Assembly (NCBI GenBank): GCA_036337945.1
Contig: JAYZDF010000062.1
Location: 29,998 to 93,997, forward strand
DNA length: 64,000 nucleotides
DNA from: Myxococcota bacterium
GTDB lineage: Bacteria; Myxococcota; Kuafuiibacteriia; Kuafuiibacteriales; Kuafuiibacteriaceae
Direction of reading: 5' to 3'
In this document: positions 1-64,000 of the stretch, one piece after another
Position numbering within the stretch: the stretch's first letter is position 1
How the letters are laid out: the number at the start of each line of letters is the position of its first letter
Made by a program: the position numbers and the translations under genes
The notes under the pieces: model-generated
What the model was told of the DNA's origin: nothing
The model's input: the letters and a program-made list of their open reading frames with translations, nothing else
The model's database searches: none

Positions 1-2190
<2,190 letters not shown>

Positions 2191-2538
2191 TTATCGTTTA
2201 TTTTGAGCGCTTGATCTACATGATTGCAAGGGCTCAAAAATTACTGAAAATTGACTCTATCGAGGAGCAAAATCCGCGGCACCAAAGGATAGAAAAGTGA
2301 GCCAAAGAGAAGAAAAGAATGCAGCAAATTTTGACCAAAATTTTGGTGCCGAAACGGAATAGAAATAGCGCAAAAAAAGGAAAGGACATATGGTCCGGAA
2401 TAAACCCTTGCTCCGCTGAGCCTCGGGATGCGACGCATCGAGAATTTCGCTGGAAATGGGTTCAAAAATCCGCGTTGAATTCGAAATCGAGACGTTGAAG
2501 ATTTGACGCAGTAGTGATTCTCAGTCATCGCTTGAGTC

Positions 2539-4080
2539 GTGTGGTTTCGTGACCCACTTATCGCTCTTGGAGCCCTCGTAGGAGCTATCGTTACGGCACA
2601 GGTCCTTTTCGCGGGGCCATATCTTCCGTATATTGATTGGTCGAATCACTTAGCTTTGATTTCGGTCCTCGCTCATGGGGGAGAATCGGGAGCTCTCGAC
2701 TTCATGACAAGGTCTTGGGCACCGACACCCTATTTATTTTTTTATGGGTTAAGCGCGGGGTTTGCTCAATTTACGACCGTAGACGCAGCAGCCAAATTAT
2801 CACTGGTCGTTTCGGCCTTTGGATACACAATGAGTCTCAGCGCGCTGGCTGCTGCATTAGGCCGAGATCCTCGACAGGGACTCGTAGCACCCCTCGCCTT
2901 TTTTGGCGTGAGTATGGGTTACGGCTTCGCCAGTTTCGTATTTGCCACTCCTTTTTTGTTTTTCACTCTTGCAGCTGCTGAACCCATCTTTCGGGAAAAG
3001 GCCAAACCGCATCATAATTTCCTTTTGGGGCTTTGGCTGATTTGCGCCTACTTGGGACACGCACTCATTTTTTTGACCGCTGCCCTCTTGCTGCTTTCTC
3101 GAGGAATCTTAGGGGTCCTCGTTGAAAAGAGATTTAGGCCCTGGTTTCAAATAGGTCTGGCATCGCTGCCCGCAATTCTTTTGGCGATACCGGCGACATT
3201 TGAACACGTGTCACAACCTTGGACCGAGGCTGGGAGTGCGGCAGAAGGTCCCAAGCAATGGTTTTATTTCGTAAGTATTTCGCAGCATATCGCTGGTTTT
3301 TGGGGGCATTTGCTGGAGCGCGGTTCAAGCGCTCATATTTTGGTGATGAAAAGCGCCGCGGCATTGTGGCTCGTTTGGCTCGTCATTGGTTTTTTTAGGC
3401 CTCGAGCGCGCACAGGTGCGGCGCGCCTCAGCCTTTTGGTTTATGTCGGAGGAATCACTGCTTTATTTGTGGTTGGCCCGAACTCAATGGAATGGCCCTC
3501 TTCCCTTTGGATGATTTATCCCCGCTTTGGGGTGATCGCCGCGATGGCTTTATTTATTCTTCCTCGACCGGGCTTTCAAGGACGCTGGGGCGTCCTATTT
3601 GCTTCTTGCGGAATTGTCTTGGTGATGTGGAATGGCTCCATCAACCGGAGCCATATAGAGAGATTCAATCAATGGGCTAAAAAATACGAACCGGTTCGTA
3701 AACTCATTCCAAAAGGAGCAAGAGTACTCGCTCTCACGGTGCCTCAGGGAAGAGACTTGACTCACAATCATCCGGCACTTGGATCTCTGTATTTTTATCA
3801 CATGGTCGATGGGGCGAGTTATGTGTCTTTCATGTTTGACGCAGCCGCACTTCCTATTCGCCAAATCGATCGAAGAAAGCCAAGAGCACCTTTTTGGAAA
3901 ACGCCGCATGCATTCGATCCGAAGATTCATGGAATTGATTTTGATTACTTGGTGCTACGGGGGAAAGGGCTTGTAAGCCGAACCGATCGCGCGGCGTTAC
4001 ACACCAAGCTCGGCTCCCCCAATGGTTGGACCGTGTACAAAACAAAAAACCCGAGTCCAAGACCGGGAAAACAACGCTGA
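2539..4080 (+). CDS. polytopic integral membrane protein, GTG start, with a C-terminal soluble domain; function unknown
   Basis: 513-aa ORF with many hydrophobic helices (LIALGALVGAIVTAQVLFAG, WLICAYLGHALIFLTAALLLL and others); no recognisable catalytic motif. Confidence 0.5.
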   Translation: MWFRDPLIALGALVGAIVTAQVLFAGPYLPYIDWSNHLALISVLAHGGESGALDFMTRSWAPTPYLFFYGLSAGFAQFTTVDAAAKLSLVVSAFGYTMSLSALAAALGRDPRQGLVAPLAFFGVSMGYGFASFVFATPFLFFTLAAAEPIFREKAKPHHNFLLGLWLICAYLGHALIFLTAALLLLSRGILGVLVEKRFRPWFQIGLASLPAILLAIPATFEHVSQPWTEAGSAAEGPKQWFYFVSISQHIAGFWGHLLERGSSAHILVMKSAAALWLVWLVIGFFRPRARTGAARLSLLVYVGGITALFVVGPNSMEWPSSLWMIYPRFGVIAAMALFILPRPGFQGRWGVLFASCGIVLVMWNGSINRSHIERFNQWAKKYEPVRKLIPKGARVLALTVPQGRDLTHNHPALGSLYFYHMVDGASYVSFMFDAAALPIRQIDRRKPRAPFWKTPHAFDPKIHGIDFDYLVLRGKGLVSRTDRAALHTKLGSPNGWTVYKTKNPSPRPGKQR

Positions 4081-4145
4081 GCGAACAAGTTTTTATTATT
4101 TCGGAAAAAGCAGGAAGCCCTTTGGTAGCGCCAAAGCACTTTGAC

Positions 4146-7016
4146 CTAACGAGCCGCCTTTGCGGACTTCCCGACTTTTTTTGACCGACGAGCTTTTTTG
4201 GCTGGCAGCATCGGCTTGAGAAACTGGCCTGTATGACTTTTTTTGTACGACGCAATTTTCTCAGGTGTTCCTTCAACGAGTATGCGACCACCACCAGAGC
4301 CACCCTCAGGTCCGAGATCAATAATCCAATCCGCGGTTTTGATGACGTCTAAATTATGTTCGATGACGACAACGGTGTTCCCTTGTTCAACGAGACGGTG
4401 AAGAACCTGGAGAAGCTTGGCAACATCATCAAAATGCAAGCCTGTCGTAGGTTCGTCTAAAACAAACAACGTTCGTCCGGTCGACCGTTTTGAAAGTTCT
4501 TTTGCCAGCTTTACGCGTTGAGCTTCGCCGCCTGAGAGCGTCGTGGCTTGTTGTCCTAAGCGAATATAGCCAAGCCCCACATCGACAAGTGTTTTTAGCT
4601 TCTTCTGAATTGCAGGAACCTTAGAGAAGAACTCTAAAGCATCGGCAGCCGTCATTTCGAGAACGTCAGCAATCGAGGCGCCTTTGTATTGAATTTGCAA
4701 CGTCTCACGGTTGTATCGTCGCCCCTTGCAGACCTCGCAGGTTACATAAACGTCTGGTAAAAAGTGCATTTCAATACGCTTGACGCCGTCCCCTTCGCAA
4801 GACTCACAACGACCGCCTTTGACGTTGAAGCTAAACCTTCCGGGCTTATAACCTCGAATTTTTGATTCTGGGAGAGCCGAGAAGATATCGCGAATGTGAC
4901 CGAATACGCCGGTATAAGTGGCTGGATTTGATCGAGGAGTTCGTCCAATCGGTGATTGGTCGATGTCAATCACCTTATCAATGGCGTCCAGGCCTTCGAT
5001 CGACTTATGTTTAGCGGGTTCATCTCGACTTCCATAAATATTTTGGGCAACGGCTTTGTACAATGTCTCATTGACTAAGGTCGATTTACCGCTTCCGGAA
5101 ACGCCGGTGACACAAACCAGAACACCCAAGGGAAACTCAACATCGACGCCCTTCAAATTGTTTCCGCTTGCACCTCGTACCCATATAGACTCTGGTTTTG
5201 GTGTACGACGGACGGTAGGTACTTCAATCTTCTTTCGGCCCGAGAGGTATTGACCGGTTAGAGATTTCTTATCTTTTTCTACTTTTGACGGTTTTCCTGC
5301 GCAAACGACATCACCACCGTGGCGACCTGCTCCAGGACCCATATCGATCACCCAGTCAGACTGACGAATCGTGTCTTCGTCATGTTCGACAACCAACACT
5401 GTATTCCCGAGATCACGAAGTCGCTTCAAAGTAGCAAGTAATCGCTCGTTGTCACGTTGGTGTAAACCAATTGAAGGTTCGTCCAAGATATACAAAACGC
5501 CAACAAGAGAACTGCCTATCTGGGTTGCCAATCGTATTCGCTGGCTTTCACCGCCTGACAAGCTCCCTGCTTTTCGGTCCAAAGTGAGATAGTTGAGACC
5601 CACCGCGCTCAAGAAACCGAGTCTTTCGTTAATTTCTTTGAGGATTCTTTCACCGATTTGTTGTTCCGTCTCGTCTAACGAAAGATTGGCGAAAAACTCG
5701 AGCGCTTTTTCAATCGGAAGTGCGGTGAGTACGTGAATAGGAATGTCGTCGATGGTAACAACTCGAGCCTCAGGCCGAAGTCGTGCGCCATCGCACGAGG
5801 GACAGGTATGAAGTCGCTGATAATCGAGCAATCGTTCACGCACACGATCGCGTTCAGCATCACGCAAACGCCGTTCAAGACTCGGGATCACACCCTCGAA
5901 AGGTTTCTTAAAAGAATATCGACTATCCGCGCCACGATAGGTCACCTTGATTTCTTCTTCACCTGACCCATACATGACAATGTCTCGAAACTTCTTCGGT
6001 AGTTTCTTCCAGGGCTTTGCATAGGATTGTTTGTAGTGATTACATAGAGCGGATAGCACCGGGTTGTACCAGGCCGCTTTTCTCGCCCAAGGGGCAATCA
6101 CACCTTCCGCAAGAGATTTATCAGGGTCAGAAATAATAAGTTTTTCGTCAAAACTGGAAACTTGACCGAGACCACTGCACGTCTGGCAGGCACCTTGGGG
6201 ACTATTGAAAGAGAATGTACGCGGTTCAATTTCCGGCAACGAGATTCCACACTCCAAGCAGGTAAGCTTTTCAGACCAAAGGGCTTCATCCTGAGTATCA
6301 TGGTTAACAATGCGTAGAAGGCCCTCGGATTTTTTTAACGCCAGCTCTACAGAGTCAGCGATTCGCTGACGCGCGGAAGGTTTCACTACGACGCGATCTA
6401 CGACCACGTCGATATCGTGTTTTCGTCGCTTATCGAGTTCGATATTTTCACTGAGCTCCCGCATTTTTCCGTCGACACGGACGCGAGCAAACCCGTCTTT
6501 TCGAAGCTGTAAAAACATTTGTCGATACTCGCCTTTGCGGCCTCTGACCAAAGGCGCCATCAATACGAGTCGGGTTCCTTCCGCCTTAAGCATGAGACGA
6601 TCAATCATTTGTTCTGCAGTTTGTCGGGACACTGGTTTGCCGCATCCCGGGCAGGCAGGACGGCCTACGCGTGCGTAAAGCAAACGCAGGTAGTCATAGA
6701 CTTCGGTCACGGTCGCGACGGTGGATCTTGGGTTTTGGGAGGTTGTTTTTTGTTCGATCGCAATCGCCGGCGACAAACCTTCGATGGCATCAACATCTGG
6801 CTTACTCATTTGGTCGAGGAATTGACGAGCATAGGCGCTGAGCGACTCCACGTATCTGCGCTGTCCTTCAGCGTAAATCGTGTCGAATGCGAGAGTGCTT
6901 TTCCCTGAGCCAGACACGCCGGTCACCACAACTAACTGGTCCCGAGGAATGTCGAGACTCAGGTCTTTGAGATTGTGTTCACGTGCGCCACGAATTTCGA
7001 TGCTTTCGGAGGCCAT
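4146..7016 (-). CDS. uvrA: excinuclease ABC subunit A
   Basis: 956 aa; two ABC ATPase modules with Walker [11 protein letters not shown] twice, zinc-finger Cys pairs, and an N-terminus [55 protein letters not shown] typical of UvrA. Confidence 0.95.
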
Positions 7017-7066
7017 AGACTAAAGCAAGGTGTAGTCACCAAAACCCTTAGTGAGCAACGAATACT

Positions 7067-7516
7067 TTAGGTTGTGGACAATCCTTGATCTCGAATTTTT
7101 CGAATTTCCTCGGGGGAGTACAAACGACCAGTGGGCGAATCCATTCCCGGGCAGTCTTGCCGCGCTTCATTCCAAGCATCCTCATCATCGAGGAGTTCGG
7201 ACCAAAACGGAAAAGTGCGGCATTGAGAAGGCTTGACAGCATGGACTCGACAACGAAGCTTATCGTCCAAAAGTGGACAGCCCTTCCCTTCTTTCGCAAG
7301 CAAAACAGGCTGCTCTGACGCGGGGTCATACTCCACCCGAAATGTCGTTCGAAAGACCTCCTGAGTCATTTTGAGATGAGCCGCCATTTGCGTAAGCTCC
7401 TCAGTATGCAGGTAAACGAGCCCGTCCTTGAGACAGCAATGACCGCATTGAGTACAGGAAAAACGGCGACCATTGAGGATGTGTAAGGCGGAACTCACGG
7501 GTGAAAAATAACACAT
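7067..7516 (-). CDS. YkgJ-family (UPF0153) Cys-cluster putative Fe-S/zinc protein
   Basis: CTQCGHCC motif followed by KGCPLL...LRCRVHAVKPSQC, characteristic of the CxxCxxCC YkgJ family. Confidence 0.6.
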   Translation of the reverse strand: MCYFSPVSSALHILNGRRFSCTQCGHCCLKDGLVYLHTEELTQMAAHLKMTQEVFRTTFRVEYDPASEQPVLLAKEGKGCPLLDDKLRCRVHAVKPSQCRTFPFWSELLDDEDAWNEARQDCPGMDSPTGRLYSPEEIRKIRDQGLSTT

Positions 7517-7575
7517 CCTGAGTTCAAACCGAGAAAGTCATAGCCTTTCGAACCGTAAATGCTACGGTCAGATAT

Positions 7576-8238
7576 ATGCCTTCAAGAGCGGAGAAAACCC
7601 TTAGGGAGCACGAGCGACTCCTAGAATGCGAACGGCGATTATGGTCGGGCGGGTATCAAAGAATTGCAGGACTTGATGAGGCTGGCGCTGGTCCCTGGGC
7701 TGGTCCAGTCAGTGCTGGCTGCGTCATACTCGACCGGAGCAAACTGGACACACTCGTTGGCGTCACTGATAGCAAAAAACTGAGCCACGAAAAACGAGTT
7801 CAATTTGCCAAACGGATTGAAGAAAGCGCTTTCGCGTATGGCGTGGGGATCGCTAGCCCCGAAGAAATAGACACAATAAATATTCGGCAGGCGAGCCTCC
7901 TTGCGATGCGCCGAGCGTTGGAGAATGCGGTCGCGCGATGTGCCGAGGTGGACTATTTATTGATTGATGCTCGAAAATTGGAGGGTGTAGAGGTTCCGCA
8001 AGAAAATATCATTCGAGGAGACTCAACCTCCCTTTCGATCGCAGCGGCATCTATCCTGGCCAAAGTACACAGAGACAAAATTATGTTTGAAGCTGCCAAA
8101 AACTTTCCTGGTTATGGGTTTGAGAAACACAAAGGATACGGAACCAAACAGCACCAAGAAGCCCTCGATGAGTTGGGCGTCACGCCGATTCATCGCAAGA
8201 GTTTTGCCCCTGTTAGGGTCCGTCTTGAAGCAGAATGA
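7576..8238 (+). CDS. rnhB: ribonuclease HII
   Basis: 220 aa; IAGLDEAGAGPWAGPV catalytic region and typical RNase HII length and C-terminus. Note DEAGAG instead of the usual DEAGRG. Confidence 0.85.
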   Translation: MPSRAEKTLREHERLLECERRLWSGGYQRIAGLDEAGAGPWAGPVSAGCVILDRSKLDTLVGVTDSKKLSHEKRVQFAKRIEESAFAYGVGIASPEEIDTINIRQASLLAMRRALENAVARCAEVDYLLIDARKLEGVEVPQENIIRGDSTSLSIAAASILAKVHRDKIMFEAAKNFPGYGFEKHKGYGTKQHQEALDELGVTPIHRKSFAPVRVRLEAE

Positions 8239-8309
8239 TGCCGAGCATCACAAAATATTGAGCTTGGGCTCTCGTCATCTGTTCTCAATCATGACACTCC
8301 TTAGGGGTC

Positions 8310-9542
8310 TTGGCTGAGAACATTCCATTCGCGGGCCGTATTGGAAAATACGACCTGGTCAAACGATTGGCAGCTGGCGGCATGGCCGACATTTGGCTAG
8401 CACAGGAATTTACGCAAAGAGGTTATGAACGAACAGCCGTAGTGAAAACGATTCGAGGCGACCTCGTCGATGAAGAAGATCTTATTCAAATGCTTTTTGA
8501 CGAAGCTCGAATAGCGAGATGTCTGAAACACGAAAATATTGTTGAGCTGTATGAGGTTGGGGAAGAGAACGACACCCACTATATGGCCATGGAATTTGTA
8601 TTCGGTCGAGATTTGCGTCAAATCCGTGATTTGTGTCTTGAACGCGGGATAAGGATTCCTAATGAACACGTTGTGACCATCTTGATATGCGTGCTGAACG
8701 CATTGCAATATGCCTACCACGAAGCGACTTACGACGGACGTCCACTCAATGTTATTCACAGAGATGTGTCGCCGCAAAACATCATTATTGGCTTTGATGG
8801 TCAGGTTAAACTTCTCGACTTCGGTATTGCCAAGGCTTCTGCACAACTTTCTCGAACACGAGCTGGGGTACTCAAAGGCAAATATGGTTACATGTCTCCC
8901 GAACAAGTCGATTTGAAGCCTCTTGATCAGCGGGCAGACCTCTTTTCCGCAGGGATTGTGTTGTGGGAAATGCTCACGCTCCAGCGCCTGTTTTATCGCA
9001 AGAACGAATATGAAACGGTTCGAGCAGTCTTAGACTGTCGGGTTCCCTTTGCGAGAACAATCAAAAAAGATATCGACTGGCGGTTAGCAATGGTCGCTTT
9101 TCGAGCTCTCCAAAAGCGGACGGGCTGGAGATACCGGAGTGCCGAACACATGGCGGAGACCTTGAAAAAATGGCAAGGGTACAATCCGAAAGGTGCACAT
9201 GCACGGCTAGCCAACTGGCTCTCTGACCTCTATAGCGACAACCTCAGAGCAAGAGACGCAAATTTATTACGAGTGACCGAAGAACCCACCATGCACCGAC
9301 GCATTCGAGACGCAGGTTTCGAACTCGTTGAGGAACCCACCTATCGGGGAGACCGACCCCTACCCCCAGCGAAACGTGCGCGAGCGACTACACAAGTTCA
9401 AGGACCGCGCGGGCGCGCGGGTTGGATGGGACTGATATCGTCCATTGTGGAAGAAGGAAAGGGTTTTTACTTGGTGCTTTTACTGATTATCGTGACCGCT
9501 TTGGCGGTCGGTGTTTTTCTTGCCAATATTCAGGCCCAGTAG
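8310..9542 (+). CDS. Ser/Thr protein kinase (Hanks type) with C-terminal membrane anchor; TTG start
   Basis: HRDVSPQNIII catalytic loop, DFGIAK, YMSPEQ, VVKTI lysine; the glycine loop reads LAAGGMADIWLA (AxGxxA variant). C-terminal TM LVLLLIIVTALAVGVFLANI. Confidence 0.8.
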   Translation: MAENIPFAGRIGKYDLVKRLAAGGMADIWLAQEFTQRGYERTAVVKTIRGDLVDEEDLIQMLFDEARIARCLKHENIVELYEVGEENDTHYMAMEFVFGRDLRQIRDLCLERGIRIPNEHVVTILICVLNALQYAYHEATYDGRPLNVIHRDVSPQNIIIGFDGQVKLLDFGIAKASAQLSRTRAGVLKGKYGYMSPEQVDLKPLDQRADLFSAGIVLWEMLTLQRLFYRKNEYETVRAVLDCRVPFARTIKKDIDWRLAMVAFRALQKRTGWRYRSAEHMAETLKKWQGYNPKGAHARLANWLSDLYSDNLRARDANLLRVTEEPTMHRRIRDAGFELVEEPTYRGDRPLPPAKRARATTQVQGPRGRAGWMGLISSIVEEGKGFYLVLLLIIVTALAVGVFLANIQAQ

Positions 9543-9609
9543 TCGGACACGTATTCAACTGTTTTAGACTTGCCAGCCGAAGTGCTTTTTTGTGTAGTCA
9601 GACCTCATT

Positions 9610-10059
9610 ATGACGACTGCACGCGAGTTACTGATTGAAATGCCGACGGAAAAATTTGCGGAGATCATCAACGCTTCACCGAGAAACTTCCGTGAAGAGC
9701 TGTTCCGTGCAGCCGGTGTAAAAGCAAAGTCCGGTATGTTCGCGGTCAAAAGTGCCAGCAAGAGCACGATCAAAGCAAAGAAACTTCATGAAAGCGTAAA
9801 GAAAGGCTTCGAAATAGAAAACGATGTGGGTGAAGAACTCATTCGAAACTACCTGTTTACCCGACGAGACATGCTTGGAGCTGCGTTGACAGCACTGGGC
9901 GTAGAACACGATCACGGTCTAACGGACGAAGACCTAGATACGATTGTAGAAGAACTCTCATCTGAGAAATCAAAAGCACTAAAAGCCGAACTAAGTGAGA
10001 GTCACAGCCCATTTGATGTAGACCTGTATATGCGGTTCATGAATTTTCCGGGAATCTAG
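9610..10059 (+). CDS. hypothetical acidic protein
   Basis: 149-aa ORF downstream of the kinase; no recognisable motifs. Confidence 0.4.
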   Translation: MTTARELLIEMPTEKFAEIINASPRNFREELFRAAGVKAKSGMFAVKSASKSTIKAKKLHESVKKGFEIENDVGEELIRNYLFTRRDMLGAALTALGVEHDHGLTDEDLDTIVEELSSEKSKALKAELSESHSPFDVDLYMRFMNFPGI

Positions 10060-10132
10060 ATTCTTCGGTAAATCTTTTTCACAAATCAATATGACCTATC
10101 AGCCTTCGTGAGCCTGTGCCATTAATAGGGTT

Positions 10133-12007
10133 GTGTCGAAGTTCCGCCAACGACCTGCTCTGGTTATTTCCGTTATTGGTACCGTCACGCTGCTGGCTAT
10201 CGGGATTTGGCTCCTTACTTCTTTTTTGGCTCACTTTTCCTCAGTTCCTAATGACGGATACTTAGGAACAACAAAAACTACGACAATCAGCGAGACCGCC
10301 CCTCCCCTTCGCCTCGCAAACCAAAAAGAAGAGACACGTCTAAAAAGGGAACAAAGTGAGTCGGGCAGTCCCTTTTCAAACATTAGAGTTTCAGGTCGTG
10401 TCTACGATGCAGCAACGAGTCGCGGAATAGCGAATGCGATCGTAACAATCAAAGTTTTGGATAACGCTATTTTTCCGGGCGCCGATCAAGACGCGAGAAA
10501 ACTCACTGTAGAAACTGACTCCGCTGGTTATTACGATGCGAAAGGAATTCCGCCGGGCCTATTTGAATTCAGAGCAGAGGCGACTGGATATTTTCCCAAC
10601 ACAGTTCAAATACGAAAATATGACGTGATTGAAAACGATGAGGGCATCGACCTCGCCTTACGAGAATCAATCGTCGTAGAAGGCCTTGTTCAAAATGAAG
10701 CGATGCAACCGGTAGAAAACGCCAAAATTATTGCGAGCTCAACGATAGAGAAAAGATACATCACCGCAGCTGACCCGAACGCGAGAAGTGATCGATTAGG
10801 ACGCTTCATCATCGACCCTGTTTCCAAACAAACGAGACAATTATTTGCCTTTCATCCTGACTATGAACCAACACTCGTTTCTATTCCCGCAGGAAAATCC
10901 GCGGTAAAATCCATGAAAATTACCTTGAAGAAAGGACACGAGCTTTTCGGGAAGGTCATTGGAAACTCCGGCCCTTTAGTTAACGCTACAGTGGGCTTCG
11001 AGTTTTTGAGTACAGAAAAACAGTCACTGTATGTTCAAGGAATGGAAGACCAGTTGAGCACAAAAACAAATACACTCGGTGAATACCAGATCCATGCATC
11101 GACGAAGAAAACGCAAGGGCTGTTCGCTGTCGCAGAAGGCTATCAAAAGCAGAGAAAGAGAATAAAATTTAGTCAGGCAAAAGAGCAAATTGATTTTAAT
11201 CTGAAGCCCGCCAAAACAGCTTCGGGGCAAGTTGTCTTGCAAAATGGGAGGCCTGTCGTCGGTGCGAGGATAGGTTTTCGTTCAGCGGTGACCAATGAGA
11301 ACCAACAGCAAAACAAAAGCGATACTGGGATCGCCAGCGCTGTTGGAACAACAGATCGCAAAGGGAATTTTTCAGTGAGTGGGATCGGCGGAGAGCCACC
11401 GTATAATGTTTATATTCGTGCGCCGGGCGCGCCTTCCCATTTTGACCTGGCTGACGACCTCGATCGCCCTCTTCTCTTTACGATCGCATCTGGCTCGAGC
11501 ATCAGCGGTCGAATCGAAGCCGCAGATACCGGAGACGCGATTACCCGCTTCGCCTACTACGTATCAGGTTCATGTGGAGCCAGAGGAGGAGGTCAAGCAA
11601 GTAGCCCGTCCGGCAAGTTCGTCATTGATGGTCTCAAAGCAGGAACGTGTACGATACGCTTTCGAGCAGAAGGCTATGCGGAATCTAAAATTGAAAATAT
11701 TGAGCTCCTCGCAAATGAGGAAAGAAATGATTTGGTCATAGGTATGCAACCCGGCGCGAGCATTTTTGGCCAAGTACAAGGGACAAAACAGGACAAGAAA
11801 ATCTATGTCTTCGCGCAGCATTACGAAAACGGAAAAAAATCGAGATTGTATTCAGCGCGCGTTGAGACAGATGGCAGCTTTCAATTTGAAAATCTGCCGG
11901 AAGGCAATTTTCAGCTTTATTTACAAGGCTTTAGCAGTACTACTCCTGTGACTCTACGGGCCGGAGAAGCAAAATTAGACATTTCTCTCATCGCTTCAGA
12001 TGAGTAA
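10133..12007 (+). CDS. membrane-anchored or secreted protein with repeated carboxypeptidase-regulatory-like (CarbopepD_reg) beta-sandwich domains; GTG start
   Basis: N-terminal TM LVISVIGTVTLLAIGIWLL; repeated motifs RVSGRVYDAATSRGIANAIVTIKV, SGQVVLQNGRPVVGARIGF, ISGRIEAADTGDAI and IFGQVQG. Confidence 0.5.
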   Translation: MSKFRQRPALVISVIGTVTLLAIGIWLLTSFLAHFSSVPNDGYLGTTKTTTISETAPPLRLANQKEETRLKREQSESGSPFSNIRVSGRVYDAATSRGIANAIVTIKVLDNAIFPGADQDARKLTVETDSAGYYDAKGIPPGLFEFRAEATGYFPNTVQIRKYDVIENDEGIDLALRESIVVEGLVQNEAMQPVENAKIIASSTIEKRYITAADPNARSDRLGRFIIDPVSKQTRQLFAFHPDYEPTLVSIPAGKSAVKSMKITLKKGHELFGKVIGNSGPLVNATVGFEFLSTEKQSLYVQGMEDQLSTKTNTLGEYQIHASTKKTQGLFAVAEGYQKQRKRIKFSQAKEQIDFNLKPAKTASGQVVLQNGRPVVGARIGFRSAVTNENQQQNKSDTGIASAVGTTDRKGNFSVSGIGGEPPYNVYIRAPGAPSHFDLADDLDRPLLFTIASGSSISGRIEAADTGDAITRFAYYVSGSCGARGGGQASSPSGKFVIDGLKAGTCTIRFRAEGYAESKIENIELLANEERNDLVIGMQPGASIFGQVQGTKQDKKIYVFAQHYENGKKSRLYSARVETDGSFQFENLPEGNFQLYLQGFSSTTPVTLRAGEAKLDISLIASDE

Positions 12008-12194
12008 ATTAACTTAAACCGGTCACAATCCAAAATACTTTTAGTGGTCTATAACACCTCTGGTAAAGCCCCTCTGCCGTTATTATGTTGCGCCGCAGTG
12101 CTTCGGATACCATTGTTTGTCTCTCAGAATTGGAAAATTAAATATATTAAATAATTAATTTCCTAAAACTCATTTATATAATATTTTATTACCA

Positions 12195-12533
12195 ATGGGT
12201 CGGCCTCGTAAAAATAAAACAAACCAATTTGCAGTCGCTCTTGCAGAGGAAATTGAGCTGCAAAATGAGTCTAGAATTAATTTCAGAATTAGGCAGGAAA
12301 GAGTATTTTTTATGGAAAAAATTTTAAGTCTGACAGAATATATAGAGAAACTTGAAGGTCGAATTGAGAAGCTAGAAAGTCTAATTCAGAAACAACAACG
12401 AAGACCACTTGGGCGATGGGTGCCAGGTGGGCCAGGGCGGCCCCCAAAAGATGCCGCAGAAAGAATCGCCGCTTTCACGAAAAAAAGTGAAATGAACGGA
12501 ACGGAAGTGGAGAACAAAGATGTTGGGGGTTGA
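12195..12533 (+). CDS. small coiled-coil protein with N- and C-terminal AT-hook-like motifs
   Basis: MGRPRKNK at the N-terminus and PGGPGRPPKD near the C-terminus (GRP cores flanked by basic residues), with a central heptad region EYIEKLEGRIEKLESLIQKQQ. Overlaps the next gene by 14 nt. Confidence 0.5.
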   Translation: MGRPRKNKTNQFAVALAEEIELQNESRINFRIRQERVFFMEKILSLTEYIEKLEGRIEKLESLIQKQQRRPLGRWVPGGPGRPPKDAAERIAAFTKKSEMNGTEVENKDVGG

Positions 12534-13647
12534 TGAGTTTGAAGCGTTCGTATTCAAGGCTTTGGAAATCGAACCATCTGAAGAGCTACTTGATTCCTGG
12601 GCGATAAGCTATGAGAAACTTCAGTCTCGGCTCACCCGCAATCGCAAGGAGAGCCTTCAAAAGAATTCAAGCGCGGCGGGCGAGCAGGGCGCGGGCGACA
12701 TTGTCCGCGGTATCGTTCATGCGGGACGAACCTTTCGTATTGCTCAACGTATCTTGAGTATATATCCACCAGCGGCAGGACGAATGCTAGAGGTAGGGGC
12801 AGGCATAGGGCCCTTTGCGTTCGCTGCCCACAGTATGTTCGGCGAGCCGGTTACTATTCTAGAGAAAAATCGACGGATGCTCAGAAATGCTCTGAATCTC
12901 TTCGAAGCGGCTGAAATGGACGTCCCGAAGAGTATTCATGGAGATGCAACCCAGCCCATTACCTACCGTCAGTACTCTGCGGTATTCGCTCCTTTCGTGC
13001 TCAACGAGATTCTTACAAGAGTAGAAAGCGAGGACGTGGTCGGAGCGGGGCGGAAACAGGTTAAGAGTTGGTTGACGGCTTGTCGGAGAGGAGGTCGCCT
13101 TTACATTCTTGAGCCAGGAACCAAGGAAGCGGCTCAAAACCTCCAACGTCTACGGGAGACACTGAAGGACGAATTTCAAATCATTGGGCCGTGTACACAT
13201 GATTCTGAATGCCCAATGCTGAATGGAGAGAAAGATTGGTGTCACGTCACTTGGCGTATAGAGTCGGGGAACTGGGCTCAAAAGATCGCGGAAAGAGCGA
13301 AGCGCAGATTTCAAGACCTTCATTTCTCTTGGCTCATACTAGAGAACAGAAGGCCACAGCAAAGAGAGCCGGACAGCTTGAGAGTCATGGACGTCCGAAG
13401 AAATGATAAGAACAAACTTAGAGTGGTGACCTGCGGGACGAGCGGGCTTGAAACATTGGTCGTTCAAAAGAAGAACCGAGCAACCTACGAGGCATTCGAT
13501 GATTATCAGTCGGGAGATGAGCTACGGGTGACACTCAGTCAGCTAGAGAGGAAAGGGGACGGGTTCAGAGTGACGAGTGAAGAACAGATAAAGCATCGAC
13601 GGTCAGTGATGCAAAGCGTGGCCACTCTTTTGGACAACCAGACCTAG
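12520..13647 (+). CDS. class I SAM-dependent methyltransferase with C-terminal Cys/His cluster (Rsm22-like)
   Basis: Motif I MLEVGAGIGPFAF with acidic residue after beta-2 (VTILEKN); cluster CTHDSECPMLNGEKDWCHV as in Rsm22/METTL17-type methyltransferases. Confidence 0.5.
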   Translation: MLGVDEFEAFVFKALEIEPSEELLDSWAISYEKLQSRLTRNRKESLQKNSSAAGEQGAGDIVRGIVHAGRTFRIAQRILSIYPPAAGRMLEVGAGIGPFAFAAHSMFGEPVTILEKNRRMLRNALNLFEAAEMDVPKSIHGDATQPITYRQYSAVFAPFVLNEILTRVESEDVVGAGRKQVKSWLTACRRGGRLYILEPGTKEAAQNLQRLRETLKDEFQIIGPCTHDSECPMLNGEKDWCHVTWRIESGNWAQKIAERAKRRFQDLHFSWLILENRRPQQREPDSLRVMDVRRNDKNKLRVVTCGTSGLETLVVQKKNRATYEAFDDYQSGDELRVTLSQLERKGDGFRVTSEEQIKHRRSVMQSVATLLDNQT

Positions 13648-13659
13648 GCTAGAGACAAA

Positions 13660-13675
13660 TGTTCCACGTGAAACA
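13660..13675. promoter_or_regulatory. parS: parS centromere-like site, perfect TGTTCCACGTGAAACA
   Basis: Exact match to the Bacillus-type parS consensus TGTTNCACGTGAAACA; the 5' flank AGAGA is shared with the other copies. Confidence 0.8.
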
Positions 13676-13769
13676 TTCACAGATTGATTCACAGGCTTGC
13701 AAAGGAACGCAAAGCGGCTTGTCAGAAGAAAAATCTATCATTTTCGGATCCTTATAATGCAGAGAACAG

Positions 13770-13785
13770 TGTTCCACGTGAAACA
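13770..13785. promoter_or_regulatory. parS: parS centromere-like site, perfect TGTTCCACGTGAAACA
   Basis: Identical 16-mer exactly 110 bp from the first copy. Confidence 0.8.
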
Positions 13786-13794
13786 TTACGTGAG

Positions 13795-13803
13795 TTATCC
13801 ACA
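13795..13803 (+). promoter_or_regulatory. perfect DnaA-box 9-mer TTATCCACA
   Basis: Exact consensus 9-mer 10 bp downstream of parS copy 2, inside a CGTGAG...CTCACG inverted repeat. Confidence 0.35.
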
Positions 13804-13879
13804 GCTCACGAAAACGTGAGCGCTTCAAAGACATGCTTTCTTGGACATATCGAAAGCCTGATCGAAGACGAGAGAAACG

Positions 13880-13895
13880 TATTTCACGTGAAACA
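13880..13895. promoter_or_regulatory. parS: parS-like site TATTTCACGTGAAACA (one mismatch)
   Basis: Third copy exactly 110 bp from the second; the 5' flank AGAGAAACGT is conserved. Confidence 0.6.
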
Positions 13896-14046
13896 TAAAA
13901 GTAAGAACGCCTGGAGATAGGGCAGTGTAGGGTTTGAAAACGCCCGAACCGGATGATTTTAACCTCTTCAGAGACTTATCTAGCAACATGAATGATTAGA
14001 CCGATTCTGATGAATAAAGAACCGAATCTTAGAGTTCTTCTATCTT

Positions 14047-14064
14047 AATGAGAGATCTCTCATT
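14047..14064. repeat. 18-bp perfect palindrome AATGAGAGATCTCTCATT
   Basis: Read directly from the sequence; lies within a 9-bp inverted-repeat-bounded segment (AGTGTAGGG at 13924-13932 / CCCTACACT at 14068-14076). Confidence 0.5.
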
Positions 14065-14561
14065 CTGCCCTACACTTCTCGAGATTTGTAAAATTAGAGA
14101 TGATACATAAGAATAGTCTTTTTACGCTCCTATCCAGCGGGCCTGTCGTGAAGCGATGGGGAGTTTTTTTCTATAAGATTCCACTCAGAAGCAAATCCGT
14201 TTTATTACTCTAGTCGCAACGCTATTTCGGTAATCCAGAATCCGGCTGGGAAACAAAATCATTCCGTGGACTAAGGTACGAAGGTTTCTTCACAGGCTTA
14301 TACGACTTGAAATTTTTAGGCATAACGTTTTTCGAAGTCTTCTGCGAGTCGCGGGCTTACAACTTTGACCATCGAGAAAAGTTATGCTCGGCTTCGGAGG
14401 AAAGGAGAAAATAAACGACTCAATACTTTTTTGGAACCCAACACCTCCTCTAACAGAGCATCTTACCACTCATGATAAGCAAGATTCTCTACTCCGTCGC
14501 CAAACCGCGTTCATATTTCGTTTCGAAGTTTTTTTTTTAATGAAGAAAAGATGACTCGTGA

Positions 14562-14594
14562 ATAAGAACTAAACATCTGTTTAGTTCTTATTCT
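14562..14594. terminator. perfect 15-bp-stem hairpin (AATAAGAACTAAACA tc TGTTTAGTTCTTATT) spanning the stop codon of the HTH gene
   Basis: Perfect inverted repeat with a 2-nt loop; no clear U-tract, so terminator function is uncertain. Confidence 0.3.
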
Positions 14595-15162
14595 TGCCGA
14601 TCCCCAGTATCTGTTCGAGCTCATCTAATTCTCGATGAAGAATTTCTGATTCAGGATCGACCTGTCGCTGTTCTTCAATCAAAGCGGGAAGACGGGAACT
14701 GTTTGGGAGGGGCGCCTCCAGCAGCATCGGCGCATCTGTAGAGCTTTGCAACTTGTCTTGCAAGCTTTCTACCGTTTGTTCAAGTTTCTCGATGTGACTT
14801 TCGAGAGCTTTGAATTCATAGCTGCGGGTTTCAGAAATTTCGCGGATTGCGTCGAGGAAAACTTGACGTTCCTCATGAACCGCCTGAAGAAATGTGGAAC
14901 TCAGCCATTCTAAGTCTTCTCGGCTCAGTGAGCTCCCTTTTTGAGTTCCACGGGCTTTTTCAGCAGAATAATACGAACCTGATTCACGATGCAGCGCTTC
15001 TTCAACGTCAATCGCATCAATGCGAGTCTCCCAGCCAGAGTTTGTCTGCTGAAGACGGCGCCTTGGAAACTCACCTTCCTTAATTCGGCGCTGAAGGGTT
15101 CGTCGAGAAATCCCGAGTCGCTCAGCGACCTCTTGTAAACTGTATGATTCTTTCGTCGTCAT
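14581..15162 (-). CDS. excisionase/MerR-type HTH DNA-binding protein with long C-terminal coiled coil (RacA-like architecture)
   Basis: N-terminus YSLQEVAERLGISRRTLQRRIKEGEFP...W matches HTH_17/MerR-like domains; the remainder is heptad-rich (EKLEQTVESLQDKLQ, ELDELEQIL). Last gene of the jag operon. Confidence 0.6.
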   Translation of the reverse strand: MTTKESYSLQEVAERLGISRRTLQRRIKEGEFPRRRLQQTNSGWETRIDAIDVEEALHRESGSYYSAEKARGTQKGSSLSREDLEWLSSTFLQAVHEERQVFLDAIREISETRSYEFKALESHIEKLEQTVESLQDKLQSSTDAPMLLEAPLPNSSRLPALIEEQRQVDPESEILHRELDELEQILGIGKNKN

Positions 15163-15165
15163 GCA

Positions 15166-16065
15166 CTACTGACGGCGAGCACGAACAACCAAAAGATGTC
15201 CCATTTGAGCCAATGGTGTTTGGTTCAAACGATGATCGATCTCGAATAGCCCACGCGCAACAAGCCGCTTAGGAAGCATCTTAGGTAAAGGAAGGAGGTC
15301 AAGTCCAGCCGCGAACAAAATTCCTAATGGATGCTCCGTGAAACATTCTTCAACAACGAATGATTTTGCGATCAGTGCCTGATACTCCTCAGGTGAATAG
15401 GCATGGTGATCATCGGAAAAAGAATCATCGTCGTGACGCAAACGGTCTTTGATCGGTTCAAGCCAGGCGAACTCTCGAGGATCCAGAAATAGGGCAGGGG
15501 CGCCAGGCTTGAGAACTCGAGCAGCCTCCTTCAAAGCGGCCTCCGGATCGTGCAGATGGTGAAGCGCTCCGCGAGCAACTAAACCGTCAAAAGAGTTATC
15601 CTTGAACGGTAGAGCAGCAGCATCCGTTCGAACCACCGCATCCAATCGGCGACGAGCAGCTAGTAAACAAGGCAACGAAAGGTCTGCACCTACGACCTGT
15701 GCACCTGCGCGACGAATTGCTCCACCGGCAGTCCCTGTCCCGCATCCTAAATCAAGAACAACACCTTTTGGATGAGACATGCGGGAAGGCAGATCATCCG
15801 CAGAAATTCGGTCCCAATGGCAGCAGAGTTTTTCTTCGTTTTCGTAATACTCTTCAACCGCATGACCCTGTGCACTCATCTCGATATGGTGTCCTTCGCT
15901 TAAGGTTGTTTCGTCTACATAGTCATAGACGCCTTCAACCTGCTTGGGCGGAGGAACCTTAACCAAGGTATCGATCAAAGAGCTCCACGTGGCAGCTCCA
16001 GCTTCTCCTTGGTTATCAAAGCTCGAATTAGTATTTTGTTCAGGTTTCATTGCAGTATCATCCAT
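15166..16065 (-). CDS. class I SAM-dependent methyltransferase (Methyltransf_11/25-like)
   Basis: VLDLGCGTGTAGGAI motif I, acidic residue at beta-2 end (VVGADLS), LKPGAPALF motif. Confidence 0.7.
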   Translation of the reverse strand: MDDTAMKPEQNTNSSFDNQGEAGAATWSSLIDTLVKVPPPKQVEGVYDYVDETTLSEGHHIEMSAQGHAVEEYYENEEKLCCHWDRISADDLPSRMSHPKGVVLDLGCGTGTAGGAIRRAGAQVVGADLSLPCLLAARRRLDAVVRTDAAALPFKDNSFDGLVARGALHHLHDPEAALKEAARVLKPGAPALFLDPREFAWLEPIKDRLRHDDDSFSDDHHAYSPEEYQALIAKSFVVEECFTEHPLGILFAAGLDLLPLPKMLPKRLVARGLFEIDHRLNQTPLAQMGHLLVVRARRQ

Positions 16066-16068
16066 TGA

Positions 16069-16287
16069 TTACAGTTCGTTTGTGGTCGGAGCGTCCTTAC
16101 GATGGTCTAGCGCTGCCTCGACTCGTCCGCGCTCTCGCGATAAGAACTCGACAACGTCTTCGTCCGTCAGCTCAAGATCGCAAAGCGCCCCATTGTAAAT
16201 TTCGGAGCGCGATATACCCGCCCTCTCGAGCTGAACCTTTAAGCAAGCCGCCCCAAACAGGCGCTGTTCGCGTGTCCGAGGCGGCAT
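16069..16287 (-). CDS. small hypothetical protein (72 aa) between jag and the methyltransferase
   Basis: The ORF fills the gap between two co-oriented genes with tight spacing; no motif recognised. Confidence 0.35.
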   Translation of the reverse strand: MPPRTREQRLFGAACLKVQLERAGISRSEIYNGALCDLELTDEDVVEFLSRERGRVEAALDHRKDAPTTNEL

Positions 16288-16295
16288 ATTTTTCC

Positions 16296-17393
16296 TTATG
16301 AATTAGGCTGTGCTTCGGTCTCAGTAGAGTGTTCTGATTCAACAGATGCAGCTGCCGCTACTTCTTCTACCGTCGCTGAAGCCTCTTCTGTCGCTGGGGT
16401 CTCTTCAGCCGCTACCGCTTCTTCTTGATGAGAGTCACGACCGCGACCACCACGACGTCGACGACGGTTATTCTTCTTCGTGCGAAGCGCGTCTGGCACA
16501 ACGTGGATCCGGCGGAATAAACCTTCACCTTCGGACATCGTATCAGCGTCTTCTATCGTCATCACGGTCTGGTGAATGGCGCGACGGTCTGCAGCTGTCA
16601 TGGGTAGAATCGTAATGACTTTACCGAGAGAATTTGCTTTCTCTACAAGCTGCTTCGCGATTGCGACCATTTCTTCGTCAATATTGTCTGGGAGTGACTT
16701 TTGAGGACTTTTCGCTGCTTGCTTTCTGCGCTCTGCTGCTTCAGCTTTCCGCGTTGCGATTCGTTCGGCGACAGATTCTGCTTCAACTACGATATGCTTT
16801 CGATTGTCCGGAAATCGATTTACGATCTTGTTCAACAGGAATTGAAGTGAAGGTAGAGCAGGAGGACGCGTTGACCCGAGGAGATCAGCAACGGCTGTGC
16901 TGTCTTCGGCTTCATTTAGAACCACAACGATTTGTTCTTCTTCATCGCGAACCTCAACAACGACAGGCATACCAAGTTGATTACATAGCTCCTCAGTCAC
17001 CTCTTTTGTTTGCGCCGCTTTCTCGGGAGCTGGCCCGGTAATTCCTGGGACTCGAACTCGTTCTTCTGCCGCTGGTGCGCTTGCTTCACTGGTTTCAGTG
17101 GCGTCATCTGATTCAGCCGCTTCCGCTTTTTTAGGTGCTGGCTTTTTCCTAGAAGTAGCTTTCTTTGGCTTTTTTTCTTTCTCGCCAGAAAGGGTTTCTT
17201 TCTTGGCTTTAGTTTCTTTGGCCGCAACGCTTGCGGAAATGATCACCGGTCGAGCGCCCATACCAAATAAGCCGGCTGACCCTTTATCAACAATGCTAAA
17301 GGAGAGCTCTTCTTTAGTCACTCCAAAATCGGAACACGCAAGTTCAATCGCCTCACGTTCAGTTTCTGCTTCAAATTGTTTTTCTGTTGCCAC
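16296..17393 (-). CDS. jag: RNA-binding protein Jag/KhpB (Jag_N + KH + R3H) with long Lys/Glu-rich linker
   Basis: N-terminal Jag_N (EAIELACSDFGVTKEELSFSIVDKGSAGLFGMGARP), KH-like core (VVVEVRDEEEQIVVVLNEAEDSTAVADLLG) and R3H (RRAIHQTVMTIEDADTMSEGEGLFRRIHV). Confidence 0.8.
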   Translation of the reverse strand: MATEKQFEAETEREAIELACSDFGVTKEELSFSIVDKGSAGLFGMGARPVIISASVAAKETKAKKETLSGEKEKKPKKATSRKKPAPKKAEAAESDDATETSEASAPAAEERVRVPGITGPAPEKAAQTKEVTEELCNQLGMPVVVEVRDEEEQIVVVLNEAEDSTAVADLLGSTRPPALPSLQFLLNKIVNRFPDNRKHIVVEAESVAERIATRKAEAAERRKQAAKSPQKSLPDNIDEEMVAIAKQLVEKANSLGKVITILPMTAADRRAIHQTVMTIEDADTMSEGEGLFRRIHVVPDALRTKKNNRRRRRGGRGRDSHQEEAVAAEETPATEEASATVEEVAAAASVESEHSTETEAQPNS

Positions 17394-17654
17394 TTGGCAC
17401 CTCGCTTCGGGAATCTTTTGAGACCTCTAAAATGTGAATGCTCGCGACAAAGCTGTTATTTTGCCTGGCTTTCAGCGCTCTTGAAGTATTGGTTCTCTTG
17501 TTCCCCTGATAGTGTAAACTCATCTAAGGATTCGGTTTTATGGATGACCGTTTCCCCAGCTTCAAACTCCGAAAAGTTTGCTGGGCAATTAGATAGTCAT
17601 CGCCTGCTCAATGGTCAATTGGCTTTCGCGAATTTATGAAAATACAGCGAGAAT

Positions 17655-19358
17655 TTAGGAAGACAGCGCGGCAGCGGCCGGGGGAGTACCAGCATCTTTG
17701 TTGATGAAGTGCTGCTGGACGATGGTCAGGACGGTGTTTACAAAAATGTAAAAGCACAGTCCGGCCGGTAAGGCGATCATCATGGCTCCGAACATGATCG
17801 GCATGAAATACATCATCATTTTCTGTTGCGCCGCATCCATAGTGGTAGGAGTCATCTTTTGCTGAAGGAACATGACAACCACCAAAATAGCGGGAAGAAT
17901 CCAGTAGGGGTCTCGAGAGGTAAGGTCTGGAATCCATAGAAACGACTCCTGGTACAGGTCAATCGATACCCAGAGAGCCCGGTATAGGGCAAACCAGATA
18001 GGCATCTGAATGAGCATCGGTACGCAGCCACTGGCTGGGCTTACATTATGATCCCGATACAATTTCATCATTTCTTCGCTCTGGCGCTGTCGATCGTCCG
18101 GAAACTTTTCCTTGAGAGCGTCGATCTGAGGCTTCAACTTCGACATCGCCCGCATCGAACGACCGCTGCGTTGGTTGAGCGGAAAGAGTGCAAGCTTCAC
18201 CAAAACGGTTAGGCCAAGGATAGCGATCCCCCAAGAACCACTCAGTCCATAGATAAGAGCCAAAATAGCGAGTAGCCCCTCACACAAAATCGCCAAATTG
18301 AGACCCATGATGGTGTAATCCACCGCAGATTCGAGCTGAGCTTCACTTCGAGTCAAAAGCTTCGGTTTTTTCACACCGAGATACGCGGTGAATTTATGTC
18401 GCTTCTCCTCGCCTGGCCGCAAGGTGCTTTCCGCCATCACTAATGCCGCGCGGGCTTGCTGGCCATTCGCAGTCAAACGGCACTCTGCGGGATCATCATC
18501 ACGATGAATAATCGCAGATAGAAAATACTGACGATCCATCCCGACCCACTTCACATTTTCTGAAAACTTCTCAGATTCGCTGACCAATTCTTTTTGGGCT
18601 TCTCGCTCGACAGAGCCATCAGTGAAGCACGCTCCGTTGAGATGATCGGGAGGAGGCATAAACATCATTCCGCCTTCTTCCATCACTTCGGTCAGTTTGG
18701 AGGAGGTTGAAATCTCCATCACGTGTCGCTGAGGTTGATCGCTATTGTTGCGCACTGTAACGGCCATTTCTATTTCGAACGAATCAGGAGAGATATCGTA
18801 GATCCGTTCAACCTCGATCCCTTCATCCGTCTTATATGAATAGATCACCTGGTTTTCGCGAGGGCGACGAACCTCGTAGACTGGTCGAAGAGGAAACCGG
18901 AAAGTCGTTCCTTCTAAAAATTGAATTCCAGCCATTTGATTTCTTAGATCCGGGGCATCCAAGTTCGGTTGCGCTAGTCGAATCGGATCTTCGGTTGGCT
19001 GATTGTCCGCATCTCGCTCCTTAAACGAAGGGAGCTCGAACAATTGAATTCCACCGCCTACATTCGTCAGCTGTAGCGAGTAAGGTATTTTTTCATCCCC
19101 CGAATCTACAGAACCCGAAAATTTTTCAATCGACTCAGGAATAACTTTTCGCGGCGCTTTCGCAACCGTTGTAGTCGTCACCTCGCCTGCCATTGTGGCG
19201 GTCGTTGCTGTTTGAACATTTTCAGATTTCTCCGTCGTAGCCACAGAAGCGTTTTTCTTCGGTGGCTTTTGGGGAAAGAGATATGTCCAAGTCGTTAGGA
19301 CGATCACCGATAGTATCGTCGCACGTAGAATCCGTTGATTGTTCTCTGATTCTTCCAT
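17655..19358 (-). CDS. yidC: membrane protein insertase YidC
   Basis: 567 aa; N-terminal TM, large periplasmic domain and conserved C-terminal five-TM core (PMLIQMPIWFALY, MMYFMPIMFGAMM). Confidence 0.9.
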   Translation of the reverse strand: MEESENNQRILRATILSVIVLTTWTYLFPQKPPKKNASVATTEKSENVQTATTATMAGEVTTTTVAKAPRKVIPESIEKFSGSVDSGDEKIPYSLQLTNVGGGIQLFELPSFKERDADNQPTEDPIRLAQPNLDAPDLRNQMAGIQFLEGTTFRFPLRPVYEVRRPRENQVIYSYKTDEGIEVERIYDISPDSFEIEMAVTVRNNSDQPQRHVMEISTSSKLTEVMEEGGMMFMPPPDHLNGACFTDGSVEREAQKELVSESEKFSENVKWVGMDRQYFLSAIIHRDDDPAECRLTANGQQARAALVMAESTLRPGEEKRHKFTAYLGVKKPKLLTRSEAQLESAVDYTIMGLNLAILCEGLLAILALIYGLSGSWGIAILGLTVLVKLALFPLNQRSGRSMRAMSKLKPQIDALKEKFPDDRQRQSEEMMKLYRDHNVSPASGCVPMLIQMPIWFALYRALWVSIDLYQESFLWIPDLTSRDPYWILPAILVVVMFLQQKMTPTTMDAAQQKMMMYFMPIMFGAMMIALPAGLCFYIFVNTVLTIVQQHFINKDAGTPPAAAALSS

Positions 19359-19373
19359 TAGCTTACTCTTCTT

Positions 19374-19637
19374 TTATGGATGATCAATGCCGCCCGGATG
19401 AAACGGATGACATTTCGAAATACGTTTCATGGCTTTGATTGTACCTGTCCATAATCCGTACTTTATAATTGATTGTTTCGCGTATTCGCTACACGTGGGA
19501 TGAAAACGACATGCTGGGCCAAAGGCATGCAGGAAAGGTGATAGAAGCTTTTGATACGTCATCACGACGAACAATAAGAACCGAGCAAGAATCGACAAGC
19601 TTGATTTCTCCTCGCGATTAGTTGTCACTGTGTTCAT
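19374..19637 (-). CDS. yidD: membrane protein insertion efficiency factor YidD
   Basis: CRFHPTCSEYA...KCHPFHPGGIDHP signature. Confidence 0.85.
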   Translation of the reverse strand: MNTVTTNREEKSSLSILARFLLFVVMTYQKLLSPFLHAFGPACRFHPTCSEYAKQSIIKYGLWTGTIKAMKRISKCHPFHPGGIDHP

Positions 19638-19641
19638 CGTA

Positions 19642-20070
19642 TTACGTTGTGCCTTTACGTTGCTTTTGGACTCGTTGCTCGGCCTTCAGGATCGCAGGGA
19701 TCAGATCGACTGCAACATCATCCAAGCCGTTCAATGCGCGCTGAGACGCGTGTGGCTTGGCTATCACTACAAAGTCAACTGTTGATAAGTGATGCTGCAA
19801 TCTGCGAAAACATTCTCGTAACATTCTACGAACACGGCTTCTTATCACAGCATTTCCAACTCGTTTGCTTACTACGCAACCAAGACGCGGTCTTGTTTGT
19901 TTTTCGGAAATAAACGCAACGACGGTAAAGCAGCCGGTGTGAACGCGAAGGCCTTTTTTTTGTATCGTTAGAAATTCGCGCCGTTGGCGAACTCGAGCCG
20001 CTTTTGGAAAAGCACCACTCTTAGACAATAGAGCGAGGGTCGACTTAGGAGCGTGATCTGATGGCGTCAT
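19642..20070 (-). CDS. rnpA: ribonuclease P protein component (true start likely internal to the ORF)
   Basis: FPKAARVRQRREFLTIQKKG...GCVVSKRVGNAVIRSRVRRMLRE resembles the RnpA basic RNR motif; position between rpmH and yidD. Confidence 0.8.
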   Translation of the reverse strand: MTPSDHAPKSTLALLSKSGAFPKAARVRQRREFLTIQKKGLRVHTGCFTVVAFISEKQTRPRLGCVVSKRVGNAVIRSRVRRMLRECFRRLQHHLSTVDFVVIAKPHASQRALNGLDDVAVDLIPAILKAEQRVQKQRKGTT

Positions 20071-20133
20071 AAGTCGCTCACGAAAAATTGATCCTCCGCA
20101 GATACTCTTTAGAGGATACAGTGAAGGCTGCTC

Positions 20134-20283
20134 TTATTTTTTGTAAGAAACTGATGCGAGTCGCTTACGCCCTTTTTGACGTCGAGCGTTGATCGTCTTT
20201 ACACCGTTTTTGGTGCTCATGCGCTTACGGAAACCGTGTTTTCGTTGGCGGCGGATTTTCGAAGGTTGAAAAGTACGTTTCAT
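20134..20283 (-). CDS. rpmH: 50S ribosomal protein L34
   Basis: Manual translation [49 protein letters not shown]; not in the ORF track because it is under 60 aa. Confidence 0.9.
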
Positions 20284-20464
20284 AACTATCTCCGTTCAGA
20301 GCTGGCTGTATCGCCATAGCGCGCTTAGCCTGTCAAGCGATCGCTTCACACTAATGTGTGAGAATCTGATCTTTTTTTTCATTTTTGGTTTGATTCATAT
20401 TCACAATTTCCGTAGTTGCGGCAGCTCCTGGCTCAGGCTACTTTGCCAGACTCCCGCATACGCT

Positions 20465-21892
20465 ATGAATGCAGATGCGGGAACAAAAAGGGGAATATAT
20501 CAGGTGGAATTGGCCGAAAATCAGCCCAATTGGATCCAACTTAAAGACGCTCTTGCTCGTCGACTTAGCCCACAGGTTTGGGCCACATGGATCAATCAAA
20601 TCAAGTGCCTGGAAGATAATGGAAAAACCCTCAGGATCGGGCTACCTGACACATTCAGTCTGAATTGGGTGAAAGATCACTATCGTCACGTCATTGAAGA
20701 AGAACTTCAAAGTATCGGAAGCATCGACCTTCTCTTCGACCTTCACGAAGTAGAAAAGGAGAAAGAACCCGAACCTTCTGAAGCCCCAAGCAAAGTCGAA
20801 GAAGCCTTACCTATTCCCGAACCAGTAGAAGAAGCACGACCGACATCTTTTCGAAGTAATATTCCAACGCCTTCTCGTCCCCAACTGAACCCTCGATACA
20901 TTTTTTCCAATTTTGTTGTCGGGTCCTCGAACGAACTCGCGTGGTCTGCGGCCCAGGCTATCGCCGAAAACGACCGCCCACCATACAATCCGCTGGTCAT
21001 CGTGGGTGGAGTAGGGTTGGGTAAGACCCATCTTTTGCACGCCATTGGGCACATTTTCCAAAAGAAACGCCCTCAGGCTAAAATTCAGCTCAAAACCAGT
21101 GAAGCCTTCATCAATGATGTCGTTACCGGAATCCAAGAGCATCGTATGCCGCAGGTCCGCTCTCGATATCGCAACTGTGACCTTCTTCTTATCGACGATA
21201 TTCAGTTTATTTCTGGAAAAGGACACTGTCAGGAAGAGTTCTTCCATACTTTCAACGCCCTCTACGACGCTCAGAAACAAATTGTCGTTACCTCGGATCG
21301 TATGCCGCATGAAATCGCAGACATAGAGCAGAGAGTCCGTTCGCGTTTCGCGTGGGGGCTCATTGCCGACCTAAAACTCCCTGAATTGGAAACACGAATC
21401 GCAATCATCCAACAAAAAGCCGCCAACGAAGGGCTTGAACTTGATGAAAGCGTAGCAAAATTCCTGGCGCAGTCCGTTCGGTCCAACACAAGAGAGCTGG
21501 AAGGCTGTATAAACCGCGTTCACGCCATCGCTTCTCTGCGAAAAACCCCTATTACTGTGAGTCTCACCAAAGAGGTCCTGCAGGGTATTATTAGTGACAA
21601 AAGCCAGGCCCTTACCTGCGACAGTATTGTTCGCGCCGTTGCTGCACACTTCGAGATCCGAATATCTGAACTGAAATCGACAAAACGCGCTCGAAATATA
21701 GCGTTTCCCCGGCAAATCGCGATGTATTTATGCCGAAATCATACCAGCGCGTCTTATCCAGACATTGGAAACGCCCTTGGCGGCAAAGATCACAGCACAG
21801 CCATCAACGCCGTGAAGAAGATTACTGAAAAAATTACCGAACCCGATGTGCGAAACCACATCGAAGAAATCGAAAGACAATTGCTCGATTAG
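20465..21892 (+). CDS. dnaA: chromosomal replication initiator DnaA (start taken at MNADAG rather than the upstream ORF start 20354)
   Basis: AAA+ Walker A GGVGLGKTHLLHAIG, sensor motifs, C-terminal DNA-binding domain (KRARNIAFPRQIAMYLCR...STAINAVKKI). Confidence 0.95.
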   Translation: MNADAGTKRGIYQVELAENQPNWIQLKDALARRLSPQVWATWINQIKCLEDNGKTLRIGLPDTFSLNWVKDHYRHVIEEELQSIGSIDLLFDLHEVEKEKEPEPSEAPSKVEEALPIPEPVEEARPTSFRSNIPTPSRPQLNPRYIFSNFVVGSSNELAWSAAQAIAENDRPPYNPLVIVGGVGLGKTHLLHAIGHIFQKKRPQAKIQLKTSEAFINDVVTGIQEHRMPQVRSRYRNCDLLLIDDIQFISGKGHCQEEFFHTFNALYDAQKQIVVTSDRMPHEIADIEQRVRSRFAWGLIADLKLPELETRIAIIQQKAANEGLELDESVAKFLAQSVRSNTRELEGCINRVHAIASLRKTPITVSLTKEVLQGIISDKSQALTCDSIVRAVAAHFEIRISELKSTKRARNIAFPRQIAMYLCRNHTSASYPDIGNALGGKDHSTAINAVKKITEKITEPDVRNHIEEIERQLLD

Positions 21893-22159
21893 AGCCACAG
21901 AGTATTGAAGAGAATTAACCACATGATGTTGTGTGTAACAGCCAAAAGAGCGTCTATAACTTGTGTACAGAGTTGTGATATGCGTGTGGAAAAGAAACGT
22001 GACGAGTTGTACACAATTTATCCAACTTTAATTCACAGTGAAGGGTTGTCTATGATCGAGAATCAAAACAAGGATTTACAAAAGTTATCCACAATTCACA
22101 GCCCCTACTACTACGATCAGTTTATTTAAAATACAGAACAGACTAGGACACAGAAAAAT
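21893..22159. other. oriC: putative oriC: dnaA-dnaN spacer with DnaA boxes and an AT-rich unwinding region
   Basis: Perfect TTATCCACA at 22083-22091; one- or two-mismatch boxes TTAACCACA, TGTGGAAAA and TTATCCAAC; AATTCACAG repeated twice; inverted repeat TTGTGTACA...TGTACACAA; AT-rich tract just upstream of dnaN. Confidence 0.6.
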
Positions 22160-23269
22160 ATGGAATTTAGCATCCCAGTCCAAGAACTCGCAAAGGCTCT
22201 CCAACGCGTTCAAGGAATCATCGAAAAGAAAACCACCATGCCAATTTTGGCAAACGTACTTCTTGAAGCATCGAAGGATGGTTTTTTAAGTGTAGCAGCT
22301 ACCAATCTTGAGATTGGCCTCACTGGAAAATACGCCTGTGACGTTGCTCAAGAAGGTTCGATTACTCTTTCGGGTCGTTCACTGTTCGATATTGTCCGTG
22401 CGCTTCCTAAGAAAATCGCAACACTAAAAAAAGTGAATAATGATTGGGTAGAAATTAGTTGTGGGAAAGTAAACTATCGTGTGGTCGGGATGTCTGCAGA
22501 GGGATATCCAACCTTACCAAGCTTTAGTGATGTTGAATATTTTTCACTGAGCAGTGATGCGTTCAAAGCGATGATTGATAAAACGCTCTACTCAGTTTGT
22601 ACGGACGAAACACGATACAATCTAACCGGAATTTACTGTGAAGCCTTGGCGGATGGAGATGGCATTCGTATGGTCTCAACGGATGGTCATAGACTATCGA
22701 TTGTCGAACAAAATACAAAAGATCAACCGCTTATAAAGAAAGGTATTATCATCCCTAGAAAAGGGATGATCGAATTAAGACGTCTTTTGGATGATGGTGA
22801 AAGTACCGGACAACTAGGCTTCAAAGACAATAGTGCTATCTTCGAAAAAGATGGACTCACACTCACTATGCAGCTCATTGAAGGCGAGTTTCCAGATTAT
22901 AAGCAGGTTATTCCTCAATCTTGCACTAAGAAAGTTATCGTCAATCGTGAGCTCTTCCAGTCTGCTCTCAAGAGAACTTCACTACTTTCACCAGATAAAG
23001 CCCAAGGAGTTCGACTTGACCTCTCAAATGGCAATTTAGCGCTCTCTGCTCATAATCCCGACGTTGGTGAAGCAAAAGAAGATATCGAAATTTCTTATGA
23101 TGGTGAAGAACTAAAAATTGGGTTCAACTACCGCTATATTTCTGATGTTTTACATGCACTCAACCACGAAGAAGTTGAATTACAACTCTCCGACTCTCTT
23201 TCTCCAGGTGTCATCATTGGCGCTGGTACTGAAGACTATCGCGCCATAATTATGCCGATGCGATTATAA
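22160..23269 (+). CDS. dnaN: DNA polymerase III beta sliding clamp
   Basis: 369 aa; MEFSIPVQELAKALQRVQGIIEKKTTMPILANVLLEA N-terminus; three-domain clamp length; C-terminal IIMPMRL. Confidence 0.95.
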   Translation: MEFSIPVQELAKALQRVQGIIEKKTTMPILANVLLEASKDGFLSVAATNLEIGLTGKYACDVAQEGSITLSGRSLFDIVRALPKKIATLKKVNNDWVEISCGKVNYRVVGMSAEGYPTLPSFSDVEYFSLSSDAFKAMIDKTLYSVCTDETRYNLTGIYCEALADGDGIRMVSTDGHRLSIVEQNTKDQPLIKKGIIIPRKGMIELRRLLDDGESTGQLGFKDNSAIFEKDGLTLTMQLIEGEFPDYKQVIPQSCTKKVIVNRELFQSALKRTSLLSPDKAQGVRLDLSNGNLALSAHNPDVGEAKEDIEISYDGEELKIGFNYRYISDVLHALNHEEVELQLSDSLSPGVIIGAGTEDYRAIIMPMRL

Positions 23270-23289
23270 TCTTTTTCTAAGTAATCACG

Positions 23290-24411
23290 ATGCGCATCTT
23301 GTCCGCGCAGATCTCTAATTTTCGAAATATAGAATCTGCAAAGCTAGAATTTTCCCCCGGCGTCAACGCTTTGATAGGCCCCAATGGTCAAGGGAAGACC
23401 AACGCTTTGGAGGCGCTTTATTGCATTGCTGCCTTGAGACCATTGAGAAATGTAACTCGTGCCAATCTTGTCCAGACCGGACACAAGGTCGCAAATATAA
23501 AGGTAGACGTCTCCGTCAAAGCCACAGGCCTAGAGCATGAATTGCAGCAAACTCTTACCTCAAGTAGTCGTAAACTTAGAAAAGACGGAAAGACGACCGA
23601 TGCAAATAATATCCTAGGCACGCTCACCGCTGTTGCCTTCACGCCTGATGACCTTGAAATATCGAAAGGCAGTCCGGACTTACGAAGAAAATTTATAGAC
23701 CGTGCTATCCTCAACACTCGGCCGGCCTATCTCGAGACCGCGCTCACCTATAGTCGAGCAGTTAAATCGCGAAACAAACTCTTATCAGACGATGGTGACG
23801 AGATACTCTTGGATGCCTATGATGAAACCGTGGCTAAAGCTGGCGCTGAAATCGTTCATGCCCGGAAAAATTACTGTTTAGAATTCACTCCCGACGTTGT
23901 CAGATTTTTTGAGGAAATCGCCCGACCTTGCCCAGAAATAACAATTAATTATTCTTCAACGATTGACGAGATCATCGAACTTGAGTCCCTTGATAAAACG
24001 ACCGAAAATTTCATTGAGCTTTTGTATAATCGTCGTCAAAAAGACCGGTGGCGAAAATCAACCACGCGCGGTCCGCATCTAGACGACCTAAAGATTCAAT
24101 TCGATGGTGTTGCTGCCAAAACTCGTGCCTCTCAGGGCCAACACCGAGCGTTGGTTTTGGCGATAAAGCTCGCTGAAATTGTTCATCTAGAGAGGAGTCT
24201 TGAGGAGCCACCTGTTTTATTACTCGATGATATTTCCTCGGAGCTTGATGCTATTCGCTCTGAACAGCTTTTTGCCCAATTGAGTGATATAGATGCTCAA
24301 GTGATCTTGACGACCACCCACGAATCCCAAATTCCAAAGTCGCTCCGTGATTCACTCGAGCCCACAAGAATTTATGATGTTCATTCTGGGAAGTTGTCTC
24401 CTCGAGCTTGA
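23290..24411 (+). CDS. recF: DNA replication and repair protein RecF
   Basis: Walker A GPNGQGKTN; signature/Walker B LLLDDISSELD; 373 aa. Confidence 0.9.
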   Translation: MRILSAQISNFRNIESAKLEFSPGVNALIGPNGQGKTNALEALYCIAALRPLRNVTRANLVQTGHKVANIKVDVSVKATGLEHELQQTLTSSSRKLRKDGKTTDANNILGTLTAVAFTPDDLEISKGSPDLRRKFIDRAILNTRPAYLETALTYSRAVKSRNKLLSDDGDEILLDAYDETVAKAGAEIVHARKNYCLEFTPDVVRFFEEIARPCPEITINYSSTIDEIIELESLDKTTENFIELLYNRRQKDRWRKSTTRGPHLDDLKIQFDGVAAKTRASQGQHRALVLAIKLAEIVHLERSLEEPPVLLLDDISSELDAIRSEQLFAQLSDIDAQVILTTTHESQIPKSLRDSLEPTRIYDVHSGKLSPRA

Positions 24412-24443
24412 CCATCCAAAGTGAGCATTGTTAGCGAGTCATT

Positions 24444-25418
24444 ATGGCGATCGATCGCGATAAAATTAGTGCCTTTGCTAGTCAAAAAGGTTTTTTTGGT
24501 TTTGAAGCTTCTGACTTTGACGCGTACGAGCCAAAAAAATGGTCATCAAACGCGTATACCTTGGCTCGTCGGACGGCGAAGGATAAGGTTCTTTCTGTAG
24601 CCGCGACAGTTCTGTCTGAACTTGCAAGTCATCTTGAAGGGCTCGAACTTTTCGGATCGGATGAAGCCCCAACTATTTCTAATGGACGAAAGGTTGAAGC
24701 TCAGTGGGCGTTCTTTATTCGTACATCAAACGATCGCAATATTTTGAAACCTAGATTGCAAAAAACTGATTTAGGAGCGGCTTCTCTTTTTGATATTGCA
24801 TTACAAAACCAACACATCTCTGTAAGTATCAAACTCGATCATGGTGGTGTTACCATCGGAGTAGATATACCTTCTAAAGCCACCGTCGATCGCGAGAACT
24901 TTCAGCTCGCACTCGAAGATGAATCTTTTCAAGAAGCTTTTTTGGCTTCTCTTCAACTTTTACCTGGGGGCTCAACCATAGGCTTTGAAGAAGACAGAAT
25001 AGACTGTTTATCCCTGGATACAAGCCATTTGGCCAAATTTGGTGAAATGCTCAATACGAGCGAAACGCCATTTTCAATTCAAAATCATATAAACGTTGAT
25101 GAGGCGATAGAAGTTAAAGAAGCTCTCTCCTTCAGTATCGCTGACGCTGTCGAAAAGCTTATTCCTTTGTATCGACAAATGGCTTGGTCGCCAGAACACG
25201 ATCGTATTCAACTTCAAAAACAGATCAAAAAAGTTGAGAAGACAAAAGAGAAAGAACACGTTGCTTCTTTTCAGGTAGGTGAACGAGTAACAATTATGTC
25301 TGGATTGTTCGCTGGCCGGGTTGGATATCTTCACGAGATTAACGATTCAGGAAAAGCAAAAGTGATGGTCGGACCCATTGCTGTAAACGTTGATGCCAAA
25401 GATCTCAAAGGCAATTGA
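24444..25418 (+). CDS. hypothetical protein with C-terminal KOW-like motif
   Basis: C-terminus FQVGERVTIMSGLFAGRVGYLHEINDSGKAKVMVGPIAVNVDAKDLK resembles a NusG-type KOW; the rest is unrecognised. It sits where gyrB usually follows recF. Confidence 0.5.
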   Translation: MAIDRDKISAFASQKGFFGFEASDFDAYEPKKWSSNAYTLARRTAKDKVLSVAATVLSELASHLEGLELFGSDEAPTISNGRKVEAQWAFFIRTSNDRNILKPRLQKTDLGAASLFDIALQNQHISVSIKLDHGGVTIGVDIPSKATVDRENFQLALEDESFQEAFLASLQLLPGGSTIGFEEDRIDCLSLDTSHLAKFGEMLNTSETPFSIQNHINVDEAIEVKEALSFSIADAVEKLIPLYRQMAWSPEHDRIQLQKQIKKVEKTKEKEHVASFQVGERVTIMSGLFAGRVGYLHEINDSGKAKVMVGPIAVNVDAKDLKGN

Positions 25419-25436
25419 TGCTCTCGGTAGTGTAAT

Positions 25437-25682
25437 ATGAGCGACAAAACTTCTTTCTCTAGCAGGTTTCAAACCTTACTGACTCAGTCGGCTTTATCCG
25501 CCTCCGTCGGTGCGGCTTTAGGATTTCTTTATGTCCAATTTAATCTCCCGCCAGAATTGATTGCGACGAAGAAGCTTATTACCGGGGGTTACGCACTCGC
25601 CGGGGCTGCTGCAGGGGTAGTAACCCTTAGGTTGGCATTGATTGGCCGTGAAATCCTGAACGATTATCGTCAAGGTTCCTAA
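25437..25682 (+). CDS. small membrane protein (81 aa)
   Basis: Two hydrophobic segments (ALSASVGAALGFLYV, GGYALAGAAAGVVTLRLALIG). Confidence 0.35.
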   Translation: MSDKTSFSSRFQTLLTQSALSASVGAALGFLYVQFNLPPELIATKKLITGGYALAGAAAGVVTLRLALIGREILNDYRQGS

Positions 25683-25740
25683 TTGTTATCTTACATGGAC
25701 AGTTTTTTGACTACAGTGTCATACATGTCACACTAGGAGC

Positions 25741-26172
25741 ATGAGCAAAGAGCAAAGTGGAGATCAATTTTCTCCAGAAAGCCTAAATCATAGTTCAATT
25801 CCACCGACCAAAGATAGCCGAAACGAAAGACGTTCGGAGCGAAGAATTAATCTTGATTTTGAGACCGCGGTGCCTGTGCTTGTTCGAAATGACGAGCAGA
25901 TGTACTGGGGTCTCGCCCGCAATATATCTGAACACGGGATGCTTATTCAGATGCAAAATCCACCGCCGATGGGTACGCAGGTCGACGTCACTTTGACTGG
26001 AATTAGAGGGATAGGTCACGACGATGACGCTTTTGAACTTACGGGCGAAGTTCGTCACCATCTCGCGTGGAATTACCACGCTAAGGGTGTCAAAAAAGCT
26101 GTCACCGCCGTGGGTGTCCGATTTTGTCGTCGGATGAATCCATTCAACCCTGAACGGGGATGGATTCACTAG
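25741..26172 (+). CDS. PilZ domain protein (putative c-di-GMP binding)
   Basis: RRSERRINLDF (RxxxR) and GLARNISEHGMLIQ (DxSxxG-like) motifs with the correct spacing. Confidence 0.65.
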   Translation: MSKEQSGDQFSPESLNHSSIPPTKDSRNERRSERRINLDFETAVPVLVRNDEQMYWGLARNISEHGMLIQMQNPPPMGTQVDVTLTGIRGIGHDDDAFELTGEVRHHLAWNYHAKGVKKAVTAVGVRFCRRMNPFNPERGWIH

Positions 26173-26187
26173 TTCAGTGTTCGCGTT

Positions 26188-26667
26188 TTAGACTCGAATT
26201 GCCGCAGCGAATCGATTTGGGTCAGCTTTGAATGCTGCCAGTTCTATGCCCGGCCGAGCCTGAATATGCGCACTCATTAGAGCTGTTTTAATCTGCTGAT
26301 TGAAATCCTGAGGGATACCAATCGCGCGTATTGGTTTTTGCGTAACCTGCGACGAACCGATGAGCGCTTGTGTCTGAGGATTCAAGCGCATGGAACCATT
26401 TCTAAAGGTATTTACGCCTTGAATATTGGCGATATGACTCTCGCCTCCAAGCTGCACCGGGAATGGAAAATCTCGCGAAGAATATCCGCGTTGTCCATTT
26501 TCGTTACTTTGCCCACGGGAACCGTGGACGATTTGATCGTGATTGAGACCTGCGACTTTCACCTGACTACCATGCCCCGCGTGAATGGCAGAGACTTCTT
26601 GCTCTGCCGGCGACGGCTTGGCTGGTTGAATCGGTCGAAAGGCAGGAATTTTATTCGCTGTGCCCAT
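26188..26667 (-). CDS. hypothetical Gln/Gly/Ser-rich protein
   Basis: 159-aa ORF with low-complexity composition and no clear motif. Confidence 0.4.
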   Translation of the reverse strand: MGTANKIPAFRPIQPAKPSPAEQEVSAIHAGHGSQVKVAGLNHDQIVHGSRGQSNENGQRGYSSRDFPFPVQLGGESHIANIQGVNTFRNGSMRLNPQTQALIGSSQVTQKPIRAIGIPQDFNQQIKTALMSAHIQARPGIELAAFKADPNRFAAAIRV

Positions 26668-26936
26668 GACCGTGTATGAAGCACAAGCTATGCCAACTCA
26701 GATCTCAGCGTATAACTCTACGACAACCACCGATCAGTGTGCACTCTTGCACCGAAACCGTTGCAATAAACCCGAAAATTGATTCGGGAAAGCACTAGTA
26801 TTGTGCACTCGTTTCACCGATGAACCATGTGACATTCCACAGAACGTCTTGACACGAGAAGACGTGCGTCTCAACCTGCCCAAAGTGCAGTCCGATAAAG
26901 ACCGCAACAACTAAGAAGGAATAAAAAGGACACTTT

Positions 26937-27155
26937 ATGCCAAAAGACGATCAAATAGAATGCGAAGGCACCATTAAGGAAGTTTTGCCAAACGGGATGT
27001 TTCGAGTGGAAATAGCGCCTGGTCAAAATGTACTCGCTTATGTTTCCGGAAAAATGCGAAAATTTTTCATCCGCATTGTTCTTGGAGACAAAGTAACTGT
27101 TGCCTTGTCTCCCTATGATCTGACTAAAGGCCGCATCGTTTATCGCGCGCGATAA
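26937..27155 (+). CDS. infA: translation initiation factor IF-1
   Basis: [72 protein letters not shown], near-identical in pattern to E. coli InfA. Confidence 0.95.
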
Positions 27156-27159
27156 CCTT

Positions 27160-28347
27160 ATGTTCCTGCGCCAACCTGTGGCGCTCAAAAATAGCGCAAC
27201 TAAACTTGCAGCAATTTTTTTCGGACTCGTTAGCGTACATCTATCCTGCGCACACGGCACTTCAGCTGTTACCTCTGAGATATCAAAAAAAGCCCAAACT
27301 CGAACCAAATCGACTTCGCCGGTAGTCCTTTTATCCAAAGAGTTACCGAATTCGAGTAAAACTGAACTTATCCCTGACGTAATAAAGAAAGCCCAAACTG
27401 CTGAAGAGTGTTTTGCGCTCGGTCTCCAATTTGAGCGAAACCGAAACTACCGTTCGGCTACTCACGCTTATCGTTCCTCCCTAAATTTCGAACAAGATTT
27501 TCATCGCGCCCGAATAAATCTTGGACTTGTACTCGTCAGGCTTCAGTCTGCAGAGGAGGCCAAAAAACAGTGTCAGCGTGTAATTGATGCTGTTCCCGAT
27601 TCCGCTCTCGCTTGGTATTGTTTGGGACTCAGCCACTTTCATAAAAAAGAGTTTTCTGCAGCTCAAAAATCGTTTTCTCATTCTCTTGAACTTAGGACTC
27701 CCGCACCTGTTGTAAGGTTGCAGTTGGCTCGGTCTCATCTTGAACTTGGCCAAATTCAAAAAGGAATACAAGAGCTCTCGCTAACCTCAAGCGCGGCAAG
27801 AAATCGCCCCGAAATATTACTTCATATCGCAAAAGAATTTGAAGGTCTCAGCCGGATAGAGGACGCAGAAGCAACTTATCTTCTTACTCTCAAGCAATCC
27901 CCGAAAAATTATTTAGCCGCAATTAAACTCGCAAAACTATATAAAAAGTCGTCAAGTCCTCAGCGGGCTGAACCTTATTTTAAAAGAGCCATTGAGGTGC
28001 GACCAACTAGTGTTTCAGCCATTCTTGCTTACTTAGATTGGAGATTACGAAGCGCAATGGACCTAAAACCGGCCTTATTGCAAATCGACAAGATCACTAA
28101 GATCGACTTAAGGTACAAAGTAAAAGTAGCCTATTACTTTTGGGTCGATGGTCAGCACGACAAGGCGCTCACATTTGTCCGCTCAGCACTTGCTCAAAAA
28201 CCGAGCACCGGCCAGCAGATTGCTCTTGAAAATCTTAGACAAAGAATAATCCGTAAGGATGATCCGAAACTTTCAATTCCCTATTACTCACCTAAGCCCG
28301 TAACGCCCAAAAAGCGTTTGCCAAAGTCCCAAATTCCTGAAGAGTGA
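27160..28347 (+). CDS. secreted tetratricopeptide-repeat protein
   Basis: Signal-peptide-like N-terminus (LAAIFFGLVSVHLSCAHG) followed by multiple TPR-like helical repeats. Confidence 0.6.
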   Translation: MFLRQPVALKNSATKLAAIFFGLVSVHLSCAHGTSAVTSEISKKAQTRTKSTSPVVLLSKELPNSSKTELIPDVIKKAQTAEECFALGLQFERNRNYRSATHAYRSSLNFEQDFHRARINLGLVLVRLQSAEEAKKQCQRVIDAVPDSALAWYCLGLSHFHKKEFSAAQKSFSHSLELRTPAPVVRLQLARSHLELGQIQKGIQELSLTSSAARNRPEILLHIAKEFEGLSRIEDAEATYLLTLKQSPKNYLAAIKLAKLYKKSSSPQRAEPYFKRAIEVRPTSVSAILAYLDWRLRSAMDLKPALLQIDKITKIDLRYKVKVAYYFWVDGQHDKALTFVRSALAQKPSTGQQIALENLRQRIIRKDDPKLSIPYYSPKPVTPKKRLPKSQIPEE

Positions 28348-29164
28348 GCGTCTCGGCTCGCCGGCTAAGTTCTATTGGGCACGTATCCGCGACTCGTTGA
28401 ACTTGTTCTTTGTCAAAGGATGAAAGTAACGAATTTCTGAGCGTTTTTCTTCGCTGAGAAAAGGCTGCGCGAACGACCTTTTCAAAAAAGGGTTGATCTT
28501 CTACCGCAATCGGAAGGCTTTTGTTCCAATCAATATGAATGACGGAAGACCAAACTTTAGGTTTTGGCCAAAAGCAATCCGGAGGAACGTCGATAACTCG
28601 ATCTATCTCAGCATGCAGTTGAAAGAGAACGGTGAGCGACCCATACGTTTTCTGTTTTGGCTTCGCAAGTAGACGGTCAGCCACCTCTTTTTGAATCATC
28701 ACTGTTGTTCGGCCCAAAAAGTTTTTCTGCCGAAGAAAATTAAGAAGTAGAGGCGTTGTCACGCTGTAGGGAAGATTGCCAACCAATGCAAAGGGTCCTT
28801 GACCAATTCCGGCAAAAGAAAACTCTGTGGCATCCGCATGAATAATTTTCACCTTCTCAGCAAACTCTTTCTCGAGAATATTAACCAGGCCTCTATCAAT
28901 TTCGACAGCAACTATTTTTCGTTCGGAGGATGGGCCAGCGCTACTGAGTAGAGTTGCAGTGAGAGGGCCTAGACCAGGACCAATCTCAATAATTTGTTCT
29001 TCTCCACCAGCCAACGCAAACGACGCTATTTTCTGGATGACATTTTCATCGATCAAGAAACATTGCCCGAGTTGCTTCTGAGTCCGTAGCTCATGCTTTT
29101 CCATAAGCTCTTTCAGTCGACTCTTGATTGACATTAGTCGGCGACCTTCTGAGCCAGTGGCCAA
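28292..29164 (-). CDS. rsmA: 16S rRNA (adenine1518/1519-N6)-dimethyltransferase
   Basis: LGQCFLIDENVIQKI, EIGPGLGPLT and NLPY motifs. Confidence 0.9.
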   Translation of the reverse strand: MATGSEGRRLMSIKSRLKELMEKHELRTQKQLGQCFLIDENVIQKIASFALAGGEEQIIEIGPGLGPLTATLLSSAGPSSERKIVAVEIDRGLVNILEKEFAEKVKIIHADATEFSFAGIGQGPFALVGNLPYSVTTPLLLNFLRQKNFLGRTTVMIQKEVADRLLAKPKQKTYGSLTVLFQLHAEIDRVIDVPPDCFWPKPKVWSSVIHIDWNKSLPIAVEDQPFFEKVVRAAFSQRRKTLRNSLLSSFDKEQVQRVADTCPIELSRRAETLTLQEFGTLANAFWALRA

Positions 29165-30159
29165 TGAGAACGACAGCTCAAGGTCAAATCGACAAAATCA
29201 CCCTGCTTGAATCGCTGAAAACCAGCCCGCGCAATCATCGCTGCATTATCCGTGCAGTTTTTCTTTGAAGGAAGATAAAGATTATACTTCTCTCTTCGCG
29301 CTCTTTCCATCGCACGCTCGCGGAGTCGTGAATTGGCTGCTACGCCACCTACGAAGGCAAGTTCTTTAGTGTTCATTTTTACGCAGGCTCGGAAGGCCTT
29401 CCTGACCAAGTTTTCAACAATGGCGTTTTGAAAAGAAGCACAAAAGTCGCGGATTCCTTGTTCGTCTAGCTCGGATTCGTGTTCTTTGAGCACTCGAGCC
29501 GCTGCCGTCTTTAGTCCTGAAAATGAAAATTCTAAGTTATCTTTGCCAGGCATTGCCTGCGGAAAACTAAAGCGCTTCCGATCTCCTGAAGCAGAGAGCT
29601 GATCAATCTTTACGCCGCCTGGATATCCAAGGCCCAGAAGCTTTGCTGTTTTATCGAAAGCTTCGCCGGCCGCGTCATCTCGAGTAGCACCAAGTAATGT
29701 GTATTTCTCGCCTAAGGCGGGCACGTGAACCAAGCTTGTGTGACCGCCCGAAACAATGAGACTCACAAATGGTCCTTGAGGCGTTTTCTCTTCTAAAAAG
29801 GTAGCAGCGATGTGTCCTTCCAAATGGTGAATACCAATGAGCGGCTTTTTCGATGCGAGCGCTAATCCTTTTGCTGCTTCAACTCCGCACAAGAGTGAAC
29901 CGACCAAACCTGGTCCTGCGGTAACTGCTATAGCATCAATTTCAGAAAGTTCAGTACTTGCGGATTCGAGAGCATGTTTTATGACTTGAGAAACAATACG
30001 AACATGATCTCGCGATGCGAGCTCAGGAACTACACCTCCGTATTTTGAATGCAGATCAGCCTGTGAATGAACGATATTCGATCGCAGGGTCTTCCCATCA
30101 TGGTCGAGAACCGCTGCAGCCATTTCATCGCAAGACGATTCGATTCCGAGGATGAGCAC
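29134..30159 (-). CDS. tsaD: tRNA N6-adenosine threonylcarbamoyltransferase
   Basis: MLILGIESSCDE, HHLEGH metal-binding motif, 341 aa. Confidence 0.9.
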   Translation of the reverse strand: MLILGIESSCDEMAAAVLDHDGKTLRSNIVHSQADLHSKYGGVVPELASRDHVRIVSQVIKHALESASTELSEIDAIAVTAGPGLVGSLLCGVEAAKGLALASKKPLIGIHHLEGHIAATFLEEKTPQGPFVSLIVSGGHTSLVHVPALGEKYTLLGATRDDAAGEAFDKTAKLLGLGYPGGVKIDQLSASGDRKRFSFPQAMPGKDNLEFSFSGLKTAAARVLKEHESELDEQGIRDFCASFQNAIVENLVRKAFRACVKMNTKELAFVGGVAANSRLRERAMERARREKYNLYLPSKKNCTDNAAMIARAGFQRFKQGDFVDLTLSCRSHWPLAQKVAD

Positions 30160-32679
30160 TTATTCTTCTTCGCTGAGGGCTTCAATGAAGCTCTCAATTT
30201 CATCTGCTCGCGGGTGATTAGGCGCGAGCTTGAGAAAACGAGAAAGCGCCTTAACCGCTTTTTTGTCTTGCTCTAATTCACCGTAGCCAAGCCCAAGCGC
30301 CATATATGCTCGTGCATCGCGATATTTACTCAGCTTAATCGCCCTTCGTGCCGAAGCCATACCCGCCTTTGTTTTCCCTCGACTGACTAAGGTAAGCGAA
30401 AGTCCTGAATGCGCCTTTGCGTTTCTCGGACTAAGCTTTACCACTTTCCTAAATGCGGCTTCCGCTGCATTTAAATCTTTGCTTTCGAGAGCACTCTCAG
30501 CTTGCGAGAGTCGATCTAGGACCTCAGGGTCATTTGCTTTCTTTTTCTCCTTCCGCGGGAGAGTCTTTTTTGCTGGCGGAGGTGGTACGGCGTTTGCCGT
30601 TTGAGTAGCTTTCTTTACCGGCTTTGATTTTTCTGGAGCGACTGTTTTCGGAGTCGGTTTCGTCTCTATCTTTTGAACCGCCTTCTCAGCAACGACCTTC
30701 ACAGCTGGTTTATCCGTTTTTACACTTTCGGTTTGTGCTTCTGGTTTCGTTGTAGTCTGCGGAGTCTCAGCAGCCATGGTCGTAGATTTTGTTGCCGTTG
30801 CTTCATTTGCAGGCGGCTTAGAATCTACTTTCGCAATGTTGCTTGCCGAACTCTTCTTTGCAGCGATAGAGTCGCTTGTCGGTTCGCTCGATTTCGATAA
30901 CTGCAAAGCCACGAGACCGACTACCAAAAGGCCGGCCACTGCAATCATTGCCTGATTGCCGCGATTGGGAACTCCAGCAGCTTCCTCGATTGCATTTTCG
31001 TCGTACATCGTGAAGAAGCGATCTGCTGTGTCTTCTCGGTTATGCGCTTCACTTGCTGGTGCGTCCGGTTCAAGCATTCTTGGTTGTCTCGCGAGAGCCG
31101 ATTCAACTTCTTCTCTCGCTGAGGGTTGAACCATTCTTGGTGAGGCAAATTCGTCACTTGGTGGCGCGATAGGTGCCGGAGAGGCTAAAGCTGGTCGTTC
31201 TTCTGGCGCGTTTTCTATTTGAGGTGTTGGTACAGCTGGTAATTGTACTGTTTCCGCTTCGCTATTGGCAGGCACAAGTGGAACATTGCCGGTTGTGACA
31301 GTGCGAACAGGTGCTGGCGGTGGAGCTGCGATGTGCCTCACTTCAACAGCAGGTGGCGCAGTCAGGGTACGAGGACGAGGAACTTGTCTCGCGGACGACT
31401 GACTCATCGGTCTCCCCTCTGCATCACTCGATACTCGTTTACGAGACGAATCAGTCAGAAGAATCGGCTCATCTTCACCGGGAATAGGGAGACTCGGCGA
31501 TGAAAAGCCACTGTCTATAGTCATTGGTCGCAAGATTTGTGAAGGTGTATCAGCTGCCGGGATCATCGCTCGACCTAATACGGAAGGTAACCCTGGAATC
31601 GCTGTACTTGGTCGTACGGAGGCGAGACTTTTACGTGGTTCTGGCGCTGAGCTGAGCCATGCATTGAGTGATACCGACGAACCTCTAGCAGGCGGAAGTG
31701 ATGGTCTTGTTCTTCGGTCGAAAAGAACTCCATCAACGTAGAGCCGACTAATTGATTCTAACGCAGGTAAATCCAAGATTGATGTTTCGTTAAGGACATC
31801 TCGGGTATTTCGTTTACCGTCGAACAATCGGATGAGCGACTCGACCTCTTCTGGTAGTGCATCGACGGTTTCGCTGAGCGCAGTATAATCAACATCTAAT
31901 GGAATGCTCAATGATGGCAGCAAGTCGCGAATTTTCGTCCATTGGTCGACTTGTTTCATTCCTTCAACAATGACTTCCTTTAGGCTCACTCTGATGATGT
32001 TCTCTCGGCCAAGTGGAGTTGATTCGATTTCGAAAACACCATTGTCCCAAAGCATGAATCGGTAAATGGCTTCTGCCCCGCTGAGTCGTTTGAGTTCGGC
32101 ATCGATGATGTCTCCATCTCTGCAGTAAATGCGTCCGCTTTCATTTGCCTCAGCAAAACCACCACTTTGTTTTGGGTCAGAAGCGAGGTGAATAATGCAG
32201 GTTTTCTTTCCCGACTCTACGAGCTGAAGAAGGTCAACAAGACCTATGTCCTCGAGTGTCCCGCTGAAATTCCGAGATGAATCTAACTCAGTGAGTTGAT
32301 TGTATGCCTGTCGATCAATGAGAGCTGTTGCGCGACTCACGATCTCTTTGACCCGGATGGGCTTTCGCATGAATTCATCTGCGCCGGCAGAAATAGCTGC
32401 AATACGAGCTTGAGGGTCTGTATCCTCGCTCATGATAATCACGCCACATTTGTTGAGGGTCGCGGACGCTCGAATATGACTGCAAAGGTCATAACCGTTG
32501 CCATCCGGAAGATCAGCATTGGACAAGATGAGCTGTGGTTGCAGTGCCTCGGATGTGGATATTGCTTCTTGTAGGGTTGCGGAGGAATGTACGGTGAAGC
32601 CAACTTTCTTCAGGCTCACCTCCATTACACGCTGACTAGCAAGGTCGGGTTCAACGAGAAGTACGATACTTTCAGTCAC
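30160..32679 (-). CDS. multidomain signalling protein: pseudo-receiver (REC with D-to-N at the phospho-acceptor) + DUF4388 + Pro/Ala-rich linker + TM + C-terminal TPR
   Basis: REC fold VLLVEPD...QLILSNADLPDGNG (Asn where CheY has D57) with conserved K (FMRKPI); DUF4388-like TLEDIGLVDLLQLVESGKKT; TM MIAVAGLLVVGLVAL; C-terminal TPR. Confidence 0.7.
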   Translation of the reverse strand: MTESIVLLVEPDLASQRVMEVSLKKVGFTVHSSATLQEAISTSEALQPQLILSNADLPDGNGYDLCSHIRASATLNKCGVIIMSEDTDPQARIAAISAGADEFMRKPIRVKEIVSRATALIDRQAYNQLTELDSSRNFSGTLEDIGLVDLLQLVESGKKTCIIHLASDPKQSGGFAEANESGRIYCRDGDIIDAELKRLSGAEAIYRFMLWDNGVFEIESTPLGRENIIRVSLKEVIVEGMKQVDQWTKIRDLLPSLSIPLDVDYTALSETVDALPEEVESLIRLFDGKRNTRDVLNETSILDLPALESISRLYVDGVLFDRRTRPSLPPARGSSVSLNAWLSSAPEPRKSLASVRPSTAIPGLPSVLGRAMIPAADTPSQILRPMTIDSGFSSPSLPIPGEDEPILLTDSSRKRVSSDAEGRPMSQSSARQVPRPRTLTAPPAVEVRHIAAPPPAPVRTVTTGNVPLVPANSEAETVQLPAVPTPQIENAPEERPALASPAPIAPPSDEFASPRMVQPSAREEVESALARQPRMLEPDAPASEAHNREDTADRFFTMYDENAIEEAAGVPNRGNQAMIAVAGLLVVGLVALQLSKSSEPTSDSIAAKKSSASNIAKVDSKPPANEATATKSTTMAAETPQTTTKPEAQTESVKTDKPAVKVVAEKAVQKIETKPTPKTVAPEKSKPVKKATQTANAVPPPPAKKTLPRKEKKKANDPEVLDRLSQAESALESKDLNAAEAAFRKVVKLSPRNAKAHSGLSLTLVSRGKTKAGMASARRAIKLSKYRDARAYMALGLGYGELEQDKKAVKALSRFLKLAPNHPRADEIESFIEALSEEE

Positions 32680-32797
32680 AAGTGCCTAGACTCTTTCACG
32701 CACCCGAAACCTGGGTCAAGTCGGGCAATCGTCCTGAATCCGAATTCCGTATCTTGACGGGAGGGCTTTTCTGCATGTTACGAATATAATTGTCGAA

Positions 32798-34165
32798 ATG
32801 AGTGACCACGAGAAATTGCAGAAGACGAAGCTACTCACCGAATTATCGGCGGGACACGGGGTCACAACTCGAATTAATCCGAGTCGAGCTAAGCTGTTTG
32901 TTGCCAATGGGCCAGATAAAGGGAAAACCGTTGAATTGAGCCATGAAAAACTCGTCCTCGGAAGCGGAAGCGACTCAGACATCCAAGTGGTCGACCGAAG
33001 TATCTCTCGCCGCCACGCGAGCCTTTCTCGACAGGGTAATCTGGTGATGATCGAGGATTTGAACTCAACGAACGGTACCTACTTTCGAGATGTCCGGGTA
33101 GGAGCCATCCACCTACCACTGGGGCAAGAAATTCGTTTTGGGCAGATTCGGGTCAAATTTCTGCCAGAAGAGGAGATTTTGGAAATCGCTCCTTCTTCTC
33201 TGCAGAGACTGGGCCCTCTGATTGGTTCAGATCAACGGATGCGAGAAATCTTCACACTCATTGAAGATGTCGGGCCTTCAGACGTGACCGTAGTCATCGA
33301 AGGAGAAACAGGCACCGGTAAAGAATTGGTGGCGCAGGCTATCCATGAGTTCTCGAAACGCAAAAATCAGCCATTTGTCGTTTTTGACTGTAGCAATCAA
33401 CCCCGCGACCTTATCGAGAGCGCTTTGTTTGGTCACATTCGTGGCGCATATACCGGCGCTACCAGTCAGCGGGCCGGAGCGTTTAGTCGCGCAGACAAAG
33501 GGACCATCTTTCTTGATGAGCTCGGGGAGTTCGGAAAAGATTTGCAGCCAAAGCTTCTTCGAGTGCTTGAGGCGAGGCAGGTTCAAAAGGTTGGGGCTGA
33601 TGGTTACGACCCAGTCAATGTACGAGTCATTGCTGCCACCAACCGAAATTTAAAAGCTGAAGTTCGAGCTGAACGCTTCCGAGAAGACCTTTATTATCGT
33701 CTCGCTGTTGTAAAGATGGTCCTACCACCCCTTCGTGAACGGCCGAATGATATTCCGCTGCTTGTCGAACACTTTCTTTCGCTTCACGACGAGCCTTGTA
33801 CGATTGCACCAAAATCTCTTACGACCTTGAAGTCGTACCACTGGCCGGGGAATGTTCGAGAACTGAAAAATATCGTCGACCGGGCTTGTGCTCTCAATCG
33901 TGGACGAAGCGATGTCGATATTTCAGCCTATCTCACCGACCTTGATGAGGTTCGTTCAACCAATCATCTTCAAGTCGATGAGTTTGTATCCTTCAAAGAA
34001 GCTAAGGGTAAAGTCGTAGCTGAATTTGAAACGCGCTACATTGAAACTTTGCTGCGTCAGCACGGAAACAATATCTCTATGGCTTCACGCGAAGCGGGTA
34101 TAGACCGCAAGCACTTCAAAGAGCTTATGAAAAAACATGGAATTCAAGCGAATCCTGATGAGTAA
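32798..34165 (+). CDS. sigma-54-dependent transcriptional activator with N-terminal FHA domain
   Basis: FHA (LVLGSGSDSDIQVVDRSISRRHASL...STNGTY), AAA+ GETGTGKELVAQAIH, GAYTGA (GAFTGA variant), arginine finger region, C-terminal HTH. Confidence 0.85.
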   Translation: MSDHEKLQKTKLLTELSAGHGVTTRINPSRAKLFVANGPDKGKTVELSHEKLVLGSGSDSDIQVVDRSISRRHASLSRQGNLVMIEDLNSTNGTYFRDVRVGAIHLPLGQEIRFGQIRVKFLPEEEILEIAPSSLQRLGPLIGSDQRMREIFTLIEDVGPSDVTVVIEGETGTGKELVAQAIHEFSKRKNQPFVVFDCSNQPRDLIESALFGHIRGAYTGATSQRAGAFSRADKGTIFLDELGEFGKDLQPKLLRVLEARQVQKVGADGYDPVNVRVIAATNRNLKAEVRAERFREDLYYRLAVVKMVLPPLRERPNDIPLLVEHFLSLHDEPCTIAPKSLTTLKSYHWPGNVRELKNIVDRACALNRGRSDVDISAYLTDLDEVRSTNHLQVDEFVSFKEAKGKVVAEFETRYIETLLRQHGNNISMASREAGIDRKHFKELMKKHGIQANPDE

Positions 34166-34172
34166 ATAAGAC

Positions 34173-34616
34173 CTACTCGATGGTTGGCAGATGCATCAGG
34201 CTCTCCACAAAATCTCTCGGCAGACTGTTCTCTTCCGCGCCCTGTATGCATAAAGCTCGTATCTGCGGACTGGGCTTTAGAGATGCTTTCGTTCGTCGAG
34301 CGAAATATGAAAAAACCTCAATATCTTCATGGGTTTTTCGAAGGTATACTTTGATATTTTGCTTTTGATACCCGCCGAAATAGCCATCGAGATTTTCCAC
34401 TTGTTTTTCCTCGAGTTCAAAGACAACGCCATGGGTGATCGCGCCTTCTTCTGCCATCAAATTCGGCAGCCCCTCCTGTCTATTCTTCATATTTGGTTTA
34501 TTGAAGGTGAGTGCGAATCCGTCTAACTTTGCTGCGCCCAATATGGGGCAGCCTCCAATACGATCGAAGGTTCGTTTTCGAAAAGTGTCTGGCCCATAAA
34601 GAAAAACGTTCGGCAT
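34173..34616 (-). CDS. gamma-glutamyl cyclotransferase-like (AIG2/GGCT fold) protein
   Basis: N-terminal VFLYGPDTFRKRTFDRIGG resembles the YGS/TL GGCT motif. Confidence 0.45.
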   Translation of the reverse strand: MPNVFLYGPDTFRKRTFDRIGGCPILGAAKLDGFALTFNKPNMKNRQEGLPNLMAEEGAITHGVVFELEEKQVENLDGYFGGYQKQNIKVYLRKTHEDIEVFSYFARRTKASLKPSPQIRALCIQGAEENSLPRDFVESLMHLPTIE

Positions 34617-34685
34617 GCAATTGAGATGGTGGCAGAGATTCAGTGGACTATCCAGCGTTTTGATCGCTAGAAAGGAAAGTATATT

Positions 34686-35732
34686 ATGAGTAACTTTATT
34701 AAAGCATGTCGTGGTGAGCCTGTAGACCGCACTCCAATGTGGGTTATGCGTCAGGCCGGTCGATATTTACCTGAATATCAGCAAGTTCGATCGCAAACGA
34801 CTTTCCTTGGACTCTGTAAAAACCCCGATTGGGCAGCGGAAGTGACGCTACAGCCTCTTCGTCGCTACGGAATGGATGCGGGGATCATTTTCAGCGATAT
34901 CTTGGTTCCTGTGGAAGCCATGGGGATGGCTCTTCGCTTTGACGAAGGAATCGGCCCGCTTCTCCCCGAACCAATAACCGGTTCGTCGGATGTGGAAAAG
35001 CTCATTGTCCCAGACCCCTCCGATACGATGGGTTTCGTCGGCGAAGCGATAAAGCGAGTCTGCGCAGCTGTTCCTGAAACGCCTCTTATTGGTTTTGCTG
35101 GAGCACCCTTTACGCTCGCCAGTTACATGATTGAAGGAAGAGGCTCGCGCGTCTTTGATAAAGCGAAAAAGTTCATGTTTGAACAGCCTGAGCTGTGGAA
35201 ACAAATGAGTGAAAAGTTGGTTCAAACGATCACCGCTCATTTACTCATGCAGGTGGAGTCTGGCTGCCAAGCCGTTCAGATCTTCGATTCTTGGGCTGGC
35301 CATCTCAGCCCAGTTGATTACCTGAACTTTGCTTTTCCTTACACGGCGGAGATTATCGACCAAATAAAATCTAAGACCGATGTTCCAGTGATCCTGTTCG
35401 CAAAAGGCGTTCATGCTTGCTACGAAGAACTCTCGACCAGTGGTGCAGACGTCCTCGGTGTGGATTGGACGATGCCTTTGGACCGAGCCCGTGAACTGAC
35501 CAAGAATCGTGTTTCACTTCAAGGCAACCTTGATCCAATAACACTGCTTGGGCCCGCAGACCGGATTGAACAGCAGGCTCAAAGGGTACTCAAAGAAGCA
35601 AAAGGGTGCCGAGGACACATTTTTAACCTCGGCCATGGAATTCATAAAACGACGCCTCCGGAACATCTAAAAGTCTTAGTTGACCTTGTAAGACGTGAAG
35701 GTAGTGGCTCGACATCGCCCGAGTCTGAATGA
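34686..35732 (+). CDS. hemE: uroporphyrinogen decarboxylase
   Basis: CRGEPVDRTPMWVMRQAGRYLPEYQ N-terminal signature; 348 aa. Confidence 0.95.
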   Translation: MSNFIKACRGEPVDRTPMWVMRQAGRYLPEYQQVRSQTTFLGLCKNPDWAAEVTLQPLRRYGMDAGIIFSDILVPVEAMGMALRFDEGIGPLLPEPITGSSDVEKLIVPDPSDTMGFVGEAIKRVCAAVPETPLIGFAGAPFTLASYMIEGRGSRVFDKAKKFMFEQPELWKQMSEKLVQTITAHLLMQVESGCQAVQIFDSWAGHLSPVDYLNFAFPYTAEIIDQIKSKTDVPVILFAKGVHACYEELSTSGADVLGVDWTMPLDRARELTKNRVSLQGNLDPITLLGPADRIEQQAQRVLKEAKGCRGHIFNLGHGIHKTTPPEHLKVLVDLVRREGSGSTSPESE

Positions 35733-37078
35733 AGAAAATAGGCATCATTGGCGGCGGAATTGCCGGACTAAGCATTGCGGAGGCTCTCTGCGAATTCGCG
35801 CCGAATCTTCACCCCATTGTTTTTGAGTCCTCCGAGCAGGCGGGAGGAAAAATCCAAACATTCACAAAAGAAGGGTTTGTTATCGAAACCGGCCCTCATG
35901 GGTTTTTGGATAAAGAACCAAGAGTCGACGAATTGATCGACCGACTTGGTTTGCGAAGTGAAGTAGTTGTCGCGAATGAAGACGCAAATAACCGATACTT
36001 GGTTCGTAATGGTACGCTGAAAAAACTCCCGCTCAAACCACAAGGATTTTTGTTTTCGGGCATCTTGCCTCTATCACAACGGCTACGTGTTTTATTCGAG
36101 CCGTGGGTGGCCGCGAATCAAAGTTCGGAAGATGAGTCCGTTTATGATTTTGCAGCGAGACGTCTTGGACCAGGGGTTGCGGATGTGCTCATAGACGCAT
36201 TCGTCACTGGTATTTTTGCGGGAGACCCAAAAAAACTCTCTGTTCAGTCTGCTTTTCCTATGCTTCGAACGATGGAGAGAGACTATGGAAGCCTAATCAA
36301 AGCCCAAAAAGATATGAAGGCGAGGGCGCTCACAAAGCCTAAGCTTCTCAGTTTTAAAAATGGTTTGGGAACTTTGACTCAAGCTCTAGCAAAGAAAGTC
36401 GAGGTACGTTGTCAACAAGCCGTCCAGAAGATCCAGAAAAAAGGAACCCGCTATCTTCTCCACACGGCAGATGCCTCCGAGTATGTAGACGCCATTGTTC
36501 TTGCTGCGCCTGCTCACGTTTCAGGAAAACTCACGCAGTCGCTCAATAAGAGATACGCCAAACAAATTGCCTCGATACCTTTTGTGCCCGTCAATGTCGC
36601 GGTTCAATGTTTTCATCGCCAAGACATCAAACGCGAACTCGACGGATTTGGCTTTTTGGTTCCTCACCTCGAAGACCGGCCTGTTTTGGGTTCAATTTGG
36701 GCGTCGACCGTGTTCACTGACCATGCACCAGACGCTACCGTAATGTTCCGAACCCTGGTTGGCGGAAAGCGCCTCCCCGAAAATGCGGAGGGATCAGATG
36801 AAGAGATTCTGCAGCGGGTCCGAAAGCAGATTGAGCATTTTTGCGGGCTGAGCGCACAAGCCCGACCGATCGTTCAAGAGGTGATTCGATGGCCAAGGGG
36901 TATCCCGCAGTATGAAATTGGACATTCTGAACGTGTCGCCGCGATCGACGCCTTCGAACGGGAAGTTCCCGGCCTATTTTTTGCGGGTAACTCATATAGA
37001 GGCGTCTCGATGATTCAATGCATTTCAGAAGCGATCGATGTATCTGACAAACTTCAAAAGTTTTTTGCCGCCGAATAG
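35729..37078 (+). CDS. hemY: protoporphyrinogen/coproporphyrinogen oxidase (HemY/PPOX-type FAD oxidase)
   Basis: MKKIGIIGGGIAGLSIA dinucleotide-binding motif; 449 aa; 4-nt overlap with hemE (ATGA). Confidence 0.8.
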   Translation: MKKIGIIGGGIAGLSIAEALCEFAPNLHPIVFESSEQAGGKIQTFTKEGFVIETGPHGFLDKEPRVDELIDRLGLRSEVVVANEDANNRYLVRNGTLKKLPLKPQGFLFSGILPLSQRLRVLFEPWVAANQSSEDESVYDFAARRLGPGVADVLIDAFVTGIFAGDPKKLSVQSAFPMLRTMERDYGSLIKAQKDMKARALTKPKLLSFKNGLGTLTQALAKKVEVRCQQAVQKIQKKGTRYLLHTADASEYVDAIVLAAPAHVSGKLTQSLNKRYAKQIASIPFVPVNVAVQCFHRQDIKRELDGFGFLVPHLEDRPVLGSIWASTVFTDHAPDATVMFRTLVGGKRLPENAEGSDEEILQRVRKQIEHFCGLSAQARPIVQEVIRWPRGIPQYEIGHSERVAAIDAFEREVPGLFFAGNSYRGVSMIQCISEAIDVSDKLQKFFAAE

Positions 37079-37240
37079 TTCCTTCTTTTACAGTAAAACG
37101 ATCTGCTAAATGTAGGATAATGTAGTATGTGTTTGATTTAATTGGGATTTTGAGGCAACAAAGTCACATGTGCTACCGAAGATACAATTGGTCTAAGACC
37201 ATTGGTCTAGGCATTATACTTTTGAGAGGAGCAAATAGTA

Positions 37241-38305
37241 ATGATCGGATTTAATCCCTACTCACTTAATTCTCATCAGCTGCAGCAAAGCCTCGCCTTT
37301 GCGCATATCCAGGCGGGCAACGCCCACTTTCAACAAGCGGGTGCTTTACTGAATGCATTTCAGCCTCAGATTCCTTGTCATCCTTTTTCGGCAAACCAGA
37401 TGCCTCCGCATGTGGGTTGTATGCCTCCACCAGGACCGGAGTTTTCAAATGCACCCGCTGGTAAAGGTCTTACGAAAAATAAAGATGGCTCAATTACGAC
37501 GGCGGGCGGCTACACGATTAAGCCGGAAGGCCGGAGCAATGCGTGGAACATCACTGGGCCTGACGGCAAGCAGCTGACTCGAGTTTGGGGTGACCCACAT
37601 GTTGATGAAGCCGATGGCACTCGTTGGGATTTCACGAAAACCAGTGATTTTGTTCTTCCTGATGGTACTCGAATCCACTGTAAGACGACCTCTGAAACAG
37701 GAAAAAGTGTATCAAAAGCGCTGACGATCAATAACGGTAATGATGTCGTAAACATCACCGGAATTGATAAAAACAAGCCACAAACCGGCGAGATAAAGAA
37801 TAACGGCTACGAATGGAGAGCGAATCATTTCTCAAAGAATCCAGCTCTCGACGAGTTCAAGCTTGGTGGAAATGGTCCTGGCAATGTTCAATGGTACAAG
37901 TCCACGAGTGGAATCGAAAAAGGTCTCATCACCGGCGCTCACTACGACAAGAAGTCGAAGCAGTATCAGCAGAAAGTTGATGAATCAAAGAAGTACTGCG
38001 TAGACCCAAGTATGACCCCACAAGTTGGATCGCCAGCTTGGGGTAATCAAATGCGCATGGAGATGGCTGATTTGGTGAGTTCGATGTGGATTCATCCTGG
38101 TATTAAGCATTATATTGGCCAATTCCTTGCAGCCGACCACCTGACCAATCAATTGGGCGGAGGAGCCATGGGCGGTCTAGGGACCCACTTTGGCGGGTTC
38201 GGACAAGCGAACCAGGCCCTTGGTAACCTCGGAAATTATCACCAAGCCAATTCTGCAGCGAACCAGTCTTTGATGGCTCTTCGCTCTTCACAATTCTTCG
38301 CGTAG
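37241..38305 (+). CDS. Gln/Gly-rich protein without signal peptide carrying a GDPH autocleavage-type motif (DUF1521/MIIA- or VWD-like)
   Basis: WGDPHVDEADGTRWDFTKTSDFVLPDG fits GDPH-x3-DG-x3-DF-x4-DFVL of metal-ion-inducible autocleavage domains; N-terminus MIGFNPYSLNSHQLQQSLAFAHIQAGNAHFQQ lacks a hydrophobic signal; Gly/Asn/Gln-rich C-terminus. Confidence 0.5.
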   Translation: MIGFNPYSLNSHQLQQSLAFAHIQAGNAHFQQAGALLNAFQPQIPCHPFSANQMPPHVGCMPPPGPEFSNAPAGKGLTKNKDGSITTAGGYTIKPEGRSNAWNITGPDGKQLTRVWGDPHVDEADGTRWDFTKTSDFVLPDGTRIHCKTTSETGKSVSKALTINNGNDVVNITGIDKNKPQTGEIKNNGYEWRANHFSKNPALDEFKLGGNGPGNVQWYKSTSGIEKGLITGAHYDKKSKQYQQKVDESKKYCVDPSMTPQVGSPAWGNQMRMEMADLVSSMWIHPGIKHYIGQFLAADHLTNQLGGGAMGGLGTHFGGFGQANQALGNLGNYHQANSAANQSLMALRSSQFFA

Positions 38306-38316
38306 ATACAATTCTC

Positions 38317-38342
38317 GGTGCTCATTCTAATCGGTGAGCACC
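38317..38342 (+). terminator. hairpin (8-bp stem GGTGCTCA/TGAGCACC, 10-nt loop) between the GDPH gene and the chaperone gene
   Basis: Inverted repeat read from the sequence; no U-tract, so this may be an attenuator or processing site rather than an intrinsic terminator. Confidence 0.25.
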
Positions 38343-38411
38343 ACAAACGCGCCTTCCCCCTTATCAGTCTGTCCAAAACGCATTATGTTCTAATCGTCCA
38401 CGAGGCGAACT

Positions 38412-39023
38412 TTGAAAAAGAAAATTACTGAAATTACAGAAATTCCAGAGATTGATCCCGAACTAAAAAAACTGGCAGAGGCCGACGGCGTAAAAATCGT
38501 CGCTCGCTCTCCTCAACGGCTCAAGCAATTTTTAGAAGGCGCGATCACTTTGGGCGAACTCGAAGGCATTGATAAAGACGTTCAGATGAATATCGCTAAG
38601 AATGGCTTCACGTTGCTCAATCAGGGTAAGTTAGCCAAAGCCAAGACCATTTTTGAAGGCCTGCTAGCGCTGGATCCGTTTGATGCATACTTTCATACCG
38701 CGCTTGGCTCGATCGCTTTTCGAGATAAGGACATGGAAACTGCGTTGAACCATTTTGACAAAGCGCTAAGCATCAATCCTTTTTTCTCTACCGCTCGTGC
38801 GCACCGAGGAGAGATTCGTCTCGCGCGAAATGATTTTACTGGAGCGATCGAAGACCTCATAGAGGCGATCAATGCCGACCCGGAAAATGAACAACCAGCT
38901 ACTCAGCGAGCTCGTGCACTCATCGGTACGATCAAGGAAATCATGGCCAAAATTGAAAAAAATCCCGAGGCAGCCAAATCAGAAGCAGAGAGGGCCTTGA
39001 AGAATCAACAATCAAAAGAATAA
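38412..39023 (+). CDS. TPR chaperone resembling type III secretion class II chaperones (SycD/LcrH/CesD family); TTG start
   Basis: FLEGAITLGEL...IAKNGFTLLNQGKLAKAKTIFEGLLALDPFDAYFHTALGSIAF...NPFFSTARAHRGEIRLARNDFTGAIEDL aligns position by position with LcrH (FLKGGGTIAMLNEI...GKYEDAHKVFQALCVLDHYDSRFFLGLGAC...PRFPFHAAECLLQKGELAEA). RBS GAGG upstream; 9-bp tandem repeat ATTACTGAA x3 at codons 5-14. Confidence 0.55.
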   Translation: MKKKITEITEIPEIDPELKKLAEADGVKIVARSPQRLKQFLEGAITLGELEGIDKDVQMNIAKNGFTLLNQGKLAKAKTIFEGLLALDPFDAYFHTALGSIAFRDKDMETALNHFDKALSINPFFSTARAHRGEIRLARNDFTGAIEDLIEAINADPENEQPATQRARALIGTIKEIMAKIEKNPEAAKSEAERALKNQQSKE

Positions 39024-39093
39024 ATGATGCGCCGCCAGATGTTTAGACAGTCGGCAATGGCTCCGAACGACGTCCCCCACAGGAAATAAAACC

Positions 39094-40485
39094 ATGACTA
39101 GAAAAAACCGAGTGCTGATTCTCGACGATGAGGCCAATACTCTTGTTACGCTAAAGCGAGCGCTTGAAATGGAGTCCTATGAGGTTCTCACTGCATCTAC
39201 TATCGCTGAAGCACGAACAAGATTAGCCGAAACGAACCCCGATATATGTCTCTTTGATGTTCGGCTCCCTGATGGTGATGGTATTGATTTGCTTGCATCG
39301 CTGATTCAATCTTCTGATGATGATACCCACGCGTTACCGCCCGTGGTTATGATGTCGGGACACGCCGCCATAGAAGACGCAGTCCGAGCGTTACATTTAG
39401 GTGCTCGAGATTTTCTTGAAAAACCGATTGGTCAAGAACGACTACTCGTAACGCTAAAAAATACTCTCGAGCTGAAGTCTTTGGAGCGAGAAAACCGAGA
39501 CCTCCGAGAAAAAACAGGCGCCAACACAACCAGTATTGAAAAGCTTATTGGGCGCTCAGAAGCTATGACCACCCTGAAGGAACATATTGAACGAGTCGCA
39601 AAAAGCGAAGGCCGAGTTCTCATTACTGGAGAGAATGGTTCCGGTAAGGATCTCATTGCCCGTGCGATTCACGAGTATTCTCTTCGAGCGAAAGAGCCTT
39701 TTATTTCATTGAACTGTGCAGCTGTTCCTAAAGACCTCATCGAATCCGAATTGTTTGGTCATGAAAAAGGTGCGTTTACCGGTGCCGTGTCACGAAAAAT
39801 CGGAAAGTTCGAACGTGCTGATGGCGGAACACTATTTCTTGATGAAGTCGGCGATATGCCGATGGACATGCAGGTTAAATTGCTCCGATTATTGCAAAAT
39901 CATGAGCTGGAGCGAGTTGGAGGCACTTCTCTTATCAAAATTGATGTCCGAGTGATCGCAGCCACGAACAAGGACCTTGAAAAAGAAATCGAAGAAGGAC
40001 GTTTTCGAGAGGATTTGTACTATAGGCTAAACGTTGTTCCTTTGGTTTCTCCGCCCCTTCGTGACCGTAAGACCGACATACCTTTGTTGATCAATCAATT
40101 TCTCAGTGAAGCAAGTGCTAGAAACCATCGAAGACCACCAGAACTTTCTCCCGGAGCGATAGCTTTGTTAAGTAGCTATCATTTTCCGGGCAATGTTCGA
40201 GAACTGAATAATCTCATCGAGCGTATCGTCATCCTCGTTCCCCGCGATAAAGATATGATTTCCGAAGAAGATATTTCCACTTTTATCCCAACGAAAAAGT
40301 ATTCAACAAAGAAGAATTATCGCTCTGGCGTAAAACTATCTGAGCTTGTCCAGGATGCTGAGAGGAGTATCGTCGCGCAAGCTCTTGAGGCCCACAATAA
40401 CGTTGTTGCTGAAACGGCACGCTCTCTCGGTGTCGAGCGCTCCAACTTCCATAAAAAACTCAAGTCTCTTGGTCTGCGTTCTTGA
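39094..40485 (+). CDS. sigma-54-dependent response regulator (NtrC family: REC + AAA+ + HTH)
   Basis: REC with [14 protein letters not shown]+ [22 protein letters not shown]-terminal HTH. Confidence 0.85.
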
Positions 40486-40487
40486 TT

Positions 40488-42200
40488 CTATTTCCTAAGA
40501 GCAGCTTTTACTTTTCGCCGGAGACTTTGCAGCTTTTCCTGCTTTCCGCCTGATTCAATGAGTGTGGTTCGATAGCGTGCCGCGAGTTCGGGGTTATGAG
40601 CTTCGAGCTTCTTAATAAGTCGAAAAACTTCCTGTTTCGTCGCGGCTTTCTGTTGAACCGGCTTGGCCATAGCCTTGTTTTCAAGTGCTTCTGGCGGTGC
40701 TCGCTTTGTCGTCTTTAATGCGTTTTTCTGTGTTTTTTGCTGAGGTTTCTGCACGTCCTTGTTGTCGGCCGTCGGTTTTAAGCTCTCTGTTTTCTTTTTT
40801 TCAACCTTCGGCGAAGCCACCGTGTTGATGTCGTCAGGTTGTTCCGTTTTTGCTCTTTGTCCAGTGACGGCTTTCAGCGACGGACTCGTTTGTTGAACCG
40901 GTTGAGTCGACCGAAGATTTGTTTCTTGGTTTCTCTTCCTTACGCCAAGAACTAAGACTGCACTTACGACAAACGCAGTGAGTAACAAAATCAATGGTAG
41001 TTTTGAGGATGGAGTTGGAGCGACAATGACACTTGAGTCCCGCATGTAAAGTGCATTCATGTGGGCCGGCTGAACATTCGAAGGTCCGGTTTCAGAGCTT
41101 GGCCAGTACACGCGGGTAGCAATCGCCTCATAGAATGCCGCGTCCGGCTCTCTTGGAGCAACTTTATCTACGCGAGTTTGTAGCTCGACGTCTTCTCCTA
41201 TTGAAGAAGGTGTGAGGCGTATTTCTGCCATTGTCGATTCAAGAAGGTGTGGGTCAATTTCGAAAGCTTCTTCTCCGAAGCACTGAACGATCATTTGGCT
41301 CAGATCTCGCTCAATTGCAGTCGAGTTAGGTAGATTTCGAAGGACTTCCGAAAGTTGGCGATAAAGCTCGCCCGAGTCTGCATGTCGTCGCTCAGGTTTT
41401 TTCTCTAGAGCCTTTTCGATGACGAGAGACAAAGATTTTGGAAATTCAGGTAAGGCTTCGCTCAGCGGGACCGGTTTATGATCAAGTACTGCTCGCATTG
41501 ACTTCGTCGGTTCTCCGCGCCCAAAAAGTCGACGAAGGCAGGCCATCTCATACATAACGGTTCCTAAAGCGAAGACATCTGTACGTGCTGTCAACGTTCC
41601 ACCAACGACCTGTTCTGGAGCCATATAGCTCGGTTTGCCGCGAACTGTTCCGACTTGTGAAAGATGATCCTGGACATTGGTTCGAGCTACGCCGAAATCC
41701 ATAAGTCGTACTACTCCACTGGTATCGACAAGGATATTGTGTGGGGAGATATCTCGGTGAATCAGCTGAAGTTTTTCTCCATTCAGCTCTGCTCGACTAT
41801 ATGCATAGTCCAATGCGTTCGCCATCTTGAGTCCTACGTGAGCGACGATCGATGGTGGCACAGTGATCTTTTGTTTCGCACATTGTTGAAGGAGACTGCG
41901 AAGAGAAGGTCCTTGGACCAAATCCATAGCAATGAACATCATTCCGTTGTGGTCTCCTAAATCGATCGTTGGAACGATGGACGGGTGTTGTAATGCTGCT
42001 GCGGTCTTCGCTTCATCGAGAAACATAACCTTAGAGTTCTCGTTACTTACCTTACTTTTCAGAACTTTAAGAGCGATTAGTTTTTGGAAGCCTTGAAGCC
42101 CAACTTGCTGGCACGCCCAAACCTCGCCCATACCCCCTTTGCCTAACGGAAAAAGGAGTCGGTAAGGTCCGATAATTTGTCCAGCTTGAAGACCTGGCAC
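40488..42200 (-). CDS. Ser/Thr protein kinase with TM segment and Lys/Gln-rich C-terminal domain
   Basis: LGKGGMGEVWAC, ALKVLK, HRDISPHNILV, DFGVAR, YMAPE; TM LPLILLLTAFVVSAVLVLGV. Confidence 0.85.
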   Translation of the reverse strand: MPGLQAGQIIGPYRLLFPLGKGGMGEVWACQQVGLQGFQKLIALKVLKSKVSNENSKVMFLDEAKTAAALQHPSIVPTIDLGDHNGMMFIAMDLVQGPSLRSLLQQCAKQKITVPPSIVAHVGLKMANALDYAYSRAELNGEKLQLIHRDISPHNILVDTSGVVRLMDFGVARTNVQDHLSQVGTVRGKPSYMAPEQVVGGTLTARTDVFALGTVMYEMACLRRLFGRGEPTKSMRAVLDHKPVPLSEALPEFPKSLSLVIEKALEKKPERRHADSGELYRQLSEVLRNLPNSTAIERDLSQMIVQCFGEEAFEIDPHLLESTMAEIRLTPSSIGEDVELQTRVDKVAPREPDAAFYEAIATRVYWPSSETGPSNVQPAHMNALYMRDSSVIVAPTPSSKLPLILLLTAFVVSAVLVLGVRKRNQETNLRSTQPVQQTSPSLKAVTGQRAKTEQPDDINTVASPKVEKKKTESLKPTADNKDVQKPQQKTQKNALKTTKRAPPEALENKAMAKPVQQKAATKQEVFRLIKKLEAHNPELAARYRTTLIESGGKQEKLQSLRRKVKAALRK

Positions 42201-42262
42201 AACTCTTCTTTACACTGCCTCGAATCGAGGTGCGAGTATCAACCACGACCTAGAAGCCGAAA

Positions 42263-43168
42263 TCAGGCCTTTTTGTGGTCTTTTGCTCGAAGGAGCAGCA
42301 CCGTAAGGTTGTCAGGTTTTGCTCGAAGGGTACCCATCCGCCGCAGAATAAGGGTGCATATTTTGTTCACCACATCGATCGCGCTATCGGTCTCGCTCAG
42401 TATCTTAGCTAACTCATCGGACTCAACCATTCCCGAATCCAAAAGGCCGTCCGACCCCATGAGCAACCAGTCTCCAGGCTGCAAATCCCAAGCATAGGGT
42501 GTGGGTTCGCAACCTTCAGGCTCTAAGCCTATGGCGTGTTTAAGACATGCCTGGTCAGGAGGAGGATATTCGTGCATCTCGCTTCTCGTACGCATCTGAC
42601 CATCTCGATCAAATAATACGGCGCCCGAGTCCCCTGAATTTACAAGGTAAACTGCGTTTGGCTCCAGGTACGCAGCCACTGCAGTAGTGACTTCTCCCTC
42701 TTTTCTATCCAGCAAAAGTTTGTGGGCAGAGAGAAAAGTGCCGAGCATGACATCGATAGGATCTACTTCTTCACTCCCATTTGAGGAGTCATTCCGCGCC
42801 AGGTTCTGAAAGCCTCGCAACATTGCTTCAGCTGCAAGGGCTGAGGCACGTCCCCTAACTCGTCCTCCGAGTCCTCCTGCTTGATCCAGCGCGACCGCAT
42901 ATACGCGTCCTTGTTGGTCTCGAAAGAGTGCACCCGCATCTTCATTATATCGAGCGTATCCGCGCCCTCTTGATGAATAGATAGCACCCTGAAAATATTC
43001 ACTTTCTAGCGGAAGCGCTGACTTGCTCTGCCTCCCATCGGCAATACAGGTCAAAGCAACTGAGAAATCTTCGATCTCCTCAATACACGGGGTTTTCAGC
43101 GCTTTCTCGCGCTGAGACGCGGAGGTCTCCAAAAATCCGAACGGTAACCAAGTGGTCCAAAAGGACAT
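42263..43168 (-). CDS. PP2C-family Ser/Thr phosphatase
   Basis: SSRGRGYARYNEDAG, ALDQAGGLGG (DGMGG-like) and LMGSDGL motifs. Confidence 0.8.
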   Translation of the reverse strand: MSFWTTWLPFGFLETSASQREKALKTPCIEEIEDFSVALTCIADGRQSKSALPLESEYFQGAIYSSRGRGYARYNEDAGALFRDQQGRVYAVALDQAGGLGGRVRGRASALAAEAMLRGFQNLARNDSSNGSEEVDPIDVMLGTFLSAHKLLLDRKEGEVTTAVAAYLEPNAVYLVNSGDSGAVLFDRDGQMRTRSEMHEYPPPDQACLKHAIGLEPEGCEPTPYAWDLQPGDWLLMGSDGLLDSGMVESDELAKILSETDSAIDVVNKICTLILRRMGTLRAKPDNLTVLLLRAKDHKKA

Positions 43169-43281
43169 ACTCCCTTGTACCCGTTCTCACTTGCTGCTGT
43201 AAATCGAAGAACTACCGACATCTCGAAAATCTCTCGAGTAGAGCGATTGACTACGCGCCCACTAGGCCCTAGCTCCTAGCC

Positions 43282-46038
43282 ATGACTGTAATTGCCGAAG
43301 TAACAGCCCATGGGCAAAGTATCTGGTTCGACTATATTCAGCGGAATATGATTTGGGACGGAACACTTCATCGAATGGTTATTGAAGACAGCGTTCGAGG
43401 AGTCACGAGTAATCCTTCGATCTTCAATAAGGCCATTGGTGGTTCAAAAGACTACGCCCCAGCGATGAGAGCCTCTGTAGCCAGCGGAGGAACTCCCAAG
43501 GATGTTTTTGAGCGTATTGCGATCACCGACATTCAAATGGCCGCCGACGTTTTGTTTGGGGTCTACAATGAAACTAACGGATTAGATGGTTACGTCAGTT
43601 TAGAAGTTTCTCCGTATCTTGCGTACGACAGTCAAGGAACGATTGAAGAAGCCGAACGGCTTTGGACTGAAGTTGCACGCGAAAATGTGATGATCAAGAT
43701 ACCCGCGACTGAAGAAGGACTTGTGGCGATCGAACATTGCATTGCTTCAGGCATCAATGTGAATGTCACTCTTTTGTTTTCGGTTGAAACGTACGAAGCG
43801 GTCGCTTGGGCATACATAAGAGGACTCGAAGCTCGTGCAGAACACGGCGGAGACTTAACTCACGTAGCCAGCGTAGCAAGCTTTTTCATTAGTCGCATCG
43901 ACGCGTTGATCGAAAAACGGTTTGCTGCCCTCGAATCTGATGCTGATGAAGAAACAAAAAAACTTATGCAAGATTTGAGCGGTAAGATTGCTATCGCAAA
44001 TGCGAAGGTTGCTTACCAGTCGTATAAAAATATTTGTGAGCATGAGCGATTCAAAAAACTTGTCGAACAAGGTGCTCAGCCTCAACGTCTTCTCTGGGCG
44101 AGCACTGGAACTAAGAATCCAGAATATTCTGACGTTCTTTACGTCGAAGAACTAATTGGTCCTGAAACAGTCAACACCGTTCCAGAAAAGACCTTTCACG
44201 CTTTCAAGGATCATGGAAAAAGTGATGCAAAACTACTTGAAGGAATTGATGAAGCTTCTGCTTTAGTAGAGAGCCTTAAAAAAACAGGAGTCGACCTCAA
44301 CGAAGTGACATCAGAACTTCTCGATAAAGGCGTAATTGCATTTGCCGATGCTTTCGATGAACTCCTGGGAACGGTCGAATCACGACGGAGCGACCTTCTT
44401 GATGCTGAACTCAGTTCTGTTTTAGTCAAAGCACCAAATCACATTGAAGAAATTGACCAGACCATCGAGTCACTGCGTAAGAGCGCTTTTGTTCGTCGCT
44501 TGTGGCAGCGCGACTCACGTCTTTACGCCGGAAGTGAAAAAGAAGATCGATGGGGCTGGATGATGCATGCAGATGAGTTAGCGGATCAATTGCTAGGTCT
44601 CTCTGCTTTCGCCGAAGATTTGGAAGATAGTGGTGTTGAGTACGTTGTTTGGCTCGGAACCGGTGGTTCATCTCGATCAGCTCGAGTATTTTCTTCACTT
44701 CTTCCACGCGGCGAGGATGCACCACATTTATTCTTTTTGGAGTCCACGCATCCAGAATCGATTCAGCGGATCGAGAGTCAGATTGAACTTGATAACACGG
44801 CATTCATCGTAGCGAGCAAGAGTGGCACGACAGCAGAAACGCGAACGCTTGCAGACTATTTTTGGGATAAAGTCGGTGAAGAGGCCGTCTGGTATGCCAT
44901 TACCGACCCTGATACAGCGCTGGAAACCTTAGCGGAAGAGCGAAATTTTGCCGGCGTGCTGCACGCAGAACCAGACGTTGGTGGTCGTTTTGCTTCTCTG
45001 ATCGGCTTTGGTCTGGGTGCTCCGGCCCTGCTCGACCAAGATTTAGGTTCTGTTTTATTTCATACAGAAGCAATGATCGGAAGCTGTCACGGTAGCTCTC
45101 CAGCTCCGCAAAACCCAGGTGTTCAGTTAGGTGCGGCGCTGGGTGTTTTTGCTAAAGCTGGTTACAATAAGCTAACTCTTTCTTTATCGCGTGAGTTGAG
45201 TGGTTTTGGTCCATATCTTCAACAACTCGTCGATGAGAGTCTCGGTAAAGATGGAAAAGGCTTAGTGGTCATTGATGGCGAATCAATCACTAGTCCCGAA
45301 AAGTATGGCAACGATCGATTGTTTGTGTCGCTACTGTTGGGTGGAGAGAAGGTCAGCTCCCGCTTGGCTGCTTTAGAGGCTGAAGGTCATCCACATATCG
45401 AAATTCGAATGGACTCCTGTGATATGATTGGTCAGCAATTTTTCTTGTGGCACATAGCTGTCTCTACTGCCGCTCATGTCCTAGAGATCAATCCATTTGA
45501 CCAACCTAATGTGGAATTGAGTAAGAAGCTGAGTCGTGAATTTCTAAGTTCAGAAACGACGCTCGATTTGAATCTTCCTTTATCGGGTGAAGAAGTTCTT
45601 CATGACGATGAAAATGTCACTATTTTCGGAACAAGTACTCTAGGGAGTGTTTCTCGACTTGACGAGACAATCGTAGAATTTGCGAAAGGCGCAGGTACGG
45701 GCGCTTATGCAGCTTTACTTGCTTACGTTGATGAAACCAATGAGACTGAAGAACTCCTACAAGCATTGCGCTTGAAGATTCGAAATCAAACGCACTTGGC
45801 AACAACTCTTGGTTTCGGTCCGTCGTACCTTCATGCGTCTGGCCAACTTCATAAAGGAGGTCCAGACAAGGCACGCTTTGTCGTCTTTACACCGTCTCTT
45901 GAAGATTCAACAACGGAATGTGCCCAATTACTCTGTGCGCAAGCAGCCGGCGACGTTCACGCTCTTCGCCAATCTGGTCGCGACGTTCTTCGCGTTCAAC
46001 TCAAGAGCACGCTGCGTTCTGCCCTCGGTTCGTCGTAG
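43282..46038 (+). CDS. bifunctional transaldolase / glucose-6-phosphate isomerase
   Basis: N-terminal transaldolase (SIWFDYIQRNMI...VTSNPSIFNKAI...IKIPATEEG) fused to C-terminal PGI (GTGGSSRSARVF...). Confidence 0.85.
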   Translation: MTVIAEVTAHGQSIWFDYIQRNMIWDGTLHRMVIEDSVRGVTSNPSIFNKAIGGSKDYAPAMRASVASGGTPKDVFERIAITDIQMAADVLFGVYNETNGLDGYVSLEVSPYLAYDSQGTIEEAERLWTEVARENVMIKIPATEEGLVAIEHCIASGINVNVTLLFSVETYEAVAWAYIRGLEARAEHGGDLTHVASVASFFISRIDALIEKRFAALESDADEETKKLMQDLSGKIAIANAKVAYQSYKNICEHERFKKLVEQGAQPQRLLWASTGTKNPEYSDVLYVEELIGPETVNTVPEKTFHAFKDHGKSDAKLLEGIDEASALVESLKKTGVDLNEVTSELLDKGVIAFADAFDELLGTVESRRSDLLDAELSSVLVKAPNHIEEIDQTIESLRKSAFVRRLWQRDSRLYAGSEKEDRWGWMMHADELADQLLGLSAFAEDLEDSGVEYVVWLGTGGSSRSARVFSSLLPRGEDAPHLFFLESTHPESIQRIESQIELDNTAFIVASKSGTTAETRTLADYFWDKVGEEAVWYAITDPDTALETLAEERNFAGVLHAEPDVGGRFASLIGFGLGAPALLDQDLGSVLFHTEAMIGSCHGSSPAPQNPGVQLGAALGVFAKAGYNKLTLSLSRELSGFGPYLQQLVDESLGKDGKGLVVIDGESITSPEKYGNDRLFVSLLLGGEKVSSRLAALEAEGHPHIEIRMDSCDMIGQQFFLWHIAVSTAAHVLEINPFDQPNVELSKKLSREFLSSETTLDLNLPLSGEEVLHDDENVTIFGTSTLGSVSRLDETIVEFAKGAGTGAYAALLAYVDETNETEELLQALRLKIRNQTHLATTLGFGPSYLHASGQLHKGGPDKARFVVFTPSLEDSTTECAQLLCAQAAGDVHALRQSGRDVLRVQLKSTLRSALGSS

Positions 46039-46078
46039 AGTGTAGCGCCATTGCTTATTGTTTCCTCACTCATAGGAG

Positions 46079-46105
46079 TTGCTGGTTATATTGACCAACC
46101 AGCAA
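46079..46105 (+). terminator. stem-loop between convergent tal-pgi and SGNH hydrolase genes
   Basis: 9-bp stem TTGCTGGTT/AACCAGCAA with a 9-nt loop, followed by TCTCGAATTT. Confidence 0.4.
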
Positions 46106-46113
46106 TCTCGAAT

Positions 46114-47535
46114 TTACTCTGCTTGATCGTAGGCTCTTAGAAAGCTTTCAGCGAAGAGATACCCAAGCAGCTCTCCCGCCTTTCGTCTGGGGTGAATAAG
46201 GTCTTTATTCATTATTCTTCTCTTTGACCAACGAGCGACAGAGCCTTCCTCACCCATTGCTTGATACATGTCCCAAAAAGCACAGCCTTTCTCGACCGCG
46301 ACCTTTTGTTGAATGTATCTAATTTCGCTGATGAAAGTTTTGCTTACAATCTGGCCGCCTTTCATTTTTCCCGCGTCCATAGGCGACCACAACATGCAAT
46401 CAGAGTTTGGTAGTGCGTATTGCACGACTTCAATTAGCTTTTTATGTTCTTCTCCGATCTTCTGAATTGTAGCGGTTTTTTTTCTTACTCGCATAGCGTC
46501 ATTACCGCCGAGCATAATGATTACAAGGTCCGGTTTGAGTTCTTGCAATTGCTCGACGAAGCTTCTTCGACCCATTGAAAGATAAACTTTAGCATCGGCG
46601 CCGACAGGACCGATCGAATCATAGAAAAGTCCTTTGTCTTTCCGCTCATAGCTGATTCCGAAGATACGGCTTCCTGGACCTTCTGAACGGATCGTAAGTA
46701 CCTTCTTTTCCGAACTCGAACTTGATGACGCCTTAGGAACGGTAAAGCCTCGACTCTTTGTTTTCTTTGTTTCCGAATAGGTATCCAAAGTTCCAATGTT
46801 TTTTCCGTTGATGCTCAGTTTGAGAACGGAACCTTTTGGATTTGCTAAATAATGAACATAGATCCGCGCTTCATCACTGAGTTTGTATTCGATACTCGCA
46901 TTATTACCGACAGACTCATAACTCATGCCAGAAAATCCGAAATCGTTTCCGGCTTGTCCTTGATCGACGATGCGTGCTCGTCTCCACGGTCCAGTTCTTT
47001 TTAGTCGGCGGCCACCGTAAGGGGCTTTCTGTTCGACGTGAACAAAACCACGTCCTGCATTGCCAAAACGCTCTTGCAATCGTTGCCTAGCAGTGCCCGT
47101 GATGTAGTCGCCTGCTATATGCGAGTCGCCCAACTGAAGTATGCGGACGTTGCGTTCGGGTCGTTCTGATAACGAGTCGAGTTGTAGAAAGGTTCGATCT
47201 AATGCCTGCCGGTAGCAGCTTCGTGCACTACCCTCTACACAGGTATTTTGAATTCGAATATGAGAGGCTCGCACCGACTTGGCCAAGGATTCTAAGACCC
47301 GCATAGGGGTACGAGCTTTTGGTATCAGAGCTGGATCGCTTGGTTCTTCCAGGTTTTCTCGCTGTGCAGCTCTTTTTTCAGCTCGAAACTGAGAAATGCT
47401 CCGTTTTGGGCCTTTCCCGTATCGGTTTGCACAACCCAACACTTGTCCGACGACAAACGCACTACAAACGATATAAAAAACACACCGAGTGGTGAGAAGG
47501 AAAACACAGCGACGAAGTTTCATTCTGGCTTCCAT
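46114..47535 (-). CDS. secreted SGNH/GDSL-family hydrolase (start likely at MEARMKLRR, not ORF start 47637)
   Basis: LQLGDSHIAGDY (GDSx block I), MLGGNDA (block III), DLIHP (block V DxxH); signal-peptide-like LLTTRCVFYIVCSAFVVG. Confidence 0.7.
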   Translation of the reverse strand: MEARMKLRRCVFLLTTRCVFYIVCSAFVVGQVLGCANRYGKGPKRSISQFRAEKRAAQRENLEEPSDPALIPKARTPMRVLESLAKSVRASHIRIQNTCVEGSARSCYRQALDRTFLQLDSLSERPERNVRILQLGDSHIAGDYITGTARQRLQERFGNAGRGFVHVEQKAPYGGRRLKRTGPWRRARIVDQGQAGNDFGFSGMSYESVGNNASIEYKLSDEARIYVHYLANPKGSVLKLSINGKNIGTLDTYSETKKTKSRGFTVPKASSSSSSEKKVLTIRSEGPGSRIFGISYERKDKGLFYDSIGPVGADAKVYLSMGRRSFVEQLQELKPDLVIIMLGGNDAMRVRKKTATIQKIGEEHKKLIEVVQYALPNSDCMLWSPMDAGKMKGGQIVSKTFISEIRYIQQKVAVEKGCAFWDMYQAMGEEGSVARWSKRRIMNKDLIHPRRKAGELLGYLFAESFLRAYDQAE

Positions 47536-48574
47536 TATGTGCCTGCTGCCAGGTATCGCTTCCGCTTCAACGAAGACGGAACGTGATTGGAAACAGGCAC
47601 TGGACGAAGAGATTGCAGGACTTGCACAACGTTTCAAGGGAAGAATTTCAATTTACGTATCTGATCCTAAGCTGGATTTGCACTACCGGCATGACGCCAG
47701 CGAACCTATCTACATCGCTTCGGGGGTAAAAGTTCCTTTCATGATCGAGGTTTACCGTCAGGCTTCTCAAGGTCTTATCTCGCTCAATGATAGAATACCC
47801 TATAAATCAGAAGCACAGCGTGATGGAGCACCTCGGCTTGGTCGAGTTCCTTTAGGCACGATGTTGAGCGTGAAGAAGCTTGTAACTCTCATGATTCAGG
47901 CGAGTGACAACGCCGCGAGCGATATGCTGGCGAATTACGTAGGCATAGAAAATATCAATCGAGGAATGAGAGCTGAAGGCTTTAATATGGTTAACCCTTT
48001 GGTTACTCTTCTCGACGTCCGAGAAGGCGTCTTTCGTGAGCTCGATTATCGAGCTGACGACCTCACTAATTTACAAGTTCGAAAAGTTCGGTGGACGTGG
48101 GGCTGGAAAAGTCACGTTCGACAACTTGAGAAATTTCTTGGCCGGCCTCGCGGAACCCATACCGTGGATCAACTTCATGCTGCTTATAACCGGTTTTATC
48201 AAACCAAGGTTAATCACGTGCCGGTAGAAACGCTTGGAAACATTATTGAAGCTTTGCTTGCGAAAACACTCGTGAGCGAAAAAGCCAGCAGAGAAATGCT
48301 CGAGATTATGAGTAATGCCAAGACGAGTCGGAATCGAATGATGGGCAAGTTACCGCGCGGAACCCGTGTGGCACATAAAACGGGCAGCCAGTGGGAGCGC
48401 ATTTGTGACTACGGAGCCATGTGGTTACCCAGTGGTGAACCCTTGGTTTTTGCAGGCTGTCTCGCGGGTGGTGAGGACCGTAAGCTCGCAGAAGCGACCA
48501 TGGCCTCAATCGCGAGAAAAGCCTATGACCTGGCGGTGCGCGCCCATGGTAAATCGAATAAATCCCGCCGCTAA
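47489..48574 (+). CDS. class A beta-lactamase-fold serine hydrolase, paralog 1
   Basis: Signal peptide; SGVK (SxxK), SDN and KTG motifs. Confidence 0.65.
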   Translation: MVRRKTQRRSFILASIMCLLPGIASASTKTERDWKQALDEEIAGLAQRFKGRISIYVSDPKLDLHYRHDASEPIYIASGVKVPFMIEVYRQASQGLISLNDRIPYKSEAQRDGAPRLGRVPLGTMLSVKKLVTLMIQASDNAASDMLANYVGIENINRGMRAEGFNMVNPLVTLLDVREGVFRELDYRADDLTNLQVRKVRWTWGWKSHVRQLEKFLGRPRGTHTVDQLHAAYNRFYQTKVNHVPVETLGNIIEALLAKTLVSEKASREMLEIMSNAKTSRNRMMGKLPRGTRVAHKTGSQWERICDYGAMWLPSGEPLVFAGCLAGGEDRKLAEATMASIARKAYDLAVRAHGKSNKSRR

Positions 48575-48582
48575 GAGTCTAA

Positions 48583-49776
48583 TTGTCTGCGAATACCTTC
48601 CATTTATGGGTTGAGTATGACCAGATAGGTCCGTCAGTGCGTCGATATCTGTTAAGCATAATGGCTGCGCTTTTTTTGTGCGGGGTGAACTCGGCAAGGG
48701 CCGAAAATGAAAAGGCCCAGTTCGCTTCATGGCCAGGACAACTTCAGGACGAAGTTCTTAAAATGTATCAGGCCGGCTTTAGTGGTCAGATTCATCTTTA
48801 CGTAAAAGACCTGAGCACTGGCATTCGTTACACGCACAACGCGGCCACTCCGACGTATATCGCCTCCGTCGTTAAGATTTTATTTATGGTTGAGTTATTC
48901 GATCAGGTTGAACGCGGTAAACTCAGCCTAGACGATTACGTCGAATTTACATCCGAAGACGTGCGTAGCGGTTCACCTCTTTTCAATTATTTACCGATAG
49001 GTGCTCGCCTTCCGGTGCGTGTCCTTGTCGAATCTATGATTCAGCAATCAGACAACGCCGCCAGTGACTTAGTCGCGAACTTGATAGGCTTAGAGCGCAT
49101 CAATGCTGGCAGTAAAGCACGCGGCTACCGTGGCATCGGGCAGATTACCCGTTTACTTGACGTACGCCATCTTGTGTTTGGACAACTTGATTCTAGAATC
49201 GCAGCTTTCACTCCGCGCCAATTTCGTTCCATTGACTTTTCAAAAGGTGGAGAGGCTAAAGCTAAAAAAATCCGCGAATACTTGGGCTCCGGTGGGTCAA
49301 ATATTACATCCCGTAGTATCGACCGAGCTTACCGCTCCTATTACAAAATGGGATACAACTCGGCGACCATGGAGTCCATAGGACAACTTCTTGAGGATCT
49401 CTATTTAGGGGATGTTGTCAGCTCGACCGCAAGTCAAATGATGATTGATATTCTCAAGGGTACTCAAACAGGCGCGGGCCGCATCTCTGCTTATTTGCCT
49501 CCAACTACGCCCATTGCCCATAAAACCGGCACACAATATCGAAGAACCTGCGATGTCGGCATTGTTGAAACACCTAATAAAAAGTCATTTGTTTTCTCCG
49601 CATGTATCAAGGGCAGTAAAGGCGTTAAGCGGGATGAAGTCATTGCTCGGCTCGCGTATGCGGCTTTTAGCCTATTGAGCCAAAATGAAGAGACGATTTC
49701 TAAAGCCGAAAATAGTGGCTCCAAAAAGAAACGAAAAAAGCGTCGTCGAGGTCGCCGTCGAAAGGCGAAGTTATAA
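48583..49776 (+). CDS. class A beta-lactamase-fold serine hydrolase, paralog 2, with Lys/Arg-rich C-terminal tail (start uncertain)
   Basis: SVVK, SDN and KTG motifs, collinear with paralog 1; C-terminal KKKRKKRRRGRRRKAKL. Confidence 0.65.
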   Translation: MSANTFHLWVEYDQIGPSVRRYLLSIMAALFLCGVNSARAENEKAQFASWPGQLQDEVLKMYQAGFSGQIHLYVKDLSTGIRYTHNAATPTYIASVVKILFMVELFDQVERGKLSLDDYVEFTSEDVRSGSPLFNYLPIGARLPVRVLVESMIQQSDNAASDLVANLIGLERINAGSKARGYRGIGQITRLLDVRHLVFGQLDSRIAAFTPRQFRSIDFSKGGEAKAKKIREYLGSGGSNITSRSIDRAYRSYYKMGYNSATMESIGQLLEDLYLGDVVSSTASQMMIDILKGTQTGAGRISAYLPPTTPIAHKTGTQYRRTCDVGIVETPNKKSFVFSACIKGSKGVKRDEVIARLAYAAFSLLSQNEETISKAENSGSKKKRKKRRRGRRRKAKL

Positions 49777-49779
49777 TCG

Positions 49780-52017
49780 CTATATTCTTCCGACGCTTTC
49801 GCGCGAGGTATTGCTTCGGTCTTCTTTTGATTTTCTCCGCTGCGCCGTCAAAAGGCTCTCCATCAAGAAAAAACAAAGCATCGCTATAAGTAGCCATTGA
49901 GAGAATCGATTTGGATCGCTGTTATTTCCCGTGTCCCACGTAAATGCAGATGCCTCCGCGATCTCATTTTGTTTTTTGATATCTTGCCCTCGAAGTGCTG
50001 CTATCGCTTCTTGCGCAGTGAGTGTCTCAAGGTTCGACTCTTGTCGATCCACATTCACTACAAAATCTTCTTTCGCGACCCTTTGCGACTCACCGCTTGT
50101 AACCGCTTTGACTTGGTAATATCCGGGCAATGCTGTTTTTGTGAACAACCAGTCTTTGTCTTCGAGTTGCGTAGATACTGAATGAATCTCTCCGTTTGGA
50201 TCAGTAATCTCTAACTCGGACACATTTTTCGGGACCCGGATTCTTCTCGCATCTCCTATCAGAGTGCGGCGGTTATCCGGAGGAGCCAGCGCATCACCGA
50301 GATATAAAACGAGTTGCCGAACGAGTGGGACAAAAGCTGGCCGTATCGCTAGGTCGGTCAAATCGCGATCAATAGAAGTTGTGAGGACGATAACTTTACC
50401 GCCGCCTATTTGACTTTCAATGAGTGCAGGCTGACCGTCTTCAAAAGTAGCCAGAACGTCCGCGGACCTGTTCCGATTAGGCTGCAGAAGAAAATAGCCT
50501 TGAGTTCGAGTTGACTTTAGGCCTTGTAAGGCGTCTCCCCGAAAAACAGACAGTACGGGGTGTGCTAGATTCAGTTCCCCGAGCAAAAGCGAATCATCAT
50601 TTTTTTTCCGCTCTCTCAATGCTTTGCGTTCCTTAAATCCGCGATACGTACGAGGAAGCAAGCGAGCAAAAACGCCGTTGAACTGCTCTATATCCATTGA
50701 TTGCGCTGACGAAATCAGTAGGCCTCCTCCCGACTCCACAAAGGTCTCAATCTTTTTTGCATCGCTAGTAGTAATACTATTTACTCCCGCCAAAACAACG
50801 ACGTCGAATAAATCTAGATTTTGGGCTTGCAGGTCATCTGAGAGGATAATTTTGGGTGCTGGTTGCTCGGATGCTCCTGCCGCAAACGCTCTTTCGAAAT
50901 AATAAATCTCGTCCTCTTTTGGTAGTCCGGACGGCTGACCATCGATAATTAGGGTTCGTACCCGCGACTCAATATTCACCATCGCAAAGCGTTGATTATC
51001 CTCTGTAAGCACATCGTCCTCGAGTACAACAGATACAGCAAACCTCTTTTGGTCCGTGAACGAATGTTCTAAAACCCTCTGGGTTTCATTACCTCCAACA
51101 ATACTCACACTCGCTTCAGCGACGGTACCGTCTGGTCCCACCCAATTAATGTTCTTCGAAGCGCTCGTTCCCTTTGAGCTTTCGTCGGAAACATACGAGC
51201 GAATCCGTACTCGTGCCTGCATAGCATTCACTTCCGAACCGGGAGCCGATAGTATTTCCAATTGCGAAATACCATAGTTATCGAACTCTTCTCTGTCTAT
51301 GCTTTCGAATACGTTAACGACGCTCGCATTTATCTCCGGCGTCAACGATGCTGCCTGCTGAAAACTGTGTGCAGCAAGATCAGATAAGATGATAATATGC
51401 TTAGATGTCTCTGTTGCCTCTTTTTGGCTTTCTTTTTGCGAAACGTCTCCGTCTACCGTGCTCAAGAGTTCCCCGGCTACATTGACTGCGTCAGAGATCT
51501 CGGCCGCCGCATACGTCGCTTCAAGGTTTGTGACCGCTTGAAGAAGAGATGCTTTCGCGTTGCTGAATTCTTCGACAATCAATCTGGGTTTGCGTTCAGC
51601 CAATACAATGAGCATCTGATCTGATGCTGTCATTTGCTCAATGATTTGACGAGCGATCGATTTAGCTTCTGCAAATCCTGAGCGCCCACCATCCGGCTTT
51701 GATCGCATTGATAAAGAGCCGTCTATAATCATAACAATTCTCTTTGGGCCCTTGTTTTTGGCCAAAGCGGAGGACTTGACTCCAGTCATAGGGTGAGCCG
51801 CCGCGAAGACAAGGGCTGCGATGAGCAGCATGCGGCATGCAAGCAACAAAAAACGTCTTAGTCGCCACTGGCGTTCAATCCTCTGAACACTACGAATCAC
51901 AAATTCAATTGCCGCAAATTCATGTTTGCGAGGTTTTCTTTTGTGAATGAGATGAATAATGATCGGAATCAAGGCTGCGAGCAATCCGAAGAGCATACCA
52001 GGTTTCAGAAAACTCAT
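49780..52017 (-). CDS. BatA-like N-terminal double-TM / von Willebrand factor A domain protein
   Basis: N-terminus MSFLKPGMLFGLLAALIPIIIHLIHKRKP (BatA-type motif); MIDAS-containing vWA (MIIDGSLSM). Confidence 0.7.
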   Translation of the reverse strand: MSFLKPGMLFGLLAALIPIIIHLIHKRKPRKHEFAAIEFVIRSVQRIERQWRLRRFLLLACRMLLIAALVFAAAHPMTGVKSSALAKNKGPKRIVMIIDGSLSMRSKPDGGRSGFAEAKSIARQIIEQMTASDQMLIVLAERKPRLIVEEFSNAKASLLQAVTNLEATYAAAEISDAVNVAGELLSTVDGDVSQKESQKEATETSKHIIILSDLAAHSFQQAASLTPEINASVVNVFESIDREEFDNYGISQLEILSAPGSEVNAMQARVRIRSYVSDESSKGTSASKNINWVGPDGTVAEASVSIVGGNETQRVLEHSFTDQKRFAVSVVLEDDVLTEDNQRFAMVNIESRVRTLIIDGQPSGLPKEDEIYYFERAFAAGASEQPAPKIILSDDLQAQNLDLFDVVVLAGVNSITTSDAKKIETFVESGGGLLISSAQSMDIEQFNGVFARLLPRTYRGFKERKALRERKKNDDSLLLGELNLAHPVLSVFRGDALQGLKSTRTQGYFLLQPNRNRSADVLATFEDGQPALIESQIGGGKVIVLTTSIDRDLTDLAIRPAFVPLVRQLVLYLGDALAPPDNRRTLIGDARRIRVPKNVSELEITDPNGEIHSVSTQLEDKDWLFTKTALPGYYQVKAVTSGESQRVAKEDFVVNVDRQESNLETLTAQEAIAALRGQDIKKQNEIAEASAFTWDTGNNSDPNRFSQWLLIAMLCFFLMESLLTAQRRKSKEDRSNTSRESVGRI

Positions 52018-52949
52018 GTGAGACTCCCTCGCCCCGATGCCCTAATCGTTAGGTAGCGACTAAGTAATCGAGTCGGAGACTGGTCAGTCCGCACGAGTTC
52101 ATAGTCGACTCGAGCACTACGCGCGCGAACCTTTACGTCATGAAGAAAAGAGTCCATCTCTTTTAGATATGCAGATTTTATCGCGTGGGCATCGATAGGC
52201 ACGCTGCGATCTCCCTCAAGATCGGTAAATAAAGTGCTGCCTTCAAATGGAAAGTCCAACTCATCAGGATCAAGCAAATGAAATAAGGTTACATCGTGTC
52301 GACGGGCCGCGACTCGCGAGAGAGCTTGAAGTGCTTCCGAATTTGTATCAAGCAAATCTGAAAAAACGATGAGAGACATTCGCTTTGATATTCCCTCTGC
52401 TAGTTGATTGAGAGCACTACCGAACCGAGTTGTTCCTGATGACTGTAGTGCTTCTAGTTTAGAAAAAATTTCTTGAAGTTGACCACGTCGGGCACGTGAA
52501 GGAACTTCTATGTTGAACTCATCTGCGAAGCTTGCCAGCCCCACTGCATCGCCTTGTCGAGCGAGAAGATAGGCGAGAGCACCAGCGCAAGTCATCGCGT
52601 AATCTTGTTTACTAAGCTGTTTTTCTGCACCCTCGCGTCGATACTTCATTGACCCCGAGACATCAACTACAAGCAAAGCACTGAGGTTTGCTTCGTCCTC
52701 AAACTGCTTGATGTAGTCCCGATCATGACGTGCATAGGCTCGCCAGTCCAAATGACGAATATCATCGCCCGGCGAGTATTTCTTATGTTCCGAAAATTCT
52801 ACACTGCTTCCGTGATGTTTAGAGCGATGCATACCATGCAAGACGCTGTCGGCGAGTGTTCGAGCGCGAAAACTCAGAGAGCCTATCTCTGCCAGTACCT
52901 CAACGTTCAACTGGCGCTGCTGGCCATTTGTTTTATTCGTTTCACCCAT
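52014..52949 (-). CDS. DUF58 (vWA-like) protein
   Basis: HHGSSVEFSEHKKYSPGDDIRHLDWRAYAR signature. Confidence 0.8.
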   Translation of the reverse strand: MGETNKTNGQQRQLNVEVLAEIGSLSFRARTLADSVLHGMHRSKHHGSSVEFSEHKKYSPGDDIRHLDWRAYARHDRDYIKQFEDEANLSALLVVDVSGSMKYRREGAEKQLSKQDYAMTCAGALAYLLARQGDAVGLASFADEFNIEVPSRARRGQLQEIFSKLEALQSSGTTRFGSALNQLAEGISKRMSLIVFSDLLDTNSEALQALSRVAARRHDVTLFHLLDPDELDFPFEGSTLFTDLEGDRSVPIDAHAIKSAYLKEMDSFLHDVKVRARSARVDYELVRTDQSPTRLLSRYLTIRASGRGSLT

Positions 52950-53973
52950 TCGGTTTGAAGCCTTGCACGACTTCTCTTACGAGGTCTGAAGACGAGACCC
53001 CTGACGCTTCCGCGTGGAAATTAGTGACTACGCGGTGCGCGAGGACAATAACCGCAATATGGCGAATATCTTCAACACTTGGGGTACTTCGTCCTTGAAG
53101 TGCAGCGCGTGCTTTCGCTCCCAAGACTAAGTACTGAGATGCTCTCGGACCAGCTCCAAAAGAAACAAATTCTCGTATTCTCCCGGCCAGTTCGTCCGAA
53201 AGATGTTCGCTACAAGATGCCGGGCGAGTTGCTCGGGTGAGGCCTACTGCATAATGAACAACATTTTCTGCCACCGGCACTCGCCGCACGAGCTCCTGAT
53301 ATTGAAGTATCTTTTCTGGTGTAAGTACCTTCTCGAGCTGAGGTCGCTCCTCACCAGTTGTCGACCGGACAATCTCGATTTCGTCCTGTTCGCTGGGATA
53401 ACCAACGTCGAGCATGAACATAAATCGATCCATTTGCGCCTCAGGAAGAGGATATGTTCCCTCTTGCTCGATTGGGTTTTGAGTTGCAAACACATGAAAC
53501 GGTTGTCCAATAGAATGTGTCGCCCCCGAAGCAGTCACTTGAAATTCCTGCATCGCCTGCAGAAGTGCTGCCTGCGTTTTCGGGGGGGTGCGATTGATTT
53601 CATCCGCGAGGAGAAGGTTTGTAAAAATAGGTCCTTTGACAAACCGAAAGGATCTACGCCCGTCATCGCCTTGCTCCAATACGTCTGTGCCAGTCACGTC
53701 CGAAGGCATAAGGTCAGGGGTAAACTGGATCCGATTAAAGTCCAAAGCCAAAACTTCAGCCAAGGTTTGGATAAGTAATGTCTTCGCTAGTCCTGGAACG
53801 CCTACAAATAATGCATGGCCCTTAGCCAGCAGAGCTATTAGAAGATTTTCGATGACGTCTTGTTGACCAATCACCCTTTGGCCCAGCGCTTTCTTTGTTA
53901 ATTCTGCGGCCTCACTCAACTCCCGAATGAGACTAACGTCGTTTGGCGTTTCATTTGAATTTTGGTCTGTCAT
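52942..53973 (-). CDS. MoxR-family AAA+ ATPase
   Basis: VIGQQDVIENLLIALLAKGHALFVGVPGLAKT, Walker B LLADEINR, 343 aa. Confidence 0.9.
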   Translation of the reverse strand: MTDQNSNETPNDVSLIRELSEAAELTKKALGQRVIGQQDVIENLLIALLAKGHALFVGVPGLAKTLLIQTLAEVLALDFNRIQFTPDLMPSDVTGTDVLEQGDDGRRSFRFVKGPIFTNLLLADEINRTPPKTQAALLQAMQEFQVTASGATHSIGQPFHVFATQNPIEQEGTYPLPEAQMDRFMFMLDVGYPSEQDEIEIVRSTTGEERPQLEKVLTPEKILQYQELVRRVPVAENVVHYAVGLTRATRPASCSEHLSDELAGRIREFVSFGAGPRASQYLVLGAKARAALQGRSTPSVEDIRHIAVIVLAHRVVTNFHAEASGVSSSDLVREVVQGFKPNG

Positions 53974-53981
53974 CAGTTTCC

Positions 53982-55829
53982 TTATTTTCCTAATCGTACT
54001 TTCGTCACATCTTCTGGTGTTGTGGACGCCTCAATCTCTACTTCATGAAGCGTAGGTTCGCCAACCGGTGGAACGAGTTTAATCGTGGTCGGACCTGGCC
54101 GTAAAGTGATTGGTGCTGAAGGTGTACTCATTCCGGTGGCTAAGTCACGGGCTCCATAGTCTCCCTTCTGGACAATAAAAATGCGAGAGAAGCCCGAAGA
54201 TGAAAACTGAACCCGTGCGCCAGACCCGAGGTCTGGTGCACGTGGCCGGAATGACTGTTGCAAAACACCCAGTGCGATTTGTGCTTGCTCAATTTTTTTA
54301 CGGTTCCCTTCTGGACCTAAAACAGCGAGAAGCAGACTATGGACTCGGGGGTCAAAGGGATTAATATCAATCGCTGTATCAAGAGGCTCCATAGCTTCAT
54401 CACTACGTTCTTGTCGCACAAGAGCCTCTGCGAGAGTGAGGTTGGGTCCTGGCAAATCTGGCACTCCATCGATAGCGCGCTTTGCCGCTTTCTCTGCACC
54501 CGGCAGATCATTCACAGCGAGTGCTATATTGGCAATCTTTGCACTGAGCAGTGGTGATTCAGTAATCGTGTACGCTTTTTCTAACTCTTTCTGAGCTGCC
54601 ACCATTCGCCCGCGAGCGTATAAAAGATCAGCGGCACGGGCGAACCGTCGAGCTTTTTTCGACAGCCCATGGAATTTGTCGTCAGGGGTGTTGCTTCGCT
54701 TTTTGATTACCAGCTCACGGTCTTGCCCTTTTTGTCGGCCTGCTGTGAGAATTTTACGCTTCGGAAGGGCAGCTTTCCATTTCTCTGTAAGCGCTCCAAA
54801 CGGCATCCCGTGAATTTTTTCAATAGCGACTTCCATGGGCACACCTTTCGATAGTGAAGCGAGAAGTTCTCGCATCCCTTTCCAGCCTTTGCGTTCACAG
54901 AGAAACTCGATGAATGTAAACACTTCCGAAAAAGCGAGCGAGGACTCTTCCTGGGTTTCCAGTTTCGCCATTGAAGGATGCATTTTTGCAAATGGAATCA
55001 GAGTTCCCTTCTTGGCCGCCTCTTTGAGTCGCTCTTGTGCTTCTACTGAAAGAGCTAAGCCAGGTTCTGCCCTCCATGCTGTTTCCGTGAATTTTGCGAT
55101 ACCTTCATGCAGCCAAATAGGGACGGAGTTTTTGGAGACACCACTGATCAACAAGTGAACAAGTTCATGGGAAAGAGTGTCGCGCCATCGATAGCCAAAC
55201 ACAATGGCGCGAGGTGTGGTCACCATTAGGCGATTCCATTTGCAAAGCGCAATCGTGCCCGAGTTGGCAATTTCTTCCTCCGTGAGCGTTGAGACCGCTG
55301 CGAGGGTAGCCGCGCTAGGATAGAACTCTACGATAATCCTTGAGCTTGGCTTCCACCCTAACAACTTGCCCACGCTATCCAAAGTCATCTCAAGCGTATC
55401 AATGGCGTAGGGAACAAGCACTGCGTCTTTCCCTGGTTCGTGTCTAACAATAAAGTTTTCGCTTACTGTCTCGACGTACCCTTTGGTTGCAACCTTTGCC
55501 GCTTCTGCGAGAGGAGCGTCAGACAATACGACATCTGGTGCTCCATTTTTCTTTGCCGCCTCGAAATAATGTACGGCGCCCGCATAATCAGACGTTTGTA
55601 ATTTAACTTGGGCCAACAGGGACAGTACGAGAGGGTCGTCGGGGTGCTCGTCGTATAGTTCTTCCGCGATTTCCCGAGCTTTATCGATTTGCCATTCTTG
55701 AATCGATTCGAAACCAGCTTTTAACGCGTCTAGAGATGGTTCTGCCTGCGCATTTTGGCTGCCGCCAAAACCAGTGATGAGTGCCATGGCAAAGACGGAG
55801 ACTAACTTGGCGAACCTTGCTTTGTTCAC
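53982..55829 (-). CDS. secreted TPR protein with HExxH zinc-peptidase-like (peptidase MA-type) motif
   Basis: Signal peptide; SHELVHLL HExxH; TPR-like repeats. Confidence 0.55.
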   Translation of the reverse strand: MNKARFAKLVSVFAMALITGFGGSQNAQAEPSLDALKAGFESIQEWQIDKAREIAEELYDEHPDDPLVLSLLAQVKLQTSDYAGAVHYFEAAKKNGAPDVVLSDAPLAEAAKVATKGYVETVSENFIVRHEPGKDAVLVPYAIDTLEMTLDSVGKLLGWKPSSRIIVEFYPSAATLAAVSTLTEEEIANSGTIALCKWNRLMVTTPRAIVFGYRWRDTLSHELVHLLISGVSKNSVPIWLHEGIAKFTETAWRAEPGLALSVEAQERLKEAAKKGTLIPFAKMHPSMAKLETQEESSLAFSEVFTFIEFLCERKGWKGMRELLASLSKGVPMEVAIEKIHGMPFGALTEKWKAALPKRKILTAGRQKGQDRELVIKKRSNTPDDKFHGLSKKARRFARAADLLYARGRMVAAQKELEKAYTITESPLLSAKIANIALAVNDLPGAEKAAKRAIDGVPDLPGPNLTLAEALVRQERSDEAMEPLDTAIDINPFDPRVHSLLLAVLGPEGNRKKIEQAQIALGVLQQSFRPRAPDLGSGARVQFSSSGFSRIFIVQKGDYGARDLATGMSTPSAPITLRPGPTTIKLVPPVGEPTLHEVEIEASTTPEDVTKVRLGK

Positions 55830-58800
55830 TTCACTATCTCCTCGTAGTACTCTCGAACAGCATCCTTATATTGTTCTACGGTTCCTTGTTTCGCTGCATC
55901 TAAAATTTCTTCTCTGAACTCCGCCGGGGCCTTGTATTGCTCTGGTTTTGGAATAGCTACCTTTTCGTTAGATCGTGGATCTCTTCCTCGAGAACCTTTA
56001 CCTCCTGGTTGCCCCATTCCTTGTTGTCCAAATGGCATCGGCATGCCGCCTCCCTGCCCGGAACCTTGTTGTCCCATTTGATCGAGGGCGTCTCTAAATT
56101 TGCCCAGTGCGTCGAGTGCTTGCTGTTGCTGCCCTCTTGACCCTGTTGCATCTGACTTCCCGAGTTGTTGAGAGGACCGGTTCATGGCTTGCCCTGCTTG
56201 ATCAAGCATTTGTGGCAACCCTTCTCCGACCATCGGTAGTTCTTGTGACAATTCTGAAAGCTGTTGCTTTAGCTGCTGCGCGCGCTGCTCTAGCTGCTGC
56301 TGACTCTTCGCCATTTCCTTCATTTGCTTTTGCTCTTTCTTTGAAAAGAGCTGTTCTTGGTTCGGCATGAGCTTGTTAATGTCGTCCCAGATTTTCTGCA
56401 TTTCTGGTTGAGTCTTTTTGATTTTTTCAATCGCCTCTTTAGCTTCATTGGCTCGCTTTCTTTCTGTTCCAAACCGATTAAGAGCTTCCGCACGATCTTG
56501 AGTGTCTCTTTGAAGTTGCCCTAGGAATTTCATAGCTTGTTCAGCCATTTCTTTTGCCGCGCCAAAGTCCTTTGCTTCAAGTGCCCGTTTAGTGTCATTG
56601 ACTCTTCTTTCGGACTGCTGAAAGAGGTCTCCTTCAGTGACGTGTGCCCCTGGTTTAGCGTCTTTCATATTTTTTTCAATTTTTTGGATCCGCTCGATTT
56701 GTTTCTTTACGAACTCATCTGGATTGCCCAGCCTTTCTTTCATCCGCTCTAGCACTTTCTTCGCTTTTTCTTCCGTTTTTTGGCTCAGCTCACGCTGTTT
56801 TTTTTCGATGTCCTTCAGGTCTTCGTACATCTTCTCTGCCTTTTTTGTTATTTCTGAGTACTCTCTTTCGCCGAGCTCTTCCCGTCCATCTCGCATCTCC
56901 GAAAGCATCTTCTCAGTACCGTTGAGCATTTTTTCTAGCTCGTTCATGGCATCATCAAGATTACCTTCCTGAATCATATTTTCGATTTGGCTCAGGTTGT
57001 CCATTGTGTCTTCGGTTTTCAAAGCGTCTTGGTTCACAAAGTCTTGTGGAATTGATCCACGAACTTTTGAGAGTTCTGCCAAGATTTCACTCATGCGCTT
57101 TTTGATATCTTGGATGGCTCTCATCAACGCTTGCTTTTTCTGTTCAGTTGGCGCGTTTTTGTATTCTTCGAGCGCGTTTCGGAGAGCTTCTTGTTGCTCT
57201 CGTAATGACTTGGTCAGCTCTTCAGCGTCGAGCATGAGCTGGTCGTTCAGTAAGTCAGCAAGATATACGACGTTTTTTTCTAAATTCCGAACCATCGTGT
57301 TTTGCGCCCGTTTATTGAGTCGAAGAGAAGAGGGCGCTCGCTTGCTCGAGGTCCCTGCCTCTCGCTCCGACTTTCTGAGGGCGGTGTCTTGTCGTCTTTG
57401 GTCGCGGTTTAGTTCGCGTCGAGTTTTTTCGAATGCGGTCGCCACCTCTTTACGTCCTAGGGGGTCTTTTTTTATCGCAGCAACTGTCTCAATGAGAAGA
57501 GTATTGGTTTCGGTTGCTTTACCAAGCATTGTTTGAAGAAATTTGAACAAGCCATTTAGGTCGTTGCCTTGCAGGCTTGTGTTTACTTCCGTCTCAAGGT
57601 TGTCACCCAATATGTGAATAAGTGAATCGAGCGCTTTTTGTTGCATCGCTACAACTTCACGGTGATGCTCACGCTCAGAATATATCCGGAGTTCCTGAGT
57701 TCGGCTTGCGCCGAACTTCGGGCCATTAACAGTGTCATTATCTTGTGCTTCGACGGAGTAGGCGATTCTGTCGCCCGGCTTGAGTTCAAGTTTAGACAGA
57801 TCAAAAACGCCTTGGTCTGCGTGTCTTTTCTTGCCAGAACTCGCGGCGCTCAGGAGTTGACGGCCTTCTTGGGCTGTCCCAAGAATACGCCAAACTACGA
57901 AGGTCTCGCCCAGCCCAAAATCATCATTGGCAGAAAAGTCTATATCGACGATATCTTTCGCATTTACTTCCAGAGATTCTTCGGTAGGTTTATGGAGCGT
58001 CACGCGCGGGGGGAGGTCTACCTCTAGTTCGATACGGTGGTCCGTTTTTTCCCGATAGGCCTGTTGGTCTGTACCTAGAGCTTCAAAACGATAGGCTCCG
58101 GCGCGGCTTACGATGAAGCTCGTGCTTACAATTGACCCAGTAGAGTTTTCGGTTACTTTTGCCGCGGTTCTGCTTTCGGTTTTGTCAGCGTCGGTCCCAT
58201 GAATGAGTACTAAGGTTGCGCTTTGGACTTTTTGCCGCGACGTCGTCTTAATCGTTATCTCTGTTCCGGGTAGCGCCCGAATTTTTCCTGACGAAATTCT
58301 TCGACTGTAACTTTTTCTCTTTGCATAAGAAGGCGGGCGATAGGTGATGTGGAATTCGTCGAGTCGTAAGCTGGGTACTGTGGGTGCCAGTCTCTGGAGT
58401 TCACTCAAAGAAGTAAGGGCACGCATACTTGCGTGAAGATCTTTTGGACAAATGACAGCGAGCAAAGAAATTGTAGCCAACGCGCTCATGAGGCTTAGGG
58501 CGAGTCGTTTAACTTTTGGCCAGTTTTCTGAGGCGACAAGCGATTTGGGATCTAAGGATTGCGATGCATTTGCAATGACTTCAACACTGTGTTGGGTGAG
58601 TCCTAAACTCTCTTGATATTTCCCTTCATCCCGAGCGAGCTCAAGTGCAGATTGAATGCTGGAGTATTTTGAGTTGGAGTCATATTTCTGGTCCAGCCAT
58701 CGAGCGTTTTTAATTTCATCTTTTGTCTCTTGATGAACTTGCCAGACGTATTGATAGAAGACCCAGCTTACGAGAGCAATCAGTCCGAGGATTTCGAATA

Positions 58801-58993
58801 TCGCCAAGTTCACAGCCACGACACCTAAGTGATGTAACAGCGTGCCGATAACCAAGACGACGCAGAATCCTAGTCCGAGAACGAGGCTTCCGTTAAAGTG
58901 GGTGGCTCTACGTCGATATCGCCGAACTTGTGCGATGATCTGAGTAAGTTTGTTCGGAAGGTTTGCCTGTGGCATTCGCGATAACGGTAACAT
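55826..58993 (-). CDS. large membrane-anchored protein with Ig-like region and about 500 aa of coiled coil (Bat-operon associated, BatD-like by position)
   Basis: N-terminal TMs, long Glu/Lys/Gln-rich heptad region, Gly/Gln-rich tail; first gene of the operon ending with the vWA protein. Confidence 0.5.
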   Translation of the reverse strand: MLPLSRMPQANLPNKLTQIIAQVRRYRRRATHFNGSLVLGLGFCVVLVIGTLLHHLGVVAVNLAIFEILGLIALVSWVFYQYVWQVHQETKDEIKNARWLDQKYDSNSKYSSIQSALELARDEGKYQESLGLTQHSVEVIANASQSLDPKSLVASENWPKVKRLALSLMSALATISLLAVICPKDLHASMRALTSLSELQRLAPTVPSLRLDEFHITYRPPSYAKRKSYSRRISSGKIRALPGTEITIKTTSRQKVQSATLVLIHGTDADKTESRTAAKVTENSTGSIVSTSFIVSRAGAYRFEALGTDQQAYREKTDHRIELEVDLPPRVTLHKPTEESLEVNAKDIVDIDFSANDDFGLGETFVVWRILGTAQEGRQLLSAASSGKKRHADQGVFDLSKLELKPGDRIAYSVEAQDNDTVNGPKFGASRTQELRIYSEREHHREVVAMQQKALDSLIHILGDNLETEVNTSLQGNDLNGLFKFLQTMLGKATETNTLLIETVAAIKKDPLGRKEVATAFEKTRRELNRDQRRQDTALRKSEREAGTSSKRAPSSLRLNKRAQNTMVRNLEKNVVYLADLLNDQLMLDAEELTKSLREQQEALRNALEEYKNAPTEQKKQALMRAIQDIKKRMSEILAELSKVRGSIPQDFVNQDALKTEDTMDNLSQIENMIQEGNLDDAMNELEKMLNGTEKMLSEMRDGREELGEREYSEITKKAEKMYEDLKDIEKKQRELSQKTEEKAKKVLERMKERLGNPDEFVKKQIERIQKIEKNMKDAKPGAHVTEGDLFQQSERRVNDTKRALEAKDFGAAKEMAEQAMKFLGQLQRDTQDRAEALNRFGTERKRANEAKEAIEKIKKTQPEMQKIWDDINKLMPNQEQLFSKKEQKQMKEMAKSQQQLEQRAQQLKQQLSELSQELPMVGEGLPQMLDQAGQAMNRSSQQLGKSDATGSRGQQQQALDALGKFRDALDQMGQQGSGQGGGMPMPFGQQGMGQPGGKGSRGRDPRSNEKVAIPKPEQYKAPAEFREEILDAAKQGTVEQYKDAVREYYEEIVK

Positions 58994-59034
58994 GGCTTGG
59001 ATTCACCCGAGCAAAGTGTTCATATACCATCTTG

Positions 59035-59050
59035 AGTGAGCGCGCTCACT
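59035..59050. promoter_or_regulatory. 16-bp perfect palindrome AGTGAGCGCGCTCACT in the divergent promoter region
   Basis: Located 29 bp upstream of the ECF sigma start and 42 bp from the start of the 1055-aa protein gene. Confidence 0.35.
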
Positions 59051-59078
59051 TTGAATGAAATTATGCGCGTGATCGTCT

Positions 59079-59768
59079 ATGTTGCGGGAGACCAAAACGA
59101 TGTCTGCAGAGAGTAAAACCATGGACCCAGATGAAAAAATCGAGAAAACCCGACAAAAAGCGCAAGAGAAGACCTGGGTCGAACGTGCGCAGTCCGGTGA
59201 TCAAGAAGCTTTCCGATGCTTGGTAGAACGTTATCAGCGGCGTGTTTATGCCGTCGCTTATGGAATAGTTCGTAATCACGATGATGCTTGGGATATTGCA
59301 CAAGAATCATTCGTGAAAGCCTATAGAAATTTGGGCAGATTCCAAGGAAAATCAGGGTTTTATACCTGGATTTATCGCATTACTTACAACTTATGTATCG
59401 ATTCTATGCGGTCGAAGGGTCGCAGAAGTTTCGTAGAAATAGACTCAAATCGGATGCTCGAAGCGGCTGTAGCCGAAGAGGCACCAAGACAGAGCCATCC
59501 GAGTCGAGTAGCCGATCAAAAAGAGCTAGGGGAAATCATCCAAACTGCTCTCAGTCAGCTTTCTGAAAAGCATCGTGCCATCATCGTTTTAAGAGAAATA
59601 GAAGAGTTGAGTTACGACGAGATCGCTGAAGTACTGAAGGTTTCAAAAGGAACCGTCATGAGTCGTCTTTTTCACGCTCGAAGAAAGCTTCAGGAGCTTC
59701 TCGCTCCCTATGTAGAGGACGGTACCAGTCCAGCTGCTTCCTTTCAGTTGAGCCCTCAAAGGAGCTAA
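59079..59768 (+). CDS. ECF-subfamily RNA polymerase sigma-70 factor
   Basis: Region 2 (YQRRVYAVAYGIVRNHDDAWDIAQESFVKAY) and region 4 (SYDEIAEVLKVSKGTVMSRLFHARRKL). Confidence 0.85.
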   Translation: MLRETKTMSAESKTMDPDEKIEKTRQKAQEKTWVERAQSGDQEAFRCLVERYQRRVYAVAYGIVRNHDDAWDIAQESFVKAYRNLGRFQGKSGFYTWIYRITYNLCIDSMRSKGRRSFVEIDSNRMLEAAVAEEAPRQSHPSRVADQKELGEIIQTALSQLSEKHRAIIVLREIEELSYDEIAEVLKVSKGTVMSRLFHARRKLQELLAPYVEDGTSPAASFQLSPQRS

Positions 59769-59776
59769 ATCTGTCT

Positions 59777-60613
59777 ATGACGAAGAAAGATTCCAATGAA
59801 CCGGAAGGTGTAGTCAGTACCTCCCAACTGGCTTCGCAGAGTGCCTCGATGTCTCTCATCCTTCAGAGATTGAGAGCTGACGCTCGCGAGCAACTGGAAT
59901 CTGTTGATTGGTCTTTGTTTCAAGCTGAGGTCGAAGACCGAGTTGAGCGAGAAACAGAGGATTATCTCCGCGCAAAAGATCCGTCGTGGAATACGGCTTC
60001 TTGCTTTTTGCGACAGGAATTTGAGAGCCAGGCTGAATCTATTGATTGGTCTTTGTTTCAAGCTGAGGTCGAAGACCGAGTCGAACGAGATGTTAATGCG
60101 ACGCTTGAACTAGAATTTGAGCCCGACCTCGCAGCTTGGAAGCACTCAGCACTTTCATCTCGCGAAGGACAATGGTCTGCATTTACTGAGCAAGTCATTG
60201 ATGCCGTTCATCGTGACCAAATCAAAAATGCCCGTTTGCCGCTGGCGGAACAAACAGTCGAATACCTGCGTGAGGATATTGAGGTTTCGGTTGACGCTCA
60301 GGAAGCTCGGTTTGAGCGTGATTTTTTCTCTGAATTACAGAACCGCATAGAGGATAATCGCAAAACCTTAGGCGAAAGAATCTTAGAGTTTTTTGGGGCT
60401 TTCCTCCGTCCTGTCCCTTTGGCCTGGGGATCTGCTGCTTTTGCCTTAGCGGTTGCTTTGTTTTTTGTTCGAGCGCCTCTGTCTCCCGAGGAATCTCTTC
60501 CTGTTGTCGAATCTGAGCATCGCGTGCTCGTAGAGGCTGTTCAGTTTGAGGGAACAGTCACTTTATCTCAATCGGAAGATCTCACGGTGATTTGGCTAGC
60601 AAGTGCCTCTTGA
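59777..60613 (+). CDS. putative membrane-anchored anti-sigma factor with internal tandem duplication
   Basis: Immediately downstream of the ECF sigma gene; C-terminal TM PVPLAWGSAAFALAVALFFV; duplicated segment IDWSLFQAEVEDRVER. Confidence 0.45.
   Translation: MTKKDSNEPEGVVSTSQLASQSASMSLILQRLRADAREQLESVDWSLFQAEVEDRVERETEDYLRAKDPSWNTASCFLRQEFESQAESIDWSLFQAEVEDRVERDVNATLELEFEPDLAAWKHSALSSREGQWSAFTEQVIDAVHRDQIKNARLPLAEQTVEYLREDIEVSVDAQEARFERDFFSELQNRIEDNRKTLGERILEFFGAFLRPVPLAWGSAAFALAVALFFVRAPLSPEESLPVVESEHRVLVEAVQFEGTVTLSQSEDLTVIWLASAS
59901..60090 (+). repeat. two about-52-bp direct repeats (about 96% identical) with 138-bp period inside the anti-sigma gene
   Basis: CTGTTGATTGGTCTTTGTTTCAAGCTGAGGTCGAAGACCGAGTTGAGCGAGA (59901-59952) versus TCTATTGATTGGTCTTTGTTTCAAGCTGAGGTCGAAGACCGAGTCGAACGAGA (60038-60090). 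Confidence 0.75.
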
Positions 60614-60657
60614 TTACACTTGCGCCTACTCATTATTCCGGGAATACATAAGGAAGT

Positions 60658-61095
60658 ATGCGAATGATTGAAACATTTGTACCCGTAGTTGCTGTCCTTT
60701 CTATGTATGCCCCATCGGTTGAGGCGCAACCTGAGGTGAAGATTGAAGTTCAGGTCATTGAGGCTTCAACGAAGCTGAAAAAGTTCGACCCAAAATTGGC
60801 GAAACTAAAGAAAGCTTTTCGAGGCTTTTCTGGAGCGACCATAGTCGATGAATTACAAGCCAGTGTTTCGCAGGGTTCGAGCATCTCTTTAGAGATACTT
60901 CGCAAGTCTCGTCTCTTGAAAGTAACTTTTCGAGAGCTCGCCAAAGACGGCAGCATCAAGCTGAAAGTTGCGATCGATGCGTTTAAGTTTTCTGCGGAAA
61001 CCATACACAAAAAGAAAAATGCAACAGTTGTTGTGGCTCACGAGACAAGCGAAACCAGTGCTATCTTTTTGGCTGTAACACCCAAGCTCGAATGA
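60658..61095 (+). CDS. hypothetical exported protein
   Basis: Signal-peptide-like N-terminus MRMIETFVPVVAVLSMYAPSVEA. Confidence 0.4.
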   Translation: MRMIETFVPVVAVLSMYAPSVEAQPEVKIEVQVIEASTKLKKFDPKLAKLKKAFRGFSGATIVDELQASVSQGSSISLEILRKSRLLKVTFRELAKDGSIKLKVAIDAFKFSAETIHKKKNATVVVAHETSETSAIFLAVTPKLE

Positions 61096-61097
61096 GC

Positions 61098-61628
61098 TTA
61101 CCGACCTCTTCGTCCGCCGCCTTTACCGCGCTCTAAATCGCGAACGTACTCTAAAAAGTTTGCTTGATCGTCAATATCTCGACGGGGCCCGTCCCTTCGT
61201 CCCCGCCGTCGCCCGCCAGATTTTCTTCGGGACGGACGCTCTTCTTGAGGTTCATTTGTTTCAGCGGTCTTCTTTTCTGCCTCAATTCGGCCTTCTAATT
61301 TACCAATACCGTGCGTGATAAATTGTGAAACAAGGTCATTCAGAGAAACGCCTGATCGACGAGCGTAGTAATTTAGATCTCTTACGAGGACGGGTGCCAA
61401 CTCGACTTCGAAGGTTGTATCTAGATCTTCTTCATCAATCGGATCAGGCAGTTTGTCGCCCTCTGCCGCAGCGATCATGCGGGCCTCAATCTGTTCTTCG
61501 AGTTCAGAGATTGCTTCACCCCGAGTTTCTCCTGAGGTTTCCAGGTCCAGTTCAGGAGCTTTAGCGAGAAAGCTTTCGCTCTCAGGAATAAAACTAATTT
61601 GTATCCGATACGCGCGATCGTCTGCCAT
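61098..61628 (-). CDS. HicB-like antitoxin-fold protein (UPF0150 N-domain + ribbon-helix-helix) with Arg/Gly-rich C-terminal tail
   Basis: YRIQISFIPESESFLAKAPELDLETSGETRGEAISELEEQIE (HicB N-domain pattern); ELAPVLVRDLNYYARRSGVSLNDLVSQFI (RHH); tail GGRRRGRRDGPRRD...GGGRRGR. Confidence 0.55.
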   Translation of the reverse strand: MADDRAYRIQISFIPESESFLAKAPELDLETSGETRGEAISELEEQIEARMIAAAEGDKLPDPIDEEDLDTTFEVELAPVLVRDLNYYARRSGVSLNDLVSQFITHGIGKLEGRIEAEKKTAETNEPQEERPSRRKSGGRRRGRRDGPRRDIDDQANFLEYVRDLERGKGGGRRGR

Positions 61629-61772
61629 ACGGCCTTCTAGCCAGAAATCTCATTATTCGTCATTAGAATTGATCGTCCATTTTTTGGCTTTTTTTAGCGA
61701 GCGACAACGCTCAAAGTTCTTTTTCCGGGATTCCACGTATTTTATGACGGTTTCGGACACTGAACGTCGTGT

Positions 61773-63689
61773 CTAAGACCTATCTTCGTCTAGGTGTGCC
61801 AAAAGCAGTAACTCAATTTGGAGGGATGGAAATACAGAAGGGGGCTCGATCTGCATAGCTCGGAATGTGAATTTCCCGGCTTTCCAGCCAACAACATCCT
61901 CGAGACATTGTTGAATTTGTTGCCCATGAATCTTGGCGAAACGCTCTGGAGTCACCTTCTTGGCTTGGACCATCTTTTCTCCGAGGATTGTGTCGCTCAT
62001 CGATCGACCCACAACCATTCGCTCGAGTTCAAACCGAGTGACAACTTTTTGCATGACCAGCATTTCGGATAGATCTTCCATTCCGACGTTTGAGCGTATG
62101 GCAACGCAACGCCCGGTTGAGATGAAAACTTCTTTACTGATGGAGCTGTGCTCGAAGTGAATAGAGCCGCTGACTTTTTTCCGGACCAGATGTTCAAGGG
62201 CCTCCGCGACGGAAACATTACGAATATTATCGGACCATTCTTTTGATAAATCGATGTGATCAAATTTTCCGCTAAGCTGTGGTTGTGGGTCCTCTGTTTG
62301 AGATGCTTGACCCACAGGAGTGAGGCGAATGGACAAGTTGTCTCCCTTTGTTGAGATGACAGGCAGCTGGGCTGAGTCGGTTTCGATGGCGGACTCGTCG
62401 AAATCTTCTTGGGTAAGCAATTCAATCGGTCCCGAGATATCTTCATCTAGAACATAATCGGCAAGTTGCTCGTCTGTTGAGTTGCGAACTTCGTCTATGG
62501 AAGCCCGAACCAATGAATCCTGCGACCCTTCTGTTTCCGTTTTTTCGATATTCCGAAGCTCTTCCGAACTACCATTCGTATCAGGGTGCACCATACTCTC
62601 GTCAGCGGCGCTTCCATCTCCTGAAGTAGGGACACTCGCAAAACGTGGTTCAACAAATAATTTATGCTGCACAAAAAATGCGCTCACGATTGATGCAGAA
62701 ACATGCCTTCCTGTCTTAACCAGCCACGTTTCAAGCTGGTCTGCCATGACTTTTGCATTAGGGAAGCGTTCTTCAGGGCTCTTTGCTGTGGCCTTCCGAA
62801 CAATAGCGACGAGTGGGTCGGGGATCTGTTGCTTTTCCAGGCGATGCAGGGGCAAGTCATGTTCAACAACTCGCTTCATCATTTCTTGTATCTCTAAGCG
62901 AGCAAAGCAAGGTTTACCTGTGAGCATCTCGAGTAAGACAATGCCCAATGCGTAGATATCCATTCTTCCATCACACGGTTGCCCGAGAATTTCCTCTCGA
63001 GCCATGTACGAGTATTTTCCTCTCACAAGTCCCGGTTGAGTTTGCTCTTGTAGTCGATTGCCCATCCGAACGACACCAAAGTCAGTTAATTTAACTCTTC
63101 CATGCCTGGAGATAAGAATGTTTGTCGGGTTGACGTCTCGATGCATGAGACTGAGTGATTCACCGTCGGCATCAACAGCGCTATGAGTATGCTGCAAAGC
63201 ACGCAAGACCTCGATAGAAACATAGCAAGCCAGTTCGAGAGGTAGCGCCTCTTTTCGAGTGTACATGGCCTCGTTGACTTGTTTTAGGTCTGATCCATCG
63301 ACGTATTCTAAAGCAAGGCAGGTGCCTTGCTCGTCCTCGGTGAGGTCGAGAAGAGAAACAATATTGGGATGGTCCAAAGCAGCAAGTGCCTTTGCTTCAT
63401 CCAGTAAAATTGCTCTTTTATACTCGAAGAGTTCATCTCCGCGATCGGCTCTTTTTACGATGGCTTTGCGTAGGAACCCGAACTGAGAAAACTTGTGGGC
63501 GAGATAAGCGTCGATCAGCTCGTTGCCGCGAAACTTCGACATGAGTCTATACGCACCGATTTCTTCTAAGGGCTTGCCGTTGGCGGAGGATATTGATGAA
63601 CTGACTGGGCTCTCATCAGTTTCCGAATCGGGGAACACCAGGTCGTCTGCCAAATGACTTAAGTCATCGGGTTGTGATTCGTCCGCCAT
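61773..63689 (-). CDS. Ser/Thr kinase-like protein with degenerate glycine loop and C-terminal DUF4388-like domain
   Basis: HRDVNPTNILI, DFGVVR, YMAREE (APE to ARE); the glycine-loop region MSKFRGNELIDAYLA lacks GxGxxG; C-terminus GRCVAIRSNVGMEDLSEMLV...GKFTFRAMQ is DUF4388-like. Confidence 0.75.
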   Translation of the reverse strand: MADESQPDDLSHLADDLVFPDSETDESPVSSSISSANGKPLEEIGAYRLMSKFRGNELIDAYLAHKFSQFGFLRKAIVKRADRGDELFEYKRAILLDEAKALAALDHPNIVSLLDLTEDEQGTCLALEYVDGSDLKQVNEAMYTRKEALPLELACYVSIEVLRALQHTHSAVDADGESLSLMHRDVNPTNILISRHGRVKLTDFGVVRMGNRLQEQTQPGLVRGKYSYMAREEILGQPCDGRMDIYALGIVLLEMLTGKPCFARLEIQEMMKRVVEHDLPLHRLEKQQIPDPLVAIVRKATAKSPEERFPNAKVMADQLETWLVKTGRHVSASIVSAFFVQHKLFVEPRFASVPTSGDGSAADESMVHPDTNGSSEELRNIEKTETEGSQDSLVRASIDEVRNSTDEQLADYVLDEDISGPIELLTQEDFDESAIETDSAQLPVISTKGDNLSIRLTPVGQASQTEDPQPQLSGKFDHIDLSKEWSDNIRNVSVAEALEHLVRKKVSGSIHFEHSSISKEVFISTGRCVAIRSNVGMEDLSEMLVMQKVVTRFELERMVVGRSMSDTILGEKMVQAKKVTPERFAKIHGQQIQQCLEDVVGWKAGKFTFRAMQIEPPSVFPSLQIELLLLAHLDEDRS

Positions 63690-63763
63690 GACATCATTAC
63701 GAAATCACGCGAACCCCTTGTTCGTCAATTTTGCGACCGGTGTATCTAGAAACCAGAGAGGTT

Positions 63764-64000
63764 CTAGCGAGCAGAGCTAATATTTCTGGCGTAGATTTCG
63801 CGGTCGATTCGCTGAAACCCCACGCTTCGATAAAATTCTCGGGCTGAAATATTTGTCATGGAAACCTCTAGGGTCATCGCGGGCATGCCTTCACTCGCTG
63901 CATATTCTTCGCAATGATTGATCATTTGTCTACCAAGACCACGCTCCCTTGCGCGGCCTCGAACGAAGATCTCGTCCAAAACAGCAACCTCAGAGGCATA
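63764..64000 (-). CDS. GNAT-family acetyltransferase, C-terminal part (N-terminus beyond window end)
   Basis: RGLGRQMINHCEEYA...TLEVSMTNISAREFYRSVGF matches GNAT motifs A and B. Confidence 0.5.
   Translation of the reverse strand, partial: YASEVAVLDEIFVRGRARERGLGRQMINHCEEYAASEGMPAMTLEVSMTNISAREFYRSVGFQRIDREIYARNISSAR

Follow-up and report, generated by a model that had tools for sequence, protein, structure and literature searches.

AT-hook use in the Myxococcota is shown by CarD of Myxococcus xanthus, in which an HMGA-like AT-hook domain with four RGRP hooks is combined with an RNAP-interacting CarD_TRCF domain. The minor groove of A/T DNA is also read in bacteria by the 'GRPR' arm that lies ahead of a helix in proteins of the Hin/Gin type, and the arm of Hin is part of a helix-turn-helix domain. 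AT-hooks are defined by a GRP core, and the PRGRP core sits in the minor groove of CGAATTAATTCG, which, with AATTAATT as its core, was co-crystallised with an HMGA1 AT-hook (PMC11354804). Moreover, AT-hooks and extended AT-hooks are able to bind RNA, some of them better than DNA (PMC11354804). WhiB7 is an autoregulatory AT-hook protein, and an AT motif lies upstream of its own -35 element (PMC3905903). The reader of H-NS and Lsr2 is an 'AT-hook-like' Q/RGR loop, and H-NS-like proteins have, in their N-terminal domain, one site for dimerisation and another for oligomerisation (PMC6936261).

In this study, a window of 64 kb (the whole stretch of DNA that was analysed) was found to contain a small gene that lies directly behind an extreme AT island and encodes a protein with two hook-like motifs around a predicted coiled coil. 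The gene and its product have the following features:

12195-12533, + strand: small gene of 112 aa (NCBI locus VYC39_09340, annotated there with 73 aa), defined by its open reading frame and by the family alignment
12198-12218, + strand: N-terminal basic arm G-R-P-R-K-N-K (codons 2-8), at least 90% conserved and non-helical in the AlphaFold2 (AF2) model
12219-12398, + strand: single long helix (codons 9-68, AF2 pLDDT 96-98) with flexible ends, the predicted dimerisation coiled coil
12411-12476, + strand: invariant block G-R-W-V-P-G-G-P-G-R-P-P-K-D-A-A-E-R-I-A-A-F (codons 73-94), with 15 invariant columns and the GRP core

The 112-aa protein begins with MGRPRKNK, carries PGRPPKD at residues 80-86, both as described in the initial annotation, and contains no cysteine. 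The 73-aa NCBI model is probably truncated, with a start 39 codons late and the conserved N-terminal arm lost. The two best-conserved parts of the protein are the two basic/Pro hook motifs that flank the predicted coiled coil. In the family alignment, M1, R3, P4 and K6 are each conserved to at least 90%, and the arm follows the pattern [GAPS]-R-P-R-K-[ND]-[RK]. Two GRP cores had originally been proposed; the C-terminal one, G81-R82-P83, is invariant in 47 sequences, as is R3-P4, but the N-terminal Gly (G2) is present in only 84% of the members and is otherwise A, P or S, which leaves R-P-R-K as the invariant core of the arm. The basic residues at the hooks are R3, R5, K6 and K/R8 at the N-terminus and only R74 and K85, followed by D86, at the C-terminus. 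The C-terminal block has the family form G-[RK]-WVPGGPGRPPKDA..R..AF, and its synonymous sites are saturated while its residues are fixed. This block spans about 22 residues, far more than a generic AT-hook, and such strong invariance hints at contacts with one particular macromolecule instead of unspecific binding in the groove. The leucine-zipper-like coiled coil of the initial annotation agrees with the predicted helix, in which the hydrophobic residues form an i+4 stripe at 16-32 and then a canonical heptad core at 43-60 (I/V alternating with L), and the hydrophobic 3-4-3-4-3 pattern at 43, 46, 50, 53, 57 and 60 is kept family-wide. Behind the helix, AF2 predicted a loop at residues 69-86 (pLDDT 56-60) and then one low-confidence helix. 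Many relatives add K/R-rich tails, some of them H1-like, and the window's copy has no basic tail; in one relative, P0075, two tandem copies of the C-terminal motif stand behind poly-Arg runs. Tandem motif copies and K/R-rich tails would be typical of nucleic-acid-binding modules. P0075 is encoded on a contig of 1166 nt. By the pattern of its conservation, the small ORF is a real, strongly constrained gene.

The family consists of about 66 clusters, and an exhaustive HMM search of 1.84 billion representative proteins yielded 15 of its members and no link to known domains. All members come from metagenomes of uncultured Myxococcota/"Deltaproteobacteria", most of them in genomes of 62-72% GC, and searches of viral contigs and plasmids yielded no relatives. 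A match in 'Thermoanaerobaculia' (L006) was rejected as a probable chimeric assembly rather than another phylum; on this 2.6-kb contig, a HlyD-like ORF runs on into the final third of a P0060-like protein. The family is narrow and unnamed, without a Pfam or NCBIfam model, and scans of the small protein against both collections at normal thresholds returned nothing. When all PDB sequences were searched with a profile, the only matches were coiled coils of a generic or designed kind, and a Foldseek comparison of the AF2 model with the PDB gave 0 matches. Profile searches for AT-hook kinship had been suggested at the outset: AT_hook was the most frequent weak Pfam match (17 of 47 members at E <= 10, best 0.063) and the sole recurrent Pfam signal in the family, the rest being coiled-coil noise (SlyX, PspB, KfrA_N), but for the window protein it reached only 7.8 bits (E = 5) in the low-stringency scan, below the Pfam cut-off of 17.4.

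The N-terminal GRPRK of the small protein is identical to part of an HMGA1 hook. Like the HMGA-type AT-hook (PF02178), the small protein has a short Pro-flanked G-R-P core in a disordered segment with basic residues nearby and would carry several hooks per particle (four per predicted dimer), and target-like DNA is at hand, since AATTAATT occurs in the window's island at 12153-12160. However, the arginine pair of R-G-R-P is missing (M-G-R-P at the N-terminus and G-P-G-R-P-P in the block), the C-terminal core is embedded in the 22-residue block, together with W, V and the helix that comes next, and the hooks are joined by a predicted coiled coil, whereas those of HMGA are joined by a disordered chain. 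With WhiB7, an actinobacterial Wbl activator with a C-terminal AT-hook, the likeness is one of promoter geometry only and not of membership: an A/T run abuts the -35 element upstream of the small gene, and in the window a 28-bp A/T run extends over the -35 position and the sequence ahead of it. WhiB7 has an Fe-S cluster domain with four Cys and is a monomer bound to sigma-A region 4, whereas the small protein lacks Cys and is a predicted coiled-coil dimer, and neither a Whib Pfam match nor sequence similarity to WhiB7 was found for it. H-NS, Lsr2, MvaT and Rok are of similar size (12-22 kDa), the predicted layout of the small protein resembles their combination of an N-terminal oligomerisation module and a C-terminal minor-groove reader of AT-rich DNA, and Lsr2 likewise serves high-GC bacteria. 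In contrast to these proteins, the small protein has no predicted folded C-terminal domain and may lack a second oligomerisation site, its motif is P-G-R-P instead of Q/R-G-R, its distribution is narrow, and it has an extra N-terminal arm; Histone_HNS, Lsr2, MvaT and Rok gave no match with the window protein and were not among the families listed for the 47 members at E <= 10, nor did they appear in the PDB profile and Foldseek searches. A Pfam scan found neither a CarD_TRCF nor a helix-turn-helix domain in the small protein.

The region upstream of the small gene contains the following elements:

12092-12108, + strand: palindrome-like block TTGCGCYGCAGTGCWT, about 90-100 nt upstream of the ATG and kept among close relatives (alignment A3, six marine-clade upstream regions)
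12127-12194, + strand: extreme AT island of 13.2% GC, the proposed promoter and very short leader of an operon of the small gene and an Rsm22-like gene
12134-12161, + strand: 28-bp A/T run that holds the conserved block AAATATATTAAATAATTAATT, in the UP-element position and a candidate minor-groove target
12177-12182, + strand: consensus -10 hexamer TATAAT, 16 nt past TTAATT and 12 nt ahead of the ATG (12195)

A composition scan of the 64 kb confirmed the initial claim of an extreme island, which proved to be by far the lowest-GC stretch of the window: its 68 bp have 13.2% GC against the window average of 47.8%. The lowest-GC 68-mer (12124-12191, 11.8% GC) coincides with the island almost entirely, and the next non-overlapping 68-mer, at 23.5% GC, lies inside the small gene. 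Two pure A/T runs, one of 28 bp and one of 20 bp (12172-12191), make up the island; they are the longest in the 64 kb, where the runner-up has 15 bp; 30-mers with at most 3 G/C are confined to the island block, and the island 60-mer has z = -6 against all 60-mers of the window. This composition is far beyond chance. Within the 28-bp run, which also contains the above AATTAATT, a weak -35-like TTAATT lies at 12155-12160; TATAAT, contained in TATATAAT at 12175-12182, stands exactly 12 nt ahead of the ATG, in agreement with the initial annotation. Its distance from the ATG predicts a leader of about 5 nt without a Shine-Dalgarno sequence, and this lack is unremarkable because SD-less starts are common in the genome (about 60% of the long ORFs in the window). 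A sigma-70 scan found no + strand promoter at the island, and the consensus promoter scores of 8-12 had no advantage over shuffled sequences (9.4 +/- 1.5), so it is conservation that carries the promoter call.

Several other readings of this region were considered. An oriC unwinding element was rejected: the DnaA boxes cluster at 21754-22093, around the dnaA-dnaN spacer about 10 kb off, no DnaA box flanks the island, and the register of the island to the start codon is fixed. An unusually unstructured mRNA start was unconvincing (-4.6 kcal/mol versus -7.1 +/- 2.4 for other genes), and a search for known RNAs at the island or its flanks with Rfam at gathering thresholds gave 0 matches in the whole window. 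For the palindrome-like block at 12092-12108, a terminator of the upstream gene was discarded, since its folding was inconsistent, with no consistent hairpin, and the terminator scan found none; the block may be another regulator's site or a remnant terminator.

The AT-rich island is also kept in five further loci (L008, L011, L013, L014 and L015), and a phylogenetic footprint is seen across the six marine-clade loci, where the island has 7-15% GC. The arrangement TTAATT-16-TATWAT-12-ATG is free of indels in these six loci, while the distal intergenic sequence diverges, and the alignment of the six upstream regions showed that AAATATATTAAATAATTAATT in the A/T block is conserved in sequence, beyond mere composition. 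The extreme island is limited to this narrow marine clade, being missing from the GC-rich clades and not found in other clades of similar genome GC (49-50%). The GC-rich and intermediate homologues have a common layout instead, which consists of a T-tract and TTGAC(C), about 17 nt, and (TG)nTACC. In 13 of 14 GC-rich loci, the -35-like TTGAC upstream of the small gene is directly adjoined by an A/T run of 6 bp or more; such runs number 1-9 per GC-rich locus, and L002, L016 and L023 have none besides the one at the -35 element. Furthermore, 11 of 19 loci have a -10 element that ends no more than 19 nt ahead of the ATG, compared with 25% of shuffles. A short leader, initially claimed for the gene in the window, is predicted for most homologous loci, and its geometry is conserved among the relatives. 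Recognition of such an AT tract does not explain the family-wide invariance of the motifs, because the extreme island is confined to one clade, and the suggestion that the protein is matched to 'exactly this kind' of tract is weakened accordingly.

The small gene is followed by a methyltransferase-like gene and parS-type sites:

12509-12512, + strand: GGAG Shine-Dalgarno sequence of the Rsm22-like gene, 7 nt before its ATG and within the 3' end of the small ORF
12520-13647, + strand: Rsm22-family SAM methyltransferase-like gene (PF09243), overlapping the small ORF by 14 nt
13660-13675, 13770-13785 and 13880-13895 (span 13660-13895), no strand assigned: three parS-type palindromes with 110-bp spacing

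The overlap with an Rsm22-like gene noted initially is present, and the Pfam match of its product is strong (E = 3.3e-19, 69.8 bits versus a cut-off of 23, profile positions 36-274 of 275); NCBI names the product 'small ribosomal subunit Rsm22 family protein', and a word-indexed search for it returned 8 close relatives. Wherever a locus is long enough for a judgement, the small gene adjoins the Rsm22-like gene (35-89% identity). Translational coupling, as proposed earlier, is consistent with the close relatives, in which the 14-nt overlap and the internal SD are conserved; the GC-rich relatives have gaps of 15-120 nt instead, and L007, L018 and L019 have the small gene in the opposite orientation, head-to-head with the Rsm22-like gene, so co-transcription does not hold for all loci and coupling is dispensable. 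Either placement, operon-first or divergent, would be usual for a local regulator. Synteny extends over the whole region between the kinase gene and yidC, and adjacency to the Rsm22-like gene is for this reason weak evidence by itself. In the relatives, the parS sites are invariably located 3' of the Rsm22-like gene, which is positional context; the small gene is about 1.1 kb from the parS cluster, in a conserved position, and about 8 kb from dnaA.

The interpretation of the initial annotation was therefore partly supported, and a modified form of it is preferred here. The small protein probably binds AT-rich DNA, perhaps its own promoter, as far as its sequence indicates; the fuller proposal of a dimeric minor-groove binder that is transcribed from, and possibly regulates, an AT-tract promoter is put forward tentatively, at slightly less than an even chance. 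According to this proposal, the AT island, most likely the promoter of the small gene, would be the core promoter region of a two-gene operon of the small protein and the Rsm22-like methyltransferase, in which an A/T-only block fills the UP-element and weak -35 position, TATAAT follows 16 nt on and the ATG 12 nt further, and the mRNA would have a leader of about 5 nt that lacks a Shine-Dalgarno sequence. The 112-aa product would be a small nucleic-acid-binding protein whose 60-residue helix probably forms a parallel coiled-coil dimer. Such a dimer would present two flexible R-P-R-K arms and two C-terminal Pro/Gly loops with G-R-P, that is, four hooks of the minor-groove type. The protein may bind short A/T tracts, including the one abutting its own -35 element, and would in this way adjust both its own expression and the expression of the methyltransferase gene next to it, in the manner of WhiB7; in the marine clade, the -35 tract would have been expanded into the extreme 68-bp island. 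The analysis itself established the composition and its conservation, the gene family, the invariance of the motifs, the helix prediction and the synteny; in this scheme, we infer the promoter assignment, the transcription start, dimerisation, the binding of DNA rather than RNA, and autoregulation.

The T-tract beside the -35 element could, however, be simply an intrinsic UP-like promoter feature. The island may be just a strong promoter that melts easily, has an AU-rich region at the start and is not bound by the protein, which would act elsewhere, and the extreme composition may reflect clade-specific drift or optimisation of the family-wide 'T-tract + -35' promoter; this reading is possible but distinctly less probable. 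UP-like A/T blocks are known intrinsic promoter elements, a T-tract/-35 plus -10 is an ordinary layout, the extreme island occurs in one narrow clade only, and no comparable second A/T tract exists in the 64 kb to define a regulon. Nevertheless, no other promoter or intergenic region of the window comes near the island in composition, and AAATATATTAAATAATTAATT is conserved at the sequence level. It is also striking that the one gene encoding conserved GRP and RPRK motifs owns the sole extreme A/T tract, and that, in the GC-rich relatives, this gene has beside it one of the very few A/T runs of the locus.

The invariance of the 22-residue block would also fit a protein-protein or protein-RNA interface, and AT-hooks can bind RNA (PMC11354804). 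The small protein might be a partner or adaptor of the Rsm22-like methyltransferase, with the arm and the GRP loop binding rRNA or a ribosomal precursor, or with the block docking on the enzyme, and with the proportion of the two proteins fixed by translational coupling. Despite the adjacency in all judgeable loci and the overlap with internal SD in the close relatives, we regard this role as unlikely, in view of the divergent orientation in three loci, the gaps in the GC-rich relatives and the general synteny of the region. An architectural role at the origin or centromere, or a role as a general nucleoid-associated or xenogeneic-silencer-like protein (a functional H-NS/Lsr2 analogue) of the Myxococcota, in which the protein would bridge or coat A/T-rich DNA, possibly with ParB at parS, appears more doubtful still. 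The size of about 100-115 aa and the order of a putatively oligomerising N-terminal helix, a flexible region and a C-terminal G-R-P followed by a helix parallel the H-NS-like proteins (PMC6936261), most members occur in genomes of 62-72% GC, in which A/T tracts are scarce and frequently of foreign origin, H1-like basic tails are present in some relatives, and the position near parS and dnaA is conserved. Against this stand the lack of sequence or profile similarity to H-NS, Lsr2, MvaT and Rok, of a predicted folded C-terminal domain, of a basic tail in the window's copy and of copies on plasmids or viral contigs; moreover, the family is tiny and phylogenetically narrow, and the link to parS is only positional, within a generally syntenic region. 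There is a slight chance that the family serves chromatin or the centromere region and is specific to the Myxococcota, its members forming coiled-coil dimers (or higher oligomers) whose four minor-groove hooks recognise the A/T tracts that are rare in high-GC genomes; in this capacity the protein would be a fifth functional analogue, of independent origin, beside H-NS, Lsr2, MvaT and Rok, or an organiser of the parS/origin region together with ParB. If this were true, the WVPGGPGRPPKDA..R..AF block would be a new type of DNA-reading motif.

If the preferred reading, a dimeric minor-groove binder at an AT-tract promoter, is true, the small protein would represent a new and very compact design among bacterial minor-groove readers, in which a dimeric coiled coil bears hook motifs of two kinds. 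A second independent case of the WhiB7 style would be provided as well, with an AT-hook acting at an A/T tract beside its own -35 element, in the Myxococcota. The scope of these conclusions is that of a small and narrow family from uncultured organisms, and the statements on function are inferred. Practically, the public annotation probably places the start 39 codons late, and a Pfam or NCBIfam model for the family is lacking. The 110-bp phasing of the parS sites was also considered as a tandem DNA repeat, for which TRF found nothing. The small protein, the Rsm22-like methyltransferase, the phased parS sites and an HTH/coiled-coil protein form a conserved origin-proximal gene block, which is marked by the family and could guide studies of chromosome organisation in this uncultured lineage.

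The small gene and its upstream AT island are located in the replication-origin region, and the features along this part of the window are as follows.

12177-12182, + strand: TATAAT, exactly 12 nt 5' of the ATG at 12195
12195-12533, + strand: small ORF of 112 aa, starting MGRPRKNK and containing PGRPPKD
12520-13647, + strand: Rsm22-like gene (Pfam Rsm22, E = 3.3e-19)
13660-13675, 13770-13785 and 13880-13895: three parS-type palindromes, directly 3' of the Rsm22-like gene
16296-17393, - strand: jag
17655-19358, - strand: yidC
19642-20070, - strand: rnpA
20354-21892, + strand: dnaA, then dnaN and recF, also on the + strand

The initial annotation had pointed to an extreme AT island with a TATAAT close to the start codon, and both were borne out. 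The island (12127-12194) has 13.2% GC over 68 bp in a window averaging 47.8%, a composition that is beyond chance by far. The minimum for any 68-mer in the window is 11.8% GC (12124-12191); the lowest 68-mer that does not overlap it has 23.5%. The two longest pure A/T runs in the 64 kb also belong to the island, with 28 bp (12134-12161) and 20 bp (12172-12191), and the third-longest run in the window measures 15 bp. Moreover, AATTAATT occurs in the island; this sequence forms the core of the DNA with which an HMGA1 hook was co-crystallised (PMC11354804). A palindrome-like block, TTGCGCYGCAGTGCWT (12092-12108), lies approximately 90-100 nt 5' of the ATG and is kept in the marine-clade upstream regions, in which it formed no consistent hairpin.

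Sequence comparison shows that the small gene is real and a member of a narrow, unnamed family; its MGRPRKNK start and its PGRPPKD motif are as previously claimed. A word-indexed search of 5.8 billion proteins retrieved 66 clusters of relatives of approximately 100-115 aa, all unnamed or labelled 'hypothetical' and derived from Myxococcota/'Deltaproteobacteria' MAGs and metagenomes. When 1.84 billion representatives were searched exhaustively with a profile, just 15 proteins at 50% identity came up and no known domain was linked to the family; no Pfam or NCBIfam model matched the protein, and searches of plasmids and viral contigs found no relatives. In the alignment of 47 family sequences, the N-terminus was M-[GAPS]-R-P-R-K-[ND]-[RK], with at least 90% conservation of R3, P4 and K6, the middle region was variable, and an invariant block was present (G73-[RK]-W-V-P-G-G-P-G-R-P-P-K-D-A-x-x-R-x-x-A-F94). 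Among 20 distinct DNA versions of this block the residues were fixed and every synonymous codon was in use, which indicated that selection acts on the protein. The NCBI model VYC39_09340 (family member P0006) comprises 73 aa from Met40 and drops codons 1-39 (12195-12311), so that half of the helix is missing together with the conserved arm at the N-terminus; the N-terminus conserved in all homologues supports the 112-aa form.

Two family loci were irregular. In a Thermoanaerobaculia MAG contig (L006, JBGARM010000467.1, 2000-2652), an HlyD-like frame runs straight into the C-terminal third of a member resembling protein P0060; chimeric assembly or contamination of the bin is the probable cause, rather than a real fusion or a second phylum. 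At locus L007 (4001-4292), the family member matches in two reading frames (4001-4060 and 4095-4292), which indicates a frameshift that either stems from a sequencing error or marks a pseudogene.

By definition, the GRP core of an AT-hook (in the ideal case P-R-G-R-P) sits in the minor groove and has basic residues on its flanks (PMC11354804). The AT-hook-like cores noticed earlier were found at both ends of the protein, with the C-terminal G-R-P invariant and the N-terminal one present in 84% of members; the Arg preceding G-R-P is missing from both motifs. In profile searches, Pfam AT_hook was the commonest weak match (17 of 47 members) but never reached threshold (best E = 0.063), and the window protein scored 7.8 bits against a cut-off of 17.4. 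The protein also recalls the 'Q/RGR' loop of H-NS/Lsr2 (PMC6936261), a resemblance with no detectable homology behind it. For these reasons it is called AT-hook-like only: by sequence it appears AT-hook-like in design, and it failed the membership tests for the AT-hook, H-NS/Lsr2 and WhiB7 families. A 227-aa relative (P0075, from a 1166-nt Logan contig of SRR5262248) is without the N-terminal arm; it carries two tandem copies of the invariant motif, in the form (R)n-T-R-G-x-W-R-P-G-G-P-G-R-P-P-x-A-V-A-E-K-M-A with a poly-Arg run before each. These copies, together with the K/R-rich, H1-like tails of many GC-rich relatives, favour a modular motif that may bind nucleic acid. Small bacterial proteins with AT-hook-like minor-groove motifs beside an A/T-tract promoter are an already known kind; the present family is undescribed, and its design, which combines a coiled coil bearing two distinct hook motifs with a 22-residue invariant block, is unusual.

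The AlphaFold2 model, obtained with the family alignment (mean pLDDT 79.6), was divided as follows.

Residues 1-8: non-helical arm
Residues 9-68: single helix, pLDDT 96-98
Residues 69-86: loop with the invariant GRP, pLDDT 56-60
Residues 87-108: low-confidence helix

In the family, conserved hydrophobic positions 43/46/50/53/57/60, with I/V and L in turn, form a canonical heptad core, preceded on its N-terminal side by an i+4 stripe at 16/20/24/28/32. Because of the heptad pattern, a parallel dimer is predicted, which would present two N-terminal arms and two GRP loops. The PDB sequence search returned generic coiled coils only, and Foldseek gave zero matches to the model.

The upstream regions were compared across 29 loci, several of which are close relatives of each other. 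In the window's own marine clade (L008 to L015; proteins 75-89% identical, genomes 43-48% GC), the 60-70 bp 5' of the ATG had 7-15% GC, among the lowest 0.02-0.3% of windows per contig; in the clade alignment the distal intergenic DNA had diverged, blocks AAATATATTAAATAATTAATT and TTTATATAATATTTTAT were retained, and the register TTAATT-16-TATWAT-12-ATG was kept without indels. The intermediate clade (L025-L029; genomes approximately 49-50% GC) had no extreme island and a local minimum of 28-33% GC, and the upstream regions of GC-rich homologues (genomes 62-72% GC) had 37-67% GC. Since these loci are without it, the extreme island is clade-specific, and genome composition does not explain it.

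A promoter-like layout nevertheless recurred family-wide, with a T-tract abutting TTGAC(C), a spacer of approximately 17 nt and a -10 of (TG)nTACC or similar. Of 14 GC-rich loci, 13 had an A/T run of 6 bp or longer adjoining the -35 upstream of the gene, although only 1-9 such runs occur there per 1-8 kb locus. The best -35/-10 pair ended at most 19 nt before the ATG in 11 of 19 loci versus 25% of shuffles, and the consensus scores were at background level. A sigma-70 scan of the island reported no + strand promoter because the -35 is weak. Given these scores and the empty scan, it is conservation of sequence and register, and not the strength of the consensus, that supports the putative promoter and short leader. 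Starts lacking an SD are common in the source genome, and the mRNA start of the small gene was not unusually unstructured.

The Rsm22-like identity of the downstream gene, as proposed initially, agrees with its Pfam match, and the 14-nt overlap of the two ORFs also held; a GGAG lies 7 nt 5' of the Rsm22-like ATG, within the small ORF. The same overlap was found in L008-L012 and L014, in L013 and L015 the tblastn matches to the two genes share a few nt, and gaps of 15-120 nt separate the genes in other clades. The recurrent gene order was kinase, 149-aa protein, CarboxypepD_reg protein, small gene, Rsm22-like gene, parS sites, HTH/coiled-coil protein, methyltransferase, jag and yidC; without exception, the parS sites lie 3' of the Rsm22-like gene. 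The two genes adjoin in all loci long enough to judge and are co-directional in most; in L007, L018 and L019 they are head-to-head, with the small gene alone inverted. The 149-aa protein (9610-10059), whose gene lies between those for the Ser/Thr kinase and the small protein, is conserved and syntenic family-wide (41-95% identity) and matched no Pfam or NCBIfam model.

We favour, at somewhat less than even confidence, the reading that the island is a core promoter whose product is a dimeric A/T-tract minor-groove reader feeding back on itself and the methyltransferase gene. The core promoter would consist of an UP-like A/T block, a weak -35 and a consensus -10, with a putative operon leader of approximately 5 nt. 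The R-P-R-K arms and G-R-P loops of the coiled-coil dimer would read short A/T tracts via the minor groove, and one target may be the tract at the gene's own -35, which would have expanded to the 68-bp island in the marine clade. A possible analogy is WhiB7, which uses its AT-hook to bind an AT motif immediately 5' of the -35 in its own promoter (PMC3905903), and the gene position, first in the operon or divergent, would suit a local regulator. That the island is a strong promoter only, where the small protein does not bind, seems rather unlikely.

An improbable reading makes the protein a partner of the Rsm22-like enzyme, through RNA binding or docking. It is favoured by the adjacency and overlap of the genes, by how long the invariant block is and by the RNA binding known for AT-hooks; the loci with head-to-head genes and the synteny of the region in general speak against it. 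Less probable still is an architectural role in the nucleoid, in the manner of a xenogeneic silencer or in the centromere region: the layout, high-GC hosts, basic tails and nearby parS favour such a role, but homology and a folded DNA-binding domain are lacking and the distribution is narrow. The initial annotation thus stood as observation and in part as interpretation; the functional points are all inferred, and the family is a narrow one from uncultured organisms, which limits the scope of the finding.

The parS-type sequences comprise TGTTCCACGTGAAACA twice and TATTTCACGTGAAACA once, with 0.15 expected by chance, and are spaced by exactly 110 bp; phasing is alike in relatives (111 and 113 bp in L015; 214, 212 and 111 bp in L008). 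Since TRF detected no tandem repeat, the phasing concerns the sites alone and not the DNA in between. The 930-bp stretch containing them (13648-14580; approximately 1.1 kb in L015) held no convincing ORF or Rfam match. A perfect DnaA box, TTATCCACA (13795-13803), lies between the second and third parS within an inverted repeat GTGAG...CTCAC; the window has just one more perfect box, which falls in the dnaA-dnaN spacer (22085-22093). If up to one mismatch is allowed, DnaA boxes occur around this spacer at 21754, 21915, 21985 and 22085, beside an AT-rich stretch (22106-22173, 29% GC), and 21754-22173 is likely oriC; because of this clustering, the island was rejected as the oriC unwinding element. 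Adjoining the parS cluster, a 193-aa protein (14581-15162, - strand) carries a helix-turn-helix of HTH_17/excisionase type at its N-terminus and then a coiled-coil-like region, an architecture that recalls the origin-anchoring RacA with a very weak NCBIfam match (E = 0.06), and its gene is syntenic in L001, L008, L015 and L020.

Follow-up and report, generated by a model that had tools for sequence, protein, structure and literature searches.

What is the role of three short palindromes that stand at even intervals in a long non-coding gap near the dnaA gene of a marine Myxococcota-like bacterium, and does the evenness of their spacing carry a meaning of its own? The 64-kb window (the whole stretch of DNA analysed here, 64,000 nucleotides) was scanned with the 16-bp palindromic parS consensus TGTTNCACGTGAAACA. 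This motif scan returned two perfect parS sites, TGTTCCACGTGAAACA, and one site with a single mismatch (G2A), TATTTCACGTGAAACA, and no further parS with two or fewer mismatches was found elsewhere in the 64 kb. The start-to-start distances are exactly 110 and 110 bp, and the three sites span 236 bp. Since a word of 15 specified bases is expected by chance about 1e-4 times per 64 kb, three sites within 236 bp lie far beyond chance. The re-scan agrees with the positions (13660, 13770 and 13880) and the 110/110 spacing reported in the initial annotation. Judged from their sequence, location and conservation, the three palindromes very probably constitute the origin-proximal chromosomal centromere (parS) of this bacterium. 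The locus comprises the following features.

12520..13647, plus strand: Rsm22-like methyltransferase gene (PF09243), with orthologues in the relatives L001, L155 and L157
13648..14580, no strand: non-coding gap of 933 bp between convergent genes, poorly conserved and variable in length past parS3
13660..13675, no strand: parS1, TGTTCCACGTGAAACA, perfect consensus, 13 nt past the stop codon of the Rsm22-like gene
13770..13785, no strand: parS2, TGTTCCACGTGAAACA, perfect consensus
13880..13895, no strand: parS3, TATTTCACGTGAAACA, G2A, without an adjoining DnaA box and the least constrained of the three
14581..15162, minus strand: gene encoding a 193-aa HTH_17 (excisionase/MerR-like) protein, whose synteny with the parS locus is kept in all relatives
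21893..22159, no strand: putative oriC in the dnaA-dnaN spacer, with six DnaA boxes (at most one mismatch) in 267 bp and 37% GC

The gene order leading up to the array is uvrA, rnhB, a Ser/Thr kinase, a CarboxypepD_reg protein and the Rsm22-like gene, followed by the gap. Beyond it lie the HTH_17 gene, a methyltransferase, jag, yidC, dnaA (20354-21892), dnaN and recF. With the dnaA start placed at 20354 (or 20504), the parS array lies 6.5-6.6 kb away, in line with the distance of about 6.6 kb first estimated. The dnaA-dnaN spacer holds the densest cluster of DnaA boxes against a window background of 0.69 boxes per kb, and its oriC-type layout is kept in L001. We take this spacer to be the likely oriC; about 8 kb separate it from the parS array. 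The gap itself was ruled out as oriC, as the DnaA-box cluster and the AT-rich DNA both sit in the dnaA-dnaN spacer.

No credible open reading frame was found in the gap between 13648 and 14580. The frame at 13684-13920, already regarded as non-coding in the initial annotation, is indeed not preserved, as all frames across the array contain several stops in three relatives, and the broader claim of a region free of convincing reading frames also holds, with no conserved ORF in the gap across relatives. A decayed gene or a small protein was ruled out by the same absence. Rfam searches gave no family in the whole window at gathering thresholds nor in the gap in E-value mode, and ARAGORN found no tRNA or other RNA gene. 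The best RNA-type score in the gap belongs to a terminator-like hairpin at the end of the HTH gene and falls far under threshold. A scan of the gap for sigma-70-like promoters returned zero promoter-like sites, together with two weak terminator-like sites that do not exceed the shuffled expectation.

Domain searches detected no ParA, ParB or SMC domain among the window ORFs of at least 150 aa, which bears out the earlier statement that parAB are missing from the window, and parA, parB and smc were likewise not found in the 20-kb loci of the relatives. ParB is assumed to be encoded in this genome, an expectation that follows from the biology of the Myxococcota (PMC3899335). The nearest named relatives of the DnaA protein are MAGs assigned to the Myxococcota and to 'Deltaproteobacteria', at 53-57% identity, while the close relatives of the locus come from marine metagenomes, TARA included.

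Orthologous loci were reached via homologues of the HTH_17 protein and of DnaA. Their parS content is listed below, with the spacings given in the orientation of the window.

Window: three parS, spaced 110/110 bp
L001 (same as L002): HTH_17 protein 85% identical, three parS, spaced 111/113 bp
L003: HTH_17 protein 91% identical, three parS, spaced 122/111 bp
L004: HTH_17 protein 80% identical, three parS, spaced 110/111 bp
L155/L156: DnaA 67% identical, one parS
L157 (NCBI Myxococcota MAG): DnaA 57% identical, two parS, spaced 82 bp

Three independent relatives (L001/L002, L003 and L004) keep three parS at the same place. At greater distance, the site of L155 lies 3 nt and that of L157 33 nt past the stop codon of the Rsm22-like gene, and this stop codon is the anchor of the ancestral parS position. 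The second parS of L157 has a perfect 14-bp core, and both of its sites immediately precede the HTH_17 gene. Invariant columns were counted in an alignment of the gap from four genomes. Across these four genomes, parS1 and parS2 are each invariant in 15 of 16 columns and parS3 in 12 of 16, compared with 26-28% of columns in the spacers and 17% in the remaining gap. Because invariant columns are frequent in the parS sites and scarce in their flanks, the locus and its motif are both old and selected, and parS is seen to be under purifying selection at the orthologous position in L001-L004, L155 and L157. The reading as a ParB-binding centromere is well supported, since the sites occupy the same place in the relatives and the palindromes are invariant relative to their surroundings. 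The nucleation centre for ParB that the initial annotation proposed thus remains a well-supported prediction, through consensus identity, proximity to the origin and purifying selection at the orthologous position.

The flanks of the palindromes behave differently from what had been described. A 5' extension containing AGAGA had been taken to form, together with parS, a conserved box of 27 bp. The extension is present in all three copies of the window, but no more than 10-30% of its columns stay unchanged among relatives, and the longer box is specific to this genome. The conserved flank of parS is its 3' side, which had been overlooked. Here, TGATTCACAG starts exactly 9 nt past parS1 and TTATCCACAG exactly 9 nt past parS2. 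Compared with the DnaA-box consensus TTATNCACA, we infer that the 3' flanks of parS1 and parS2 are DnaA boxes, with these elements:

13676..13682, plus strand: TTCACAG abutting parS1, 12 bp upstream of box 1
13685..13694, plus strand: DnaA box 1, TGATTCACA(G), one mismatch to TTATNCACA, 9 nt after parS1
13795..13804, plus strand: DnaA box 2, TTATCCACA(G), perfect consensus, 9 nt after parS2

In the four-genome alignment, box 1 is invariant in 8 of 10 columns and box 2 in all 10. The word TTCACAG beside parS1, read together with the adjoining parS1 arm, gives ACATTCACA, a weak DnaA-box-like word, and is kept as TTCACAG or TTTACAG in L001, L003 and L004. Within the 64 kb, TTATCCACA occurs twice, once as box 2 and once in the putative oriC. 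Of the eight copies of the extended word ATYCACAG, the array contains three and oriC two, the other three being located elsewhere. The ten box instances vary at position 5, which is the degenerate N of TTATNCACA, and at position 2. The interval of 122 bp in L003 is explained by one extra 12-bp TTCACA box, and the single parS of L155 carries two TCACAGG words 12 bp apart. In the window, parS3 has no box, and L157 lacks any adjoining box; because L157 keeps its parS without one, a box need not accompany parS at this locus.

The same 3' flanks might instead bind another factor, either the HTH_17 protein by way of the TTCACAG direct repeats or ParB itself by way of heptamers that resemble half a parS. 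We regard this as unlikely, though it is the main rival of the DnaA-box reading. In every relative, the HTH_17 gene is found together with the parS locus, yet L157, in which parS lies directly upstream of that gene, has no boxes, and the same extended words are concentrated in the oriC cluster between dnaA and dnaN, far from the HTH_17 gene. The arrangement TTCACAG-N5-TTCACAG represents 12-bp direct repeats of the type typical of head-to-tail binders, but the boxes vary where the DnaA consensus is degenerate. A single mismatch also separates box 1 (GATTCAC) from the ParB half-site GTTTCAC, whereas TTATCCAC differs twice from the half-parS GTTCCAC, and TTATCCACA is a perfect DnaA consensus that is invariant in 10 of 10 columns.

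To place the fixed offset of the DnaA boxes in a wider frame, two scans are considered. The first covered 185,579 species genomes with the pattern 'parS, 9 nt, TKATYCACA' and yielded 29 loci from scattered taxa, with one match each; the lineage of the window is absent among these 29. With parS sites numbering roughly a million, a total of 29 is by our estimate close to the number expected at random. Small clusters within lineages do emerge, in Caulobacter, Sphingomonadales, Weeksellaceae, Roseibium and Ignavibacteria. The module of Caulobacter segnis has the sequence TGTTCCACGTGGAACA-agcgcgagc-TTATCCACAG and is flanked by two further parS. The second scan, of metagenomes, let the distance from parS to a perfect DnaA box vary from 0 to 30 nt and gave at least 120 loci. 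Among the matches listed, the offsets are spread broadly over 0-30 nt without preference for +9, which accounts for 3 of about 89 unique contexts compared with about 2.9 expected under uniformity. One locus of the lineage is present among the listed metagenome matches, namely L055, which is the same contig as L002. Since the metagenome offsets are evenly spread, a parS beside a DnaA box appears to be common and the fixed offset of +9 a trait of particular lineages; across the two scans, a fixed distance between parS and box was not encountered as a general feature of bacterial centromeres.

The presence of DnaA boxes also raises the possibility that the locus is mainly an element of DnaA control, such as a datA- or DARS-like site of titration or reactivation or an auxiliary part of the origin, with parS in a secondary role. 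Two or three conserved DnaA-type boxes do lie outside oriC in a long, origin-near non-coding gap, and origin-proximal DnaA-box clusters that regulate initiation are known from B. subtilis, according to PMC3245932. We nevertheless consider this improbable: two good boxes here stand against six in the dnaA-dnaN spacer, no AT-rich unwinding element is evident by the boxes (the GC content of 13001-14000 is 0.475), and the parS sites are conserved at least as well as the boxes and persist in L157, where boxes are absent.

The parS sites could, furthermore, act chiefly as operators, from which spreading ParB silences or tunes the Rsm22-like and HTH_17 genes and does not serve segregation. ParB is reported to repress promoters beside some parS of P. 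aeruginosa (PMC5521831), and the two parS of L157 are positioned just upstream of the HTH_17 gene. In the clade of the window, however, both flanking genes point into the gap, which leaves parS at their 3' ends where a promoter-like site is absent, and these are the sole parS in 64 kb around the origin, where a segregation centromere is expected. A function primarily in transcription is accordingly a very doubtful alternative to the centromere.

The spacing of the sites was originally interpreted as placing all three on the same face of the helix. At 10.5 bp per turn, 110 bp corresponds to 10.48 turns, or about 171 degrees, and because this number is half-integral, neighbouring sites lie on opposite faces of the helix. 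The interpretation also does not hold among relatives, with their intervals of 110-113, 122 and 82 bp; distances of 111, 113 and 122 bp correspond to 206, 274 and 223 degrees. The eight intervals of the clade average 112.2 bp (CV 3.6%), seven of them falling within 110-113 bp, and the distance from parS3 to the stop codon of the HTH gene measures 685, 809, 780 and 964 bp in the four genomes (CV 14%). The low variation of the intervals suggests some constraint on the approximate spacing, and the spacers are slightly better conserved than the remaining gap. ParB is described as a CTP-dependent clamp that loads at single parS and then slides off (PMC8494293, PMC10387095). Because ParB loads at each site and slides, several nearby sites would simply raise loading, without any need for alignment of faces. 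That the exact 110-bp spacing is a selected phasing, by which all ParB-bound sites share one face for cooperative assembly, is extremely improbable: the exact 110/110 spacing in the window, the small variation of the clade intervals (CV 3.6% vs 14% for the length of the remaining gap) and the unrelated spacer sequences would suit it, but neighbours are about 171 degrees apart, the 111, 113 and 122 bp of relatives share no common phase, deeper relatives have one site or two at 82 bp, and the sliding clamp as described in PMC8494293 and PMC10387095 does not require the sites to face one way.

The history of the copy number bears on how the array arose. Judging from its distribution among the relatives, the three-site array is an expansion specific to the clade of the window, and the rise from one to three sites points to a local amplification of a unit of about 110 bp. 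In-register identity between the spacers of the window, leaving out the part with the DnaA box, is 19-23%, which equals chance and confirms that the intervening DNA is unrelated. In a gapped comparison, only spacer 1 against spacer 2 reaches z = 4, a value that stems from the box and an AGAGAAC tail. Direct repeat units of similar sequence, as a TRF-style search would define them, are absent from the array. A recent tandem duplication was ruled out by the chance-level identity of the spacers, with which an old one is compatible. The initial annotation had favoured selection on site and phasing over duplication; this stands with respect to a recent event, but an old tandem duplication cannot be cleanly separated from selection. 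As the similarity between the paralogous spacers does not exceed chance, it is the phylogeny of copy number that supports the amplification scenario, and an old amplification of a 'parS + box' unit of about 110 bp is the simplest reading of the pattern of one, two and three sites.

In general, origin-proximal parS are very variable in number and spacing (Livny, Yamaichi and Waldor 2007, as cited in PMC3527565 and PMC3899335). The array resembles the centromeres of chromosomal ParABS systems, such as the Spo0J sites of Bacillus subtilis, in the motif TGTTNCACGTGAAACA, in its origin-proximal and multicopy nature and in its conserved position among relatives. It differs from usual chromosomal parS in that parAB is absent over 13.6 kb to one side and over 50 kb to the opposite side, and in that three sites are packed into 236 bp at a near-constant interval. 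The best comparison within the phylum is Myxococcus, which belongs to the same phylum-level neighbourhood, since the nearest named DnaA matches are Myxococcota MAGs. In M. xanthus, 22 parS are contained in 3,054 bp with a mean interval of about 145 bp (Iniesta 2014, PMC3899335); the cluster is found upstream of parA at a distance of about 4 kb and is separated from oriC by about 35 kb, and the ParABS system is essential (PMC3899335). Both organisms possess a dense non-coding parS array, the mean intervals (about 145 vs 110 bp) being of similar magnitude, and the M. xanthus consensus TGTTCCACGTGGAAC(G/A) matches sites in the relatives of the window. In contrast to M. xanthus, the present array consists of three sites, is 8 kb instead of about 35 kb from oriC and is not adjoined by parAB, and two of its sites carry a DnaA box at a fixed offset, a feature that is unreported there (PMC3899335).

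The combination of parS and DnaA boxes recalls Caulobacter crescentus, where DnaA binds boxes within the parS region and thereby enables segregation (Mera, Kalogeraki and Shapiro 2014, as cited in PMC6399470). According to PMC6399470, those boxes likewise lie inside the parS region, which about 8 kb separate from the origin. The order parS, 9 nt, TTATCCACAG is shared by C. segnis and two other Caulobacter loci, although this box may differ from the one that was studied. Unlike Caulobacter, the organism described here belongs to another phylum, its composite is duplicated at a 110-bp period, and binding of DnaA is predicted. By analogy, the box at a fixed offset suggests a coupling of initiator and centromere of the Caulobacter type in a Myxococcota-like lineage. 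A further point of reference is sopC of the F plasmid, which according to PMC3177203 is built from a 43-bp unit directly repeated 12 times, SopB binding the 16-bp inverted repeat that every unit contains. In both, palindromic centromere sites recur in tandem at a regular, constant distance; unlike sopC, which consists of true 43-bp repeats located by sopAB, the present locus has unrelated spacers, a 110-bp interval and the chromosomal parS motif.

Regular arrays were also observed outside the lineage. The 149 parS-bearing loci listed by the two scans form a biased sample, in which each locus had been chosen for a DnaA box near parS. Within this sample, six loci (L041, L042, L063, L118, L137 and L150) have arrays of seven to eight parS at intervals of 100-130 bp with mostly unrelated spacers, L063 and L137 representing one lineage with the array beside gyrA. 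Our literature search found no description of such regularity in parS arrays.

Building on the observed sequences, positions, conservation, synteny and copy-number history, we postulate the following sequence of events, in which ParB binding, DnaA binding and all functional consequences are predicted. CTP-bound ParB dimers would recognise each 16-bp palindrome, close as clamps and slide onto the flanking DNA. With three loading sites in 236 bp, the rate of loading would rise, and a single partition complex would form at a distance of about 8 kb from oriC; ParA would segregate this complex, which could also load SMC. DnaA is probably bound beside the ParB loading sites, through the boxes on the oriC-facing side of parS1 and parS2. 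There it may couple the initiation of replication to segregation, as reported for the Caulobacter centromere, and/or serve as a one-sided roadblock to the sliding of ParB. Most likely, an ancestral single 'parS + DnaA box' module just after the Rsm22-like gene was amplified locally to give the array, and the period of about 110 bp has been roughly maintained since then, though not as a device of helical phasing.

What is new at this locus can be set apart from what is known. The array is an ordinary but well-conserved segregation site, and what the locus adds is an invariant DnaA box that stands at a fixed offset from two of the sites. A bolder proposal holds that the 'parS, 9 nt, DnaA box' unit, which is duplicated at about 110 bp and invariant in this clade, is a dedicated coupling module, and that near-regular parS arrays with intervals of about 100-130 bp and unrelated spacers, as encountered here, on average in M. 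xanthus and in several metagenomic loci, represent a recurrent, hitherto undescribed architecture with a physical basis; we advance it with little confidence. Under this proposal, DnaA placed by the ParB loading sites may license or polarise the assembly of the centromere.

As a whole, the array would mark, for an uncultured marine Myxococcota-like lineage, both the chromosomal centromere and the likely oriC, and the locus would illustrate the growth of a centromere from one to three loading sites. If the coupling module is real, the Caulobacter mechanism of DnaA at the centromere extends to a Myxococcota-like lineage. If DnaA binds the boxes, they would provide comparative evidence for coupling of initiator and centromere beyond the Alphaproteobacteria, for which experimental proof has so far come from Caulobacter. 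Otherwise, the array is as expected near a bacterial origin, and dense parS arrays are already known in Myxococcus.

In the window and in its relatives, the parS locus is always adjoined by a gene for an HTH_17 protein. In the window, the stop codon of this gene is overlapped by an inverted repeat. The two features, together with the putative origin, are located as follows:

14560-14593: inverted repeat whose 16-bp arms match perfectly around a 2-nt loop (GAATAAGAACTAAACA tc TGTTTAGTTCTTATTC)
14581-15162, minus strand: HTH_17 (excisionase/MerR-like) gene
21893-22159: putative oriC in the dnaA-dnaN spacer, with six DnaA boxes (at most one mismatch) in 267 bp

The HTH_17 protein is lineage-restricted, and its C-terminal ~130 aa are uncharacterised. 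A word-indexed search returned only four homologues at E<1e-3. In deeper relatives, the gene is located at 4123-4719 (L155), 2759-3268 (L157), 882-1478 (L158) and 740-1441 (L159). In L157, which has two parS sites, the gene is inverted, resulting in both sites lying directly upstream of it. The core of the inverted repeat (AACTAAACA..TGTTTAGTT) is nearly invariant across the four aligned genomes (the window, L001, L003 and L004), and the only Rfam matches of the repeat are weak hairpin ones. The repeat is probably a bidirectional terminator and possibly an operator.

The parS1-parS2 interval measures 122 bp in the relative L003, owing to one extra 12-bp TTCACA unit (tttacagtttgattcacagattcattcaca; ~2130-2183, on the strand opposite to that of the window). 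The box array beside parS1 can thus grow by whole units. Further into the gap, AGGTTTCTTCACAGGCTT (14282-14299) shares 83% identity with the context of DnaA box 1, AGATTGATTCACAGGCTT (13681-13698); it is not kept in the relatives, and probably represents a chance match or a decayed copy.

The dnaA-dnaN spacer, likely oriC, has a GC content of 37%. Its DnaA-box cluster includes TTATCCACAATTCACAG (22085-22101), and the box layout is kept in L001. Elsewhere, the window encodes a 918-aa protein (43282-46038, plus strand) in which a transaldolase domain is fused with a phosphoglucose-isomerase domain, and a Bat/MoxR-type operon:

49780-58993, minus strand: in transcription order, DUF4175, Peptidase_MA/TPR protein, MoxR AAA_3 ATPase, DUF58, BatA-VWA

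Arrays of 7-8 parS sites are found in six metagenome loci from low-GC genomes (L041, L042, L063, L118, L137 and L150), with quasi-regular intervals of ~100-130 bp, occasional half-intervals of ~55 bp, and spacers mostly at chance identity. L063 and L137 represent one lineage, in which the array adjoins gyrA. Among the 149 loci listed, a biased and partly redundant sample, parS neighbour distances peak at ~100-131 bp.

The arrangement of a parS site followed after 9 nt by a DnaA box is conserved within several unrelated lineages:

Caulobacter: L025 (1672-1737), L022, L031
Sphingomonadales: L008, L019, L020, L023, L028
Weeksellaceae: L006, L012, L016, L017, L034

In Caulobacter segnis, the module reads TGTTCCACGTGGAACA-agcgcgagc-TTATCCACAG and is flanked by two further parS sites.

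Follow-up and report, generated by a model that had tools for sequence, protein, structure and literature searches.

Proteins that combine a MerR-type winged helix-turn-helix (wHTH) with a coiled coil, among them RacA, RocS, RicO, pSK1 Par and ZapT, are emerging as recurrent fasteners of chromosomes to landmarks. A gene with this combination lies next to a parS array in a 64-kb stretch of Myxococcota DNA (the whole stretch analysed here, hereafter the window), and it raises the question of whether its 193-aa product, hereafter the HTH protein, organizes origin-proximal DNA as RacA does or is an ordinary regulator that happens to be encoded there. The product had been compared to RacA in a first-pass annotation made from the DNA letters and their open reading frames (ORFs). 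We addressed the question through the locus and its relatives, the architecture and family of the protein, its likeness to known systems and, lastly, a palindrome that overlaps the end of the gene.

Genomic setting of the gene and its conservation

The minus strand of the window carries, in series, rpmH, rnpA, yidD, yidC, jag, a 72-aa ORF, a methyltransferase gene and the 193-aa ORF (Table 1). Gaps between the last four are 8, 3 and 3 bp, so jag, the 72-aa gene, the methyltransferase gene and the HTH gene form a single tightly packed unit, and this spacing bears out the first-pass placement of the HTH gene as the last of the jag operon. Its distance from parS, given there as ~700 bp, was measured as 686 bp to the nearest site (13880–13895). 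Pairwise comparison with four orthologues (75–91% identity) gave dN/dS values of 0.05–0.12, indicating a real gene under strong purifying selection; synonymous sites were near saturation in the more distant of the four. The protein is deposited as MEE2902525.1, which NCBI labels simply 'helix-turn-helix domain-containing protein'.

Table 1 Features of the window discussed in the text
Feature	Position	Strand	Details
Three parS sites	13660..13895	.	Starts 13660, 13770 and 13880; 110-bp spacing; 686 bp downstream of HTH gene
Perfect hairpin/palindrome	14560..14593	-	16-bp stem, 2-nt loop; overlaps stop codon and last codons
193-aa HTH gene	14581..15162	-	ORF, HTH_17, TIGR01764, AlphaFold model, dN/dS, family alignment A3
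299-aa class I SAM-dependent methyltransferase	15166..16065	-	Methyltransf_11 E=6e-23; 3 bp upstream of HTH gene
72-aa three-helix protein, conserved	16069..16287	-	Constant upstream neighbour of HTH gene; candidate partner
jag (Jag_N + R3H)	16296..17393	-	Opens tightly packed jag/72-aa/methyltransferase/HTH block
yidC	17655-19358	-	Operon member
rnpA	19642-20070	-	Operon member

Downstream of the HTH gene, ~930 bp are without a conserved ORF, and the ~640 bp that separate the gene from parS, aligned across four relatives, are poorly conserved and non-coding, with no evidence of a conserved small RNA or motif. The third parS site has one mismatch, and DnaA-box-like words are interleaved with the array, including a perfect TTATCCACA at 13795–13803. 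GC skew over the 64-kb window was uninformative on the position of the origin. Inverted-repeat and motif scans of the window revealed no repeated palindrome near the HTH gene besides parS, and no repeated candidate binding motif for the HTH protein was found. A 112-aa coiled-coil protein encoded nearby (12195–12533), which matched the HTH protein by BLASTP in a single comparison (E=5e-4), was rejected as a paralogue or partner (hhalign probability 2.4%).

This gene order extends to relatives. In all nine distinct loci with enough flanking sequence (27–85% identity, 46–66% GC), the HTH gene lies downstream of jag in an rpmH-rnpA-(yidD)-yidC-jag operon, which is divergent from dnaA-dnaN-recF wherever the flank reaches that far; the distance from the HTH gene to dnaA/dnaN is ~5–7 kb, and parS-like sites occur 0.5–5 kb downstream of the gene in all loci scanned. 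The nine comprise an orthologue at 85% identity represented by two assemblies (L001 and L002), four loci at 29–32% identity by BLASTP with 61–66% GC (L007, L008, L009 and L010), and L011, L012, L013 and L014. The methyltransferase gene is found only in the clade of the window and in L009 and L012, being absent from L007, L008, L010, L011, L013 and L014, leaving jag, the 72-aa gene and the HTH gene as the constant unit. The 72-aa ORF lies upstream of the HTH gene in all loci checked, including L008, in which it is uncalled as a gene; L013, which has a 221-bp gap without a called gene after jag, was left out of this count. Where the methyltransferase gene is absent, the 72-aa ORF overlaps or abuts the HTH gene. 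A 3-methyladenine glycosylase gene comes next in the same direction in L011, L013 and L014, and the position of the HTH gene is kept despite the insertion or loss of both the methyltransferase and the glycosylase genes. AlphaFold models the 72-aa protein as three helices (pLDDT 83.5), and a fold search with it returned no structural match (best E=2.6).

Synteny is not limited to the operon. The wider origin region of ~20 kb is also conserved in order (Rsm22-like methyltransferase, 147-aa protein, Ser/Thr kinase, RNase HII and UvrA), so the conserved position of the HTH gene alone is no proof of a functional tie to the origin, and the linkage may reflect ancestry. The Rsm22-like methyltransferase gene lies downstream of the HTH gene and is convergent with it.

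Domain architecture and family

The N-terminal domain was assigned to HTH_17 (PF12728; residues 7–57, E=2.5e-9, 37.7 bits versus a cutoff of 27) and, barely above threshold, to the excisionase-type DNA-binding model TIGR01764 (28.9 bits versus a cutoff of 28.8). The 193-aa ORF is thus present as first described, with the quoted N-terminal sequence and a MerR/excisionase-type HTH. Both Pfam models for MerR itself scored below their gathering thresholds (MerR, PF00376, 17.1 versus 28.2; MerR_1, PF13411, 16.1 versus 21.6).

An AlphaFold monomer model, based on an alignment of five close sequences (mean pLDDT 73.7, pTM 0.32), divides the protein into five parts: a wHTH at ~1–65 (pLDDT ~90), made up of a strand (6–8), two helices (9–16 and 20–28), a beta-hairpin wing (35–49) and a further helix (50–65); a disordered linker at ~64–80; one long amphipathic helix of 63 residues (81–143, pLDDT ~90); a second disordered stretch at ~143–168; and a short acidic C-terminal helix at ~169–187 (170–186 in the model). 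A heptad test found a significant canonical a/d pattern only at ~113–141 (0/2000 shuffles), the first half of the long helix being amphipathic and not clearly heptad. The first-pass annotation had described the protein beyond its HTH as otherwise coiled coil; this stands for the heptad segment and is too strong for the remainder, which contains two disordered stretches and a separate C-terminal helix, as coiled coil accounts for only ~30 to 60 of the 130 residues outside the HTH. A coiled coil in the second half of the long helix predicts a dimer or higher oligomer. Net charge is +1 for the wHTH, −8 for the long helix and −4 for the C-terminal 25 residues. The C-terminal helix (SEILHRELDELEQILGIG) is amphipathic but acidic, with a mean hydrophobicity of 0.08 and a net charge of −4 in the window protein and in the family consensus alike. 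We are confident in this molecular description of an HTH coiled-coil protein.

A profile search covering 1.84 billion representatives recovered 69 proteins at E<=1e-3, 27 of them at E<=1e-10, most of which are 170–250 aa long and align end to end, corresponding to a family of ~30–70 sequence clusters. A word-indexed search returned just four close homologues, each from a marine metagenome, and a scan of GTDB genomes with peptide patterns gave a single match, an unrelated HTH (L003). The few named family members carry the label 'helix-turn-helix domain-containing protein' and come from Myxococcales or Myxococcota MAGs, with no cultured organism among the named matches. As judged from these searches, the HTH protein belongs to a previously undescribed family found only in Myxococcota metagenome assemblies.

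The family alignment (A3) has three conserved blocks separated by low-complexity linkers that vary by tens of residues. The first block is the wHTH, whose recognition helix is nearly invariant (SRRTLQRRIKEG; consensus (S/T)(K/R)RTLQRRI.EG.FP) and may imply a DNA target conserved across the family. The second is a helix (DLE.LRd..L..VREERe.FL..vR.al..RD.E), and the third, kept in nearly all members, is C-terminal (vDVd.LLRELgELEalLG). The variable, low-complexity linker between wHTH and helix points to a tether-like design, as described for RacA (PMC4914108). HTH_17 was found in 32 of 33 members and was the only Pfam family to match consistently; the helical part had no Pfam match in the 33 members scanned, and a full-length family profile searched against the PDB gave generic coiled-coil noise only (spike HR1, occludin and keratin).

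Foldseek matches to the AlphaFold model, all with E-values >1e-3, were the DNA-binding domain of RacA, Xis, BldC, RdfS and DNA-bound MerR regulators, several of which carry a long helix after the HTH (HiNmlR, BmrR, MtaN and SoxR). The best superpositions were to Xis of mycobacteriophage Pukovnik and to BldC (TM 0.6–0.7 normalised to the target). These matches bear on two alternatives. The first is that the protein is an RNA-binding or ribosome-associated adaptor working with the RNA and membrane-biogenesis genes of its operon (RNase P protein, YidC, Jag/KhpB and the methyltransferase). Such a role would suit the tight translational coupling with jag, with the 72-aa protein and, in some genomes, with the SAM-dependent methyltransferase, as well as the convergent Rsm22-like methyltransferase downstream; however, every structural neighbour of the N-terminal domain is a wHTH module that binds double-stranded DNA, and the methyltransferase is missing from most loci, which makes it improbable.

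The second is an excisionase (recombination directionality factor) or another mobile-element remnant. Excisionase and other HTH_17 proteins (Pukovnik Xis, RdfS, BldC and AlpA) are the family to which the N-terminal domain was in fact assigned; TIGR01764 matches at threshold, Xis and RdfS are fold matches, and the best viral matches are PHROG excisionase families (phrog_66, E=1.5e-9; phrog_1840, E=9e-7). In contrast to the HTH protein, these are single domains of 50–80 residues without a coiled coil or C-terminal motif, and known excisionases have no 130-residue helical extension. Many are linked to an integrase, whereas no integrase or other mobile-element gene is annotated among the called neighbours at any locus, and the HTH gene keeps the same place in a core housekeeping operon in 9/9 distinct loci across 46–66% GC, under strong purifying selection. 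We regard an excisionase as extremely unlikely, and a mobile-element origin of the gene was rejected on this genomic context, despite the PHROG matches.

Likeness to chromosome-anchoring proteins and the proposed role

RacA of Bacillus subtilis (PDB 5I41/5I44) has an N-terminal wHTH and a disordered region followed by a coiled coil through which it oligomerises and contacts DivIVA; its DNA sites are clustered, GC-rich, origin-proximal palindromes (ram, TGACGCCGGCGTCA), and it is developmentally regulated (PMC4914108). The HTH protein parallels it in size (193 aa, against RacA constructs 1–184), in the succession of MerR-type wHTH, disordered linker and coiled coil seen in the AlphaFold model, the heptad test and the Foldseek matches, and in setting, its gene lying near the origin and RacA acting on origin-proximal DNA. 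Several differences stand against these parallels: RacA is a Firmicutes protein and the present one comes from Myxococcota; an acidic C-terminal helix and a 72-aa neighbour, both conserved, are features of the present one; its locus yielded no clusters of GC-rich palindromes like ram; and its gene sits in a housekeeping operon, unlike the developmentally regulated RacA.

The domain plan of RacA, which the first-pass annotation had ascribed to the protein, survives as a parallel in architecture, with a weak Foldseek match to the RacA–DNA complex 5i44 (60 columns, 25% identity, TM 0.54 normalised to the target, E=8e-3), and fails as family membership. The NCBIfam model for RacA (PRK13182/NF009648) reached 13.4 bits (cutoff 170, E=0.06) and aligned only residues 11–36; RacA was not listed at E<=10 in a phmmer search of the protein against the PDB; and a profile of the N-terminal family domain matched RacA chain 5i41_B over 18 residues at E=1.2 (12.2 bits). 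Membership of the RacA family is ruled out by these model, sequence and profile searches. That the protein may work like RacA is therefore something we infer from architecture only.

Other known systems share parts of the plan. In RocS and RicO, the wHTH and coiled coil are followed by an amphipathic C-terminal helix that binds membranes, and both proteins act in origin positioning and segregation (PMC11500499; bioRxiv 10.64898/2026.03.06.710092). The RicO family was surveyed by its authors only in Firmicutes, and their preprint treats the distribution of such proteins outside Firmicutes as an open question (bioRxiv 10.64898/2026.03.06.710092). The HTH protein follows the same three-part plan as RocS of Streptococcus pneumoniae and RicO of Staphylococcus aureus, namely wHTH, central coiled coil and short C-terminal helix; going by their descriptions, one difference lies in that last helix, which binds membranes in those proteins and is acidic (−4) here. 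Sequence and profile searches of the PDB brought up no entry for RocS or RicO. An acidic amphipathic helix is poorly suited to anionic membranes. The acidity argues against a membrane-targeting helix of the RocS/RicO type, and a protein-docking element is more likely.

Par of the staphylococcal plasmid pSK1 (PDB 8CSH), which likewise joins a MerR-type wHTH to a coiled coil, ends in a disordered C terminus and serves as a single-protein partition factor (PMC11500499). It differs in being plasmid-borne and in binding repeats beside its own gene, and it was absent from the PDB sequence matches of the N-terminal family profile. Among MerR-type proteins, ZapT connects the chromosome terminus of Caulobacter with the Z ring (PMC7188993), and both it and the classical MerR regulators share with the HTH protein a long dimerisation helix after the HTH. 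The junction between HTH and helix is rigid in the classical regulators, in contrast to the variable, flexible linker found here, and the HTH protein has no effector domain; with its sub-threshold MerR scores, disordered linker and lack of any further domain, it falls outside classical MerR. Analogues built on this plan anchor or partition DNA (PMC4914108, PMC11500499, bioRxiv 10.64898/2026.03.06.710092, PMC7188993).

By analogy with these proteins, we propose that the HTH protein acts as an oligomeric DNA-to-partner adaptor on origin-proximal DNA, with a RacA-like design, a reading that we put at a probability of slightly below 0.4. The wHTH would bind double-stranded DNA, and the coiled coil would multimerise the protein so as to present two or more flexibly tethered wHTH modules. 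With flexible linkers, the molecule would behave as a tether and not as an allosteric switch of the MerR type. Docking onto a protein partner would fall to the acidic C-terminal helix, possibly aided by the 72-aa protein, and the assembly would bridge or organize DNA, most plausibly origin-proximal, in the manner of RacA, RocS, RicO and pSK1 Par.

Nearly as likely is that the protein is an ordinary site-specific transcription factor, a coiled-coil dimer of the HTH_17/MerR-like kind that would control genes unconnected with chromosome organization and whose place in the jag operon would be a legacy of synteny. HTH_17 is its sole family assignment, the NCBI label says nothing beyond a helix-turn-helix domain, the long-helix regulators HiNmlR, BmrR, MtaN and SoxR are among its fold matches, and the synteny of the whole neighbourhood makes linkage weak functional evidence. 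However, the protein has no effector-binding domain, and its variable, flexible linker is incompatible with the DNA-distortion mechanism of classical MerR regulators. The gene also lies in a housekeeping operon (with 3-bp gaps or overlaps) with no divergent target promoter alongside, while the conserved docking-type C-terminal helix and the constant 72-aa neighbour suggest a protein–protein role.

Returning to the adaptor, its RacA-like architecture and invariant origin-proximal position make it a reasonable candidate for a chromosome-organizing protein outside Firmicutes. A more specific form of the proposal, which we consider doubtful, is a convergent origin-domain organizer of the RacA/RocS/RicO type in a marine Myxococcota clade, which would use its wHTH to bind origin-proximal DNA and would tether the region of parS sites and DnaA boxes to a scaffold through the coiled coil, the C-terminal helix and the 72-aa protein. 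Myxococcota are known for an unusual subpolar arrangement of ParABS and bactofilins. If the specific form were true, the family would be the first RacA/RocS/RicO-type organizer outside Firmicutes, the wHTH/coiled-coil solution would have arisen independently in a Myxococcota lineage as a second layer on top of ParABS-based origin positioning, and Myxococcota would gain a concrete candidate for origin organization. If the protein is instead a plain regulator, the result amounts to the routine annotation of an HTH protein specific to one lineage.

The palindrome at the end of the gene

The first-pass annotation had also noted a perfect hairpin at the gene end, placing a 15-bp stem at 14562–14594. 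The hairpin is real, and its measured extent is 16 bp at 14560–14593: the arms (14560–14575 and 14578–14593) are 100% complementary with 2 nt between them, and the stop codon (14581–14583) and the last three to four codons fall within the right arm as read on the plus strand. This is far beyond chance expectation, and no perfect inverted repeat in the 64-kb window is longer. The stem is A/U-rich, with G-C in 4/16 pairs; the hairpin alone has a predicted energy of −17.5 kcal/mol, and its 101-nt context scored z=−4.7 against shuffles.

Among close relatives, a 9-bp core of the hairpin is kept in only 3/5. It is identical (AACTAAACA-NN-TGTTTAGTT) in L004 and L005 despite saturated synonymous sites: L004 (91% protein identity) has an 11-bp stem (−9.2 kcal/mol) followed by UUUUUUCU, and L005 (80%) has a 9-bp stem (−7.9 kcal/mol). 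The hairpin is destroyed in L001 (85%) and L006 (75%) and absent from GC-rich relatives. It is thus specific to a subset of close relatives and no defining feature of the family.

Two roles had been suggested for the hairpin, a 3'-end element and a binding site. As DNA, the 34-nt palindrome could be a double-stranded operator, the HTH protein being one candidate to bind it. Its perfect 16-bp repeat matches in size the sites of dimeric wHTH proteins, and the core is kept in L004 and L005 where synonymous sites are saturated. However, the 64-kb window holds one copy, with no second even when 3 mismatches are allowed, and other loci hold none beyond the orthologous position. The site also lies at the 3' end of a gene, away from a promoter, and half of it is under coding constraint. 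Moreover, L001 and L006 have lost the palindrome and distant family loci lack it, yet the recognition helix is conserved. We consider an operator very unlikely, and nothing points to a repeated binding site in an element that is single-copy and not conserved across the family.

The 3'-end role remains plausible, and the hairpin is probably an element at the 3' end of the operon transcript, either a weak A/U-flanked terminator or a barrier to exonucleases. An Rfam search of 12–17 kb matched Plastid-psbJ-4 at the hairpin below threshold (28.6 bits versus 55.2), which we took as a generic stem-loop. A simple terminator scan left the site uncalled because no T-run follows the full stem; canonical terminators are themselves barely enriched in the genome (33 versus 24+-5 in shuffles). 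Pairing restricted to the upper 10 bp would leave AAGAAUAA and a U-rich 3' tail, UUAUUC, as flanks, giving the A-tract/U-tract form of a bidirectional terminator.

DnaA-box-like words beside the parS sites

In the window, DnaA-box-like words precede each parS of the triplet, whose sites are spaced 110 bp apart, and two of these words, TGTGAATCA and TGTGAAT, are each joined without a gap to a parS. A perfect DnaA box (TTATCCACA, 13795-13803) also lies within the triplet; the 64 kb contain just one other, at 22085 in the dnaA-dnaN spacer. The same pairing of DnaA box and parS was found again in relatives both close and distant, the distant ones being GC-rich, and the arrangement may represent a composite DnaA/ParB element. 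The Caulobacter centromere, which is bound by DnaA, offers a precedent. The dnaA-dnaN spacer, located ~6.7 kb from the gene for the helix-turn-helix (HTH) protein, has one perfect DnaA box and two with one mismatch; of the two regions it is the more conventional candidate for oriC.

Features around the parS triplet and the HTH gene, in the window and in related loci (L001, L004 and L005, close relatives; L008, L009 and L010, distant GC-rich loci; L011, L013 and L014, other loci of the family)
Feature	Position	Strand	Details
112-aa protein gene	window 12195-12533	+	AT-hook-like motifs and coiled coil
Rsm22-like methyltransferase gene	window 12520-13647		orthologous to L001 11600-12800
parS triplet and DnaA-box-like words	window 13650-13900		
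DnaA-box/parS juxtaposition, close relatives	L001 11392-11631; L004 1950-2198; L005 2425-2661		
DnaA-box/parS juxtaposition, distant relatives	L008 ~12080; L009 ~11840; L010 ~11240		
Non-coding spacer, parS array to HTH gene	window 13900-14560		~640 bp
72-aa ORF	window 16069-16287	-	conserved motif RLFGAAC..V.LER.G...IY.G.L.DL.L
dnaA-dnaN spacer	window 21893-22159		DnaA boxes at 21915, 21985, 22085
3-methyladenine DNA glycosylase gene	L011 6705-7295; L013 4353-4970; L014 8576-9181		Pur_DNA_glyco

Sequences flanking the parS array

The non-coding spacer between the array and the HTH gene is kept in all close relatives at a length of 690-970 bp, with poorly conserved sequence (55% column identity). 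It includes a terminator-like site at 14142-14169 (+ strand) that no evident gene precedes. On the other side of the array, the Rsm22-like methyltransferase gene encodes an unbroken protein of 375 aa in the window (Rsm22 E=3e-19); in L001, the relative with 85% protein identity, it is split into several short ORFs, which points either to a pseudogene there or to an error in the assembly. The neighboring 112-aa protein, in which a coiled coil lies between the AT-hook-like motifs GRPRK and PGRPPK, may be a small nucleoid-associated protein; it is conserved in GC-rich L009 (107 codons), and L001 carries a 113-aa gene at the matching position. Its likeness to the helix of the HTH protein was not significant (hhalign probability 2.4%).

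Genes on either side of the HTH gene

The 72-aa ORF is conserved in the loci checked, where its immediate downstream neighbor is either the HTH gene or the inserted methyltransferase gene. Its product is without a Pfam, PHROG or PDB fold match, and AlphaFold confidently models it as a three-helix bundle (pLDDT 83.5). On the downstream side, three distant relatives (L011, L013 and L014) have a co-oriented glycosylase gene next to the HTH gene, with an overlap or a short gap at the junction; the HTH gene is therefore not in every case the final gene of its operon.

Follow-up and report, generated by a model that had tools for sequence, protein, structure and literature searches.

The window analysed here, a 64,000-nucleotide stretch of DNA from a marine member of the Myxococcota, carries a gene for a DUF1521-family protein and, immediately downstream, a gene for a TPR protein (Table 1). 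An open reading frame had been placed at positions 37241 to 38305 in the initial annotation of this DNA, and it is real: it opens with an ATG and encodes 354 residues, the peptide VWGDPHVDEADGTRWDFTKTSDFV highlighted in that annotation lies at nucleotides 37583 to 37654, and the tail ending in ANQSLMALRSSQFFA closes the frame at its 3' end. A lookup returned no exact match to the window protein, and a protein of 99% identity (P0001) stood in for it.

Table 1. Features of the DUF1521-TPR locus in window coordinates
Feature	Position	Strand	Description
Conserved intergenic block (ATTTTGAGGCAAC..GTC.CATGTGCT.CCGA.GATACA)	37147..37186	+	Possible promoter/operator
Shine-Dalgarno sequence GAGAGGAG	37224..37231	+	Read from sequence; 9 nt 5' of the ATG
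DUF1521-family protein gene	37241..38305	+	Open reading frame, ATG start, 354 aa, 38.2 kDa, pI 8.7
N-terminal region, aa 1-59	37241..37417	+	Near-uncharged, Gln/Ser/Asn-rich, variable in sequence
Cys/Pro linker CMPPPGPEFSNAPAGKGLT, aa 60-78	37418..37474	+	Conserved; family consensus GC.P.P....SGAPAGKGL
DUF1521 (MIIA-type) core, aa 79-180	37475..37780	+	Section homologous to NopE-type domains
GDPH motif, aa 117-120	37589..37600	+	Predicted scissile bond D118-P119
Clade-specific middle region, aa ~215-315	37883..38185	+	Absent from type III-linked relatives
C-terminal tail FGQANQALGNLGNYHQANSAANQSLMALRSSQFFA, aa 320-354	38198..38302	+	Conserved; predicted amphipathic helix
Ten-base-pair hairpin GGTGCTCATT/GGTGAGCACC	38317..38342	+	In the 106-nt spacer between the DUF1521 and TPR genes; without a T-run
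TPR protein gene	38412..39023	+	203 aa, TTG start, GAGG 6 nt upstream; candidate class II (translocator-type) type III chaperone

The composition of the protein agrees with what had first been read from its sequence, namely a polar, Gln-rich N-terminus with no Sec signal, no transmembrane helices and a C-terminus rich in Gly, Asn and Gln. Residues 1 to 78 include one acidic and one basic residue and are 11.5% Gln. A Sec signal was judged absent because the N-terminus is without basic and hydrophobic residues, a judgement made from composition, and a transmembrane helix was judged absent because the Kyte-Doolittle maximum over 19-residue windows is only 0.53 for the 354-residue protein. The final 60 residues are 18% Gly, 10% Asn and 10% Gln. 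To judge by these sequence features, the protein looks like a signal-less secretion substrate.

Searches of Pfam with the protein returned a single match, to DUF1521 (PF07481), at 57.2 bits (cut-off, 23.6; E = 2.8e-15). The family proposed in the initial annotation was thus the right one, and the accession that accompanied it, PF07485, was wrong. The alignment pairs residues 79 to 180 with positions 6 to 110 of the 169-position profile only, and the whole MIIA domain of about 170 residues is not present. Comparison by hhalign with the NopE and Bosea domains gave a probability of 98.7% (E = 2.2e-16) over 96 columns, residues 82 to 177, and the NopE and Bosea proteins themselves cover profile positions 1 to 163 of 169 at 220 to 590 bits. 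A total of 431 homologs, mostly of 350 to 400 residues, were retrieved. On this sequence evidence, the window protein represents a divergent DUF1521 subtype within a rare family, and what it has in common with the MIIA domain of NopE and VIC_001052 ends after the first ~100 residues. The subtype is itself rare, with 677 matching cluster representatives among 1.84 billion.

NopE1 and NopE2 of Bradyrhizobium are type III-secreted and undergo Ca2+-dependent autocleavage. They and the window protein have the DUF1521 domain and the core GDPHVD..DG..DF..F.L.DGT.I in common, and NopE-like proteins encoded on Bradyrhizobium plasmids are 32.6% identical to the window protein over residues 81 to 210. 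However, the 169-position domain is complete and present twice in NopE-type proteins, whereas the window protein has one partial match of 57 bits; no TPR homolog is found near the Bradyrhizobium or Bosea DUF1521 genes; and NopE acts in plant hosts, whereas the window lineage is marine. Studies of DUF1521/MIIA proteins are known only from one rhizobial symbiont and one coral pathogen, as type III-secreted proteins with Ca2+-triggered self-cutting.

The GDPH motif, which the initial annotation had assigned to the DUF1521 type, is kept in 353 of 361 retrieved family members. In an alignment of 27 relatives, GDPHV, D125, G126, W129, D130, F131, F137, L139 and PDGT140-143 are all invariant. The match is therefore not a matter of chance. 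A studied counterpart of similar length and layout is VIC_001052 of Vibrio coralliilyticus (370 versus 354 residues, with the GDPH Asp at D116 versus D118); the DUF1521 core is present and a signal peptide absent in both proteins. The gene for VIC_001052 belongs to a type III cluster, and the protein autocleaves with Ca2+, being cut C-terminal of the Asp in its GDPH motif (PMC6506597). We placed the predicted site of the window protein, D118-P119, after this precedent; cleavage there would yield fragments of 12.5 kDa (residues 1 to 118) and 25.7 kDa (residues 119 to 354). The two proteins also differ. The VIC_001052 domain has 42 acidic and 21 basic residues (PMC6506597), whereas that of the window protein, with 21 acidic residues, 25 basic ones and a pI of 9.05, is basic; homology covers ~100 domain residues; and the window protein comes with a TPR partner of its own and ends in a conserved tail, with no linked type III genes. 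The proposed EF-hand-like loop DSDQKGDLEVKE of VIC_001052, about 60 residues beyond GDPH, aligns with DKNKPQTGEIKN in the window protein, in which the proposed loop is not kept, and a dependence on Ca2+ is therefore doubtful. By analogy with the studied proteins, metal-dependent cleavage at D118-P119 may nevertheless be proposed.

An alternative is that the domain no longer cleaves itself, and that a truncated, basic DUF1521-like domain retains GDPH because of a role in folding or binding. Neither the final third of the MIIA domain nor the proposed Ca2+ loop is conserved and the domain charge is inverted, which would fit such a loss. However, [VI]WGDPHV.E.DG is nearly invariant over about 350 sequences whose overall identity is 35 to 50%, and a near-invariant GDPH with its flanks is the pattern expected of a catalytic or scissile site. 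The GDPH motif also cleaves in unrelated VWD scaffolds. We regard a non-cleaving domain as unlikely.

A resemblance to VWD domains had also been suggested, and it holds at the level of the motif. VWD proteins such as FCGBP and mucins share WGDPH-x-x-x-DG-x-x-(W/F)DF-...-(F/Y)(V/L)L and its spacing with the window protein, a likeness recovered in a single-sequence search at E = 4.5e-9. The similarity to FCGBP consists only of GDPH-motif stretches of 23 to 29 residues, each with an i-E of 0.47 to 260, which sum to E = 7e-10. There was no Pfam match to VWD (PF00094) at E<=1 in the window protein, and Foldseek comparison of the DUF1521 model with the PDB gave no match at E<0.001 and no similarity to any solved VWD assembly. 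Since the resemblance is limited to a motif of 23 to 29 residues, common ancestry with VWD is not established.

Outside the core, the protein is a mosaic of conserved and variable parts. The N-terminal 59 residues are poorly conserved in the alignment and have a pLDDT of 35 to 51 in the AlphaFold model; they are a candidate for the type III export signal or for the region that the chaperone binds. In the linker that follows, P62, P64, P72 and G76 are invariant and A73, G74 and L77 at least 90% conserved among the 27 relatives. The conserved GC of this segment was also considered as a lipoprotein signature, a reading that was dropped, as no hydrophobic signal segment lies ahead of it. Within the core the pLDDT is mostly 83 to 94, falling to 74 at residues 111 to 120, to about 50 at residues 121 to 130 and to 73 at residues 151 to 160. 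The middle region is modelled as beta strands up to residue ~247 and then as two helices. When the family HMM was compared with type III-linked relatives, matches were confined to positions ~30 to 233 and ~334 to 371. The tail forms a separate HMM segment that matches the tails of Acidobacteriota and Cystobacterineae proteins (for example, one ending in LSDQMSAFRNRAIYA), and residues 320 to 353 are predicted as a helix at low pLDDT. The comparison of the C-terminus with harpins and flagellar-type export substrates made in the initial annotation finds no support: the Gly-rich stretch is not of low complexity but consists of a conserved GG..F motif with a conserved helix after it, the protein contains 4 Cys and has an overall Gly content of 12%, and no match to a harpin family was found in Pfam or NCBIfam.

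The downstream TPR gene is part of the same conserved unit. Of 77 related loci, 62 have a TPR homolog immediately 3' of the DUF1521 gene and 15 have none in the directly adjacent position; the remaining neighbours of the pair differ between loci. The top NCBIfam model for the TPR protein is LcrH_SycD (TIGR02552), which it matches over nearly the full model (positions 2 to 129 of 136) at 60.6 bits, below the cut-off of 104.8 and at a level similar to that of generic TPR proteins. A profile of the TPR family aligns end to end with PcrH, SycD and AcrH (E about 1e-15). The AlphaFold model, with a pLDDT of 91.5, has a three-TPR fold, and the first four PDB structures returned by Foldseek are SycD (2vgx; TM 0.81), IpgC (3gz1), AcrH (3wxx) and Scc3 (4nrh). 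As modelled, the product is closest to these translocator-class chaperones. It shares with LcrH/SycD, IpgC, PcrH, AcrH and Scc3 an all-helical three-TPR fold of about 140 residues, and its gene, like those of class II chaperones, adjoins that of the presumed substrate. In contrast to those chaperones, it has extra N- and C-terminal extensions of 40 residues, and its presumed partner is hydrophilic and not a membrane-inserting translocator. Class II chaperones bind the hexapeptide P/V-x-L-x-x-P; inspection by eye of the N-terminal region of the family alignment found no conserved copy of it.

The noncoding DNA around the pair holds two elements of interest. The upstream block is near-identical in a relative with a protein of 79% identity, although the flanking intergenic DNA has diverged, and it may possibly be a promoter or operator. 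It contains GGCAAC-N17-CGA, which we take to be a weak resemblance to ECF-type promoters. Upstream of the DUF1521 gene there is no sigma-70 consensus and no sigma-54 promoter; the window contains 30 matches to the latter versus 28 expected by chance. The hairpin between the two genes appears in the centroid structure of an RNA fold, with z = -2.0 over a 115-nt spacer. It was rejected as a functional element: it is not conserved in the relative with 79% identity, so a function is doubtful.

In several relatives the pair is embedded in type III clusters. It is flanked by SctV, J, D, O, P, L and N in Pyrinomonadaceae and by SctU, R and V in Archangium and Cystobacter; SctV adjoins it in Myxococcus dinghuensis; and in M. 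xanthus MXAN_2458 sits between sctU and sctV, within the cluster called T3SS*. On a Bosea plasmid, the DUF1521 gene adjoins sctS, sctT, sctU and a secretin gene. MXAN_2458 is a DUF1521 protein of 388 residues, followed 60 bp downstream by a gene for a TPR protein of 168 residues; its core is 46% identical to that of the window protein (E = 1e-30), its tail is of the same type, and the TPR proteins are about 35% identical. Unlike the M. xanthus pair, the pair in the window is unlinked to apparatus genes and lies near dnaA, in a housekeeping, origin-proximal region, and the middle regions of the two DUF1521 proteins are unrelated. A search of a literature library returned nothing on DUF1521 in myxobacteria or on MXAN_2458/2459. 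The idea of a secreted protein gains support from these data, since a SycD/IpgC-like gene follows in 62 of the 77 loci and the same pair lies inside the type III clusters of relatives.

The setting of the pair in the window raises the alternative that it is independent of type III secretion here, the protein staying inside the cell or leaving it by another route, and the TPR protein serving as an adaptor or regulator of a generic kind. No type III genes were detected in the 64-kb window, either in tblastn searches that used SctV, J, D, O, P, L and N of related loci as queries or by Pfam searches of most large open reading frames, and there are none within 10 kb in the roughly 30 closest full-length relatives. 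The origin-proximal location, the sigma-54 response regulator that follows in close relatives and the generic range of the TPR sequence scores point the same way. However, the same pair is embedded in type III clusters of four genera from two phyla, the conserved C-terminal tail is shared with the type III-linked proteins, and no gene for another secretion route or partner is seen repeatedly near the pair in related loci. In type III systems, moreover, effector or substrate genes often lie apart from those of the apparatus. A role apart from type III secretion seems improbable to us.

The explanation that we favour, by a little over an even chance, is that the two genes form a substrate and chaperone module of the sort seen in type III clusters of Myxococcota and Acidobacteriota, among them the needle-less T3SS* of M. 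xanthus, and that cleavage at D118-P119 would follow export by a type III-type apparatus. The signal-less DUF1521 protein would be made in the cytoplasm and kept export-competent by the SycD/IpgC-like TPR chaperone, which would probably contact it at the uncharged N-terminus, the Cys/Pro linker or the conserved helix of the tail. Export would proceed through a type III-type apparatus whose genes would lie elsewhere in the genome. Outside the cytoplasm, the beta-rich DUF1521 core would fold, by analogy with NopE1 and VIC_001052 under the influence of Ca2+, which is millimolar in seawater, and the Asp118-Pro119 bond of GDPH would then break to give the 12.5- and 25.7-kDa fragments.

A further possibility concerns the kind of substrate. 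The T3SS* of M. xanthus is without needle, secretin and translocon genes (PMC10433427; PMC12075869), and the DUF1521 protein could be a structural or "middle" substrate and not an effector, taking the place of the tip, translocator or conduit that such needle-less systems do not have. It would be exported first and assemble via the helices at its two ends, and cleavage at GDPH would serve to mature it. Consistent with this, its partner resembles translocator-class (class II) and not effector-class chaperones, and the gene is usually a single cluster-embedded one kept in two phyla, unlike typical variable effectors; predicted terminal helices flank the beta-rich core, the C-terminal one being common to several clades. 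Against it, the protein has no hydrophobic transmembrane segment of the SctE/SctB or YopB/YopD type, shows no similarity to tip or needle families in Pfam, NCBIfam or Foldseek searches, and has terminal helices modelled at low confidence. The pair is also unlinked from apparatus genes in the window's clade, and Scc3, a class II-type chaperone, also binds CopN, which is not a translocator. We consider a structural role doubtful, and favour the substrate and chaperone module in its general form.

What is new here, on the evidence of sequence comparison, is a distinct, rare DUF1521 subtype with its own SycD-like chaperone, found inside type III clusters of predatory myxobacteria and Pyrinomonadaceae. 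The effectors of T3SS* were stated to be unknown, and "several LcrH homologues" were noted in its cluster (PMC10433427), which makes MXAN_2458 and its chaperone a testable first candidate substrate. A more speculative proposal, to which we give little weight, is that the DUF1521-TPR pair may be the core substrate module conserved in the Myxococcota type III systems that have neither needle nor secretin, and in related Acidobacteriota ones, acting as a chaperoned, self-cleaving stand-in for the missing tip or translocator or as an export-coupled cation sensor or plug. If this is true, MXAN_2458 would be the first identified T3SS* substrate in M. xanthus, and the marine lineage of the window would keep the module detached from apparatus genes. 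The basic charge and missing Ca2+ loop of the subtype would also probe the generality of the metal-triggered GDPH mechanism.

Pfam assigned the window protein to one family only, DUF1521 (PF07481; E=2.8e-15; 57.2 bits, gathering score 23.6); the match runs from aa 79 to 180 and from position 6 to 110 of the 169-position profile. The family proposed in the initial annotation was thus recovered, although its accession, PF07485, should read PF07481. The GDPH motif and C-terminal tail quoted there were both found in place. Of the likeness drawn to VWD domains, only a part held: the protein had no Pfam VWD match, and the sole match in a PDB sequence search was the VWD protein FCGBP, aligned through several GDPH-motif stretches of 23-29 residues, all individually weak. 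As described there, the N terminus is polar (aa 1-78 have a single acidic and a single basic residue), and the final 60 aa are rich in Gly (18%), Asn (10%) and Gln (10%). Hydrophobicity over a 19-residue window peaked at a mean of 0.53; therefore, the protein contains neither a membrane helix nor a Sec-type hydrophobic N terminus. The original observation is confirmed, and its interpretation is supported in substance. AlphaFold2 returned a confident beta-rich core at aa ~70-300 (pLDDT mostly 74-94, falling to about 50 immediately after GDPH, at aa 121-130) and low confidence at aa 1-65 and 305-354. Foldseek with this model found no similar solved structure.

A search of 5.8 billion proteins retrieved 431 relatives, the majority of 350-400 aa and all containing PF07481; those with names were annotated "DUF1521 domain-containing protein" and derived from MAGs of Myxococcota or "Deltaproteobacteria". 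The family is rare: an exhaustive profile search recovered only 677 of 1.84 billion cluster representatives at E<=0.001. The sequences nearest to the window protein came from marine metagenomes. Of 361 members retrieved, 353 contained GDPH; the rest were fragments or had GHPH, GQPY or GEPY. Residues G117-D118-P119-H120-V121, D125, G126, W129, D130, F131, F137, L139 and P140-D141-G142-T143 were invariant in a 27-sequence alignment. The N-terminal ~60 residues vary across the family, and the middle region (aa ~215-315) is confined to the window protein's clade. A conserved Cys/Pro linker, GC.P.P....SGAPAGKGL, precedes the core in most members, type III-linked ones included; we rejected a lipobox reading of its Cys, whose context is not that of a lipobox. 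The family HMM aligned to type III-linked proteins in two segments, the core at positions ~30-233 and, set apart from it, the C-terminal tail at ~334-371, and the tails are clearly related (type III-linked ...LSDQMSAFRNRAIYA and ...LNDTVFAMRNRTAFV versus ...ANQSLMALRSSQFFA in the window protein). A few relatives carry the DUF1521 unit as a tandem duplicate (L016, L059) or within far larger fusion proteins of 846 and 1663 aa, reminiscent of the two-domain NopE proteins.

Searches of plasmids by tblastn retrieved Bradyrhizobium NopE-like proteins, each with two DUF1521 domains (32.6% identity over window aa 81-210), and a Bosea DUF1521 gene adjoining sctS, sctT, sctU and a secretin gene. These canonical proteins matched the entire Pfam model at 220-590 bits, whereas the window protein and MXAN_2458 of Myxococcus xanthus scored about 56 bits over only its first two-thirds. 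Profile-profile comparison with canonical DUF1521 (98.7%, E=2.2e-16; 96 columns) confirmed homology, restricted to aa 82-177. The window protein is a variant within the DUF1521 kind already known.

The best NCBIfam model for the TPR protein encoded downstream was LcrH_SycD, matched over its full length at 60.6 bits, under the 104.8 cut-off. A profile from 33 homologs matched PcrH, SycD and AcrH end to end (E about 1e-15), and the four top PDB matches of the TPR protein's AlphaFold model (pLDDT 91.5) were SycD, IpgC, AcrH and Scc3. Generic TPR proteins scored in the same range; therefore, the chaperone assignment is based on the combination of fold rank, size and context. Scanning a single genome per species yielded 80 DUF1521 loci (Myxococcota, Eisenbacteria, Thermoanaerobaculia, Acidobacteriota [Pyrinomonadaceae], Archangium, Cystobacter, Hyalangium, Corallococcus and Myxococcus). 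A TPR homolog started on the same strand within 900 bp downstream in 62 of the 77 loci with room for one, and other neighbors were not conserved across loci. The pair lies amid genes for a sigma factor, SctO, an SctP-like protein, SctD, SctV, SctJ, SctL and SctN in Pyrinomonadaceae, is flanked by SctR/SctU and SctV in Archangium and Cystobacter, and adjoins SctV in Myxococcus dinghuensis. The pair is most simply explained as a chaperone and its substrate serving a type III-type exporter, the substrate being a divergent self-cleaving DUF1521 protein that the TPR protein would bind and the exporter would secrete. The DUF1521 protein might alternatively be structural or equivalent to a translocator, a role favored by its class II-type chaperone partner and by conservation of the gene as a single copy within clusters.

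In four Pyrinomonadaceae loci (L039, L049, L052 and L074), the type III cluster also encodes, downstream of the pair, a protein of 530-680 aa whose C terminus is a CdiA-CT RNase A-type toxin domain; a CdiI_2 immunity gene comes next. Within a type III locus, these genes resemble cargo of the polymorphic-toxin type; according to a large survey, classical polymorphic toxins apparently make no use of T3SS (PMC3482391).

In a second alternative, the pair would act independently of type III in the window's lineage. Searches by tblastn with seven type III proteins of related loci found none in the 64-kb window, and no type III genes were found within 10 kb of the closest full-length relatives (L001-L036). 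Pfam and NCBIfam, applied to most large ORFs of the window, returned housekeeping genes, among them those of the origin region, heme genes, several regulators, the Bat/MoxR operon and the transaldolase/PGI fusion. A copy of the window protein with 99% identity occurs on two contigs, of 853 kb and 408 kb, that share the gene order, and a relative at 79% identity retains hemY, DUF1521, TPR, sigma-54 regulator, kinase, PP2C and Tal/PGI in that order. The DUF1521 gene lies ~15 kb from dnaA; GC falls to 0.426 at 22-24 kb in the origin region, and AT skew reaches an extreme -0.354 at 56-58 kb, around the DUF4175 gene (1055 aa). The window has two sigma-54 enhancer-binding protein genes, and no sigma-54 promoter consensus was found near the DUF1521 gene. 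A 40-nt upstream block is shared with a diverged relative, unlike the intergenic DNA around it, and is a possible promoter or operator; its GGCAAC-N17-CGA bears a weak resemblance to ECF sigma promoters. The DUF1521 gene of Pyrinomonadaceae is immediately preceded by a sigma-70-family gene.

Locations of features in the window and in loci of relatives (L-numbers)
Feature	Location	Strand	Remarks
jag, yidC, rnpA, dnaA, dnaN, recF (origin region)	16296-24411		jag, yidC, rnpA on minus strand
dnaA	20354-21892	+	then dnaN, recF (+)
FHA-domain sigma-54 activator	32798-34165		upstream of DUF1521 gene
Conserved block	37147-37186		upstream of DUF1521 gene
Ribosome-binding site GAGAGGAG	9 nt 5' of ATG	+	DUF1521 gene
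DUF1521 gene	37241-38305	+	354 aa, ATG start
Cys/Pro linker	37418-37474	+	aa 60-78
Three-TPR protein	38412-39023		203 aa; starts 106 nt downstream of DUF1521 gene
NtrC-type response regulator	39094-40485		directly after TPR gene; position kept in close relatives
Transaldolase/phosphoglucose isomerase bifunctional fusion	43282-46038		918 aa; NCBIfam NF007080, 1037 bits
BatA/VWA, DUF58, MoxR AAA, TPR-peptidase, DUF4175 operon	49780-58993	-	"Bat" aerotolerance-like
DUF1521 fusions	L009:9890-12430; L018:9761-14752
CdiA-CT toxin-domain genes	L039:11478-13385; L049:11551-13398; L052:11530-13569; L074:12224-13807		Pyrinomonadaceae; directly after the pair, with a 256-aa ORF between in L074
SycD-like TPR paralogs	L091:7688-8164, 11227-11733, 12387-12851		M. 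xanthus T3SS* cluster

VIC_001052 of Vibrio coralliilyticus, a 370-aa protein encoded within a type III cluster, cleaves itself after the Asp of GDPH (D116) upon Ca2+ or Mn2+ binding, and its domain is disordered and acidic (42 acidic versus 21 basic residues) (PMC6506597). The window protein nearly equals it in length and GDPH position and would be cleaved at D118|P119 into fragments of 12.5 and 25.7 kDa. In contrast, its domain has a basic character (25 basic versus 21 acidic residues; pI 9.05), and the EF-hand-like loop proposed for VIC_001052, DSDQKGDLEVKE, aligns by spacing with DKNKPQTGEIKN. Cleavage may be metal dependent, and this is the weakest link in the proposal because the charge is inverted and the loop is missing. 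A last alternative is that the window protein, its GDPH intact, has lost cleavage activity.

MXAN_2458 of M. xanthus DK1622 was retrieved by a search with the M. dinghuensis DUF1521 protein, and its core shares 46% identity with the window protein (E=1e-30). It lies in the order sctN, O, P, Q, fliO, sctR, S, T, U, TPR, MXAN_2458, TPR, TPR, sctV, sctD, and the three TPR paralogs are 32-35% identical to the window TPR protein. Just one of these follows MXAN_2458; the other two adjoin small ORFs (159, 193 and 125 aa) with no family match, which may be further substrates. The T3SS* cluster, encoding a needle-less type III secretion system, comprises MXAN_2434-2464, and its effectors are stated to be unknown (PMC10433427; PMC12075869). 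The literature searched made no mention of MXAN_2458. MXAN_2458, together with its putative chaperone, is a candidate substrate of the myxobacterial T3SS*.
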